This document shows positions 1 through 64,000 of a DNA stretch of 64,000 bases, one piece after another (the stretch's first letter is position 1; each line of letters starts with the position of its first letter). The position numbers were made by a program, and so were the translations under genes. Source of the DNA: Blastocystis sp. Blastoise (taxonomy: Eukaryota; Protista; Bigyra: Opalinata); contig JBBPEB010000004.1 of assembly GCA_039096225.1 (NCBI GenBank), positions 868,001 through 932,000 of the forward strand. Reading direction: 5' to 3'. The notes beneath the pieces were generated by a model. It made no database searches. It was given only the letters and a program-made list of their open reading frames with translations, and had not been told where the DNA came from.

Positions 1-356
1 GGTCTATTTGATAATGAATCAACACATCAACCATATCTTTATTTCCTTTCTTTAAAAGAATGACGCACTTGATCAGATTCTAAGTACGAATACAATTGGA
101 TAAAATAAAAAGAAAATGTTTTTCATTGAATATTAAGAACCGTGGAGATTCTAGTTTTCGTTGAACTTTTTATTGATTAACCAGATATTTCGTAATTATC
201 AAGCAATTGACGTGGAGATGTGTTTGTAAAGTGATCGAGACGATCTTTCAAATGTTTTTTAATTGTTTTCAAGTATTATTCATGAGTCACTATACATGTT
301 GTCGACACAAGTATGAATCATCTCGATTTACCCACGATTTAGGGAAAGATTAATAA

Positions 357-3141
357 CTGTCAAACGCGTATTGTTTTTTTCTCAAACGCGTATTTTCTCA
401 AGATTATTTTCTAAAATAAAAGAATAACTGTGATATTTTTTTCTTAGCTATATAACTTTTTATGTCAAGCTTCAGTGCTATTACACACAACATATGATTA
501 AATATTTCATTAGTGCCTTATGAAGAAGAAAAATAAGAGTCAAATTGTATTCATTTCAAGGGTGTACTCTGTCAAACTTTGTTAGGTCATTCTGATTTCG
601 TAAATACACATAGAGAATGAGTTCTGACATAATCTTGTCGACAAATAAGTCTTTGAAACTGTCTTCTAGGTCGTGATACTGAACTTCATATTCTTTGTTT
701 GTTTTAATTTATTATGATTTACTTTCTACAGAGTACTTTAAATATATTGTAATGACTTAAAAGCTAAATATATGAGATAAAATTTTGAATGGGTTGAAAT
801 CCCTATTATAAATAATCAGATTCTTCTCAAATTGATTTCAACTATTGTACTATGATTAAATGATTGAACTAATTAATAAAATAAATAAAACAATAAATAT
901 ATTTGTCATGTCATAATTCTCATTTTCAGGTTTCTGTCTTTTATTTCAGACAGTCATATTTTTATTTTTAGGTTGCATATGACGTGAATATTTTTCATAA
1001 TAATTTTTGTAGATTATAAAATATTTTATAATTATTAGAATTGTAAATGATTAACTTCCAATATCATCAAACTAAAAATAATTATATTTTCTTGAGTACC
1101 AAATACTTTTGACTACAACAATAAGCAAAAAACATAAAAATTAGTTCTTCATAGTTTATTAACACTAAACAGAAAATTTGATTTATTATGGATTTGCAAG
1201 CGTCTAGTTTCACCAAATTGATTTATTTATAATTTTAATTTATAGTTATAAGATATATGTTATGTGAACTTTAATATTATGTTAATAAATATCTTTTTAA
1301 TATTTTCCTTATGGAGAAAAATAATCATTTTCAATTGACGTTAAAGTGTTTTTCTAAAAAAGGGTTGTTACACTTAGTGATAGTTCTTGATAATTATTGA
1401 ATTAAAAACAAAAAAAATATATTCTTATATATTTAACACTCTCTTATATAAATATTCAAATGATATTTTAAAAAACAAATAATTCTTACTGGTATAAAGA
1501 AAGCTGCTAAAAGAAAGAAAAAGCCAAAAAAAAAATGATTTTTTTCTGTTATTAATTAATGTCAGGTTACCTATCTCTTCATGTAGATTGGGAACAGTTT
1601 ATATATATTAAATTAGTACAATGTTAAGTATCTCTATTTAGTAAAATATAGATTTATATATAAATATTTTAATATTTATTAACACAAAAGAAATTATATG
1701 TATATGGCTTTTTGAGTTTTTTACACTTTTTTCTTTTTTTCCCATATTGAAAAATAGAAATTCAAAAGTATGTGCAGTTTCAAACTGTTTATATGCTTGC
1801 TATTACATTATGATAGTGAAAATTCTAGAATCAATACATTATGATACAACACAATGAAATGCATTTTTTTCATACTTTTTGACAATAAAGTAATATAAAT
1901 TATAAATAAATTTCAGAATTTTAAATTATTTAAAAATGATAGATATTCGACTATAGTTGCAAAAAATATAATAAAGAGAAATAAACACATAAAGAAAACA
2001 TATATATATTTGACATAATATACATTTTTTAAAAACTCGTTTTAGGGTATTGTTATCATGCCCTTGAATCAATAAATATTTCATTAATTGTTTTCAAGGT
2101 TTATATATATAATATAGATTGATAGATGCATAATATACCAAAATTTCAATACTCTGTGACTTATTATTAACCGTCAAAATATCATAGTTAGTTAGTGTTT
2201 TTATGAAAAACAATAAAAAATGTAAAAAAAAATAAAATCCTCTTTTTGAAACACTAAATTTAATTTCAAATATTTTAATATAAATAATATAAATAAGCAC
2301 GGCTTATATTTTATACATATATAAAAATAGAAACTAGTTAATCATTCTATGAACTTCAGTAATCAGGAATATTCATGGAGTAAAGGAATGAGTGTGAAAT
2401 TTTTTGTTGTCTTTTTCATTATTCTTAATTTTTATTATATGTTTATACATAGATATTATTTTATAAATAACTTGACATATTATTTCTTTAACTAATTTAT
2501 TTTATGAGTAGGATTGTTAACTCAATATATAAAACTATAAAAAACAGTTGTTAATTGTGTGTCTAAAGGTAGTGTATTTCTTAATGTTAAGTGATTATTT
2601 TATCATTTATATTAGTCTTGATTTAGGGTTGATTATAATATCCAACAAATAATGATTTTTAATGATAATAATATGAGAATTAGCACTAAATTATTGATAA
2701 GATATTACTAATTTTTAAGATAGATACGTTAACAATAATTGCAGACGATATAGACCTCATTTATGTTGTAATAGACTAATTTTGAAAGAACATTATTCAA
2801 GTGATACTTGCTCAAACTCATTTGAGTGAAAATTATTTGTATATTCTTGAAGATAAACATATTCTTATATATTTTTTAGATTAACTCTTTTTAATAAGTC
2901 GCTCTTGTCATTAAAAAAGTTGGTACTATAAAATAAGACGAGCAACTTTGTGTACTGATTTTTCATTGTGTATTATGTGTATACACTTCATATTTATGAA
3001 GTAGTCTCTGATAGATTAGAAAAGAGTTTATGCAAAAAATTATTTAAAAAAAATAAATATCAACTGAGTTCAACCAAAAACAAAATATACACAAAAACAT
3101 AAAAATACGCGTTTGAGAAAAAAACGATACGCGTTTGACAG
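357..3141. mobile_element. Non-autonomous TIR DNA transposon, 2,785 bp (piggyBac-like termini, unclassified)
   Basis: 40-bp TIRs with 1 mismatch: 357-396 CTGTCAAACGCGTATTGTTTTTTTCTCAAACGCGTATTTT vs reverse complement of 3102-3141. Identical 4-bp flanks ATAA at 353-356 and 3142-3145. No long internal ORF. Confidence 0.85.
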
Positions 3142-3215
3142 ATAATCGAGATTATTTACAAGAGAAATATCTTAATTGATGGAAATATATAATTATTTTT
3201 TGTTATTTAGGAATC

Positions 3216-4511
3216 ATGACTTTTAATAAATTCTATTTATTAGCTTGTGCTCTTTTCTGTTGTGTTGCTCTTTCTGAAAGTATTTAAATAGACTTTAAAA
3301 CTCCATTTTATTTTTGTATAGCTGTCCAATGTGGTACTTATCTCTCTGGTTGCTACAATCGTAAGCATTCATTTTCAATAGTTGATTCTATCGTCTATTA
3401 TATGTATAGAAGTTCAACATAAATTCATTATTCAAGGTGCTAAAGGTTCTCAACCTAGATCTATTCATTATGTCGGTTATCTTTATAATGGTGTCTCTTG
3501 TTCTAGTAATAAGAACTTCTTACAAACTGATTTAACGTATTTATATAGATATATATATATATTTTTCAAATTTTTATTAACTTTTTTTCATGGTAATATT
3601 ATGTTTATATATATATAGTACTTATATTACTGATTGCCACAATTCTACTTATACTTGGGTTTGTATGTTTATTTTTCATCATAAATATTATATATATTAT
3701 TTTTATATATTGTTTTTTTTTATACTATTTTTTTATATTATATCTATATATATCTATATATATAGCTATGGAAAATTGTACTGTAACTAAATCTATTACT
3801 CATACTGCTACTCTTATTGATTACAATATTGCTGGTAAAGATTTTACTTGTACTAAGATGCCTCCTACAGGTAAACCCGTTACTGTTGGTGATACTAATT
3901 ATGAATGTAATTATGATTATATGACTCTTTGGGATGCCTTAAAGAGTATAGTTCGTTATGTTGATATTAATGATCCTTTTATGTGGAGATTCTCTACTGA
4001 TACTGAAAACTATTATATGGGTTTCATATATTCTTCTAATGAATACAGTAAAATCAGTGAAGAAGGTATATTTATATTTTTTTAATATTTTTTAATATTT
4101 ATTTTATATTATATTTATTTTATATTATATTTTTATTATATTTATATTTTTATTATATTTATATTTTTATTATATTTATTTTATATTTTTATTTAATATT
4201 CCTATAATCATAGGTTGTGATGGTTATGTTGCTCCTGTCAACTTTAGTATATATTATTATTTCAATTCTATTATCCTATTTATATAATTATAATTATATA
4301 TTATTATTTCAATTCTATTATCCTATTTATATAATTATAATAATATATTATTATTTCATCTATTTGATTACTCCTTATAGAATTAGATGCTGGCTGGTAT
4401 GTTGCTATTGCTGTTGTTATTGTTGCTGCTATTGCTGCTTTTACTTATTTCCGTAAACAAAAGAAAGCTCAAGAAGAAGATAACTTCGTCTTAATGCAAA
4501 CTCAAGCTTAA
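3216..4511 (+). CDS. Multi-exon type I membrane/surface protein (signal peptide, Cys-containing ectodomain, C-terminal TM helix)
   Basis: ATG 3216 gives MTFNKFYLLACALFCCVALSE (signal-like). GT-AG splicing joins it to ORF pieces 3382-3618 and 3768-4085. The last exon reads ELDAGWYVAIAVVIVAAIAAFTYFRKQKK...TQA, then TAA 4509-4511. Confidence 0.8.
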
Positions 4512-4978
4512 ATTCAATAGAGAGTCTAATCATTTTTGATCATAATTATTGTTAATATATAAACATATATCATCATATATAATTATATTTTTTTACACTG
4601 TTAATAATTATATCCTATTTTTTTAATGTACATTGTATTGAACAACATTTTCGTTGCTTCTTTTGTATATTTTTGTATATTTATATAAATTCTTAATTAT
4701 TTAAATGTATATACAAAAATAACACTATTTGTTGATTTTTTTTTTCATTAAATTTTTTTTTCAATCACTAAACTATTCAATCTATCTACACGTTACTAAT
4801 GAATCACAATCTCTTTAATAATAATTACTTTTAGAGAAGAACTGGATTATTATCAACAGCTAGCTTTCCATTCTAGTTAATAACTTAAATTCAGTTTTTT
4901 TTTTATCCTTTATTTCCACGTTTTATTGTTATTTTTCTTACATTTACTAAAAAATAATTTATTTTATACATTTTTATC

Positions 4979-6266
4979 ATGTATAATTTTTATAAAAAGC
5001 TTGCTTCTTCTGTTGGGCTAAGCTCTGGTGCTAATGATCAACAACCAGCAAAACAACAACAAATGGACGTTAACTATAATGTATATTACTCTATTTATGA
5101 TTAATATTGCTTTATTTCTATAGAAGAGTTCCGATGGCATCGTCTCAAGTGAGAATATGGTTGCAAATACAAAATTTCTTTTATCTCCACATGATTATGT
5201 TTGCGAAAAAACTATACAATGCCCTATTTGTGCTGACTATTTCATCAGAAATGAGGTCTATGAATGTCCTTGTGAGATGCATCATATTATCTGTTATAAT
5301 TGTCTCATTAATGAAATAGAAAATCAAAATACTGATGACGTATCATATTATTGTTGTCCTGCATGCGGTTCAGATAAGCACGAAAAGTTAGGATGCCAAG
5401 ATATTGCTTATATATATGGTCGTGGAGATCCTTTTTGTCCTGAAGCCTTTGAAGCAAAAATGGCTTATGACAAAAAATTATTTACTTTTTATTCTCGACT
5501 TATCTCTGTGAAATGTGCAAATAAATATTGTGAGGGGAAGTGTGATCTTCCTCAAGATATTCAAGCTTCTTCTTCAGGTATTTTTGTTACTGATATAAAA
5601 AAAGAATGTATATGTCCATTATGCAAATACTCTACTTGCCCTATATGTAAGGATTTCTATCATTATGGTATGGATTGTAATACAAAAGATAAAATTGTAA
5701 AAGATTATAAACAATGGGAACGATATGGAAGAGACAGTCGACATTTTGAAAAAATGAGTGATGAAGAACGAAAGAATAATTTTGAAAAAGCTCAAAAGAA
5801 CTTTGCTAACGAATTAAAGATTATTGAAGAAAATTATAAGAATGAATGTTTAGATGAAGAAGATAAATCTCGTTCATGTAAATATTGTCCTCATTGTCAT
5901 CGTGTTATTCGTAAAGAAGGTGGTTGTGATGATATGATATGTGGTCGTAATTGGCATGGAGGGAATATTCAAGATGGTTGTGGAGCTGATTTCAAATGGT
6001 CTAAAGCTGAAGCATATATTCCTGATATTCCGAAGAAGAGAGTTATTTATTTTAACGAGAAAAAACCTAAAGAAATGGTTCTTACCAATCATGATGACAA
6101 GTTTTATTGTTGTATGTGTGGTGTGTGTCCTATTAGGGGATACAGATTCAAATGTATCAATTGCCTTTCTTTTTATATATGTGAACAATGTGAATTTGAC
6201 GAACATGAAAAACATTGTAAAGGTCAACATATATTTAAATTAATTAATGATCCACATGAAGTATAA
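4979..6266 (+). CDS. RBR (RING1-IBR-RING2) E3 ubiquitin ligase with C-terminal ZZ zinc finger
   Basis: ATG 4979 MYNFYKKLASSVG..., one intron (~5081-5123), then ORF 5157-6266. It contains RING1 CPIC..CEMHHIICYNC..CPAC, IBR CANKYC..CPLC..CPIC..H..C, RING2 CPHC..KEGGCDDMICG and ZZ CCMCGVCPIRGYRFKCINCLSFYICEQC..H..H. Confidence 0.9.
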
Positions 6267-6775
6267 TCATTATATATCTACTTTTTCTTTTGTTTCTGTT
6301 ATTTTCATATTATCTTTTTCTCTCCATAATTTCATGTATTATATATATATATATATTCTTTTTATTTCGTCTTCTTTCTTTTTGTTATGAATAATATGTC
6401 ATATATTTTATGTTTTGTATATATTTATGTTCATTTGATCATAAAGTCATTTTTGTAATCTACTATATTCATTGAAAAACAGTATGAATCATATAAAACA
6501 ACTAGGTATATCATTGAGAAAAAGAAAAGAAATAATATGTTGAACAATAAAGAAAAAATAATGAACTCCTCTGATAAAACAACTAGAGGAGACTATTATA
6601 AAAATAAATTAAATAATAGATAAACTATTTAAGATATCTATTTAGTATTCGAGAGATAATAAGATACAAATAATATTAGAACGATGAATCGAAGAAGAAT
6701 AATGTAAAGATTATTTAAAGAAATTAATTATTATAAAAAAAATATTAATGTATGCTAATAGTCTTCTTCATTTAA

Positions 6776-7922
6776 TTACCTAGATAATAGAAATTGTTAT
6801 TTATAATAGTATACATATATAATTATATATATATATACCATTTATCATCATCACTCCAACCATCATCACTCCAACCATCAGACTATATATTAATAATAAT
6901 AGTAATAATGGTAATATTAATAATTATTATTATATGTATAATTATAATAATATGTATAATCATAATAATAATAATAAATATAATAATAATAAATATAATA
7001 AATATAATAATAATAATAAAATACAGTTTTTTGTGTTTTTGTAGTAGAATTGGTTTTTGGTTTTTCATCGAAATCGAGGTCAAGATCTAAATTGTCTTCA
7101 TCATCCCACCCGTCATTATTCTTTGTGGACTTCACTACTGGCTTTTCTACACGAGAAGAAGTTGATATTCTTGAAGAACGAAGAGACGTACCAAGAGGAG
7201 TAGACTTCTTTAGAACATTCTGACGGGAAACAGATGAACGAGCAGATTTTATAGGCTTTTCTATTGAAATTGTTTTTTATAATATGGAAGATGAATTTAT
7301 TATTATATAAAAAATATAAGATATATCATAATAATTGATCACTTTTGTATACAAAACATAAGTATATATTATATCATTATAAGGTGAATCATACCAGGTT
7401 TGGATTCCTATATATATATATATATATACATAATATATATATATATATATATACTTGAATAAATTCTGTTGCCCATTCATCTAAATCCAAAGGTTGATTC
7501 GCTATAAATAAATAAATATATATATATATATATATATATAAAAGAAATACAAATTGGTTTTGAAACAGTAGTAGGGCCTTTTCTCTTCTAGAAGAAAGTA
7601 GAATATATATATTAATAATAAATAGTTTAAAAAAATATATATATAAGAATATATTAATAAGAATACTGCTGGAAGACTCTTTTGAGGTTCTTTTTGTTTT
7701 TTCAACTATATTTTATAAATAATAATTATAAATAATAATATATATATACTTGATTAATAATATCTAGATTCTTTTTTAAATATTCATCTTCTTCATTCGT
7801 TTCATCGTCTTCAAAATCGAGTTTTGTTTCTGAATTATCATCCATTAATTCATTAATATTATTACTTTTAACTTCTATTTATATATAGATAAAGGAGTAT
7901 TAACATAAAGTATATACATTAA

Positions 7923-7954
<32 letters not shown>

Positions 7955-8150
7955 CTTTCACTTGGTATATTGGTATTTACAAAGTCATTATTTGAATCTA
8001 ATAAATCAGAAGTATCACTTGCATCAGACATATTCATATCATTAGAGAAAGGATCGGACGCAGGCTTTGTCGATTTAGGTTTCTTAACGGTAGGTGTGTC
8101 ATCAAATAAATCATCATCTAAATCATCATCCTTCCAAGCATTATCTTCTT

Positions 8151-8202
<52 letters not shown>

Positions 8203-8240
8203 AAGAATAAAGAATAAAGGATATCACTCAATAATTATTA

Positions 8241-8288
<48 letters not shown>

Positions 8289-9224
8289 GTGTGGCATTAA
8301 TATTAAATTTATTAAATATTTCATTTTCATTGACAGGAGTAGAATTAGTATTTGTATAATTGCTATTATTATTATTATTACCACTCTTAACACTACTAGT
8401 ACTTGCAGGTGCTGTATCTCCTCTGAAAGAACTCGTTTGAACAGAAGAAGAAGAAGAAGAAACTGAAGTCATTCTATTAGCGTTATTTGTAGAAGAAGGA
8501 GAAGTAATAGGTGCTCCTGTGACCATTTTACTCACTATATTTACAGCTGAAGATATATAAGCTGCAGGAGCATAAGAAGAAGTAGAAGTAGATGAAGAAG
8601 GAGGATTATATACAGGAGCTGAACCTGTCTTTAACCATTTTGCATGATATTCCTATGAATTGAGGTATCGTTAATAACAAATAATGAATATCTTATTATT
8701 ATTAGGATTATAATTCAAATAAATATTGATATATTTATATGATGAATAATGAATAGATACTTTAAGTTGATCTATTAATTGTTCTACTGTTGCAAAGCAT
8801 TCAGTTCTCACGTTATCATCAGCATCCCAAAGAAGAGGACATAGAGCGGGTAATAACTTTGTAGCTAAGAAATGTCCATCATAAAAGTGTTTATTGATGG
8901 AAATAGCCTTAAGAGATTGTTCTCTTGTTTTCGGGAAAACATCACGTAAACCACGACCAATACAGGGAAATATACTTTGTTTACGAACAACTTCATTTAC
9001 AGAAGATGCAATGCGACCTAGACAAATAATAACATTGGTTCTAATGGCGGGAAGAGGGTCTTGTTGAAGGAGGGAAAGCATTTGAACACATTTCACTTGA
9101 TTTCCATCATTTAATTTACCTGCTAAGGAGAGCATAGAACGAATTGTTACTTCTTTCATTTTATTATTTGTATCTCTAAAATATATATATATATATATAT
9201 TTAGATATATAAATAAATGTATCT

Positions 9225-9255
<31 letters not shown>

Positions 9256-11379
9256 CGTAAATCCAGTACATATTTGATCAAATAATTTACTATTTAATTC
9301 ATGAGAAGATAATTGGTTAATATAAGAATCAATATTTTCTAATAAAAGAACACGAGTTGCACGATCCTTTCGAGAAAATAATGAAAATACACAGGGTGAT
9401 ACTAATTTACTAAATTGTTCGTCATTCATTGATTTTCCTATAAATAGAATACAAGGTAAAACATAGGGACCTAATTGAACATCCCCGTGGTAAACTTCAT
9501 CTTCTAATAAAGGTAAGATATATTCAATACATATAGTCTATATATATATAATGTTATATAAGATAAATTAAATAATAAAACAATATAAATCAGAAATTAT
9601 TATTTAAAAGAAAAGATTTAAAAATAACATACAGAGGGAAAAGAAGGTAAATATTTAATTAGTGACTGATAATAAACATATTTTTGTTCATTTTCTTTGA
9701 TACTCTTTTCATCCAAATATTGAATACATTTGACAAGTGGATGCTTTAAGAATGTAGATGAAATCAATTTACTAGGTGGAGGACGTGCCAAAGGAGCATT
9801 TTTACACTTATATATACTGCTATCAATCACGTGAGGGTGAGGGATTCCTTCGAATACTGTTTCCATTAAACTATAGAATGTAATCATATATATAAGAATA
9901 TGTAAATAGTATTTATAATGCAAAAGGTTATATATATATAAATAATCAAATGATATATATATATATATATATGATGAATAAATGGTAAATTTTATAATGC
10001 AAAAGGTTATGTATATATAAATAATCAAATGATATATATACATAATGAATACAAAAAAATAAATATTCATATATAAACAATTAAATAATAATAATAATAA
10101 TAATATATATACATAATGAATACAAAAAAATAAATATTCATATATAAACAATTAAATAATAATAATATATATACCATCCCAAGGCATAACTATCAACAAT
10201 ACAACTATTACATTCATTGATAAGCTTATAATCACGATTATTTAATTCAGGACAAATATATGATGAAATCTGCTTATCAATATTACTCCTAAATAAATAG
10301 AAAAAAAAAGAAATAGGTGATATATTTATATTTATATAATATATAAAAATAAATAAATGTATATATATACGTAAAATAAGCAGGTGGTAATTCATCTTGT
10401 TTATAATCATATAACATATCAAAACAACCCAATTTCCACATACCATTTTTAGTGACAAAAACACTGTTTTCATTAATAAATCCATGAATATGTTTTGTAT
10501 CTTCATTAATAAATTGAAGGCAAGAACAAATGTTATATAAACCAACCATTATCCAACTAACAAGTTGATCTCTATAAAGAAAAATAAATAAAAAGATAAA
10601 ATAAATAAAAATATAAAATAAATAAAAATATATAAAATAAATAAAAATATAAAATAAATAAAAATATAAAATAAAAAAAAATATATAAAATAAATAAAAA
10701 TATAAAATAAATAAAAATATAACATAAAAAAAAATATAAAATAAATAAAAATATAAAATAAATAAAAATATAAAATAAATAAAAATATAAAATAAAAATA
10801 TACTCTTCAATTTTGTCAGGGATCAGATAATTAATAGGATTTGCATTATCTTTCTTTTCTTTTCCAGTTGCAAATTGTAGCCATCTCTTTAAAGGAATAC
10901 AAGCTTCAGTAATCTATATACATAATAATAATAAAATATAGCATAACAAATAATTCGAATAGTAACTAATTATATAATTACTTAATTATTTTAAAGATTA
11001 CATGAAGAATAAAAAATAAATATATAAATACATAGAAAACACCTTTATCTGATTCATTTCCATTAATGTACTTTAATACTGCAGGATGTCTGAATGTTTT
11101 GATTCTCTTTAAACTAAAAACATATATTAAAACATTATCAACATAAATACAAATGAAATAGAACATATAAACATACGCATTTTCAGCAGTAGTTGTACGA
11201 ACTCCAGTTTTAAAGAGACAACATTCTGAATTATCAGTTTTATTCTTTCCATACGATAATTCCCATCCGAAATCACTCGTAAATGCACGTTCAGGTTGAG
11301 AAAATTCATAATCACTCATGAATGCAGTATCCGTCGAAGCAGTACCACTACCTACAAGATAATTCAATACACGTAACAT
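6776..11379 (-). CDS. SCYL1: SCY1-like pseudokinase (N-terminal kinase-like domain + HEAT repeats + acidic tail)
   Basis: KRIKTFRHPAVLKY; HIHGFINENSVFVTKNGMWKLG; LFSRKDRATRVLLLENID; DPLPAIRTNVIICLGRIA; RGLRDVFPKTR; C-terminal DGWDDED/DGWSDD repeats. The final spliced exon gives W then TAA (6776-6778). Confidence 0.9.
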
Positions 11380-12507
11380 CTCTAAAGAAGAATAAATGAA
11401 TTCCTTTCAGAAATAACCTCCTTTTAATTATTTTCAATTTTTTTTTCCTGACTTGGAAAATGTCACGACTTTCAGTCAAAATCCATAAATGTTCCTGATT
11501 TTCTAAGAATACATCAATAATTCTTTATTAATACTCTTTTTCTGATGATTTGATTAACAATCTCTATTATATAGCTATCTAAATGCATTGCTATTTTCAA
11601 GAAATATACAATTTCATTAATTTAAAACATAACTACAAATCTTCATATTCGTCATTATTCTATTTGATTTTTATTTACCTTTGATGCAATCTCTAAGACG
11701 TTTGTGGAACTGTAGAATGTATTTAAGTATTATAATTAGCAAGTAAATTGTTGCTTGTATTGACTAATTACGTATTTTTCATTAAATACTAACTTTCTAA
11801 ATATAAAATATAATGTACATTGTGTACAAATAATTTTAATCAACCAAATCTTCTTTTACTTTAGAATAATAGGTCATTTCCATTATTATTTATATAAAGA
11901 AGACTTTGAAACAATTTTGTATTAATATACATACATGTTATTTACGTATGAGCTTATAATTTAGTGTAAGAAATGATTTGTAAAAAATGCTAAAAAGAAA
12001 CTCACATATCTTTTTATTTGATAGTAATGAATGGATCAAGCAAATATAGCTCCAAAGAAATACAAGCTTTATATGCATTTATACTACCGAAAAATTAATG
12101 TTGATCATTATTAATTTGTTCTTTTATCATTTCGGTCGTTATAAAATATACTTTTGAAACTTTATTTGTATATAAAATCTAGTCTTTAGAACATATATAT
12201 AAAGAATTATGAGGAGAAGAACACAATTGACAAAAAGAGAAAGATATTTAAATTCACGGGAAATACTCGTCATATAGGGATATCTAATAAATGAACCACG
12301 AAAAACTTATAATTATGTCGACGAATGTTGTGTAATTCTATTACTCTTCTTTTCATACATTCCAAAACTGTTCGTTAGTGATTATTTTTTAATAATTTGT
12401 TATTTTCTGTGTCAACATCATCTTAGATATTATAAAAATCACAAAGAGATTTCATTTATATCCAGCAGCGTCTTAGATCTTAATTTCTTGGTTTGAATAT
12501 CACTACT

Positions 12508-16570
<4,063 letters not shown>

Positions 16571-17345
16571 ACAAACGATATGATTATTGTATACATTCTT
16601 TTCATATTTTTCTTCTCACTGTTATATCATATATTCAAATTTAATATATATACTATATATATATATATATATATGTTATTTAGTCTTTTTCAATTTCTTC
16701 TAAAATATTTCTATCCTTTATAACTTATCACTATTATGATTCTTTTCATTTTCCATTTTATTTTATTTATTTCTATTCCTTATTTTAAATTAAATATCTA
16801 CACAACCGAATCAATATTATATGCTTTATTTTTTTCATAGAAAAATAGTTTTTAATAACATTTTTTCAATTCTCTATTTGATAAAGAATCTTTGATAGTC
16901 TATTTGTTTTCTAGTTGCTATAGAATGCGAAAAAAGCAGTGAGGATGATAATCAAAAGACTATTTTATCAATGGAAAAATGAAAACTCCAACAATCACTC
17001 TTAAAATTCTTTTCTCATAGCATAACTATCTCAATAAAGCAGACTTTAATTATATTATAATAACAAATTAGTATGATCAATATTTTATAAACAGTTAAAT
17101 AGCAAAAAACGATATAAGATTTAAAAATTTTAAGTTTTTTCAGCATAATTATAGTATATTTCATCTTAGTAAATGAAATTTTCAGGAAAAAAATTCAAAA
17201 TATTAAAAAACTTTTGAAAACGCTAAATAGTTCATAATTTTCTATACAGTATGTATTTAGTAAAATATCATTCATTAGAATATACTATTATAATTTCCAG
17301 TTTGTTTTAAATTTAATTTATATAGTTATTCATACAAATTATATT

Positions 17346-20300
17346 ATGTCATCCACAGAATCAATAGAAGAATCTGCTATATGTATGTATTATTTGTATA
17401 ATCATGTTTTCTATCTGTTTGCCATAAGTACTATCAGAATTTTAAATAGTGTGCTTCCTTTTTTCGGATTCGAAAACATTGTTTTTAGAAAGTGATCTCG
17501 TCAATCAATATCCATCAAGTCTTCTCTATCAAGGTTATCAAAAAGGAAAGTGTATAGTTGATGGACAAACCATGTATGTTGTTGATCACGAAAAAAATGC
17601 TATTGAATATGTTATTTCATTGATAATCAATAAAGATATCAATTTTGCTAATTTGCCTGAAGAGATTTTACCTGATGTTTATACAGATTTATGTGATTTC
17701 TTTCCTGATAATTTTGATGATATGAAGAAACAACTCCTAGTTGCCGTTAAAGTACAATTTATTATGATTGTAAAGAATCAGAATGATTCATTATACCAAC
17801 GAGTGTTAAAACGTTCAAAAATTGATGAAGATCTATTGTCAGAGTTATTAGATGTCAAAACAATTGATGATTTACATCCTTCTAAACATTATACATATAT
17901 GACTGATGGTATGTGATTATTCTTATATACATGATAAATATTATAGGTTGTTTAACAAATTCAAAAATTGATTATTTCGTCAAGTATATGCCCTATTTTG
18001 ATTTTTTTCATTTTGATATCGTTATTATTCGTTATGATGGTCCCTTAAAGATACAAAATACTAATACGCAATCATCAATATTGAATATGAATAAGAAAAA
18101 AGAGAAATTTCATTTTATCAAAAACTTTATTCATCCTATTATATTTGATGTTTTTAAAGATCTTGATTTTTGCCAATGCAGTAGTAAGCTATTTTTTTAA
18201 TTTATACTGAATCCATTTAATATATAATATTAATCATCCTTTTTTTCTTAAATTTAACTTTCTATGATGCTATAGTCTCTTATAAACATAATAAGAACAT
18301 TCAATATGATGATTGTTTTCAATATAAATACTGTCCTTCCTCCTTCACAAAAGTTTCTACTCCTGGAAAAAGACCTCTTAGCGAAAGTATTACTTTACTA
18401 ATTATCATAATTATATAATATAATAAACAGTAGTAATTTTAAATATATATATAGATTTAGAAAAAGATTATATATTACAATATATAAAGTATGATATATA
18501 ATAAATTTTATCTAGAATATATTATATAAATAGATTAGTAGATATACATACAAGGGATCTTCTTTCTCTCTTATTCCCAGAGTTCATATGTAGTCGAGTC
18601 ACAGAAATCATTCCTTGTATATATAAATACTCTTTATTTTTTGTTAATCTTATATAAAAAATTTTTTATTATAGCAAGTCATTTGCCTGATGAGATAATT
18701 CAGTCGTTATTTCAAATCTATAAACAAAATACTTTTGATAATCTTGTTGACTTAAATTTATCATGTATATACTTATCAATATTTATTTAATATCATATAT
18801 TTAATATCATATATTTAATATCATATATATATATATATATATTTAATAGTTGGAAGTCTTAATGAAAAATCACTTGAAGAACTACTTAAATTATTAAAGA
18901 ATAACTCATTCAATGTGTTTATTATCGATTTCTCAAGTATATTATATTTCTCATTTTACTTGTATTTATATGATTCATAATGATTCTGTATTTAGATTAT
19001 GAATTTACTGAAACAAGTTATAATTATTTACGTTCTTTTATCTTATCATTCATGAAAGAGAAATACAAATATCTATCAACAATCAAATTTTCTAATTGTA
19101 TTATATCTCTTCTTATTCTTTATATCTATTGATAAATACATTATTCTTTTTTTATTATATATTTTATAGGTGACTTTCAAAACAAATATTCCCTTATTAA
19201 TCTTCTTGACAATAACGTTTTTTATAGAATCGAAAATCTTTATTTAGATGGTACATATATATATTATTATGTAGTGATTCATCTATATTATATCTAGGTA
19301 CTACCAATATTTCTGATCTTTCATCATCCTATGAATATCTTTGTCATAATAATTATCTTCATTTAAAAAATCTTTATATTGATCGTATATATGTTTTAAT
19401 TCGTTATTAACTATATTCATATTATTTTATTTTTTGGAATATTTTAATTTTGATATTTTTATAGCTATATATATATCAAAAGATATAACAGAATCTTATC
19501 CATTCTACTCTCAACTCTTTATTAAGAATTATGTTCAAAATCTTGAATATTTTGGAATCACATGTATATATATTATAATATTATTATTTGCTTTTTCTGT
19601 TTAAATTTCTTATCTGATTTTGTTTATAACTTGTATTTTTAATAATCACTTCGTTGAACACGTATTCTTTTCGTAATATCATTCACTAATACTCTATTTA
19701 TAGCCGTTCCATTGACACTGGATCTTATTGAAATGTATAAACCAATTTTTACGTCATCCTGTTTTCAAACCATATATACTTTAGACCTAACAAGTATATA
19801 TTATGTTTTATATTAACATTCTTTATTATTCTTTTTTTTTCTTATTATAATAATAATTGTTATTATTCTTTTCATCTTCACTGTAATAGTAATAATAATA
19901 AATATTATTATATAGATACAGAACTAACAGATACATTATTCTATGAGTTTATATCTATGAATAATGACGGGGCATTTAAAGGAATTCAAGAACTTAATTT
20001 ATCCAGTATCTTACTATTACACTTTATTATATATATCATTATTTATTTATAAAGATAATCCACTTACAATCACAAGTATGAAATTACTTTTTCAGTCAAT
20101 TTCAGATGGCCATTTCCCTCAGTTACATTCCTTAAATCTTTCAAGTATTTTTATTAACTGATTCTTATATATATATATAAATAATCTATTATTGAACCCA
20201 TTTTTTATAGATCTTTCATCTATAACTGAAATAGGATGGGAAACGTGTTTTAATATTCTTTATAAACGATTTAATATTAAAAATGATCCAAATGATTACT

Positions 20301-20386
20301 GCTTTATTCAATCATGGTCTCTACAATGTATATTAGTCTATATATTAAAATAAATATAATATAATTTTATAAATATAATATTATTC

Positions 20387-20437
<51 letters not shown>

Positions 20438-20988
20438 CCGATAATCTTGGAGAAAAAGGATTCAAATCGTTTTTCCAACTTATTAATAATAATATATTCA
20501 AAACAATTAAAAAACTTTATTTTAATAGTATATATAACTATATATATTATATTATATTAATTATATATTATTCATTATATTATAGATTCAGGACTAAGTG
20601 ATGATTCAATGCCATTACTTATTCAAGCTATTCAAAATAATAAACTTAACAACATTGTTTTATTAAGATTCTTCTGTATATATACTAGTAATATATTATT
20701 TTAAAATGCTATTTCTATAGCAAAGAGTATTTCTCTTCCAATTTTATCTCAATTATACTCATTATTAGACGATGATCATGTGCCATATTTAGTTGATATT
20801 ACTTCTCCAGGTTTATATATATATATTATATATTATACCTTTTCTTTATTGTTATATATATATATATATATTATATATATATATATATATATAAAGATGA
20901 TGTATGCCCAGAAAACGTGGATCAACTATGTAATATACTTAAAGGGCTTCACTCTGTCACTTCAGGTTCTCTTAAATATTTGATTTAA
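17346..20988 (+). CDS. Second BTB/POZ-like + LRR multi-exon protein (same architecture as 12508-16570)
   Basis: ATG 17346 MSSTESIEESAI spliced to LCFLFSDSKTLFLESDLVNQYPSSLLY. LRR exons include FDNLVDLNLS, FPQLHSLNLS and FKTIKKLYFN. TAA at 20986-20988. Confidence 0.75.
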
Positions 20989-21461
20989 TAAAAATAATAT
21001 ATCAATAAATGTATACTTTTATAGATAATTTTTTTTACATTAAATACTGTTTCCCATATTTATATATTTTTGTTTTGGATCAATATTGAATTCATTTATA
21101 TATATAAATACTTTTATTTGCTTTTTAATATCAAACAAAGCACTTGTTTTCTATAGTTAGTTTTATCTGCTATTTTTTTAGATGTATGTTTTTTTAATTA
21201 TATTTTGTGTACTATATATATGTTATCCGTAATCATGACTTATTTTTCTTAATAATGAATACAATAAAAATTGAAATAAGTTTTTGTTTAGTTTAAAGAT
21301 TAATTAAAACAATATAAATATATTTAAAAATAAGAATGAATATAAGAACTATTATGAATTCTTATTAAAGATATATATATATATTAAATTTAAAAAAATA
21401 ATAATAAAAATAAATATAATATTATGAATTTAAAAAATAAATAAATAAATTTAAAATAAAA

Positions 21462-37374
<15,913 letters not shown>

Positions 37375-38672
37375 TTCTAAATAAATATGTATCACTCACT
37401 ACATCTTTACAAAACAATTAACAACAAACAATTCTTGTTTTATTTCTTTTCTTCTCTTTAATTCACTTTTTTCCCACAGTTATTCTCTTATTTCTCTTCT
37501 TTCTAGTTACTAGATTCTTTTCTATTATTTCATTTCATTTATATATAAAATCGATAAATATATTATATAGAATACCTAAAGACATAAATCTTCACTAAAA
37601 TACGATAAAATATTAATATACAAACAAAAATCTCTTTTTCTTAGATGAAATCTATCACTCAACTATTGTCCTCTCTTTCTTAAATCTTCTGTATAATAAT
37701 TTTATAGATTCATAAAAGAAAAATAACATAGTTGAAATGTTATTTATTTTTATTATTAAGATAAGAAAATCTTTTAAAATGCTAAAAGAATCCTCGATTG
37801 ATGTATAGAATTATATGTTATTTATTTTAGTGAAATAAACCTTGATTTATATTTAAAAGGATAATCAGTCTCTCTTTCTTATTCTTTATTTATATATATA
37901 AAAAATAATCAATAATTCTATCAAAAATATGTGTTCATAATCTATGATTATCACAAATTCTAAGCTCTATTCAAATTATTGATATGAAAGATATTTATTT
38001 CTGGGAGGATTTTCAAGTTTAAAAATGCAAAACCAAAAGTTGAACTCATTAATAATAATATTTCAGTATTATTGAAAAACTATAACACCACATTTACATT
38101 TTATTTTTAATATAGGTAATTATATATAGTTATAATACTACAAACTCAAGAATATTTTAGCTAAAATTATCAAGATTCATAGTCATATTTATGTACATAC
38201 AACACTAAATTCATTTCATAATCTGTCATTTTAAATGAATCCTAATAATATGCAACAATTGAAATTCTATATCTTCTACTCTAAACAGGGTAGTTTTTAC
38301 AACTCAACAATAATAGATTTACCAATAAAAATACATTACAAACTTCTTTTCGTTTTTTATTATTAACAATCAAAACAGTAAAAATTATAAAGAATAAAAA
38401 TTGGATTTTATTAATAGGTATATATATATAGTATATTTTTTAATTAAGTGTTTATTAGAAGAATCTTCTGTTTTTATTTGCTGATATTATTTTATTTAAT
38501 TTTTAGTTAAACAAGAATTATTATTGAAACTTATTATAAAAGATAAACTTGTATAGAAAATGAAATATAATAATAATATTTTAGAATAGTATTTATTGTT
38601 TATCATCGGTAATTAATGATTTATAAGAATAATTATATCGAAATTTGTTTATTACTATTATCAATACCAGTG

Positions 38673-40685
38673 TTAAAATGCTATATTCTTATGAATGCTA
38701 GCAAGTTCTTGACTCTTTGAGCTTTTTCTAGTCTGATTTAATAGTTGTTTATTAGCTTTAGACTCTTCATTGGGGAGTTTTTGATTATTGTTATAGTAAC
38801 GACAACTGACAATTATGATCACACTACAAATAACTACAACGGCAAGAGAGCAGCAAATCATAATAATAACTAATGTATCTGTTGAGTCATCATTAGGTAT
38901 AGAAGGAGTAGGAGTAGGAGCAGTAGTAGGAGTAGTAGTAGGATCAGTAGTAGGAGTAGTAGTAGGATCAGGAGTAGGAGCAGGAGTTGGTGGAGGGTCT
39001 AGTGTCTCAATACCTCCTGTTACATCAGTATGGCATGCATTAGTAGGTGTAGCAATTCCGATTCGATCACGTCCTCTATCATAAATAAGAGTATATCCTC
39101 TCATGAAAGAAGCTCCTAAAGTACTATAGTCATAACCTCTCTTCTCTCTTACTATGCTAAAACAATAATAATATTCGTTCTCGTGAAAAACAGGATAAAA
39201 GTAAAGATCCTTTGAAAGAATAAGATGAACACCATTCAAATAAACATCCACAGAAGGCCATGAAGAAGAAGGAGGATCATTTAAACAATAGTCATTAAAA
39301 ATACTATACTGGCCAGTTATACCTATATTAAATAGTGTTATAATAGAGTATAAAGTATATATTATCTAAAACTTAATATTATATATATACGAGGAAGATG
39401 TGAGTAATATGTTTTTAAGTATGTAGCAAATGCATCATAAAGATCGGTTTGGAGAAACATTACATATCCTAATGTAGTAATGTCTGTAAACATAATTTTC
39501 TATATGGATTTTAAAAACTAATAAAGGTTCAATAAAAATAATGAGAAATATATCAATCAAAAGAAAAATTAGTTATCATACAGTTGAATTAAAAAAATGA
39601 GTATTGTTTACACGAAAATCACTTAATTCTACAGTATAATAGCCGGTTGCATCAAAATCAACCCATGTAATATTACCACTCTATATTATTAGTAAAAGAT
39701 AATTAGCAACAAAAAATATAAAATTTTAATAACATTATTTATTATAAGTATTAAGTAGATGAATAAAGATTAAAGACTTAATGAAAGAAAACAAAATAAA
39801 TAGAAATATACATAAAGATCTTCATCTATTCCTCCATAAGAAAGAACTCCTTTTGTATTTCCAAAACATATTGTAAACATGTCTCTTACTCCACTTATAT
39901 TATCAACCATATCATCCATATATGAATTTATACAAGAAGGAGCGCATGCACTATGTCTATAACCTAAACCTAATCTTCCATCTCTATGATAGTTTACGGC
40001 CGAATAATAACTAAAAAAATAATAATATCCTATTATTAATATTCCATATACTCTATATAGCCAAAAGTAGTAGGAAATGATTGAGAGTATCCTGTTGTTG
40101 TTTGAATCATAATATTATCACGAACTAAACTTCCATCTATTCTATATCATAATAATAAACATTTTTTTTAAATATTATTTATAGCAGACATAAAGTAGTT
40201 ATAAATATGTACATCGTATCATCCATAAAGGTTATACTGTAGGCACAAAGAGAGTTATCTGATTTTGAACAGCATGCCCTTGTTGAAGCATGGCAAGTAC
40301 CATGACAATCATAACGATGACACGATACTATTAAGTATATATTAACAATATATATATATACCTGGTTTGCATAAAGAGTCACCACAACTAATAGGAGACG
40401 CAGTAGTAGAATTACTTTTATCATAAGGATTTGTAGAAACCTAAACAATGAGCAAAACTCATTTATTTTATATACATGATAACAACCAACACATTTTCTA
40501 GCATAAACATAAGAAGAGCCATAGGTTGTATCAATCATCATTTTAGCTGGTGATTCTTGAGACCCTGTTTTTATATTAGTATAGTAATACCATTCATCTC
40601 TATCAAGATTCAGCTCCGATTTTATTAATGTAACAGCTTGTGTTTCCATAAGAAACATAAAGATAATCATAAATAAAAAAATCAT
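38673..40685 (-). CDS. Membrane-anchored pepsin-family (A1) aspartic protease-like protein, plasmepsin V/BACE-like layout, degenerate catalytic motifs
   Basis: Signal-like MIFLFMIIFMFLMETQA; YYYTNIKTGS..MIDTTYGSSYV..CVGC; Cys-rich insert; DGRLGLG; FTICFG..GVLSYGG; STLGASFMRGYTLIYDRGRDRIGIA; P/T-rich stalk; TM helix; TAA. Confidence 0.85.
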
Positions 40686-41091
40686 TTCTTCATAAATAAA
40701 TGATATATGAAACAAAAGATTTATGATTGAAATATTTCTGCTGAAAAGAACAAAAGATATTGTAAAATATCTGTACATTTATATATATATTCCCATATTA
40801 TGTACCTGGAGGGCACCGACAATTTGTCGAAGAAAGCACTACGAGTTTTCTGAAAATCTTCTCATTTTTCCCTACAATAATCAAAAATTCCCGGAAGAAA
40901 AGATTTACATATCCCCAAGAATGTCCGTTAAAGACCCTAATATACAATACTTCCCATTTTCTCTTTCACTTTTTATTATAGCAAAAGGAGTTTAGGCAGT
41001 ATCTATTAGACAACTGACATCTCTTGGTATTTTACGCTAATGTTCTTGTTCGATTACCGATCACTATCACTATGGACATTTTTTCAGGTTT

Positions 41092-41300
41092 CTGTCAAAA
41101 GGTCCAACGACTTTTTTGTTTTGGTTTCCCCAGTGGTGAGCAGTGAAAATTTTTAAATATGTAGCTGACAAAAGGTTATTTGATTTTTCTGTTTGGTTTC
41201 CCCAGTGGTGGAGCAGTGAAAAAATTTTAAAGGGTAGCTGACAAAAGGTCCAACGACTTTTTTGCTTTGGTTTCCCCAGTGGTGAGCAGTGAAATTTTTT
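41092..41300 (+). repeat. CACTA subterminal direct repeats (also ~49668-49876)
   Basis: Three copies of TTTGGTTTCCCCAGTGGTG(G)AGCAGTGAAA, each preceded by (G)CTG(A/T)CAAAAGGT, with a period of ~74 bp. Confidence 0.85.
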
Positions 41301-41588
41301 GTCAGAGTTTCAGTGATTTTATAAAATCGAAAAGCAGTGCAAAAGTATGACGCACCTTAAAACAATAATTGGCGAATAAAAATGGTTTTAAATATTCTCT
41401 ATTTTTTCATTTATTGGTTTTTTTATTCTTTTTGTGGTGTAATAATAAACGATATAACAAAACAAACAAATTAAATATTATCAAATAATCATAAAAACAA
41501 ATAATAGAAAACAATAATAATAAATATATAAAAAAAAGATAATAAAACATATAATAAATAATATAATAAAATATATATAATATTTAAT

Positions 41589-42259
41589 TTATAATATTTC
41601 AACCAGGACAGTTTCAGTCTTTAATTTGCATTTAAGCCTAAGCAACCTATATAAAGAGATGATATTAATTAACTAGTACTATTAGTAATATATATAACAT
41701 TTTAAAATAATAATAAAATAAAAATATATACCTTTTATTGAAGCCATTACTAGAAAAAGCAAGGACCAAAGGCAAGGAACCATCCTATAAAAGATATATT
41801 AAATAGTATAAGTAATAAAAAGGAATATAATTAATATATATACATACCTTTGATAAGCCATTCTCTCCAATTAACAACAACGACAGCAACGGAACCCCCG
41901 GAAACCTATATAAAGATAGAGTAAGTTATATAATATAATAATATATAATAAAGTAAATTAATATAGAATAATAAAATATAAATATATACATTACTGCTAT
42001 ATAAATATAAAGTGGGGTTAGTTATATAATATGTAATAGATAATATAGATGATATATACCTTCTTTTAACATTGATTCCTTCCATTCTAGACCTAAAGAA
42101 CCCATCTATAAGAGAGCCACGACCACACAAAAGAAGGACCAGAACGTTTAAGGAGACCAGCAAGTGTCAAAACACCAAGCAGAGACAGCTACTATAGAAA
42201 AATGAATGAATAGAGTAGAAAAAATAAAATATAAAGAAACAGCAAACACCTACCATCAT
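41589..42259 (-). other. Spliced cargo unit inside CACTA copy A (5 exons), coding status ambiguous
   Basis: GC-richer exons bounded by AG/GT: ..42254, 42188-42060, 41905-41848, 41784-41732, 41646-.. They are separated by AT-rich introns with GTAGGT/GTATAT/GTATGT donors and TAG acceptors. Confidence 0.65.
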
Positions 42260-44099
42260 AATAGTATCATATATAATAAAATAAAAATAAAATTTAATAA
42301 TATATCATATTAATCATATAAGATATAATAAAATAAATATGTGATAAGTCATGTAGCATTTTGTTTTGTTATAAAAGGGTGTAATAGGAATTTAGAAGAT
42401 ATAGCTGAAATAATGAAAATAAACATGAATAATCTCATATCTACTAAATATAGAGAATCTTCATCATAAGAAAAATGAATGGTTAAGAATAAAAGAGAAA
42501 GAAAAATTTTATTTCTATGAGGAAAATGGATATTGTTATTGTTATTTTCAATTTATCATAATTATCATAAGTAATACAAAAATTGTTTTATTTTAAAGAA
42601 TTATATAGTTATTTATCATTATATCATTTTATAATCAGTTTTGACTATGGAAGAGTGATTTTTATCCTTAATTGTCAAAATTATTTTTAGTATCACTCAG
42701 TAAGTATAAGTCTTTTAAAAAATAAATATAGGTTACAATACAGACTTATAGAGAAGACTCTGAAACTTCTATTTCCAGAATAAAAGTCATTTATATAATC
42801 CAGAATGATTGCCTGAATCATTATTTAAAGAATCAGTTTTATCACATATCTTCAATAAAATTATAAAATAAAGAAAATGAAGATAAAAAGGTCTAGAGTC
42901 GAAAAATGTTATGAAATATTATCTTTTTAATGTATTTGTCCCGATTTTTTATTAATCTGTTATCATAATATGACAAAGAGAGTGGTAAAAACATTTTAAA
43001 AGTGAATTAAAGCAATAATTGGAATCAAGTTAAAGTCTTCTAATACCTTTAAATAGACTTGAAATACATAGAGTAAGCATTTTTTCATGCAAATAGTGTT
43101 TTTCATTTAAATAATATCAAAAACAAATCAAAATAGTATTTTATAATTACTCAGCAAGAACTTTTTCTAGTATTCAAGGACTTACTATTATCAAATATAC
43201 GTATAAACAAACAAAAATCATATTTTATATATTTTTAGTTGAATAGTCGGAGTCGTGTTGATAGTTTATTATAAAACAAATGCAAAAATCACTTTTTTGT
43301 CAAAAAAAGTCTTATATCGATATATAGTTTTATTCATAATTTATTTATTGTCTACAAACTCTGTGTATTCATTTTAAGTGATTTTTAGTAAAACTAAAAT
43401 TATTTGAAATACATATTCTAATTTCGAAAATGACAAAAACATATTATATTACATATTTAGTGTTTAAATGAAGTTTAAAAGTTATTAAAATATCAATTAG
43501 TTAAAAAATATAAAATATTGAGAATCTCCATTTTTATGACTTGTCTTAAATCACGTTAAAGGTGTATAATTGAATAGTTGCATTGATTATTTGTATGATT
43601 CTAGTAATATTTTCTAAGAATTTTGTTTTTTAACAAGAATAAATTCTTAATTTATTGTTTATCAACTTAAAAATGTATTTAAATGATTATTTTCTTGTGT
43701 AAAAGGGTATAGTGGTTATATGAAAAAAAAATTACGCAGAATCATTTGATAATATAATTTTGAAAAATGAGAATTATTATTTTGAACTAAACTAATTTTT
43801 CACATATACTCATTATAAAACGACTTGAATAATCTTTTGAGAAGATTATTTTGTTTTATAATACACTTAAGAAGTAATTGAATGTTATTGTGTCTCTTTT
43901 TGTTAAAAAGATTATTTTGAATGCTATTTTTGATTGATCTATATATTATCAATGCATTCAATGATGAAATAAATACATATGTAAAGAAAAAATAGTAATT
44001 GATCTAATTTATCTTCATCTATTTGAATAGATAATTTTTGAAAAAATTAATATAATATAATTATTGATACCTATATATAAAGAATTAGTTATGTAATTG

Positions 44100-44168
44100 A
44101 CCTTAAGACAGGAATTGAACCTGTTTTCTATCATAAACTGATAGATACTTACCAATATAAGCTTAAGG
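44100..44168 (-). ncRNA. tRNA-like cloverleaf (non-canonical; nominal anticodon TTT) in CACTA copy A
   Basis: Minus strand CCTTAAG-CT-TAT ATTGGTAA GTA-T-CTATC AGTTTAT GATAG-AAA-ACAGG TTCAATT CCTGT-CTTAAGG-T. Acceptor stem 7/7, anticodon stem 5/5, T stem 5/5, D-loop GG, B-box-like GGTTCAATTCC. Confidence 0.75.
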
Positions 44169-44199
44169 ATAATATAGAATAAAAATACATAAATGAAAG

Positions 44200-45911
44200 T
44201 AAAATAGTAGGAATAATGAGTCAGTATGATGTGTAAGGATATATTTATATATGTATAAGTGAAAAAGGATGCTAGAAGAAGGGAAAAGAAGTAAAAAAGA
44301 ATAAAAGAGAAAGAAATATAAAGTAAATGAGATAGGGTCTTTAATTATTGAGATTAATAAAAAAAATGAAAAATAATTTATAATAAATGACAAAGATAGA
44401 TATATAGAGATCTATAATAATAAGGAATGCAGAAGAGAAGAGGATTAGAGGATAAAGAATAAGAAGAAGATAAGGAAGATAAGGAAGAAGATAAGGAAGA
44501 TAAGGAAGAATAAGAAGAAGATAAGGAAGAAGATAAGGAAGATAAGGAAGAATAAGAAGAAGATAAGGAAGAATAAGAAGAAGAAAAGAAGAATAGGAAG
44601 AAGATAAGGAAGATAAGGAAGAAGAAGAAAAGAAGAATAGGAAGAAGATAAGGAAGAAGAAGAAGAATAGGAAGAAGAATAAGAAGATAAGGAAGAATAA
44701 GAAGAATAAGAAGATAAGGAAGATAAGGAAGAAGAAGAAGAAGATAAGGAAGAAGAAGAAAAGAAGAATAGGAAGAAGAAAAAGAAAAGAAGAATAGGAA
44801 GAAGATAAGGAAGAAGAAGAAGAATAGGAAGAAGAATAAGAAGATAAGGAAGATAAGGAAGAATAAGAAGAAGATAAGGAAGAAGAAGAAAAGAAGAATA
44901 GGAAGAAGATAAGGAAGAAGAAGAAGAATAGGAAGAAGAATAAGAAGATAAGGAAGATAAGGAAGAATAAGAAGAAGGAAATGAATAATGACAACAAGAA
45001 GATGAAGAATAAATAGAATAATGATAAGAAAGAATAAATAGATTAATAAGAGAACAAGAGGATGAATGTGAAGAAGAGACAAGGAAGGAGGTGAAAAAAA
45101 GAAAGAAAAGTAAGATAAAGAATAGGAAGAAGATATACAAGAAAATGAAGAAGAAGAGAAAGAAAAGAAAAGAAGAATAAACAAGAAACATATATAGAGA
45201 AACAGAAAGATATAAAGAAATAAAAGAGATAGATAGATAGATAGATAGATAGAGAGAAAAAAAAATACAAAGATATAAATAGATAGATACACTAATAGAT
45301 GAATAGAAAGAAAGAAGAAAAGAGAGACATAAAGAAGAAATTAGATAGAAAGAGATAGAATTCTATATAGAATGAGAGATATACAAAAGAAATCAAATGA
45401 AATAGAGAATAAGATAAAAATAGATACAAGAATAAAGATAAAAAGAGAAATAGAGGAGTAGGGAAGGTGTATAAAAAAGAAAGAATATAAAGATAGGTAG
45501 AGAGGAATTGAGAAGGATAGAGAAGGAGGAGGAAAACAGATAGAATTGGAAGACGAAGAAAAGAAGATGAGACGAAGAAGGGAGAAAAAAGGAGCAGGAA
45601 GTGAATATCAAGAAAGATAAATTTATATAGAAAAAAATTAGAAAGAAAAATACATACAAAGAAAACGATAGGGAATGATAGAGAGAATTATAATTTGAAT
45701 GACATAGAGAGAAGGAGAGACAAAGCAAGATAAAGAAGTATAATAGAAAAAACAAAGAAGAAAAAAAGAAGAATAAAAAAAGAAAAGATAGAACAATAGT
45801 ATATGAGAGAAGAAAGAGACAGAAAGAAAACGGGAAATAGGGTAGAGACATAGAAGGTAATAAAATATATAGAAGGGGAGAGGGGATTGAGATAAATAAA
45901 TAGATAGATAT

Positions 45912-45980
<69 letters not shown>

Positions 45981-48023
45981 GATAGAAGAATACCGAAAGA
46001 TATAGAGAAGGAGATAAATATTAATAAAAAGGAAAATATGGATAGAGAGGAGATAGAATCAAACAGAGAAGGAGAAGTAGATAAAAGTCGATTGAGGGAA
46101 GAGAGAAGTAGATTAAAATAAAAACAAATAGCAAGAGTTAAAAGGAAGAAGGGAAGAATATAGAATGATTTGAAGAATGAGATGTATATAGAAGTGAATA
46201 GAAGGAAATAGAGAAGGAGAAGTAGATAGAAAAGATTAAAAATAGAAGGAGATAGAAAGATAAGAGAATGATATAGATACAATAGAATGAGATAGAGAAG
46301 ATAAAGTAGATAGAAATGGATAGAAATAAGAAAAATAAATAGGATAAGAGAGAAAGAGAGATAAAAGGATATAAAAGGATATAGAAGGAGAGAAAACGGA
46401 TTGAGATGTAGTAAGATGGAAGGATGTAGATGGAAATAGAGAAGTAGATAGAAGATGATGGAGAATAAAGAGGAGATAGAAGAGGAGATAGAAGGAGAAA
46501 AAGAAGAAGAGGAAGTAAATTAAGTTAGAAGGAGATATAATAAGATAGAGAAGTAGATATACGTAGATATAAGGAAATATACGAAGATATAAGTAGATAA
46601 GAGAAAATAGAAGGAAATAGAGAATGAGATTGAGACACATAAATGAGGTAGAATGAGATAGATAAGGATAGAGAAATATGAAGAGAAATATAGGAATACA
46701 GAGAGATAGAATGATGTTGAAAGAGAAAGAAAAGGAAAGACTGAAGATTGAGACAGAAGGAGTAGCTGAGATAAAAGGAAGATAGAGAAGGAAATTGAAA
46801 GATGAAGGAAGAAGGAGAGAAGATGAAAGAAGAAGAATATAGAAGAAGATAGAGAATGAGATAATAGGGATAGAAAGAGAAAAATAGGAAAAAAGATGGT
46901 TAGAAGAAAATAGAAAAGGAGAAAGAAGGAGAGATAGAAGGAGAAATAGAAGGATATAAAAGAGATTAAGAAAGAAGTTAGAGACAAGAAGATATAGATA
47001 TATAGAAAGAAATAAAAGGATTAAATAGAAGATTAATAGGAAATAAATAGGAGACATATAGAAGATTAAGATAGAAGAAAAGAGACAAAATAGAAGTAGA
47101 TATAACAATATAGAGAATGAAAGGATAGAAATAAAAATAGAAAATAGATAACTAGAACATAAGAATATATAATAATAGAGAGAAGGAGAGAGAGAAGAAA
47201 AAGTAGATATAAAGTGGAAAAGGAGACATAGAAGGAAATATAAAAGGAAACAAGAAGGTAGAAAGAGACATATAAGATAAAATAGACAGGGACAGAGAGA
47301 AATAAATGGAAAAAGAATAAGGATAAAGATGGATACGAGAATAGAGAGGGAGAGAAGGAAGATTGAGATAGAATTATACAGAAAGAGGAGAGAAGGAAGA
47401 TAAAGAAGGAAAATAGGGCAGTAAAAAAAAGGGAATCAGAAGGAGGAGAGAAGAAGTATGAGAAGAATAGAAAGAAGGAAGAGGAGGAAGGCAAATAATA
47501 GAAGAGAACTATATATATAATAAATAGTGATATAAATATAAATAAGAAGATGAAGATCTGAAAAAAGCAAAGAATTATATGGAGAAGAAGAAGAAGAAGA
47601 AGAGGAAGAGGAAGAAAAGGAGGGTATACACTAATACATGTCGAGGAAAAAGAAGTATAGAATAAGGAGAAGAGGATAACAGGATAAAAGAAAAAGACAT
47701 AACGAAATACAATGTAAATAGAATAGTGATTAAGAAAGAGTAATGAAAGAGTGATATAAAAGGGAAGCGAAGATAAGAGAGAGGTATAATTAAAAAAAAG
47801 AAAAATAAAGGAATTTAGATAGAAGAAAAAATAAAAGAAAAATGAAGATCTGAGGAAGATAATGAATCAAAGGGAGAGACAAGGATATAGGCTGGAGACA
47901 AGGCATAGGAAGAAGTAATAAAGAAAGAAGATGAAGAAATAAGGAGATAAAAGTGTAGAAGGAAGAAAATGAAGAAGAGAGAAGAAGGAATCATTTTGTG
48001 TAAGAAGAAGAAATAAAGAAGAA
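44200..48023. repeat. ~3.8-kb purine-rich (+)/pyrimidine-rich (-) low-complexity tract, with a GAAGATAAG/GAAGAATAR minisatellite (~44450-44980) and (GATA)n (~45900-45980)
   Basis: The + strand is almost all A/G with sparse T and very few C. The overlapping minus-strand F/L/S 'ORFs' in several frames are a compositional artefact. Confidence 0.9.
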
Positions 48024-48517
48024 CTAGATAATAAATAAATAAATAAATAAATAAATAAACATACCTAATAGAAAAAAATGAATTTGGTGATGTTGAGTCA
48101 TAGGGAAAGATAACCAACAGAAACAGTAGAAAACAACCTAAATAAATAAATAATAATAAATAAAAATATAAAAATAATGAAAATAAATAATAAAATGAAT
48201 TAGATTCTAATTTAAGAAAAAACAAAAAGAAAGCTAATAATAGATAGAATGAATATACGATAAGTACTCTATTATATAATACTTAAAAATATAACAAAGA
48301 AAAAAATTAGAGATAATTATAAAAATAAATAAATACATATATACTTTGAAAGTAGTTTGACATCATAGACGTTGTTGACATGGACTGAAGAGGACTCTTA
48401 TAACCATGGACGAGCAGGAACCTATACATGCTAGAGAATGGGAGAATGTTAATATTGATAAAGAATAAAAAATAGTAATATACATACAAGAGAATAATCT
48501 GAAGTTAAAATCAACTT
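48023..48517 (-). other. Putative 5' spliced exons of a CACTA-internal transcript (copy A; copy B ~56595-57089)
   Basis: AG/GT-bounded blocks at 48517-48488, 48421-48345 and 48137-48065, then an acceptor opening an exon at 48023 that runs into the pyrimidine tract. Confidence 0.55.
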
Positions 48518-50164
48518 CTATTTTTTAAAATAACAGCTAATAAAAATAAAATAAAAATAAAGAAAATAAGTAACAAATGAAAATATTTTCTAAGTTAATA
48601 GGCTCAATAGCGTATGGGTGTATTCAGGTCTTAAAAGAAAAATCATTTTTGCGGGAATATCAAGAAACTCAAAAAAAGTATTTTTTCCCTCCTTTTTTCA
48701 CTGTCACTTTTCTTTAATATTTTTGACTTTTTAGTATTAAAAACGATTCTTACAGGCATGTATAGAGACTCTATACCACTTTTGAGACTAAAAATCAAAT
48801 ATTTAAAAATGAGTGAAAATCTTGACTAGCAAGAAAAACAATTATGTGAAGCTGAGTATGTTGTGTATACACATATCTAACAACAGAGATGATAAAAACA
48901 CACAACTCCTCTTGGTTTAGGACATAATTATGAATTCTCTCAAAAAAGCTATTTTAAACCTTAAAACGATACCCTGAACTATAAATCAAGTCCTGAATGA
49001 TATTCTAAAGTCATATTTTTAAAAACAGGTTTAATGACGATAATCAATAAACAAAAACAAGAGCTTCCGTTTTACTTTTCTTTTTTGAATTTTTAATTGT
49101 TTTGACTTTCTAGGGTAGTTGGCTGAAAGAAATGTTGTCGTCTTTAGGCTAAAAAATGATGAATAAAAAAGTCAAGTCATTTTATTGTTTTTTCCTTGGG
49201 AAATAAAAAAGAAGAAATTTTTAGGTGTGTTTTGGTTTAGGCTGTATAATGGTTTTTATTGTAAAAGGACTTGACGAGAATGATTGAAATGATAATACAT
49301 CACTCAGAGAACACACAACTTTAAAAAATTTGTCACTCATGTAATCCATTCCTGAATTATAGACTTCAGAGAAAAAATTAAAGTCTTTTTGGTTTTAAAC
49401 AGTCATTTTAAATCATAAAACACTGTAAAATAGTCAATATTTAGAATGTCTATGATTATATAAATAAACAATATATTTTGTAGAGTTATTTTTAAGTTTT
49501 TCTCGTCAAAAAGAGAGAAACTTGACAAGTTGGCGGACACTCTTTTCTCGAGTTTAGGCCAACGTATTTTTGATTAAAAAATCCCAGTCATTTTGTTGTT
49601 TCTCTTACGGGAAATAGGGTCAAAAAAACACAAAATGTCCATAGTGTATGGACATTTTTTCAGGTTTCTGTCAAAAGGTCCAACGACTTTTTTGTTTTGG
49701 TTTCCCCAGTGGTGAGCAGTGAAAATTTTTAAATATGTAGCTGACAAAAGGTTATTTGATTTTTCTGTTTGGTTTCCCCAGTGGTGGAGCAGTGAAAAAA
49801 TTTTAAAGGGTAGCTGACAAAAGGTCCAACGACTTTTTTGCTTTGGTTTCCCCAGTGGTGAGCAGTGAAATTTTTTGTCAGAGTTTCAGTGATTTTATAA
49901 AATCGAAAAGCAGTGCAAAAGTATGACGCACCTTAAAACAATAATTGGCGAATAAAAATGGTTTTAAATATTCTCTATTTTTTCATTTATTGGTTTTTTT
50001 ATTCTTTTTGTGGTGTAATAATAAACGATATAACAAAACAAACAAATTAAATATTATCAAATAATCATAAAAACAAATAATAGAAAACAATAATAATAAA
50101 TATATAAAAAAAAGATAATAAAACATATAATAAATAATATAATAAAATATATATAATATTTAAT

Positions 50165-50835
50165 TTATAATATTTCAACCAGGACAGTTTCAGTCTTTAA
50201 TTTGCATTTAAGCCTAAGCAACCTATATAAAGAGATGATATTAATTAACTAGTACTATTAGTAATATATATAACATTTTAAAATAATAATAAAATAAAAA
50301 TATATACCTTTTATTGAAGCCATTACTAGAAAAAGCAAGGACCAAAGGCAAGGAACCATCCTATAAAAGATATATTAAATAGTATAAGTAATAAAAAGGA
50401 ATATAATTAATATATATACATACCTTTGATAAGCCATTCTCTCCAATTAACAACAACGACAGCAACGGAACCCCCGGAAACCTATATAAAGATAGAGTAA
50501 GTTATATAATATAATAATATATAATAAAGTAAATTAATATAGAATAATAAAATATAAATATATACATTACTGCTATATAAATATAAAGTGGGGTTAGTTA
50601 TATAATATGTAATAGATAATATAGATGATATATACCTTCTTTTAACATTGATTCCTTCCATTCTAGACCTAAAGAACCCATCTATAAGAGAGCCACGACC
50701 ACACAAAAGAAGGACCAGAACGTTTAAGGAGACCAGCAAGTGTCAAAACACCAAGCAGAGACAGCTACAATAGAAAATTGAATGAATAGAGTAGAAAAAA
50801 TAAAATATAAAGAAACAGCAAACACCTACCATCAT
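50165..50835 (-). other. Spliced cargo unit inside CACTA copy B
   Basis: Same exon structure as 41589-42259 (offset 8,576). Confidence 0.65.
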
Positions 50836-52675
50836 AATAGTATCATATATAATAAAATAAAAATAAAATTTAATAATATATCATATTAATCATATAAGAT
50901 ATAATAAAATAAATATGTGATAAGTCATGTAGCATTTTGTTTTGTTATAAAAGGGTGTAATAGGAATTTAGAAGATATAGCTGAAATAATGAAAATAAAC
51001 ATGAATAATCTCATATCTACTAAATATAGAGAATCTTCATCATAAGAAAAATGAATGGTTAAGAATAAAAGAGAAAGAAAAATTTTATTTCTATGAGGAA
51101 AATGGATATTGTTATTGTTATTTTCAATTTATCATAATTATCATAAGTAATACAAAAATTGTTTTATTTTAAAGAATTATATAGTTATTTATCATTATAT
51201 CATTTTATAATCAGTTTTGACTATGGAAGAGTGATTTTTATCCTTAATTGTCAAAATTATTTTTAGTATCACTCAGTAAGTATAAGTCTTTTAAAAAATA
51301 AATATAGGTTACAATACAGACTTATAGAGAAGACTCTGAAACTTCTATTTCCAGAATAAAAGTCATTTATATAATCCAGAATGATTGCCTGAATCATTAT
51401 TTAAAGAATCAGTTTTATCACATATCTTCAATAAAATTATAAAATAAAGAAAATGAAGATAAAAAGGTCTAGAGTCGAAAAATGTTATGAAATATTATCT
51501 TTTTAATGTATTTGTCCCGATTTTTTATTAATCTGTTATCATAATATGACAAAGAGAGTGGTAAAAACATTTTAAAAGTGAATTAAAGCAATAATTGGAA
51601 TCAAGTTAAAGTCTTCTAATACCTTTAAATAGACTTGAAATACATAGAGTAAGCATTTTTTCATGCAAATAGTGTTTTTCATTTAAATAATATCAAAAAC
51701 AAATCAAAATAGTATTTTATAATTACTCAGCAAGAACTTTTTCTAGTATTCAAGGACTTACTATTATCAAATATACGTATAAACAAACAAAAATCATATT
51801 TTATATATTTTTAGTTGAATAGTCGGAGTCGTGTTGATAGTTTATTATAAAACAAATGCAAAAATCACTTTTTTGTCAAAAAAAGTCTTATATCGATATA
51901 TAGTTTTATTCATAATTTATTTATTGTCTACAAACTCTGTGTATTCATTTTAAGTGATTTTTAGTAAAACTAAAATTATTTGAAATACATATTCTAATTT
52001 CGAAAATGACAAAAACATATTATATTACATATTTAGTGTTTAAATGAAGTTTAAAAGTTATTAAAATATCAATTAGTTAAAAAATATAAAATATTGAGAA
52101 TCTCCATTTTTATGACTTGTCTTAAATCACGTTAAAGGTGTATAATTGAATAGTTGCATTGATTATTTGTATGATTCTAGTAATATTTTCTAAGAATTTT
52201 GTTTTTTAACAAGAATAAATTCTTAATTTATTGTTTATCAACTTAAAAATGTATTTAAATGATTATTTTCTTGTGTAAAAGGGTATAGTGGTTATATGAA
52301 AAAAAAATTACGCAGAATCATTTGATAATATAATTTTGAAAAATGAGAATTATTATTTTGAACTAAACTAATTTTTCACATATACTCATTATAAAACGAC
52401 TTGAATAATCTTTTGAGAAGATTATTTTGTTTTATAATACACTTAAGAAGTAATTGAATGTTATTGTGTCTCTTTTTGTTAAAAAGATTATTTTGAATGC
52501 TATTTTTGATTGATCTATATATTATCAATGCATTCAATGATGAAATAAATACATATGTAAAGAAAAAATAGTAATTGATCTAATTTATCTTCATCTATTT
52601 GAATAGATAATTTTTGAAAAAATTAATATAATATAATTATTGATACCTATATATAAAGAATTAGTTATGTAATTG

Positions 52676-52744
52676 ACCTTAAGACAGGAATTGAACCTGT
52701 TTTCTATCATAAACTGATAGATACTTACCAATATAAGCTTAAGG
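52676..52744 (-). ncRNA. tRNA-like cloverleaf in CACTA copy B
   Basis: Identical to 44100-44168. Confidence 0.75.
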
Positions 52745-52775
52745 ATAATATAGAATAAAAATACATAAATGAAAG

Positions 52776-54486
52776 TAAAATAGTAGGAATAATGAGTCAG
52801 TATGATGTGTAAGGATATATTTATATATGTATAAGTGAAAAAGGATGCTAGAAGAAGGGAAAAGAAGTAAAAAAGAATAAAAGAGAAAGAAATATAAAGT
52901 AAATGAGATAGGGTCTTTAATTATTGAGATTAATAAAAAAAATGAAAAATAATTTATAATAAATGACAAAGATAGATATATAGAGATCTATAATAATAAG
53001 GAATGCAGAAGAGAAGAGGATTAGAGGATAAAGAATAAGAAGAAGATAAGGAAGATAAGGAAGAAGATAAGGAAGATAAGGAAGAATAAGAAGAAGATAA
53101 GGAAGAAGATAAGGAAGATAAGGAAGAATAAGAAGAAGATAAGGAAGAATAAGAAGAAGAAAAGAAGAATAGGAAGAAGATAAGGAAGATAAGGAAGAAG
53201 AAGAAAAGAAGAATAGGAAGAAGATAAGGAAGAAGAAGAAGAATAGGAAGAAGAATAAGAAGATAAGGAAGAATAAGAAGAATAAGAAGATAAGGAAGAT
53301 AAGGAAGAAGAAGAAGAAGATAAGGAAGAAGAAGAAAAGAAGAATAGGAAGAAGAAAAAGAAAAGAAGAATAGGAAGAAGATAAGGAAGAAGAAGAAGAA
53401 TAGGAAGAAGAATAAGAAGATAAGGAAGATAAGGAAGAATAAGAAGAAGATAAGGAAGAAGAAGAAAAGAAGAATAGGAAGAAGATAAGGAAGAAGAAGA
53501 AGAATAGGAAGAAGAATAAGAAGATAAGGAAGATAAGGAAGAATAAGAAGAAGGAAATGAATAATGACAACAAGAAGATGAAGAATAAATAGAATAATGA
53601 TAAGAAAGAATAAATAGATTAATAAGAGAACAAGAGGATGAATGTGAAGAAGAGACAAGGAAGGAGGTGAAAAAAAGAAAGAAAAGTAAGATAAAGAATA
53701 GGAAGAAGATATACAAGAAAATGAAGAAGAAGAGAAAGAAAAGAAAAGAAGAATAAACAAGAAACATATATAGAGAAACAGAAAGATATAAAGAAATAAA
53801 AGAGATAGATAGATAGATAGATAGATAGAGAGAAAAAAAATACAAAGATATAAATAGATAGATACACTAATAGATGAATAGAAAGAAAGAAGAAAAGAGA
53901 GACATAAAGAAGAAATTAGATAGAAAGAGATAGAATTCTATATAGAATGAGAGATATACAAAAGAAATCAAATGAAATAGAGAATAAGATAAAAATAGAT
54001 ACAAGAATAAAGATAAAAAGAGAAATAGAGGAGTAGGGAAGGTGTATAAAAAAGAAAGAATATAAAGATAGGTAGAGAGGAATTGAGAAGGATAGAGAAG
54101 GAGGAGGAAAACAGATAGAATTGGAAGACGAAGAAAAGAAGATGAGACGAAGAAGGGAGAAAAAAGGAGCAGGAAGTGAATATCAAGAAAGATAAATTTA
54201 TATAGAAAAAAATTAGAAAGAAAAATACATACAAAGAAAACGATAGGGAATGATAGAGAGAATTATAATTTGAATGACATAGAGAGAAGGAGAGACAAAG
54301 CAAGATAAAGAAGTATAATAGAAAAAACAAAGAAGAAAAAAAGAAGAATAAAAAAAGAAAAGATAGAACAATAGTATATGAGAGAAGAAAGAGACAGAAA
54401 GAAAACGGGAAATAGGGTAGAGACATAGAAGGTAATAAAATATATAGAAGGGGAGAGGGGATTGAGATAAATAAATAGATAGATAT

Positions 54487-54555
<69 letters not shown>

Positions 54556-56595
54556 GATAGAAGAATACCGAAAGATATAGAGAAGGAGATAAATATTAAT
54601 AAAAAGGAAAATATGGATAGAGAGGAGATAGAATCAAACAGAGAAGGAGAAGTAGATAAAAGTCGATTGAGGGAAGAGAGAAGTAGATTAAAATAAAAAC
54701 AAATAGCAAGAGTTAAAAGGAAGAAGGGAAGAATATAGAATGATTTGAAGAATGAGATGTATATAGAAGTGAATAGAAGGAAATAGAGAAGGAGAAGTAG
54801 ATAGAAAAGATTAAAAATAGAAGGAGATAGAAAGATAAGAGAATGATATAGATACAATAGAATGAGATAGAGAAGATAAAGTAGATAGAAATGGATAGAA
54901 ATAAGAAAAATAAATAGGATAAGAGAGAAAGAGAGATAAAAGGATATAAAAGGATATAGAAGGAGAGAAAACGGATTGAGATGTAGTAAGATGGAAGGAT
55001 GTAGATGGAAATAGAGAAGTAGATAGAAGATGATGGAGAATAAAGAGGAGATAGAAGAGGAGATAGAAGGAGAAAAAGAAGAAGAGGAAGTAAATTAAGT
55101 TAGAAGGAGATATAATAAGATAGAGAAGTAGATATACGTAGATATAAGGAAATATACGAAGATATAAGTAGATAAGAGAAAATAGAAGGAAATAGAGAAT
55201 GAGATTGAGACACATAAATGAGGTAGAATGAGATAGATAAGGATAGAGAAATATGAAGAGAAATATAGGAATACAGAGAGATAGAATGATGTTGAAAGAG
55301 AAAGAAAAGGAAAGACTGAAGATTGAGACAGAAGGAGTAGCTGAGATAAAAGGAAGATAGAGAAGGAAATTGAAAGATGAAGGAAGAAGGAGAGAAGATG
55401 AAAGAAGAAGAATATAGAAGAAGATAGAGAATGAGATAATAGGGATAGAAAGAGAAAAATAGGAAAAAAGATGGTTAGAAGAAAATAGAAAAGGAGAAAG
55501 AAGGAGAGATAGAAGGAGAAATAGAAGGATATAAAAGAGATTAAGAAAGAAGTTAGAGACAAGAAGATATAGATATATAGAAAGAAATAAAAGGATTAAA
55601 TAGAAGATTAATAGGAAATAAATAGGAGACATATAGAAGATTAAGATAGAAGAAAAGAGACAAAATAGAAGTAGATATAACAATATAGAGAATGAAAGGA
55701 TAGAAATAAAAATAGAAAATAGATAACTAGAACATAAGAATATATAATAATAGAGAGAAGGAGAGAGAGAAGAAAAAGTAGATATAAAGTGGAAAAGGAG
55801 ACATAGAAGGAAATATAAAAGGAAACAAGAAGGTAGAAAGAGACATATAAGATAAAATAGACAGGGACAGAGAGAAATAAATGGAAAAAGAATAAGGATA
55901 AAGATGGATACGAGAATAGAGAGGGAGAGAAGGAAGATTGAGATAGAATTATACAGAAAGAGGAGAGAAGGAAGATAAAGAAGGAAAATAGGGCAGTAAA
56001 AAAAAGGGAATCAGAAGGAGGAGAGAAGAAGTATGAGAAGAATAGAAAGAAGGAAGAGGAGGAAGGCAAATAATAGAAGAGAACTATATATATAATAAAT
56101 AGTGATATAAATATAAATAAGAAGATGAAGATCTGAAAAAAGCAAAGAATTATATGGAGAAGAAGAAGAAGAAGAGGAAGAGGAAGAAAAGGAGGGTATA
56201 CACTAATACATGTCGAGGAAAAAGAAGTATAGAATAAGGAGAAGAGGATAACAGGATAAAAGAAAAAGACATAACGAAATACAATGTAAATAGAATAGTG
56301 ATTAAGAAAGAGTAATGAAAGAGTGATATAAAAGGGAAGCGAAGATAAGAGAGAGGTATAATTAAAAAAAAGAAAAATAAAGGAATTTAGATAGAAGAAA
56401 AAATAAAAGAAAAATGAAGATCTGAGGAAGATAATGAATCAAAGGGAGAGACAAGGATATAGGCTGGAGACAAGGCATAGGAAGAAGTAATAAAGAAAGA
56501 AGATGAAGAAATAAGGAGATAAAAGTGTAGAAGGAAGAAAATGAAGAAGAGAGAAGAAGGAATCATTTTGTGTAAGAAGAAGAAATAAAGAAGAA
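52776..56595. repeat. Purine-rich low-complexity tract in CACTA copy B
   Basis: Near-identical to 44200-48023, with small repeat-length differences. Confidence 0.9.
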
Positions 56596-59420
56596 CTAGA
56601 TAATAAATAAATAAATAAATAAATAAATAAACATACCTAATAGAAAAAAATGAATTTGGTGATGTTGAGTCATAGGGAAAGATAACCAACAGAAACAGTA
56701 GAAAACAACCTAAATAAATAAATAATAATAAATAAAAATATAAAAATAATGAAAATAAATAATAAAATGAATTAGATTCTAATTTAAGAAAAAACAAAAA
56801 GAAAGCTAATAATAGATAGAATGAATATACGATAAGTACTCTATTATATAATACTTAAAAATATAACAAAGAAAAAAATTAGAGATAATTATAAAAATAA
56901 ATAAATACATATATACTTTGAAAGTAGTTTGACATCATAGACGTTGTTGACATGGACTGAAGAGGACTCTTATAACCATGGACGAGCAGGAACCTATACA
57001 TGCTAGAGAATGGGAGAATGTTAATATTGATAAAGAATAAAAAATAGTAATATACATACAAGAGAATAATCTGAAGTTAAAATCAACTTCTATTTTTTAA
57101 AATAACAGCTAATAAAAATAAAATAAAAATAAAGAAAATAAGTAACAAATGAAAATATTTTCTAAGTTAATAGGCTCAATAGCGTATGGGTGTATTCAGG
57201 TCTTAAAAGAAAAATCATTTTTGCGGGAATATCAAGAAACTCAAAAAAAGTATTTTTTCCCTCCTTTTTTCACTGTCACTTTTCTTTAATATTTTTGACT
57301 TTTTAGTATTAAAAACGATTCTTACAGGCATGTATAGAGACTCTATACCACTTTTGAGACTAAAAATCAAATATTTAAAAATGAGTGAAAAATCTTGACT
57401 AGCAAGAAAAACAATTATGTGAAGCTGAGTATGTTGTGTATACACATATCTAACAACAGAGATGATAAAAACACACAACTCCTCTTGGTTTAGGACATAA
57501 TTATGAATTCTCTCAAAAAAGCTATTTTAAACCTTAAAACGATACCCTGAACTATAAATCAAGTCCTGAATGATATTCTAAAGTCATATTTTTAAAAACA
57601 GGTTTAATGACGATAATCAATAAACAAAAACAAGAGCTTCCGTTTTACTTTTCTTTTTTGAATTTTTAATTGTTTTGACTTTCTAGGGTAGTTGGCTGAA
57701 AGAAATGTTGTCGTCTTTAGGCTAAAAAATGATGAATAAAAAAGTCAAGTCATTTTATTGTTTTTTCCTTGGGAAATAAAAAAGAAGAAATTTTTAGGTG
57801 TGTTTTGGTTTAGGCTGTATAATGGTTTTTATTGTAAAAGGACTTGACGAGAATGATTGAAATGATAATACATCACTCAGAGAACACACAACTTTAAAAA
57901 ATTTGTCACTCATGTAATCCATTCCTGAATTATAGACTTCAGAGAAAAAATTAAAGTCTTTTTGGTTTTAAACAGTCATTTTAAATCATAAAACACTGTA
58001 AAATAGTCAATATTTAGAATGTCTATGATTATATAAATAAACAATATATTTTGTAGAGTTATTTTTAAGTTTTTCTCGTCAAAAAGAGAGAAACTTGACA
58101 AGTTGGCGGACACTCTTTTCTCGAGTTTAGGCCAACGTATTTTTGATTAAAAAATCCCAGTCATTTTGTTGTTTCTCTTACGGGAAATAGGGTCAAAAAA
58201 ACACAAAATGTCCATAGTGGATTGAACTCTTTCTAAACACTTGGGTTATAGTGTTTATCTTTGTATAAAATAGATTGCTGTTTACTTCATATATTCAGTT
58301 TTCTCTCTGGAATTCTAGATTTAAAAAGATATCTTTTAATCATCTGATTAATACTGTCAATAAGTAAATATTACTGTATACAAATAGTTAAGATTTTCAT
58401 GATACTAGTGATTGTTCAAATATGATTGCTATTAGTTTTCAGAAAAAAAAACTGACAAAACCAAAGAAAAATATTAAATAAATGATACTACGAATTTTGC
58501 AATAAATAAAAACAATAGTATAGAAATAACTTTAAAAATGATATCGACACATATAGAATATTTTAACTAATACAAAAGAAAATATATGTACAACTGGTTA
58601 ATTAGTAAAAAAAAAGTAATTATATAACAAATAAAGAAAATGAAATGAGATATATCGCTATAATGGAATGAAAATGAAGAAATCATATAAAAGAGAAAGA
58701 ATAATATATAATGAAAAAATATATAATCTTTATATAGTATAGAAAAGTAAAAGAATCTAATTGAATGAAATCAAAAAGAAATCTAGACCATATAGATATA
58801 AAAATATAAATTATTAATATATATATATCTATAGGTGATATTCACAATTCAGAAATATATATATATATTAAAAATAAGGAACTATAGATTACAAAAATAT
58901 ATGAATTATTTAGTGTGTATAATAATACACATGAATCAGAAGAATAATATATATAGAACATAAGAGAAAGGGTACAAGAAGAGGTTTGAAATAAAAGAAA
59001 ATAGATATTTATTGAGCTTAAAAATTAGGAAAAAAAAATAAAAAGAAAAGCATCATATAAATAATAAAATGAAATTATATTTTTGGAAAAGAAATAGTGA
59101 TATATATACTATAAAAAGTGTTCATTAAAAAATATAAGCAAATATAATGAATTTAAATAAGAGATATAAACATATACATAGAAAGAAAGAAATTACTTAA
59201 AAAGTAACAAACAAGAATATATATATATATAAATGAATAATAGAAAATGGTACAATAAATAATGAAAAATAATAAAGAAACTACAGAAACATATTCTAAG
59301 AGATTCTATGTATGTATATATATACAATATATAATGAATAATGAATAGATAATATTTCCCTTTATATGAATATTCATATCATATTAAAAGCAACAATTGA
59401 TATATATATAATAGTATGCA

Positions 59421-59516
59421 TTAACAGTCATCAATTTGAAAGCAATCAGGCATATTTTCTTCATATATAGAGGAATGATGGCGATTATAATAATAGTCTT
59501 CAGAAGTCATATACTA

Positions 59517-59556
<40 letters not shown>

Positions 59557-59669
59557 TAAATAATAAAAATAGTAAAGAAGATTTAAGAATAATATCTTTA
59601 ATATATATATATACATCTCTTTCACATTCTGAAAGAAGCGAGCATAATGTTTCTGAAGCAGAAGCTTCT

Positions 59670-59705
<36 letters not shown>

Positions 59706-60747
59706 TAGTATAAATAGCCACATAATATATATATATTAATAATTATTGTTAAAATCAAATATACATATACTTATAATTATAATATATATATATATACCTA
59801 TTTTGATAATTATCATCTAAGAATCGTGATTGAAGTGAGAAATCATTGGTATTCATAGAAAAAGATTGATCTAAAAATGAAGAATTTAAATTTGAGAAAA
59901 AATTGATATTATTTGAAGTAGGAGAGAGACCGTCATTGAGGGATAAAGAGGGACTAAGGCTATTTGTGTTTTCCGAGCTATTATCACATGGAATAGTATT
60001 CATATTATTTTTATTTATAATATTATTAGTAGTATTTATATTTAAATATGCAGATGATTTATATAGATCTCTAGTAGCATCTACAGAATACGATCTAGAT
60101 AAAGTAGGAAGAGTGTCTTTATGACTTTGTAGAGCATCTAAAGTAGTTGGAGAATCGTAAGAAACACGATCTAAATTTAATTTAGATCCAAATAATTCTA
60201 CCTTCTATATATAATGATATTATGAATAATTATTCTTTATTAAAATAACTAGAATTCTTTAAATATATGATCAATATAAACTATACTTTAGAACTATCTA
60301 ACTTTTGAAGATATTTTTGAGCATGTGTACGAACTTGAACAATTGTTCTAGTTTCAATCTATTTAATAAATTATAATTATATTATACAGTTAATAATATT
60401 AAGATTGTATTTAATTTTATTTAAAAAAAATATTTTATTTAAAAAAATATATATACACAACTAGCAATTTTCTTCCAATCCCTACCAAACTTTTCTAATC
60501 CTTTTAAAAATAATTCATGCTCTTCTTTAGTCCATCTTCCTTGATTTTCCTTTCCAACTTTTAAAGAGAACTTTGGTTTACGATTCTGTTGACTTTGCGT
60601 AGGTAAAGAATAGGAAAATGAGTTTGATCCCTCCGGAATATAACATGTCTCAGTCTGAAATTGACCAAGAGAAGAAGAACTAAATGGTTGTCTATAATTT
60701 CATATGCTCATAATTACATACGAAGCAATGCTATCGAAAAAAGACAT
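59421..60747 (-). CDS. SHAQKYF-class single-repeat MYB transcription factor
   Basis: ATG 60747 and a 30-nt first intron. GRWTKEEHELFLKGLEKFGRDWKKIAS splices to IETRTIVQVRTHAQKYLQKL. Ser/Asn-rich tail; TAA at 59421-59423. Confidence 0.92.
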
Positions 60748-61288
60748 GAGAAAAGAATGTAGAACGAATTATAAGGAATGTGGTAAAAACAAAATGCAAG
60801 TTTTTCTATGTATTTCTTCGTGAAGAATAAACTATTCTGGGAAAAATATTTAGAATAACCGAAAAACGAAATTATTTCATGAAAATATTTGTGTTTTCTT
60901 TTTTTGAATATTCATTTTGTACAATACAACATCACATATCCATAGATAAAGATTAGATTTATATGCTTCATTTGATATTTTGTCTATGAGATAAAAATGA
61001 AAAGGAATTATGGAAATATGAAAAAGTATATAATGGATTAGTTCAAGCCTACTATGTTTTTTATATGTTGAAATCATTATAGTATAAAGATATTTAAAGG
61101 TATTTAAGGGATATAAATTTAAATAGTCAATATAAAATGATAATCAAAATAATTTATAAAGTTGAGATAGAATACAAAACCACAGTTATATCATTTAATA
61201 TGAGTATTCTAGAATGATATTTTAATTGAAAAAAAATTGAGAAAAGTAAAAAGTTAAAACAAATTAGAAAAAGACACATCATAATGTA

Positions 61289-63921
61289 CTATTTAAAATA
61301 TCGAGAGAATTCAGTGATAATAGTTATCATAATAAGAACATTCCTTATCAATTTTCCAGATCCTAATAGTCTGTATTTATAAGAATAAGCATAATTAAAC
61401 CATTTCCACTTGAATCCTATCCAATAGAGAAGCCAAAGAATAAGTATTTGAATAAATGAGATAAATAAGAACAATGGAATACACGTGAGATATTGAGAAG
61501 AAGGATAAGAAAAGAGGAAAAGATAAAGTAGCCAAAAACCAAGTTGTAATAATCCTTCAGCATATACAAAAGTAATAGTATCCATACAATAGATGTATTT
61601 CTTGTAAATAACACTATAATATGCTTTTACATATTGAAATAAAACATCATTCTACATATATATAGAAATTATATTGGAGTATATATATATTTTTTTTTTT
61701 AAAGAAAAAGAAAAATAATAAGTAATATAATTTATAAAGGGAATTCAAATAATAATTATAAATTATAATAATATACTTGTGCCTGAACAACGCGTTGTGG
61801 TAGACATAATAATGCGAACATATAGAGTATGATAGAGAAGAAAATATAGGGTTGAGTAGTGAAATGTATCCATCTTTTGCAGATGAATTCGGAGATTGGA
61901 GGAAGGAATTCATATTTTCGTTCAAGGAATAGATATCGTTCTTTTGGATTAAGAATATTTTTAAGATATTCTCCATTGAATTCGATGAAATATCCATAGA
62001 TATAGCTACAGATTAATAATAAGAAAAGTATACAATTTGTAATAGAAGAGAAAAGAGGAATAAAAGATCCAAAATTAGTTTTTAATAATATAGATTGAAA
62101 AGTAGTTTTTGGTTTTATATATTTATTCTTATAAGAGATAATACGAGATTGTTCATTAGATTCACCCATACGATCTACTACTTTAATTTTCAATTTATGG
62201 GTTTTATTACTATAAAATAAATATATTATTATAATAAATAAATAAATATATATATATATATACTCTATAGTTAAAGGTGTAAAAGAATGTTGATATATAT
62301 TATTATTATTTTTATTTAATGGAGAAATAAAAGTAGCAATTGTATCATCAATATAACTAAATATAGTTATTATTTAATAATTATGTTATAATATGTTATG
62401 ATATTGTATAATATAATATAATAATATAATAGAATAATAATATAATAGAATAAAATAGAATAAACATTTCATACACAATAATTTCTTTTAATTCTAAATT
62501 AGTAAATAAATATATAGTAATATCAATTGATATTCTTCCTTTTGTTTCACTGATATCAGCTTCAAAAACATTTCTTAAATGTTTATGTATATAATTAATA
62601 TTCTTATGACAATCCTATTCAATAAAAGAATTATAATAATTATAATTATATATATACAGGTGGAGAAAGAATAGCAAAAATAGGTCCTTTCATATATATA
62701 GACATATCAGTAGAAGATAAAATATCATTATATATCGTATATACACGAAACCTATATTTATTATTATTCATAATAATATATAAATAAAAATACATTTTAT
62801 GATATTGAAAATCAACTAATTCTTGCTCTAATAAATTATAAGAATGAATACACTATATATATTATAGTTAAAATATATATAATTCTTATATATATATATA
62901 TACAGATAAATTATTTCCTAATAATTGATGAATATGTCCACATAAATATAATTGACAAGGATAATGTAATAGTAATTGAGGTAAAGTATATCCTGAAGTC
63001 GATTTCGTACTTAAATTCATTGTAAACAAAGGATAATGACAAAATAATACATTATATGTATAATAACTAGAAATTATTTTATTTTATATATATTGTTATT
63101 TTATATATATTGTTATTTTATATATATTGTTATTTTATATTTATATATTATATTATATTATATATATATATTATATATATATATACGTTCCATTTTGTAA
63201 TACTAATTCTAAATGATCTAAAATATCTTTTGTCAACCAACCACAAAAATATCGTAAAGGAGGACGATTTGCATCTATACCTATAAACCGAATAGACTTC
63301 GTTCCAAATGAAAAACTCTTCTCATATCTATTTTTATATTATTATTATTTATTTTATTATTTATTAATCAAATAAATTAAATAAATCAAATAAATTAAAT
63401 AAATTAAAAAAAAAACAATAATAGCTATATACACAGAATCAAAACCTTCATAACCAAATACAGAATGACTTTTTGAATAATCTACACCTAAAGGTCTTAC
63501 ATCACGACAATCATGATTACCACGAACATCCAACCATTTATCAGAAGTAAAATAACCATATTCCTTCAATGTCTCCGAATATCTATATATATATATTATT
63601 CATATCCACTTATATCATCATATTATTATTCTATATAACTTTTCAAACATAATATATTCTTCATATTCTTATTATATCTATATACATCTTCCATTCATCG
63701 ACTACTTGCTCACCAAGTTTAGAAGGACCAATAGAATCTGTTATATCTCCTGTTGTAACAACTAAATCAGGTTTGATAATAGATATATCTTCTTTTAAAA
63801 AATGATCAAACAATTCATTTTTCGTATTATCTTCTGATGCGCTAATATGAAAGTCTGTTGCATGTATAAAACAATAAAAATCACGTTTTGACATCAACTT
63901 TGACAATCGACTTTTCGGCAT
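61289..63921 (-). CDS. TMEM62: TMEM62-like calcineurin-like metallophosphoesterase with C-terminal TM segments
   Basis: FIHATDFHIS, PDLVVTTGDITD, WLDVRGNHD, FCHYPL and YLCGHIH motifs, followed by hydrophobic C-terminal exons. Start and stop are both uncertain. Confidence 0.82.
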
Positions 63922-64000
63922 ACCCTTTTTGAAATATTGAACAACATTAAAAAACAATTTACTCTGTTTAATGAATAAGAAAGTATTCAAAAATTATTTT

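Follow-up and report, generated by a model that had tools for sequence, protein, structure and literature searches.

CACTA/En-Spm (CMC) derivatives such as maize dSpm/I and Pack-CACTA-like elements are bounded by CACTA and TAGTG, carry short terminal repeats, contain subterminal direct repeats and are flanked by 3-bp target-site duplications. Non-autonomous CACTA elements have no transposase of their own, and only their termini are held in common with an autonomous element of the Transposase_21 (TnpD) type. Cut-and-paste elements also reinsert in or beside their own copies, often at the very end. Such cases include the P element, the maize double-Ds element (an inverted nesting within the element body) and the linked transposition of Ac and En/Spm. 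Self-insertion and local transposition have been described with P-element constructs (PMC4744444). Tandem dimers arising through a second insertion are known for the P element, hobo, R1 and bacterial IS elements (McGurk and Barbash, 2018; PMC5932611). These dimers contain two complete copies head-to-tail, the second inserted at practically the same place, and can seed arrays through unequal exchange. In them the second copy goes into the host target already duplicated by the first, and the host duplication lies in the junction. No description of CACTA elements in Blastocystis or stramenopiles was found in the literature searched, and the Blastocystis genome paper gives transposon content as a total only (PMC10690189).

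The window analyzed here was a stretch of 64 kb on contig C13 of the gut protist Blastocystis sp. Blastoise. Two copies of ~8.6 kb lay head-to-tail in one orientation at 41059-58222, the inner copy nested in the left terminal repeat of the outer copy (Table 1). The left junction reads ccGAT (41059-61), CAC (41062-64), TAT (41065-67), CACTATGGAC (41068-). At the middle junction GTCCATAGTG ends at 49646 and is followed by TAT (49647-49) and GGACATT (49650-). At the right junction GTCCATAGTG ends at 58219 and is followed by GAT (58220-22). These three junctions, with GAT as the outer and TAT as the inner target-site duplication, matched the preliminary description to the base, and they agree with its view that one copy entered the left terminal repeat of the other at bases 4-6, in the same orientation. 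The dimer has two odd junctions, CACTAT-CACTATGG on the left and ATAGTG-TATGGAC in the middle. The outer copy measures 8,576 bp when the displaced CAC and TAT are counted with 49650-58219. The GAT site is intergenic, ~150-300 bp upstream of a minus-strand gene. Its flanks are ordinary host DNA, and no other repeat family adjoins it. The DNA is 22% GC, with Asn repeats.

Table 1. Features of the CACTA dimer, numbered from the first base of the window.
Feature	Position	Strand	Evidence
Left target-site duplication of the outer copy, GAT	41059..41061		GAT directly adjoins both outermost ends
CAC, bases 1-3 of the outer left terminal inverted repeat, split off by the inner copy	41062..41064	+	The other 31 genomic left ends read CAC+TATGGAC
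Left TAT, outer terminal-repeat bases 4-6 and duplicated target of the inner copy	41065..41067		TAT on both sides of the inner copy
Inner copy, complete non-autonomous CACTA element, 8,579 bp	41068..49646	+	Terminal repeats, subterminal repeats, no credible ORF
Right TAT of the inner target duplication, also outer bases 4-6	49647..49649		Junction sequence
Rest of the outer copy, starting at base 7 and including the intact right end	49650..58219	+	Collinear with the inner copy
Right target-site duplication of the outer copy, GAT	58220..58222		Junction sequence

Like the plant derivatives, both copies have CACTA...TAGTG termini as short terminal inverted repeats at both ends. The terminal repeats are perfect over 15 bp, CACTATGGACATTTT, and occur at 41068-41082 and 49632-49646 in the inner copy. 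A 73-bp subterminal repeat (2.8 copies, 41092-41294) was seen only at the left end, and its 16-mer core was present three times per copy against 0.01 expected. The interior contains a purine-rich low-complexity core at ~44.3-48.0 kb with a GC skew of about +0.8. No credible ORF was found in the element on either strand, and the long minus-strand 'ORFs' were artefacts of pyrimidine tracts. A ciliate or other alternative genetic code was considered for the stop-rich purine core and rejected, as long host ORFs of the window, such as 21465-36773 on the minus strand, are uninterrupted under the standard code. There was no Transposase_21 match within the window. ARAGORN gave no tRNA gene and Rfam, at gathering thresholds, no known RNA, either within the element or close to the site. 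In contrast with plant CACTA elements, this one resides in a stramenopile gut protist, has an 8.6-kb non-coding interior with a 4-kb purine-rich core, and belongs to a family in which a quarter of insertions have 2-bp duplications.

A single autonomous partner was found, a 15.5-kb element at G000:C23:362896-378401 with the same 15-bp ends and a CAT duplication. Its similarity to the dimer element was limited to the left 512 bp (86%) and the right 163 bp (90%). This partner contains a 744-aa open frame matching Transposase_21, with a weak DUF4218 match downstream; in the NCBI annotation the transposase is 917 aa long and assigned to Blastocystis sp. Blastoise. The match of the frame to PF02992 was marginal, at 30.8 bits in the genome search and 27.7-28.1 bits with hmmscan against a cut-off of 28.6, and the domains were in the expected order. 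None of its other open frames, taken unspliced, had a Pfam match to a TnpA-like second protein (Transposase_24), a possible further difference from plant CACTA elements; one of them matched the piggyBac-type DDE_Tnp_1_7. The preliminary description had called for a trans-acting transposase elsewhere in the genome, and this element, with its identical ends and marginal Transposase_21 frame, fits that role; transposase for the dimer copies was probably supplied in trans by it. The CACTA-type identity proposed earlier is likewise borne out by the termini, the 3-bp duplications, the subterminal repeats and the Transposase_21 frame of the partner.

Across the 33.3-Mb genome of this tortoise isolate the family numbered ~32 copies, with 32 left ends and 31 right ends found and no hits to a reversed control pattern. 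The 15-bp terminal repeat was identical in all 31-32 genomic copies. Just one left end, at C13:917647 (window 49647), was without its CAC. Apart from the left end of the inner copy, none followed a CACTAT, the relic expected of a collapsed dimer. Among 30 insertions the target duplication was 3 bp in 22 and 2 bp in eight; both dimer copies had 3 bp. Twenty-two reconstructed empty sites revealed no target-sequence motif. TAT and GAT are therefore typical duplications, and the terminal repeat is not a target preferred for its sequence. Two candidates were set aside. A 22-kb 'copy' on C24, taken as a possible second self-nesting, was a family member split by a 13.25-kb element that has long terminal repeats and is unrelated to the family. 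A solo CACTATGGACATT at C29:1251281 was rejected as a family end because similarity stopped there, and an estimated ~0.6 chance matches were expected. Metagenome scans with the empty-site 30-mer and with a 27-nt left end were both blank, a result of low weight because records of the Blastoise genome may be excluded.

The inner and outer copies were 99.9% identical over 8.57 kb (BLAST, MAFFT), differing by two substitutions and three short indels. The substitutions were at 42193 (T/A) and 42202 (A/T); the indels comprised two A-run lengths (45257, 48815) and one AGA unit (47583-85). The list of differences given earlier (~42193/42202, an A-run, a repeat unit) matches this alignment, and the very recent activity proposed there is supported; the family is active now or was until very recently. 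Both copies fell in a four-member clade with C15:262972 and C5:664627, with 1-7 substitutions among the members, ~30 substitutions away from a 13-member main clade. Ten copies of an 8.83-kb subfamily were compared by their ends only. The T at 42193 of the inner copy is the majority and ancestral state; A occurs there in the outer copy and in the two copies closest to it. Such a pattern is at odds with a simple sister-copy origin, barring back mutation, gene conversion or a polishing artefact within a repeat. Just two substitutions separate the copies, one of them possibly a polishing artefact, and this is too little for copy-specific variants to single out a donor of the inner copy.

The most probable account (probability about 0.8) is nested insertion, in which one CACTA copy landed in a nearly identical copy with the normal 3-bp duplication of the family. 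A non-autonomous CACTA (EnSpm/CMC-type) copy first entered the intergenic GAT site. A near-identical copy then entered, in the same orientation, the TAT that forms bases 4-6 in the left terminal repeat of the first, and the outcome mimics an 8.6-kb tandem duplication. The outer copy would now have no functional left end. Two intact ends are retained by the inner copy on its own and by the 17.15-kb unit 41068-58219, either of which could still move, and the two direct 8.6-kb repeats would be a substrate for unequal exchange. No expansion past two units was present in the assembly.

The near-identical head-to-tail units are also what would be expected of a tandem duplication by unequal crossover, replication slippage or template switching in gap repair, yet this is the least probable of the readings. 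The sequence has one CACTAT too many on the left and lacks a CAC in the middle, which a single duplication junction cannot produce. Tandem duplication needs two events, a 6-bp duplication of CACTAT and a jump from the element's final base to its base 4, whereas one end-to-end element insertion accounts for both junctions. The earlier argument against unequal crossover is thus upheld, since no single-copy locus yields this sequence in the form prefix+U+U+suffix. Similar evidence makes an assembly artefact highly improbable, whether through doubling of a single copy by the long-read assembler or threading in of reads from an excised circle. A mis-traversed loop would repeat one junction, while the extra CACTAT and the CAC-less end amount to one clean 3-bp duplication, and the dimer is internal to a large contig, away from its ends. 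In favor of an artefact, the assembly was built from ONT R9 reads with Flye --meta and polished (PMC10690189), the units are 99.9% identical and several of their differences are homopolymer lengths. The dimer junctions and the copy number (two, or more if collapsed) rest on this one ONT/Flye assembly. It is also very unlikely that the dimer was made elsewhere and then moved as a 17-kb composite through its outermost CAC...GTG ends. As the preliminary description observed, the composite starts with CACTA and finishes with TAGTG; GAT stands on either side, and the data are formally equal to those of nesting in place. However, the register of the outermost left end shifts after just 6 bp of the 15-bp terminal repeat, and the genome contains neither a second dimer nor a CACTAT-prefixed donor relic elsewhere.

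Real nesting without any self-bias is possible, though on the unlikely side. An unlinked copy may have arrived by chance, or a hot spot in an open promoter may have taken two hits separated by 6 bp. TAT, the second target, is just 3 bp away from GAT, a closeness shared with dimers made by double insertion at preferred sites (PMC5932611), the inner copy at 42193 has an allele common in other copies, and the junction is unique. Against this, there is no target motif for the terminal repeat to match, the ordinary host flanks hold no other repeat family, and a hit in any terminal repeat of the family has a chance of ~5e-4 under uniform insertion, as estimated from the copy census. Both copies also come from a sub-lineage comprising four of the 32 copies (P about 0.06-0.1 for a random donor). 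Placement of the dimer by chance is unlikely. Local or self reinsertion is therefore somewhat favored, with the outer copy (on a sister chromatid or homologue) or another member of the four-copy sub-lineage as the probable donor of the inner copy. The P-element, double-Ds and Ac cases were shown genetically, whereas here a local donor is suggested by placement and relatedness.

The preliminary description had further proposed a self-targeting 'safe haven' mode that builds arrays, together with a genome-wide count of junctions and arrays. That count gave the junction once among ~32 copies, no array of more than two units in the assembly and no CACTAT relics. By the refutation test set out with that proposal, self-targeting as a mode fails, and the nesting stands. 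A weaker form survives: insertion near family ends was commoner than chance. In two family pairs the ends were ≤100 bp apart, where 0.006 such pairs were expected (Poisson P about 2e-5), and seven pairs lay within 110 kb against 3.3 expected (P = 0.03), under the assumption of uniform genome-wide insertion, which is unlikely in a gene-dense genome. The second end-proximal pair was 62 bp apart. This pair and the rare four-member sub-lineage of both copies point to local or sister-copy reinsertion, as in P elements, hobo and Ds. A stronger proposal, that the transposase or its end-bound complex steers insertions to family tips, making self-nested dimers far above chance and a possible seed of arrays, is doubtful, and any claim of preference rests on one nested event and n = 2 end-proximal pairs.

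The Blastocystis dimer is a nested self-insertion, a close variant of the double-insertion dimer. It differs from the type described in PMC5932611 in that the hit lies 3 bp inside the element, so that the junction reads GTG-TAT-GGAC, the TAT comes from the element and the left end is split; there are two copies only. For annotators, what appears as an '8.6-kb tandem duplication' is two transposition events and not a segmental duplication. Because comparable events are known from P, hobo and Ds and this one is solitary, the dimer is of modest general importance. It provides a base-resolved example of a cut-and-paste transposon making a tandem dimer of itself, and a concrete locus for local or self reinsertion and early array formation with a likely transposase source named. 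If end-steering were true, the dimer would represent, in a gene-dense protist genome, an initial stage of the passage from transposon to satellite.

The three junctions that the preliminary description had claimed were re-read and found exactly as written. At the left, ...accGAT is followed by CAC TAT CACTATGGAC...; the middle junction reads ...GTCCATAGTG TAT GGACATT...; and the right junction reads ...GTCCATAGTG GAT tgaac.... Aligned, the inner and outer units differed by two substitutions (42193 T/A and 42202 A/T), two A-run lengths and one AGA unit. The assembly, evidently that of the Russian-tortoise isolate Rus-B, was built from ONT R9 reads with Flye --meta, racon, PolyPolish and POLCA (PMC10690189), so copies that differ in homopolymer length may do so through sequencing error. 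The window, G000:C13:868001-932000, had a GC content of 22% and contained no N.

Coordinates of the dimer and of two rearranged family members (bare positions are those of the window; G000 with a C number denotes a contig of the same assembly)
Feature	Coordinates	Strand	Details
Inner unit	41068-49646		8,579 bp
Outer unit	CAC (41062-64) + TAT + 49650-58219		8,576 bp
Purine-rich (GA) core	44300-48000 and 52900-56600	+	9-, 21- and 30-bp periodic repeats; (AGAT)23 tract
Internally deleted derivative	G000:C22:28677-33114		4.4 kb; both ends intact; GCA duplication
Interrupted family member	G000:C24:351410-373427		ATA duplication; break at position matching window ~48640

The apparent duplication is a nested insertion, and the junction sequences support the original placement of one copy inside the other. 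A tandem duplication of any single-copy interval must fit the form prefix+U+U+suffix, and the single-copy locus is predicted to read GAT-CACTATGGAC...CCATAGTG-GAT. The observed locus instead has an additional CACTAT at the left and an internal left end without CAC. To account for both the extra CACTAT and the missing CAC, recombination or slippage would have to make two junctions in separate events. A complete element inserting, from first base to last, at the TAT formed by bases 4-6 of the resident copy would yield both odd junctions in a single step through 3-bp duplication of that TAT. The mirror parse, with the right terminal repeat as the target, predicts ...GTCCATA joined to CACTATGG..., which is absent from the sequence. 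An assembler mis-traversing a repeat loop would yield the same junction again rather than two different non-canonical ones, and is disfavoured because the two odd junctions jointly form one clean duplication.

The assignment of the element to the CACTA transposons was upheld. Its 15-bp terminal inverted repeat, CACTATGGACATTTT, is perfect, a subterminal 73-bp repeat (2.8 copies) lies at its left end, and ~4 kb of its interior is low-complexity DNA that is strongly rich in purines (GC skew about +0.8) and >99% conserved among copies though non-coding. No credible open reading frame was found in the element on either strand; its long minus-strand frames were dismissed as pyrimidine-tract artefacts, and an alternative genetic code is uncalled for because the host genes of the window are open in the standard code. 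Nor did ARAGORN or Rfam, at standard thresholds, detect any RNA gene within the element or close to it. Elsewhere in the window, a giant host frame of about 5,100 codons (21465-36773, minus strand; 1,580 + 3,522 aa with one stop or a short intron between them) is rich in AAT/ATT (Asn) runs, which dominated the repeat-finder output.

Whole-genome pattern searches of 33.3 Mb (34 contigs) recovered 32 left and 31 right family ends, all with perfect terminal repeats, and zero matches to a reversed control pattern. Copies fell into two main length classes, about 8.55-8.58 kb and about 8.83 kb; ten copies of the latter were examined at their ends alone. Among 30 insertions with reconstructed flanks, target duplications were 3 bp in 22 and 2 bp in eight, and the sites were AT-rich, as the genome is, with no motif found, which makes TAT and GAT duplications of the usual kind for the family. 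The mix of lengths suggests a variable cut stagger. Two-bp duplications were relatively commoner in the 8.83-kb class (5/11) than in the 8.55-kb class (3/17). One copy (G000:C8:1173474) ends in ...CCATAGTA rather than ...CCATAGTG, explained either by a G-to-A change of the terminal base and a TA duplication of 2 bp or by loss of that base and a 3-bp ATA duplication. The element interrupting the C24 member is of another kind, 13.25 kb long, with terminal inverted repeats of >40 bp beginning AGAGATAATTGACTCAGGACGC. Contig C11 (105,680 bp) stops within the final bases of a divergent 8.9-kb member (G000:C11:96734-105680; about 93% identical where aligned, 83% by BLAST), an assembly break at a family repeat. 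Recent activity of the family, as proposed, is supported.

A transposase acting in trans from elsewhere in the genome had been postulated, and a candidate was located. A profile search of the genome gave four Transposase_21 (PF02992) loci, of which C23:375036-375410 lies within a 15,506-bp element (C23:362896-378401) with the family's terminal repeat at both ends and CAT flanks. This element and the dimer element have in common only the left 512 bp (86%) and right 163 bp (90%), a likeness of ends that is the classic autonomous/non-autonomous relation. Its 744-aa open frame matched Transposase_21 and then, weakly, DUF4218; the Transposase_21 scores were marginal, falling on either side of the 28.6-bit cut-off (genome search, 30.8 bits; hmmscan, 27.7-28.1 bits). 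A word-based protein search identified the putative transposase at NCBI as 'hypothetical protein WA158_005897 [Blastocystis sp. Blastoise]' (917 aa), and also returned a 53%-identical protein from a second CACTA family of the same genome. In the same autonomous element, a 285-aa frame (L061:1287-2141, plus strand, on a piece of contig C23) matched the piggyBac-type DDE_Tnp_1_7 (E 2.5e-5, 24.2 bits, exceeding the cut-off of 22.4), perhaps the trace of a piggyBac fragment that was captured by, or is nested in, the CACTA element.

The further proposal of a self-targeting mode that builds head-to-tail arrays was not supported, the junction being found only once. Genome-wide, 1 of 32 left ends lacked CAC, and CACTAT, the relic expected of a recombination-collapsed dimer, preceded no other left end; the assembly contained no array of more than two units. 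A second end-to-end pair was present at G000:C23:353998-378401, where an 8.83-kb copy (C23:353998-362833; ATA) lies 62 bp from the autonomous element (CAT), the family's only one, which is in the same orientation and downstream of its non-autonomous neighbor. The summed terminal repeats of all copies make up <1 kb of 33 Mb. Under uniform insertion, two pairs ≤100 bp from an existing end compare with 0.006 expected (Poisson P about 2e-5), counting any nesting or abutment gives P = 0.027, and seven pairs within 110 kb compare with 3.3 expected (P = 0.03), values that are indicative only, as a gene-dense genome will violate uniform insertion. Placement by chance is hard to credit, and a milder bias to reinsertion at or next to family ends, with two cases, is plausible. 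The C13 site (the dimer) has no other repeat family next to it; its left flank is part of a small host gene family, with the last ~170 bp unique, and its right flank matched low-complexity DNA only.

In a comparison of 17 complete or nearly complete copies from the 8.55-kb class, the inner and outer copies formed a small clade with C15:262972 and C5:664627 (1-7 substitutions apart), about 30 substitutions distant from a 13-member main clade. A random family donor would have about a 10% chance of belonging to the four-member clade and about a 6% chance of lying ≤2 substitutions from the outer copy. These low odds favor a local donor, which would be the outer copy on a sister chromatid or homologue, or the C15 twin copy. 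One position, 42193, argues against a simple sister origin: the inner copy carries the majority T there, the outer copy and its closest relatives an A. Back mutation, conversion, or polishing with short reads within a repeat could each account for the mismatch. Local or self reinsertion is judged to have slightly better than even odds as the source of the inner copy.

Precedents include maize double-Ds and the reinsertion of Ac and En/Spm at linked sites. P, hobo, R1 and bacterial IS elements form tandem dimers when a second copy inserts into the target of the first, and these dimers can serve as seeds for arrays (PMC5932611). Those dimers hold a host duplication within the junction, whereas the Blastocystis dimer was hit 3 bp inside the element and is thus a nested variant of the tandem dimer. 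Self-insertions of P-element constructs have been reported as frequent (3/39 mapped events; PMC4744444). No paper describing CACTA elements in Blastocystis was found in the literature searched, the genome paper gives transposon content as a total only (PMC10690189), and two metagenome scans for the family or the empty site in other samples were blank.

The outermost CACTAT retains just 6 of 15 terminal bases, and the outer copy's left end, split after base 6, has probably ceased to be a substrate. Both ends are still intact in the inner copy and likewise in the 17.15-kb unit that starts at the inner left end and stops at the outer right end. The two direct repeats, of which neither expansion nor collapse was seen in the assembly, could undergo either by unequal exchange.

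What the first reader, a model, noticed from the sequence alone, without database searches (positions are those of the whole stretch)
44100..44168. A DNA transposon carries a compact tRNA-like cloverleaf
Seen: a 69-nt minus-strand fold with perfect acceptor (CCTTAAG/CTTAAGG), anticodon (CTATC/GATAG, extendable to 7 bp around GTTTA) and T (ACAGG/CCTGT) stems. It has a TTCAATT loop and D-loop GG, but C8, G33 and a 3-nt variable loop. It is present in both copies. Knowledge: elbow plus acceptor stem are what RNase P/Z recognise, and U8/U33 are near-invariant in decoding tRNAs. Inference: a tRNA mimic (processing signal, Pol III/TFIIIC box or insulator) rather than a decayed tRNA, because the stems are intact while decoding features are lost. 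The loop also contains TTA, so a UAA-reading role linked to the TAR-rich cargo is conceivable, but the geometry is non-canonical.
Basis: partly seen in the sequence, partly recalled or inferred. Interest (0 to 1): 0.78.

Follow-up and report, generated by a model that had tools for sequence, protein, structure and literature searches.

The report
tRNA mimic riding a protist transposon
A recently jumping DNA transposon in the tortoise gut protist Blastocystis carries a 69-base sequence predicted to fold like a shrunken tRNA that likely cannot read codons, and it would most likely serve as a cut-here signal for the host's tRNA-trimming enzymes, though no cutting or small RNA has been shown.

Summary
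The cloverleaf is real: 44100-44168 (-), identical at 52676-52744; z -4.4; Rfam tRNA 23.3 bits (cut-off 29); 0 like it in 97 Mb of simulated DNA. It lies in an 8.6-kb CACTA/EnSpm-type element with no transposase found (CAC..GTG ends, 3-bp duplications); one copy sits inside the other's end. The host is Blastocystis sp. Blastoise. Nineteen Watson-Crick pairs are intact despite at least two deletions, which fits selection on RNA shape better than decay. One diverged relative appears conserved over the 3' half (indirect; no covariation seen). The UAA-reading idea is rejected: standard code, TAR spread evenly over three frames, TTA cannot be the anticodon. Best reading (0.45): an RNase P/Z-cut tRNA mimic in a minus-strand transcript. 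It is not a mascRNA-family member. No processing is shown. The scan noted a similar idea before in a mussel transposon (unchecked).

The parts
44100..44168 (-). tRNA-like cloverleaf, copy 1. Predicted fold: acceptor 1-7/62-68, D hairpin 8-21 with no linker, 2-nt link, 7-bp anticodon-arm stem with 5-nt loop (24-42), 2-nt link, T arm 45-61, discriminator U; no encoded CCA
52676..52744 (-). tRNA-like cloverleaf, copy 2, identical
44111..44121 (-). T-arm / B-box motif GGTTCAATTCC; no consensus A box upstream
   Evidence: motif GGTTCRANYCC as in PMC1920247
41068..49646 (.). Inner copy of an 8579-bp CACTA/EnSpm-type element with no transposase found; 15-bp perfect terminal inverted repeats CACTATGGACATTTT; 3-bp duplication TAT (41065-41067, 49647-49649)
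41062..58219 (.). Outer copy (41062-41067 plus 49647-58219), split in its left terminal repeat by the inner copy; 3-bp duplication GAT (41059-41061, 58220-58222)
41092..41310 (+). Three 73-bp subterminal repeats at the left end
44200..48050 (-). Pyrimidine-rich (minus) / purine-rich (plus) low-complexity tract directly upstream of the cloverleaf; frame-switching Ser/Leu/Ile/Tyr/Phe-rich reading frames on the minus strand; no homologue found
44071..44188 (-). Candidate 118-nt host-type intron (GTATTT..TATATAG) that would enclose the cloverleaf; prediction only
   Evidence: donor 8.7, acceptor 10.0, host ranges 6.6-12.2 and 3.3-12.1; sites scoring over 4 or 5 occur 43 and 31 times in 8.5 kb
43939..43976 (-). 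Candidate 38-nt minus-strand intron (GTATTT..ATATAG); a contig of run X1 skips 38 nt one base off this place
   Evidence: one contig, depth 2
43201..43238 (+). 38-nt GT..AG intron skipped in a contig of run X1 that is otherwise identical to the window: plus-strand spliced transcript, antisense in direction to the cloverleaf
44041..44046 (-). First run of 4 or more T downstream (T6, 53 nt after the cloverleaf): possible Pol III terminator
41590..42093 (-). Chain of four short, GC-richer (32-47%) exon-like blocks with host-type splice motifs near the left end; no annotated protein or homologue found

Best explanation
The 69-nt sequence is likely a tRNA-derived structural mimic, predicted to fold with a tRNA-type acceptor, T arm and elbow but no working anticodon, that would be cut out of a longer minus-strand transcript of the transposon's cargo by the host's RNase P and RNase Z. 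Shown: the sequence, its stems and T-loop consensus, its place inside a recently mobile CACTA/EnSpm-type element, spliced low-level contigs from the neighbouring cargo, and RNase P and RNase Z domains in the host's annotated proteome. Inferred: L-shaped folding through D-loop GG with the T loop; origin from a tRNA by loss of the 8-10 connector and shrinkage of the anticodon loop; selection on RNA shape. Untested: minus-strand transcription across it, cleavage at 44168 and 44100, CCA addition, and what the cut does (ending or destroying the 4-kb upstream pyrimidine-rich RNA, blocking splicing of an enclosing intron, or releasing a small RNA). Whether the function belongs to the transposon or to a host locus it captured is open.
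For: Fold z -4.43, stable with flanks. 19 of 19 pairs Watson-Crick in acceptor, anticodon and T stems despite at least 2 deletions; neutral-decay P 0.004-0.0009. Architecture follows mascRNA/menRNA: D stem-loop starts at nt 8, longer anticodon stem with compact loop, linkers lost (PMC11693755, part 1 of 2 of the text); here 4 linker nt remain. [quoted passage not shown] No consensus A box, as for the Pol II-derived GUT15 tRNA-like RNA (PMC6152437 passages). A diverged contig in run X1 has 18 substitutions and 2 indels in the 81 nt 44018-44098, none listed in 44099-44105, and only 5 more to share between its two 30-nt end zones, one being 44106-44135; likelihood ratio for conservation about 11-165. 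Host annotation (Rus-B = Blastoise by equal genome size) lists Rpp21/29/30/38/40, a PRORP C-terminal domain, tRNase Z and ELAC2-like proteins.
Against: No small-RNA, end-mapping or strand data. No compensatory change seen: the two window copies are identical here and letters of the relative inside the cloverleaf were not displayed; if all 5 unlisted differences lie in the cloverleaf, conservation is not significant (5/37 vs 18/81, Fisher p 0.32). That same contig runs uncut and unspliced across the cloverleaf's 3' end and the predicted 3' splice site (its strand and RNA nature unknown). The only clean splice joint is on the plus strand. No A-rich tract or ENE upstream, no mascRNA-type Rfam hit at E<=10. 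In the MFE one D-loop G is paired, so the elbow needs the top two D pairs to open (3 kcal/mol). The cargo around it looks degenerate. The acceptor strands share a palindromic CTTAAG (chance 4-7%), which allows a non-selective origin for that stem.
Confidence: 0.45

Rival explanations
1. Passenger: a tRNA-like RNA or odd tRNA gene that was shaped by selection at some donor locus (host, organelle or virus) was captured with its flanks, Pack-CACTA style, and is now inert in the transposon.
For: Cargo has no transposase and no intact gene; Pack-CACTA elements carry chromosomal pieces (PMC6379663 passages); diverged relatives of the cargo exist in X1 (13-22% differences) and could be the donor. A degenerate tRNA with intact acceptor and T stems and an odd anticodon loop sits in a tRNA cluster in L061 (44.5 bits), so such forms occur in nature.
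Against: No stem damage in the window copies; apparent conservation in a relative about 22% diverged in the flank. No donor found in phages, viral contigs or prokaryote genomes.
Confidence: 0.27
2. A Pol III unit or TFIIIC-binding DNA element: the B box recruits TFIIIC (boundary, insertion or chromatin effect), or drives a roughly 125-nt transcript ending at the T6 run that is then trimmed to the cloverleaf.
For: Perfect B-box match and a T6 run 53 nt downstream; TFIIIC tauA domains in the host annotation.
Against: No consensus A box. A DNA-only box does not need paired acceptor or anticodon stems. The B-block-binding subunit domain is listed as 0 in this strain (and in 7 of 8 strains, likely a detection failure).
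Confidence: 0.12
3. An atypical but working tRNA-Lys(UUU) with a 6-bp anticodon stem, G33 and a short connector.
For: The only register with 5 of 5 stem pairs puts TTT at 34-36 followed by A37; ARAGORN at lowered threshold calls Lys; G33 tRNAs can decode at lower efficiency (PMC1991585 passages); a mitochondrial tRNA-Ser type with 1-nt connector and 6-bp anticodon stem is recalled, not checked here.
Against: 23.3 bits against 58-74 for 8 ordinary tRNAs in L061; the loop is predicted closed by two more pairs to 5 nt (0.97-1.0); no U8/R9, no A box; U discriminator.
Confidence: 0.07
4. Non-selective origin: a tRNA core (D arm to T arm) inserted with a palindromic 6-bp target duplication CTTAAG, or hairpins perfected by template switching, or plain chance in AT-rich DNA.
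For: CTTAAG is both a direct and an inverted repeat, and the 8-9 connector is missing; rescaled Rfam E-value is 0.27 per genome and the look-elsewhere count up to 0.2 over the whole scan.
Against: Needs the insert to end exactly at the T-stem and does not explain the 7-bp anticodon-arm stem; 0 of 97 Mb simulated; apparent conservation in a relative.
Confidence: 0.08
5. A UAA-reading (suppressor) tRNA serving a TAR-rich cargo gene.
For: TTA occurs in the loop; the plus strand of the purine tract holds many TAR triplets.
Against: Host code is standard (tortoise strains keep canonical stops, PMC10690189 abstract); TAR is equal in all three frames (102/117/105) and TGA is also frequent (18-25 per frame); the minus strand has far fewer stops (12-18 per frame); TTA register keeps 2 of 5 stem pairs.
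Confidence: 0.01

Closest known systems
mascRNA / menRNA (MALAT1, NEAT1/MEN-beta)
   Same: 7-bp acceptor, full T stem-loop, D-loop GG, D stem-loop starting at nt 8, longer anticodon-arm stem with compact U-rich loop, fewer junction linkers (PMC11693755; fold); lies downstream of a long low-coding region on the same strand.
   Different: 69 nt against 57-58; 4 linker nt remain; no upstream ENE or A-rich tract (requirement in PMC8457004 passages); no Rfam match to that family at E<=10; stramenopile, inside a mobile element; processing unshown.
Arabidopsis GUT15 tRNA-like RNA
   Same: Good B box, aberrant A box, non-canonical anticodon arm and acceptor-D junction; possible intronic position (PMC6152437 passages).
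   Different: GUT15 has extra rather than missing connector nucleotides, is in a fixed host lncRNA, and has demonstrated CCA addition; here intron and processing are predictions.
Plant mitochondrial t-elements
   Same: Carries the GGTTCRANYCC motif in a non-canonical cloverleaf that could set a 5' or 3' RNA end (PMC1920247 passages).
   Different: Nuclear, among spliceosomal genes; no mapped RNA end.
Pack-CACTA / non-autonomous EnSpm elements
   Same: CAC..GTG termini, 3-bp duplications (PMC12730594 passage), subterminal repeats, no transposase, closely linked direct-orientation copies (PMC6379663 passages).
   Different: In Blastocystis, whose strain table lists Tc1, MULE and Harbinger domains but no 'Spm' entry; the donor of the cargo was not identified; 'tRNA' does not occur in the Pack-CACTA paper's main text.
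tRNA-Cys repeats overlapping putative Helitrons in Arabidopsis
   Same: tRNA sequence proposed as transposon cargo (PMC10701932 passages).
   Different: Those are canonical tRNA genes and the Helitron call was not confirmed by that paper's own tools; here the element ends are clear and the RNA is non-canonical.

Membership tests
Canonical tRNA (Rfam RF00005) | Covariance-model score at or above the gathering cut-off (29 bits); ARAGORN call at default | tested here: not met
   23.3 bits; 0 genes
Canonical tRNA (Rfam RF00005) | 7-bp acceptor stacked on 5-bp T stem with TTCRANY loop and D-loop GG | tested here: met
Canonical tRNA (Rfam RF00005) | U8-R9 connector and normal core length | tested here: not met
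   CT at 8-9 and distance 44, against T-purine in 67 of 72 and distance 46-49 in 61 of 72 loci with the same T arm and a 7-pair acceptor
Canonical tRNA (Rfam RF00005) | 5-bp anticodon stem with open 7-nt loop and U33 | tested here: not met
   7-bp stem, 5-nt loop predicted; G33 in the only 5-of-5 register
Canonical tRNA (Rfam RF00005) | Aminoacylation and decoding | not testable with these tools
   needs experiment
mascRNA/menRNA | Match to the family's sequence-structure model | tested here: not met
   no such hit among 4 matches at E<=10 on the 151-nt stretch; that Rfam holds this family is recalled
mascRNA/menRNA | D stem-loop directly after the acceptor strand, long anticodon stem with compact loop, junction linkers lost | tested here: met
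   predicted fold only; 4 linker nt remain
mascRNA/menRNA | Upstream ENE and A-rich tract forming a triple helix | tested here: not met
   longest A run 3 nt in 200 nt upstream; last 30 nt hold 20 T and 7 A
mascRNA/menRNA | RNase P then RNase Z cleavage and CCA addition | not testable with these tools
   only contigs, no raw or small-RNA reads
GUT15-type intronic tRNA-like RNA | Lies in an intron of a Pol II transcript | tested here: inconclusive
   host-type donor and acceptor flank it but such sites are common and the one covering contig is unspliced
t-element | GGTTCRANYCC T-arm motif in a non-canonical cloverleaf | tested here: met
t-element | Organellar location with ends matching mapped mRNA termini | tested here: not met
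   nuclear context with spliceosomal introns; termini could not be mapped
CACTA/EnSpm (CMC) DNA transposon, non-autonomous | CAC..GTG terminal inverted repeats and 3-bp target-site duplication | tested here: met
   15-bp repeats; TAT and GAT duplications for the two copies
CACTA/EnSpm (CMC) DNA transposon, non-autonomous | Subterminal repeats | tested here: met
   three 73-bp repeats at one end
CACTA/EnSpm (CMC) DNA transposon, non-autonomous | A related autonomous element with an EnSpm transposase in the genome | not testable with these tools
   no genome held; no Pfam hit above cut-off in 100 of 121 element ORFs scanned; no 'Spm' row in the strain domain table
Pack-CACTA | Internal sequence traceable to host chromosomal loci | tested here: inconclusive
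   host-type splice motifs and diverged relatives, but no donor identified

The most novel reading that the evidence does not exclude
A family of Blastocystis CACTA-type transposons carries a conserved, independently evolved mascRNA-like tRNA mimic that recruits host RNase P/Z to cut the element's own transcripts and release a CCA-tailed small RNA: tRNA mimicry as a portable, transposon-borne RNA-processing module outside animals and plants.
Probability: 0.25. Interest if true: 0.75.

Novelty: new variant of a known kind. Interest (0 to 1): 0.5.

Why it matters
tRNA mimics that use RNase P/Z as processing signals are known from vertebrate lncRNAs, one plant lncRNA and plant mitochondria. A convergent, linker-poor version in a stramenopile, carried by an element that has moved recently, would show that this architecture arises repeatedly and can be spread by transposition, and would give a simple 69-nt substrate for testing what the two RNase P types annotated in this host recognise. 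If it is only a passenger, it still points to an undescribed tRNA-like RNA in Blastocystis and to a CACTA-type family not listed in the strain's domain table. It has no bearing on stop-codon reassignment.

Tried and rejected
Whole genome: none held, so no family alignment or covariation test. Sequencing runs: no RNA holder listed; one guessed-RNA run, X1, holds 0.64 of the words; X2 and X3 gave 1 and 0 laid records. Cover of the cloverleaf's 5' half is sparse and says nothing. Search for a donor: blastn against 50,697 phage records gave no match over 80% of the query, best E 0.2 among the 20 rows shown; acceptor-plus-B-box pattern gave 0 in viral contigs and 0 in prokaryote genomes; D-arm-plus-T-arm pattern 0 in viral contigs; the T arm alone is common in real tRNAs (119 loci from 4 of 64 parts of the metagenome set; 76 ARAGORN calls in 117 extracted matches, mostly Arg; 6 viral loci, none similar outside the T arm). 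L061 is the best look-alike but has a normal connector and a different acceptor; treated as convergence. Cargo identity: 0 Pfam hits above cut-off in 100 of 121 ORFs (21 low-complexity ORFs left out); 5 of 5 ORFs absent from the protein collection; no homologue for two ORFs; the one representative hit, P0004, is a repeat protein scoring by three weak stretches and was rejected. A 32-nt mini-intron inside the cloverleaf (GTAAGT..CAG) was rejected: donor 2.8, acceptor -4.5, and 15 of 15 mapped host introns start GTAT (my note saying 16 of 16 was a miscount). Transib was considered for the CACTATG end but its 5-bp duplication (PMC4411706 passages) is not met. Alternative genetic code rejected. 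Literature: four searches (listings only) showed no report of a tRNA-like element inside a terminal-repeat DNA transposon or in Blastocystis; the genome preprint's main text has 0 occurrences of 'tRNA'. The library lacks most subscription papers. PMC7954030 passages added nothing used.

Full report
Observation. It folds into a four-arm cloverleaf at -20.5 kcal/mol, z -4.43, with 0 of 200 shuffles as stable. ARAGORN at default finds nothing in the window and calls it tRNA-Lys(TTT) only at lowered thresholds that are noisy. Rfam's tRNA model aligns end to end at 23.3 bits, below the cut-off of 29, and misses it in a 22-kb scan. A descriptor asking for a consensus T loop on a 5-bp stem, a 7-bp acceptor, a 5-bp anticodon stem and a D-region GG finds only the two copies in the window and 0 matches in 97 Mb of simulated sequence (1 without the GG rule, 2 with G-U pairs allowed). 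An analytic estimate gives at most 8e-7 per window and 0.02-0.2 over a scan of 250,000 such windows; the Rfam E-value rescales to 0.27 per genome. Chance is unlikely but not nil.

Host. A reading frame at 8674-9159 is identical to a protein that NCBI names from Blastocystis sp. Blastoise, and 16 exon blocks of that protein map exactly onto the window. All 15 mapped introns begin GTAT and run 44-304 nt. A 3481-aa ORF has no TAA or TAG. The genome preprint (PMC10690189; abstract, passages, supplement 5 whole, supplement 7 by search) reports 21-23% GC, longer introns and canonical stop codons in tortoise strains, and does not mention tRNA in its main text.

Element. 41068-49646 and 49647-58219 are 99.9% identical, differing at 7 alignment columns. 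The ends are 15-bp perfect inverted repeats starting CACTA. The junctions read as two insertions: an outer copy with a GAT duplication, and an inner copy that landed in the outer copy's left repeat with a TAT duplication. CAC..GTG ends with 3-bp duplications are the criteria used for EnSpm in PMC12730594 (passage). Three 73-bp subterminal repeats lie at the left end. No ORF of the 100 scanned (of 121) reaches a Pfam cut-off, so the element is likely non-autonomous; its partner is unknown, and the strain's domain table has no 'Spm' row. Both copies moved as units recently, and their identity gives no covariation.

Cargo. The 3.8-kb purine tract upstream of the cloverleaf is not a TAR-reading gene. 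TAR triplets number 102, 117 and 105 in the three plus frames, TGA 18-25 per frame, while the minus strand has 12-18 stops per frame and patchy, frame-switching coding-like scores. No protein relative was found. Contigs of run X1 (RNA is the tool's guess) cover 29 of 30 bins of 42330-44335 at low depth. One, identical to the window, skips a plus-strand GT..AG intron at 43201-43238. Another skips 38 nt one base off a well-formed minus-strand intron at 43976-43939. So the cargo is spliced on the plus strand and possibly on the minus strand; nothing shows a transcript across the cloverleaf on its own strand.

Anatomy. The motif AGCTT..GG of an ordinary D arm overlaps the end of the acceptor strand, so I infer that U8-A9-G10 were lost and that 'C8' is the old C11. 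Among 116 metagenome matches to the same T arm, 72 have a 7-pair acceptor; 61 of these have 46-49 nt between acceptor start and T stem and 67 have T-purine at 8-9, against 44 nt and CT here. At least two deletions are therefore needed from a canonical tRNA, yet 19 of 19 pairs in the three main stems are Watson-Crick. With the substitution-to-indel ratio of 13 seen in two related contigs, neutral decay gives P 0.004 (two indels) or 0.0009 (three). That assumes a canonical ancestor. The architecture moves in the same direction as mascRNA and menRNA, whose crystal structures show a D stem-loop from nt 8, a longer anticodon stem with a compact loop, no linkers, and an elbow built from the D-loop GG and the T loop (PMC11693755, first of two parts read). 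[quoted passage not shown]

Conservation. X1 holds diverged relatives of the cargo (17 differences in 126 nt, 55 in 352, 23 in 149). The last covers 43987-44135, the 3' half of the cloverleaf and its downstream flank. Eighteen substitutions and 2 indels are listed in 44018-44098, the last two at 44097 and 44098, right beside the structure; none in 44099-44105. The table shows 40 of 85 rows and omits changes near contig ends; because rows of lower depth are shown, I read the 5 missing differences of this contig as lying in its two 30-nt end zones. That gives a likelihood ratio of 165 (local rate) or 11 (lower family rate) for conservation of the cloverleaf half, but p 0.32 if all 5 fall inside it. 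This is one contig at depth 2.9 and an indirect reading. The same contig is uncut and unspliced across the cloverleaf's 3' end, which counts against efficient processing if it is minus-strand RNA.

Mechanism. I commit, at 0.45, to a tRNA mimic that host RNase P and RNase Z would cut from a minus-strand transcript. There is no A-rich tract or ENE upstream, which MALAT1 needs for a stable end (PMC8457004 passages), so a cut would more likely end or destabilise the upstream RNA, or act inside an intron as for GUT15 (PMC6152437 passages); host-type splice sites at 44188 and 44071 would enclose it, though such sites are frequent. Rivals: an inert passenger shaped elsewhere (0.27), a Pol III/TFIIIC element (0.12), a non-selective or chance origin through the palindromic CTTAAG (0.08), an atypical tRNA-Lys (0.07; G33 precedent in PMC1991585 passages), a UAA reader (0.01; TTA register keeps 2 of 5 pairs).

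Membership and novelty. It is not a canonical tRNA (score, connector and anticodon loop fail) and not a mascRNA/menRNA family member (no model hit, no triple-helix module); it is predicted to work like them, and like t-elements (PMC1920247 passages). The carrier meets the structural marks of a non-autonomous CACTA/EnSpm element (Pack-CACTA comparison: PMC6379663 passages). Four literature searches (listings only) showed no such case; the nearest is canonical tRNA-Cys overlapping putative Helitrons (PMC10701932 passages). An unchecked note from this scan proposes a tRNA mimic in mussel transposon introns; it is a lead, not support. Verdict: a real, non-random tRNA-like structure, a new variant of a known kind in an unexpected carrier, with function unproven; interest 0.5.

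Noticed in passing
window 41059-41082, 49632-49661, 58205-58222: One transposon copy inserted into the terminal inverted repeat of an almost identical copy, each with its own 3-bp duplication: recent activity of a CACTA-type family although the strain's domain table lists no En/Spm entry.
   Followed up: yes
window 41590-42093 (-): Four short GC-richer exon-like blocks with host-type splice motifs whose phases allow one open frame of about 64 codons; no homologue or annotated protein found; splicing not examined.
   Followed up: partly
window 43201-43238 (+): Intron spliced in an X1 contig identical to the window, while a diverged relative differs at both terminal G positions (43201, 43238), so the splice sites are copy-specific: possible recent intron gain or loss.
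   Followed up: partly
window 44420-44990 and 45890-45980: Ser-rich-frame 9/12-nt repeat with 1-nt frameshifts shared by both copies, and an (ATAG)n microsatellite, inside the purine tract.
   Followed up: no
window 26205-36650 (-) and 21462-25961 (-): Two long intronless ORFs (3481 and 1499 aa) in an otherwise intron-rich genome; the first has an AAA_5 domain (midasin-like, name recalled) and is Asn-rich.
   Followed up: no
window 10530-10843: Tandem 17/19-nt repeat array inside an intron of the SCYL1-like gene (family name recalled).
   Followed up: no
L061 758-830 and about 230-296: A tRNA cluster in an AT-rich metagenome contig (giant-virus-like by its neighbouring repeat protein, my impression) includes a degenerate tRNA with intact acceptor and T stems but no clear anticodon, and a further partial tRNA-like piece.
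   Followed up: partly

What the first reader, a model, noticed from the sequence alone, without database searches (positions are those of the whole stretch)
44100..48650. Candidate spliced lncRNA: short 5' exons, 3.8-kb U/C-rich exon, terminal tRNA-like structure (MALAT1/mascRNA-like layout)
Seen: on the minus strand, from near the right end of the element, three AG/GT-bounded exons (48517-48488, 48421-48345, 48137-48065) lead to an acceptor at 48023. The extreme pyrimidine tract starts there and fades just before the cloverleaf at 44168. The second spliced unit lies 1.8 kb further on the same strand. No convincing protein is encoded. Knowledge: MALAT1/NEAT1 3' ends are made by RNase P cleavage at a tRNA-like element. 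Inference: this 8.6-kb element mobilises an RNA-based module in which a tRNA mimic punctuates a long polypyrimidine RNA. This is the best candidate for an undescribed system in the window.
Basis: inference. Interest (0 to 1): 0.75.

Follow-up and report, generated by a model that had tools for sequence, protein, structure and literature searches.

The report
tRNA mimic inside protein-free protist transposon
A jumping gene with no recognisable protein gene, sitting as two near-identical copies in a microbial eukaryote, carries a 3.9-kb pyrimidine-rich stretch followed by a sequence predicted to fold like a tRNA, which likely lets the host's tRNA-cutting enzymes split the element's RNA, though no cut has been shown.

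Summary
The tract and the cloverleaf are real; the MALAT1 reading is only partly met. They lie in an 8,579-bp CACTA-ended element (15-bp inverted ends, 3-bp target duplication GAT) present as a 99.9% identical head-to-tail dimer, with no recognisable protein gene. The 69-nt cloverleaf (minus, 44168-44100) folds with z -4.1 and matches Rfam tRNA full length but below threshold (23.3 bits against 29). It keeps the 7+5 acceptor/T helix, the T-loop and the D-loop GG; its anticodon loop is non-canonical. MALAT1's A-rich tract is absent upstream. One public run (probably RNA, contigs only) holds 63% of the element's words; one unbroken contig crosses the cloverleaf, so no end at 44169 is shown. The only clean splice joint seen there is on the plus strand. 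The 5' exons were not tested on reads. Best reading (0.4): a structure-selected tRNA mimic acting as an RNase P/Z cut site that splits and destabilises a non-coding element RNA. Main rival (0.25): a Pol III pseudo-tRNA passenger. The scan noted a similar idea before on other DNA (mussel transposon, e1-9835764, unchecked).

The parts
41059..41061 (.). Left target-site duplication GAT, followed by an extra CACTAT hexamer (41062-41067)
41068..49646 (.). Element copy 1, 8,579 bp, CACTA...TAGTG ends, 15-bp perfect terminal inverted repeats
49647..58219 (.). Element copy 2, head to tail, 99.92% identical, lacks the first 3 nt of its left end; no target duplication at the junction
58220..58222 (.). 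Right target-site duplication GAT
41078..41300 (.). Subterminal direct repeats, 3 copies at 73-bp spacing, at one end only
48488..48517 (-). Predicted exon 1 (weak acceptor; may simply be the transcript start)
   Evidence: untested on reads
48345..48421 (-). Predicted exon 2 (strong donor, weak acceptor)
   Evidence: untested on reads
48065..48137 (-). Predicted exon 3 (acceptor 9.2, donor 7.2)
   Evidence: untested on reads
48024..48064 (-). Predicted 41-nt intron to the first AG after the donor
44169..48023 (-). 3,855-nt non-coding polypyrimidine tract of degenerate TCTA/CTT/TCT simple sequence; holds a 9-mer array (44455-44976) and a 4-mer microsatellite (45890-45980); UCUU 72 per kb against 12 in the host flanks
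44100..44168 (-). tRNA-like cloverleaf, 69 nt: 7-bp acceptor, D arm with GG, 7-bp stem with 5-nt loop (or 5-bp stem with 7-nt loop lacking Y32/U33), 5-bp T stem, canonical T-loop that is also a perfect B box
52676..52744 (-). Identical cloverleaf in copy 2
44071..44091 (-). Branch-point-like motif and strong acceptor (score 9.6, 3rd best on the element's minus strand) just after the cloverleaf; no joint here in run X1
44041..44046 (-). T6 run, first possible Pol III terminator, 54 nt after the cloverleaf
43939..43976 (-). 38-nt GT..AG intron candidate; X1 has a 38-nt skip here that is one letter off the canonical cut
43201..43238 (+). 38-nt GT..AG intron skipped in one X1 contig: an antisense, non-coding spliced RNA
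43206..43213 (-). Exact TGTTTGTT, the Blastocystis poly(A)-site motif, 0.9 kb after the cloverleaf
   Evidence: PMC4159000 passages
41472..42191 (-). Second predicted spliced unit: exons 42191-42060, 41905-41848, 41784-41732, 41646-41472; donors 10.4, 8.1, 10.4; acceptors 8.0, 6.0, 10.7; exact TGTTTGTT at 41468-41461
   Evidence: untested on reads

Best explanation
The stretch is the interior of a CACTA-ended DNA transposon with no recognisable protein gene, and its cloverleaf is likely a structure-selected tRNA mimic that host RNase P and RNase Z would cut inside a long, likely minus-strand non-coding RNA. Shown: the element's ends and target duplication, the non-coding tract, the tRNA-like match, and the lack of a MALAT1-type A-rich tract. 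Predicted: the fold. Inferred: transposition by a transposase supplied in trans; Pol II transcription from about 48.5 kb through short exons, the tract (as an exon) and the cloverleaf towards the poly(A) motif at 43213. Inferred: partial cutting at 44169/44168 and after 44100, which would release a ~70-nt RNA and leave both long pieces unprotected. The site would then split and destabilise (throttle) the element's RNA and would not finish a stable MALAT1-like lncRNA.
For: All stems pair: acceptor 7/7, D 4/4, anticodon-like 7/7, T 5/5, with pair probabilities 0.87-1.0 for 22 of 23 pairs and 0.52 for one, inside 551 nt of context. Yet the sequence scores only 23.3 bits against Rfam tRNA (gathering 29; E 0.0042 for 121 nt; model positions 1-71 of 71), and ARAGORN calls it only at a relaxed threshold. 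Plain decay should break pairs. Acceptor+T helix, T-loop and D-loop GG are kept while the anticodon loop is not; the T-hairpin is also the best-conserved part of the MALAT1/NEAT1 tRNA-like elements (PMC12941219 passages). Tract skew (T>A, C>G) has the sign of host sense-strand introns (AT skew -0.20, GC skew -0.32 in 22 of the 35 candidates), and the element's best donors are on the minus strand (10.4 against 8.5). X1 holds 0.63 of 893 words while non-tract sequence is 0.55 of the query, so at least ~700 tract bases are held. X1 contigs up to 85% alike cover 43128-43479 and 43987-44135, so diverged relatives with the cloverleaf's 3' half exist. No A-rich tract lies upstream (4 A in the last 12 nt), so a cut end would lack MALAT1's protection.
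Against: No cleavage was observed. X1 record 7 (514 nt, depth 11.1, 0 differences) crosses both predicted cut sites; contigs cannot show ends, and X1 may hold DNA. 1 of 3 runs holds the stretch, all from one study. The only clean joint of 3 is on the plus strand. No covariation test was possible: 40 of 85 differences were shown, none within 43987-44135, and no relative was found. T-loop and GG are also the Pol III B and A boxes, so their conservation fits the promoter rival equally. RNase P/Z genes of this host were not checked (no genome).
Confidence: 0.4

Rival explanations
1. The cloverleaf is a Pol III-type passenger: a captured pseudo-tRNA or SINE-like head transcribed from its own A/B boxes to the T6 run at 44046 (~125 nt), or a TFIIIC-bound boundary. 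The tract is unrelated expanded simple sequence.
For: Perfect B box, 1 of only 3 such matches in the window, 2 of them the two copies; T6 54 nt downstream; the diverged X1 contig resembles the window over 43987-44135 and little beyond; CACTA elements capture host fragments and tandem repeats (PMC6379663, PMC8978399 passages).
Against: The A box is imperfect (2-3 departures from the consensus as I recall it); a promoter alone does not need a perfect 7-bp acceptor and 7-bp anticodon-like stem; no target duplication or tail around the cloverleaf was seen by eye.
Confidence: 0.25
2. Neutral passenger: the tract is slippage-built simple sequence, the cloverleaf a decayed tRNA copy, and the RNA is low-level read-through from both strands.
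For: Tract made of degenerate 3-, 4- and 9-mers; X1 depths mostly 2-5 with an antisense spliced contig; 2 of 3 runs hold nothing; score below the Rfam threshold.
Against: A tRNA copy decayed to 23 bits should have broken pairs; none of 23 is broken. Splice and poly(A) signals line up on one strand.
Confidence: 0.13
3. One reading: a stable spliced U/C-rich lncRNA whose 3' end is made by RNase P at the cloverleaf, as in MALAT1/NEAT1, possibly acting as a sponge for polypyrimidine-binding proteins.
For: Layout tract - tRNA-like element - poly(A) motif 0.9 kb further resembles MALAT1 (~0.4 kb; PMC8457004); UCUU 72 per kb, compare PNCTR (PMC6224606 abstract); the highest listed contig depth in the laid stretch is at the tract end (11.1 against 2-3.5), a weak hint only; an antisense RNA exists at MALAT1 too (PMC4824109 abstract).
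Against: No A-rich tract upstream of the cut site; the unit is predicted to be spliced; a contig crosses the site.
Confidence: 0.12
4. Tract and cloverleaf are one 4-kb intron (donor 48064 to acceptor 44071), with the mimic just upstream of the branch point and cut from the lariat or pre-mRNA.
For: Branch-like motif and the 3rd-best acceptor directly follow the cloverleaf; tract G (2.4%) and T (56%) equal those of host intron candidates (2.1%, 56%); an unchecked scan note describes intronic tRNA mimics in a mussel transposon.
Against: X1 record 7 passes 44071 with no joint or loose end; the spliceosome would have to skip 14 AGs, the first 41 nt after the donor, in a host whose intron candidates were sought and found at 47-232 nt.
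Confidence: 0.1

Closest known systems
Non-autonomous / Pack-CACTA elements (PMC6379663, PMC8978399; passages)
   Same: CACTA termini, short TIRs, 3-bp target duplication, subterminal repeats, no transposase, internal passenger sequence, direct tandem copies.
   Different: No host donor for the interior was found; subterminal repeats at one end only; cargo is a non-coding tract plus a tRNA-like element; host is a microbial eukaryote.
MALAT1/mascRNA and NEAT1/menRNA (PMC8457004, PMC12941219; passages)
   Same: tRNA-like element with intact acceptor/T helix downstream of a long non-coding sequence and upstream of a poly(A) signal; antisense RNA at the locus.
   Different: No A-rich tract, so no triple helix of that type; predicted introns; inside a transposon; cleavage not shown.
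PNCTR (PMC6224606; abstract)
   Same: Kilobases of pyrimidine-rich simple sequence dense in PTB-type motifs.
   Different: PNCTR is a human Pol I transcript with shown binding; here expression level, strand and binding are not shown.
tRNA-derived SINE heads and pseudo-tRNAs (recalled; no paper read)
   Same: B box, partial A box, downstream T run.
   Different: All stems still pair; it sits sense to, and at the end of, the tract; no tail or own target duplication seen.
Tandem transposon dimers (bioRxiv 10.1101/158386; passages)
   Same: Head-to-tail dimer of a complete element.
   Different: No target duplication at the junction and 3 nt lost there, which fits a circle/concatemer route or a junction deletion better than a plain double insertion.

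Membership tests
CACTA/EnSpm (non-autonomous) | CACTA...TAGTG termini with short TIRs | tested here: met
   15-bp perfect TIR
CACTA/EnSpm (non-autonomous) | 3-bp target-site duplication | tested here: met
   GAT on both sides of the dimer; the left one is offset by an extra CACTAT
CACTA/EnSpm (non-autonomous) | Subterminal direct and inverted repeats at both ends | tested here: inconclusive
   3 x 73 bp direct at the left end; only loose two-copy repeats at the right
CACTA/EnSpm (non-autonomous) | Autonomous partner with a CACTA transposase and the same TIRs | not testable with these tools
   No genome held; no Pfam family at cut-off in 12 frames of the element
Pack-CACTA | Interior derived from identifiable host genes | tested here: inconclusive
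   Only low-complexity matches within the window; rest of genome unavailable
MALAT1/NEAT1-type lncRNA | tRNA-like element | tested here: met
   (predicted fold)
MALAT1/NEAT1-type lncRNA | A-rich tract directly upstream, forming a triple helix with a U-rich loop | tested here: not met
   4 A in the last 12 nt; at most 7 of 12 anywhere in 162 nt upstream (definition)
MALAT1/NEAT1-type lncRNA | RNase P and RNase Z cleavage making the RNA ends | tested here: inconclusive
   A contig crosses both sites; contigs cannot show ends
MALAT1/NEAT1-type lncRNA | Abundant nuclear long RNA | not testable with these tools
   Only low-depth contigs of one run whose kind is a guess
Translating tRNA | Canonical cloverleaf above family thresholds | tested here: not met
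   0 ARAGORN genes at default; 23.3 bits against 29
Translating tRNA | 7-nt anticodon loop with Y32/U33 | tested here: not met
   Loop is 5 nt, or 7 nt starting A-G
tRNA-derived SINE / Pol III unit | Internal A and B boxes and T-run terminator | tested here: inconclusive
   B box perfect, A box partial (recalled consensus), T6 at +54
tRNA-derived SINE / Pol III unit | Dispersed copies outside this element with own target duplications | not testable with these tools
   No genome; one diverged contig is compatible but not decisive

The most novel reading that the evidence does not exclude
A DNA transposon whose only cargo is an RNA module: a spliced 4-kb polypyrimidine RNA whose end is cut by the host's tRNA machinery at a tRNA mimic and which sequesters polypyrimidine-binding proteins. 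It would be the first MALAT1-style maturation outside vertebrates that I could find, without a triple helix, and a mobile one.
Probability: 0.15. Interest if true: 0.85.

Novelty: new variant of a known kind. Interest (0 to 1): 0.5.

Why it matters
MALAT1 and NEAT1 are described as the only lncRNAs matured by the tRNA-processing machinery (PMC12941219, abstract passage). A tRNA mimic used that way inside a recently mobile transposon of a microbial eukaryote would show that the trick arose independently and can travel, and would give transposons an RNA-only way to limit or punctuate their own transcripts. It is directly testable with a ~200-nt in vitro substrate. If the mimic is a Pol III passenger or a relic, this is an odd non-autonomous CACTA element and little more.

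Tried and rejected
Protein in the tract: rejected on both strands; reading TAA/TAG as Gln gives no convincing frame, and host genes read by the standard code. Degenerate transposase: 0 of 12 frames at a Pfam cut-off; the best hit, SNF2-related E 0.002, is below cut-off in a stop-riddled frame. Rfam: 0 matches at gathering scores in the window; in a 501-nt scan only snoR21 at E 7.1; the tRNA match appears only in the 121-nt scan, with 3 weaker chance-level matches. ARAGORN mitochondrial modes 'genes' in 500 nt and are uninformative. Relatives: the metagenome pattern gave 16 loci, 0 of 16 alike the element by blastn and none with a T arm; 0 hits in viral contigs and prokaryote genomes; 0 look-alikes in the scan's notes. 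No RNA holder is listed on record; X1-X3 are guesses. X2 and X3 laid 0 contigs, which is no proof of absence; X1 has 2 of 30 bins without cover. Of the 3 joints, the 139-nt AT..AG skip (side 21, diverged contig) is not used, and the 43939 skip is counted only as suggestive. A Fisher test on 'elbow' against other tRNA positions (p 2.5e-4) was computed on a hand count that depends on the numbering and on how the fold was found; not relied on. The cloverleaf is not the most stable 70-nt window of the element: 3 of the windows scanned at 10-nt steps fold lower. Host identity by homology: 1 unnamed hit among 37 candidates, 0 of 17 cluster members named. The 5' exons, the tract above 44450 and unit 2 have no read data, so their splicing is open.
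Full report
Setting. The window is AT-rich, intron-rich eukaryotic DNA read by the standard code: 8 of 11 host ORFs gave some Pfam match at E up to 0.05, among them HEAT, aspartyl protease and AAA_5 above cut-off. No genome is held. Two earlier scan notes call the host likely Blastocystis. I could not confirm this: the one homolog found is unnamed. The Blastocystis poly(A) motif TGTTTGTT (PMC4159000, passages) occurs 8 times exactly in the window, 4 of them in the two element copies, all 4 on the minus strand. Its use here rests on that identity.

The carrier. 41068-49646 and 49647-58219 are 99.92% identical: 2 mismatches and 3 indels in runs. The ends are 15-bp inverted repeats beginning CACTA, flanked by GAT on both sides; the left flank has one extra CACTAT, and the junction has no target duplication and lacks 3 nt. 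Three 73-bp repeats lie inside the left end. These are the marks of CACTA elements (PMC8978399, PMC6379663, passages). No Pfam family reaches cut-off in 12 frames of the non-tract parts, so the element is taken as non-autonomous. Near-identity of the copies and an intact target duplication suggest recent movement (inference). Double insertion normally leaves a target duplication at the junction (10.1101/158386, passages); its absence fits a circle or concatemer route, or a junction deletion.

The tract. 3,855 nt, 83% pyrimidine on the minus strand, built of degenerate TCT/TCTA/CTT words and a 9-mer array. Every frame is broken by stops, and 3-base periodicity is 1.5-2.1 times background outside the array against 28-56 in three host ORF segments. 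The skew has the same sign as host sense-strand intron candidates (22 of the 35 used), which favours minus-strand transcription. It has only low-complexity matches elsewhere in the window.

Splice signals. A matrix from 35 heuristic, unverified host intron candidates rates the three donors and the exon 3 acceptor as host-like, 48024 as lower quartile and the exon 1 and 2 acceptors as weak. I also found a strong acceptor with a branch-like motif at 44071, right after the cloverleaf, which raises an intron model. Against it stand 14 AGs to skip and the read data below.

The cloverleaf. Minus 44168-44100 folds with z -4.11 (0 of 200 shuffles) and keeps its fold in 551 nt of context. A descriptor gives 0 hits in 150 window shuffles, against 12 for T arm plus acceptor alone. 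Rfam tRNA matches over the whole model at 23.3 bits, below the threshold of 29. ARAGORN finds nothing at default and draws a tRNA-Lys(UUU)-like cloverleaf when relaxed. The 7-bp acceptor, 5-bp T stem, T-loop and D-loop GG are intact, while position 8 and the anticodon loop are not canonical. That RNase P and RNase Z read the acceptor/T helix and elbow, not the anticodon, is recalled knowledge; that the T hairpin is the best-conserved part in MALAT1/NEAT1 is from PMC12941219 (passages). Perfect pairing in a sequence this far from the tRNA consensus is the main argument for selection on the fold. The same loop nucleotides are Pol III boxes, and a T6 run lies 54 nt downstream, so the Pol III reading stays open.

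MALAT1 test. MALAT1 needs a U-rich loop and an A-rich tract directly upstream of the tRNA-like element (PMC8457004, passages). The 162 nt upstream are U/C-rich with 4 A in the last 12. That feature is not met, so I do not file it as a MALAT1-type RNA, though it may be cut like one.

Reads. One of 3 listed runs, X1, holds 0.63 of 893 words; its kind is a guess and all three are one study. As non-tract sequence is 0.55 of the query, at least ~700 tract bases are held. On 42345-44450, X1 laid 28 contigs over 28 of 30 bins, X2 and X3 none (8 of 34 pieces and 40 of 85 differences were shown). Record 7 (514 nt, depth 11.1, 0 differences) runs from inside the tract across both predicted cut sites and the 44071 acceptor to 43978. 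Of 3 joints, one is a clean 38-nt GT..AG skip on the plus strand (43201-43238; one contig, depth 2.4). Such ends occur in 6 of 2,068 38-nt windows and in 0.35% of all skips of 20-299 nt, so X1 probably holds RNA, and some of it is antisense to the cloverleaf. A second 38-nt skip lies one letter off a minus-strand GT..AG intron at 43976-43939; it may come from a variant copy or from slippage at a 3-nt repeat. The third is not used. Two contigs about 85% alike show diverged relatives, one covering the cloverleaf's 3' half, but its changes were not among the rows shown, so covariation is untested. Contigs show neither ends, strand nor level, so this neither proves nor excludes cleavage; it does show that uncut sequence is present. 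The 5' exons, most of the tract and unit 2 have no read data.

Mechanism. I commit (0.4) to a tRNA mimic used as an internal RNase P/Z site in a non-coding minus-strand RNA of the element, which splits and destabilises it because no triple helix would protect the cut end. The word 'throttle' is taken from an unchecked scan note on a mussel transposon; that note is a lead, not support. Rivals: Pol III passenger 0.25, neutral relic 0.13, stable MALAT1-like lncRNA 0.12, giant intron 0.10.

Literature. Ten searches of the held library. The listings showed no paper on a tRNA-like element inside a CACTA or other DNA transposon, or on such an element in this host; this is from titles and abstract starts of the listed papers only, and subscription papers are mostly missing. 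In PMC5608401 (passages) 'transposable', 'transposase', 'RNase P' and 'tRNA' occur 0 times, and introns of 30-38 nt are described. PMC6224606 and PMC4824109 were seen as abstracts. No supplements were read; repeat annotations in supplements of protist genome papers could already list this element.

Verdict. A real and unusual arrangement in a known kind of transposon. Function is unproven and one defining MALAT1 feature is absent. Interest 0.5; new variant of a known kind.

Noticed in passing
window 49632-49658: Dimer junction: complete right end fused to a left end lacking 3 nt, no target duplication between, one target duplication around the whole dimer; looks like a circle junction or concatemer insertion.
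   Followed up: partly
window 41059-41067: Extra copy of the first 6 nt of the terminal repeat between the target duplication and the left end.
   Followed up: no
window 41580-42191: The predicted spliced unit 2 (310 nt tested) has a 91-codon open frame in sense (64 from ATG) and a 103-codon open frame without ATG in antisense; about 1% of 2,000 shuffles reach each (post hoc). Exons 41905-41848 and 41784-41732 share short words and may be duplicates.
   Followed up: partly
window 43164-43811 (+): Antisense, non-coding spliced contig in X1 pointing towards the cloverleaf; the stretch between it and unit 2 (about 42250-43160) could be a bidirectional promoter.
   Followed up: partly
window 48657 and 49614 (-): E2F-like words (recalled consensus) in the presumed promoter end of the element; 4 further matches in host flanks and 1 in the tract; no chance test.
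   Followed up: no
window 21465-36773 (-): Two adjacent stop-free frames of 3,522 and 1,580 aa, the first with AAA_5 (E 1e-23) and long low-complexity inserts, separated by a single stop codon; probably one very large midasin-like gene (label recalled).
   Followed up: no
window 364-391 and 3107-3134: Paired ACGCGT boxes (MCB-like, recalled) 22 nt apart at both ends of a 2.7-kb gene-free stretch, in similar flanking words; could be the ends of another element or cell-cycle promoters.
   Followed up: no
window 13000-20950 (+): A host gene of many short exons that appear to repeat a leucine-rich module (seen by eye).
   Followed up: no
window 48916-48926 and 49566 (-): 70-nt windows that fold lower than the cloverleaf windows (-17.2 and -20.4 kcal/mol) in the element's right arm.
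   Followed up: no
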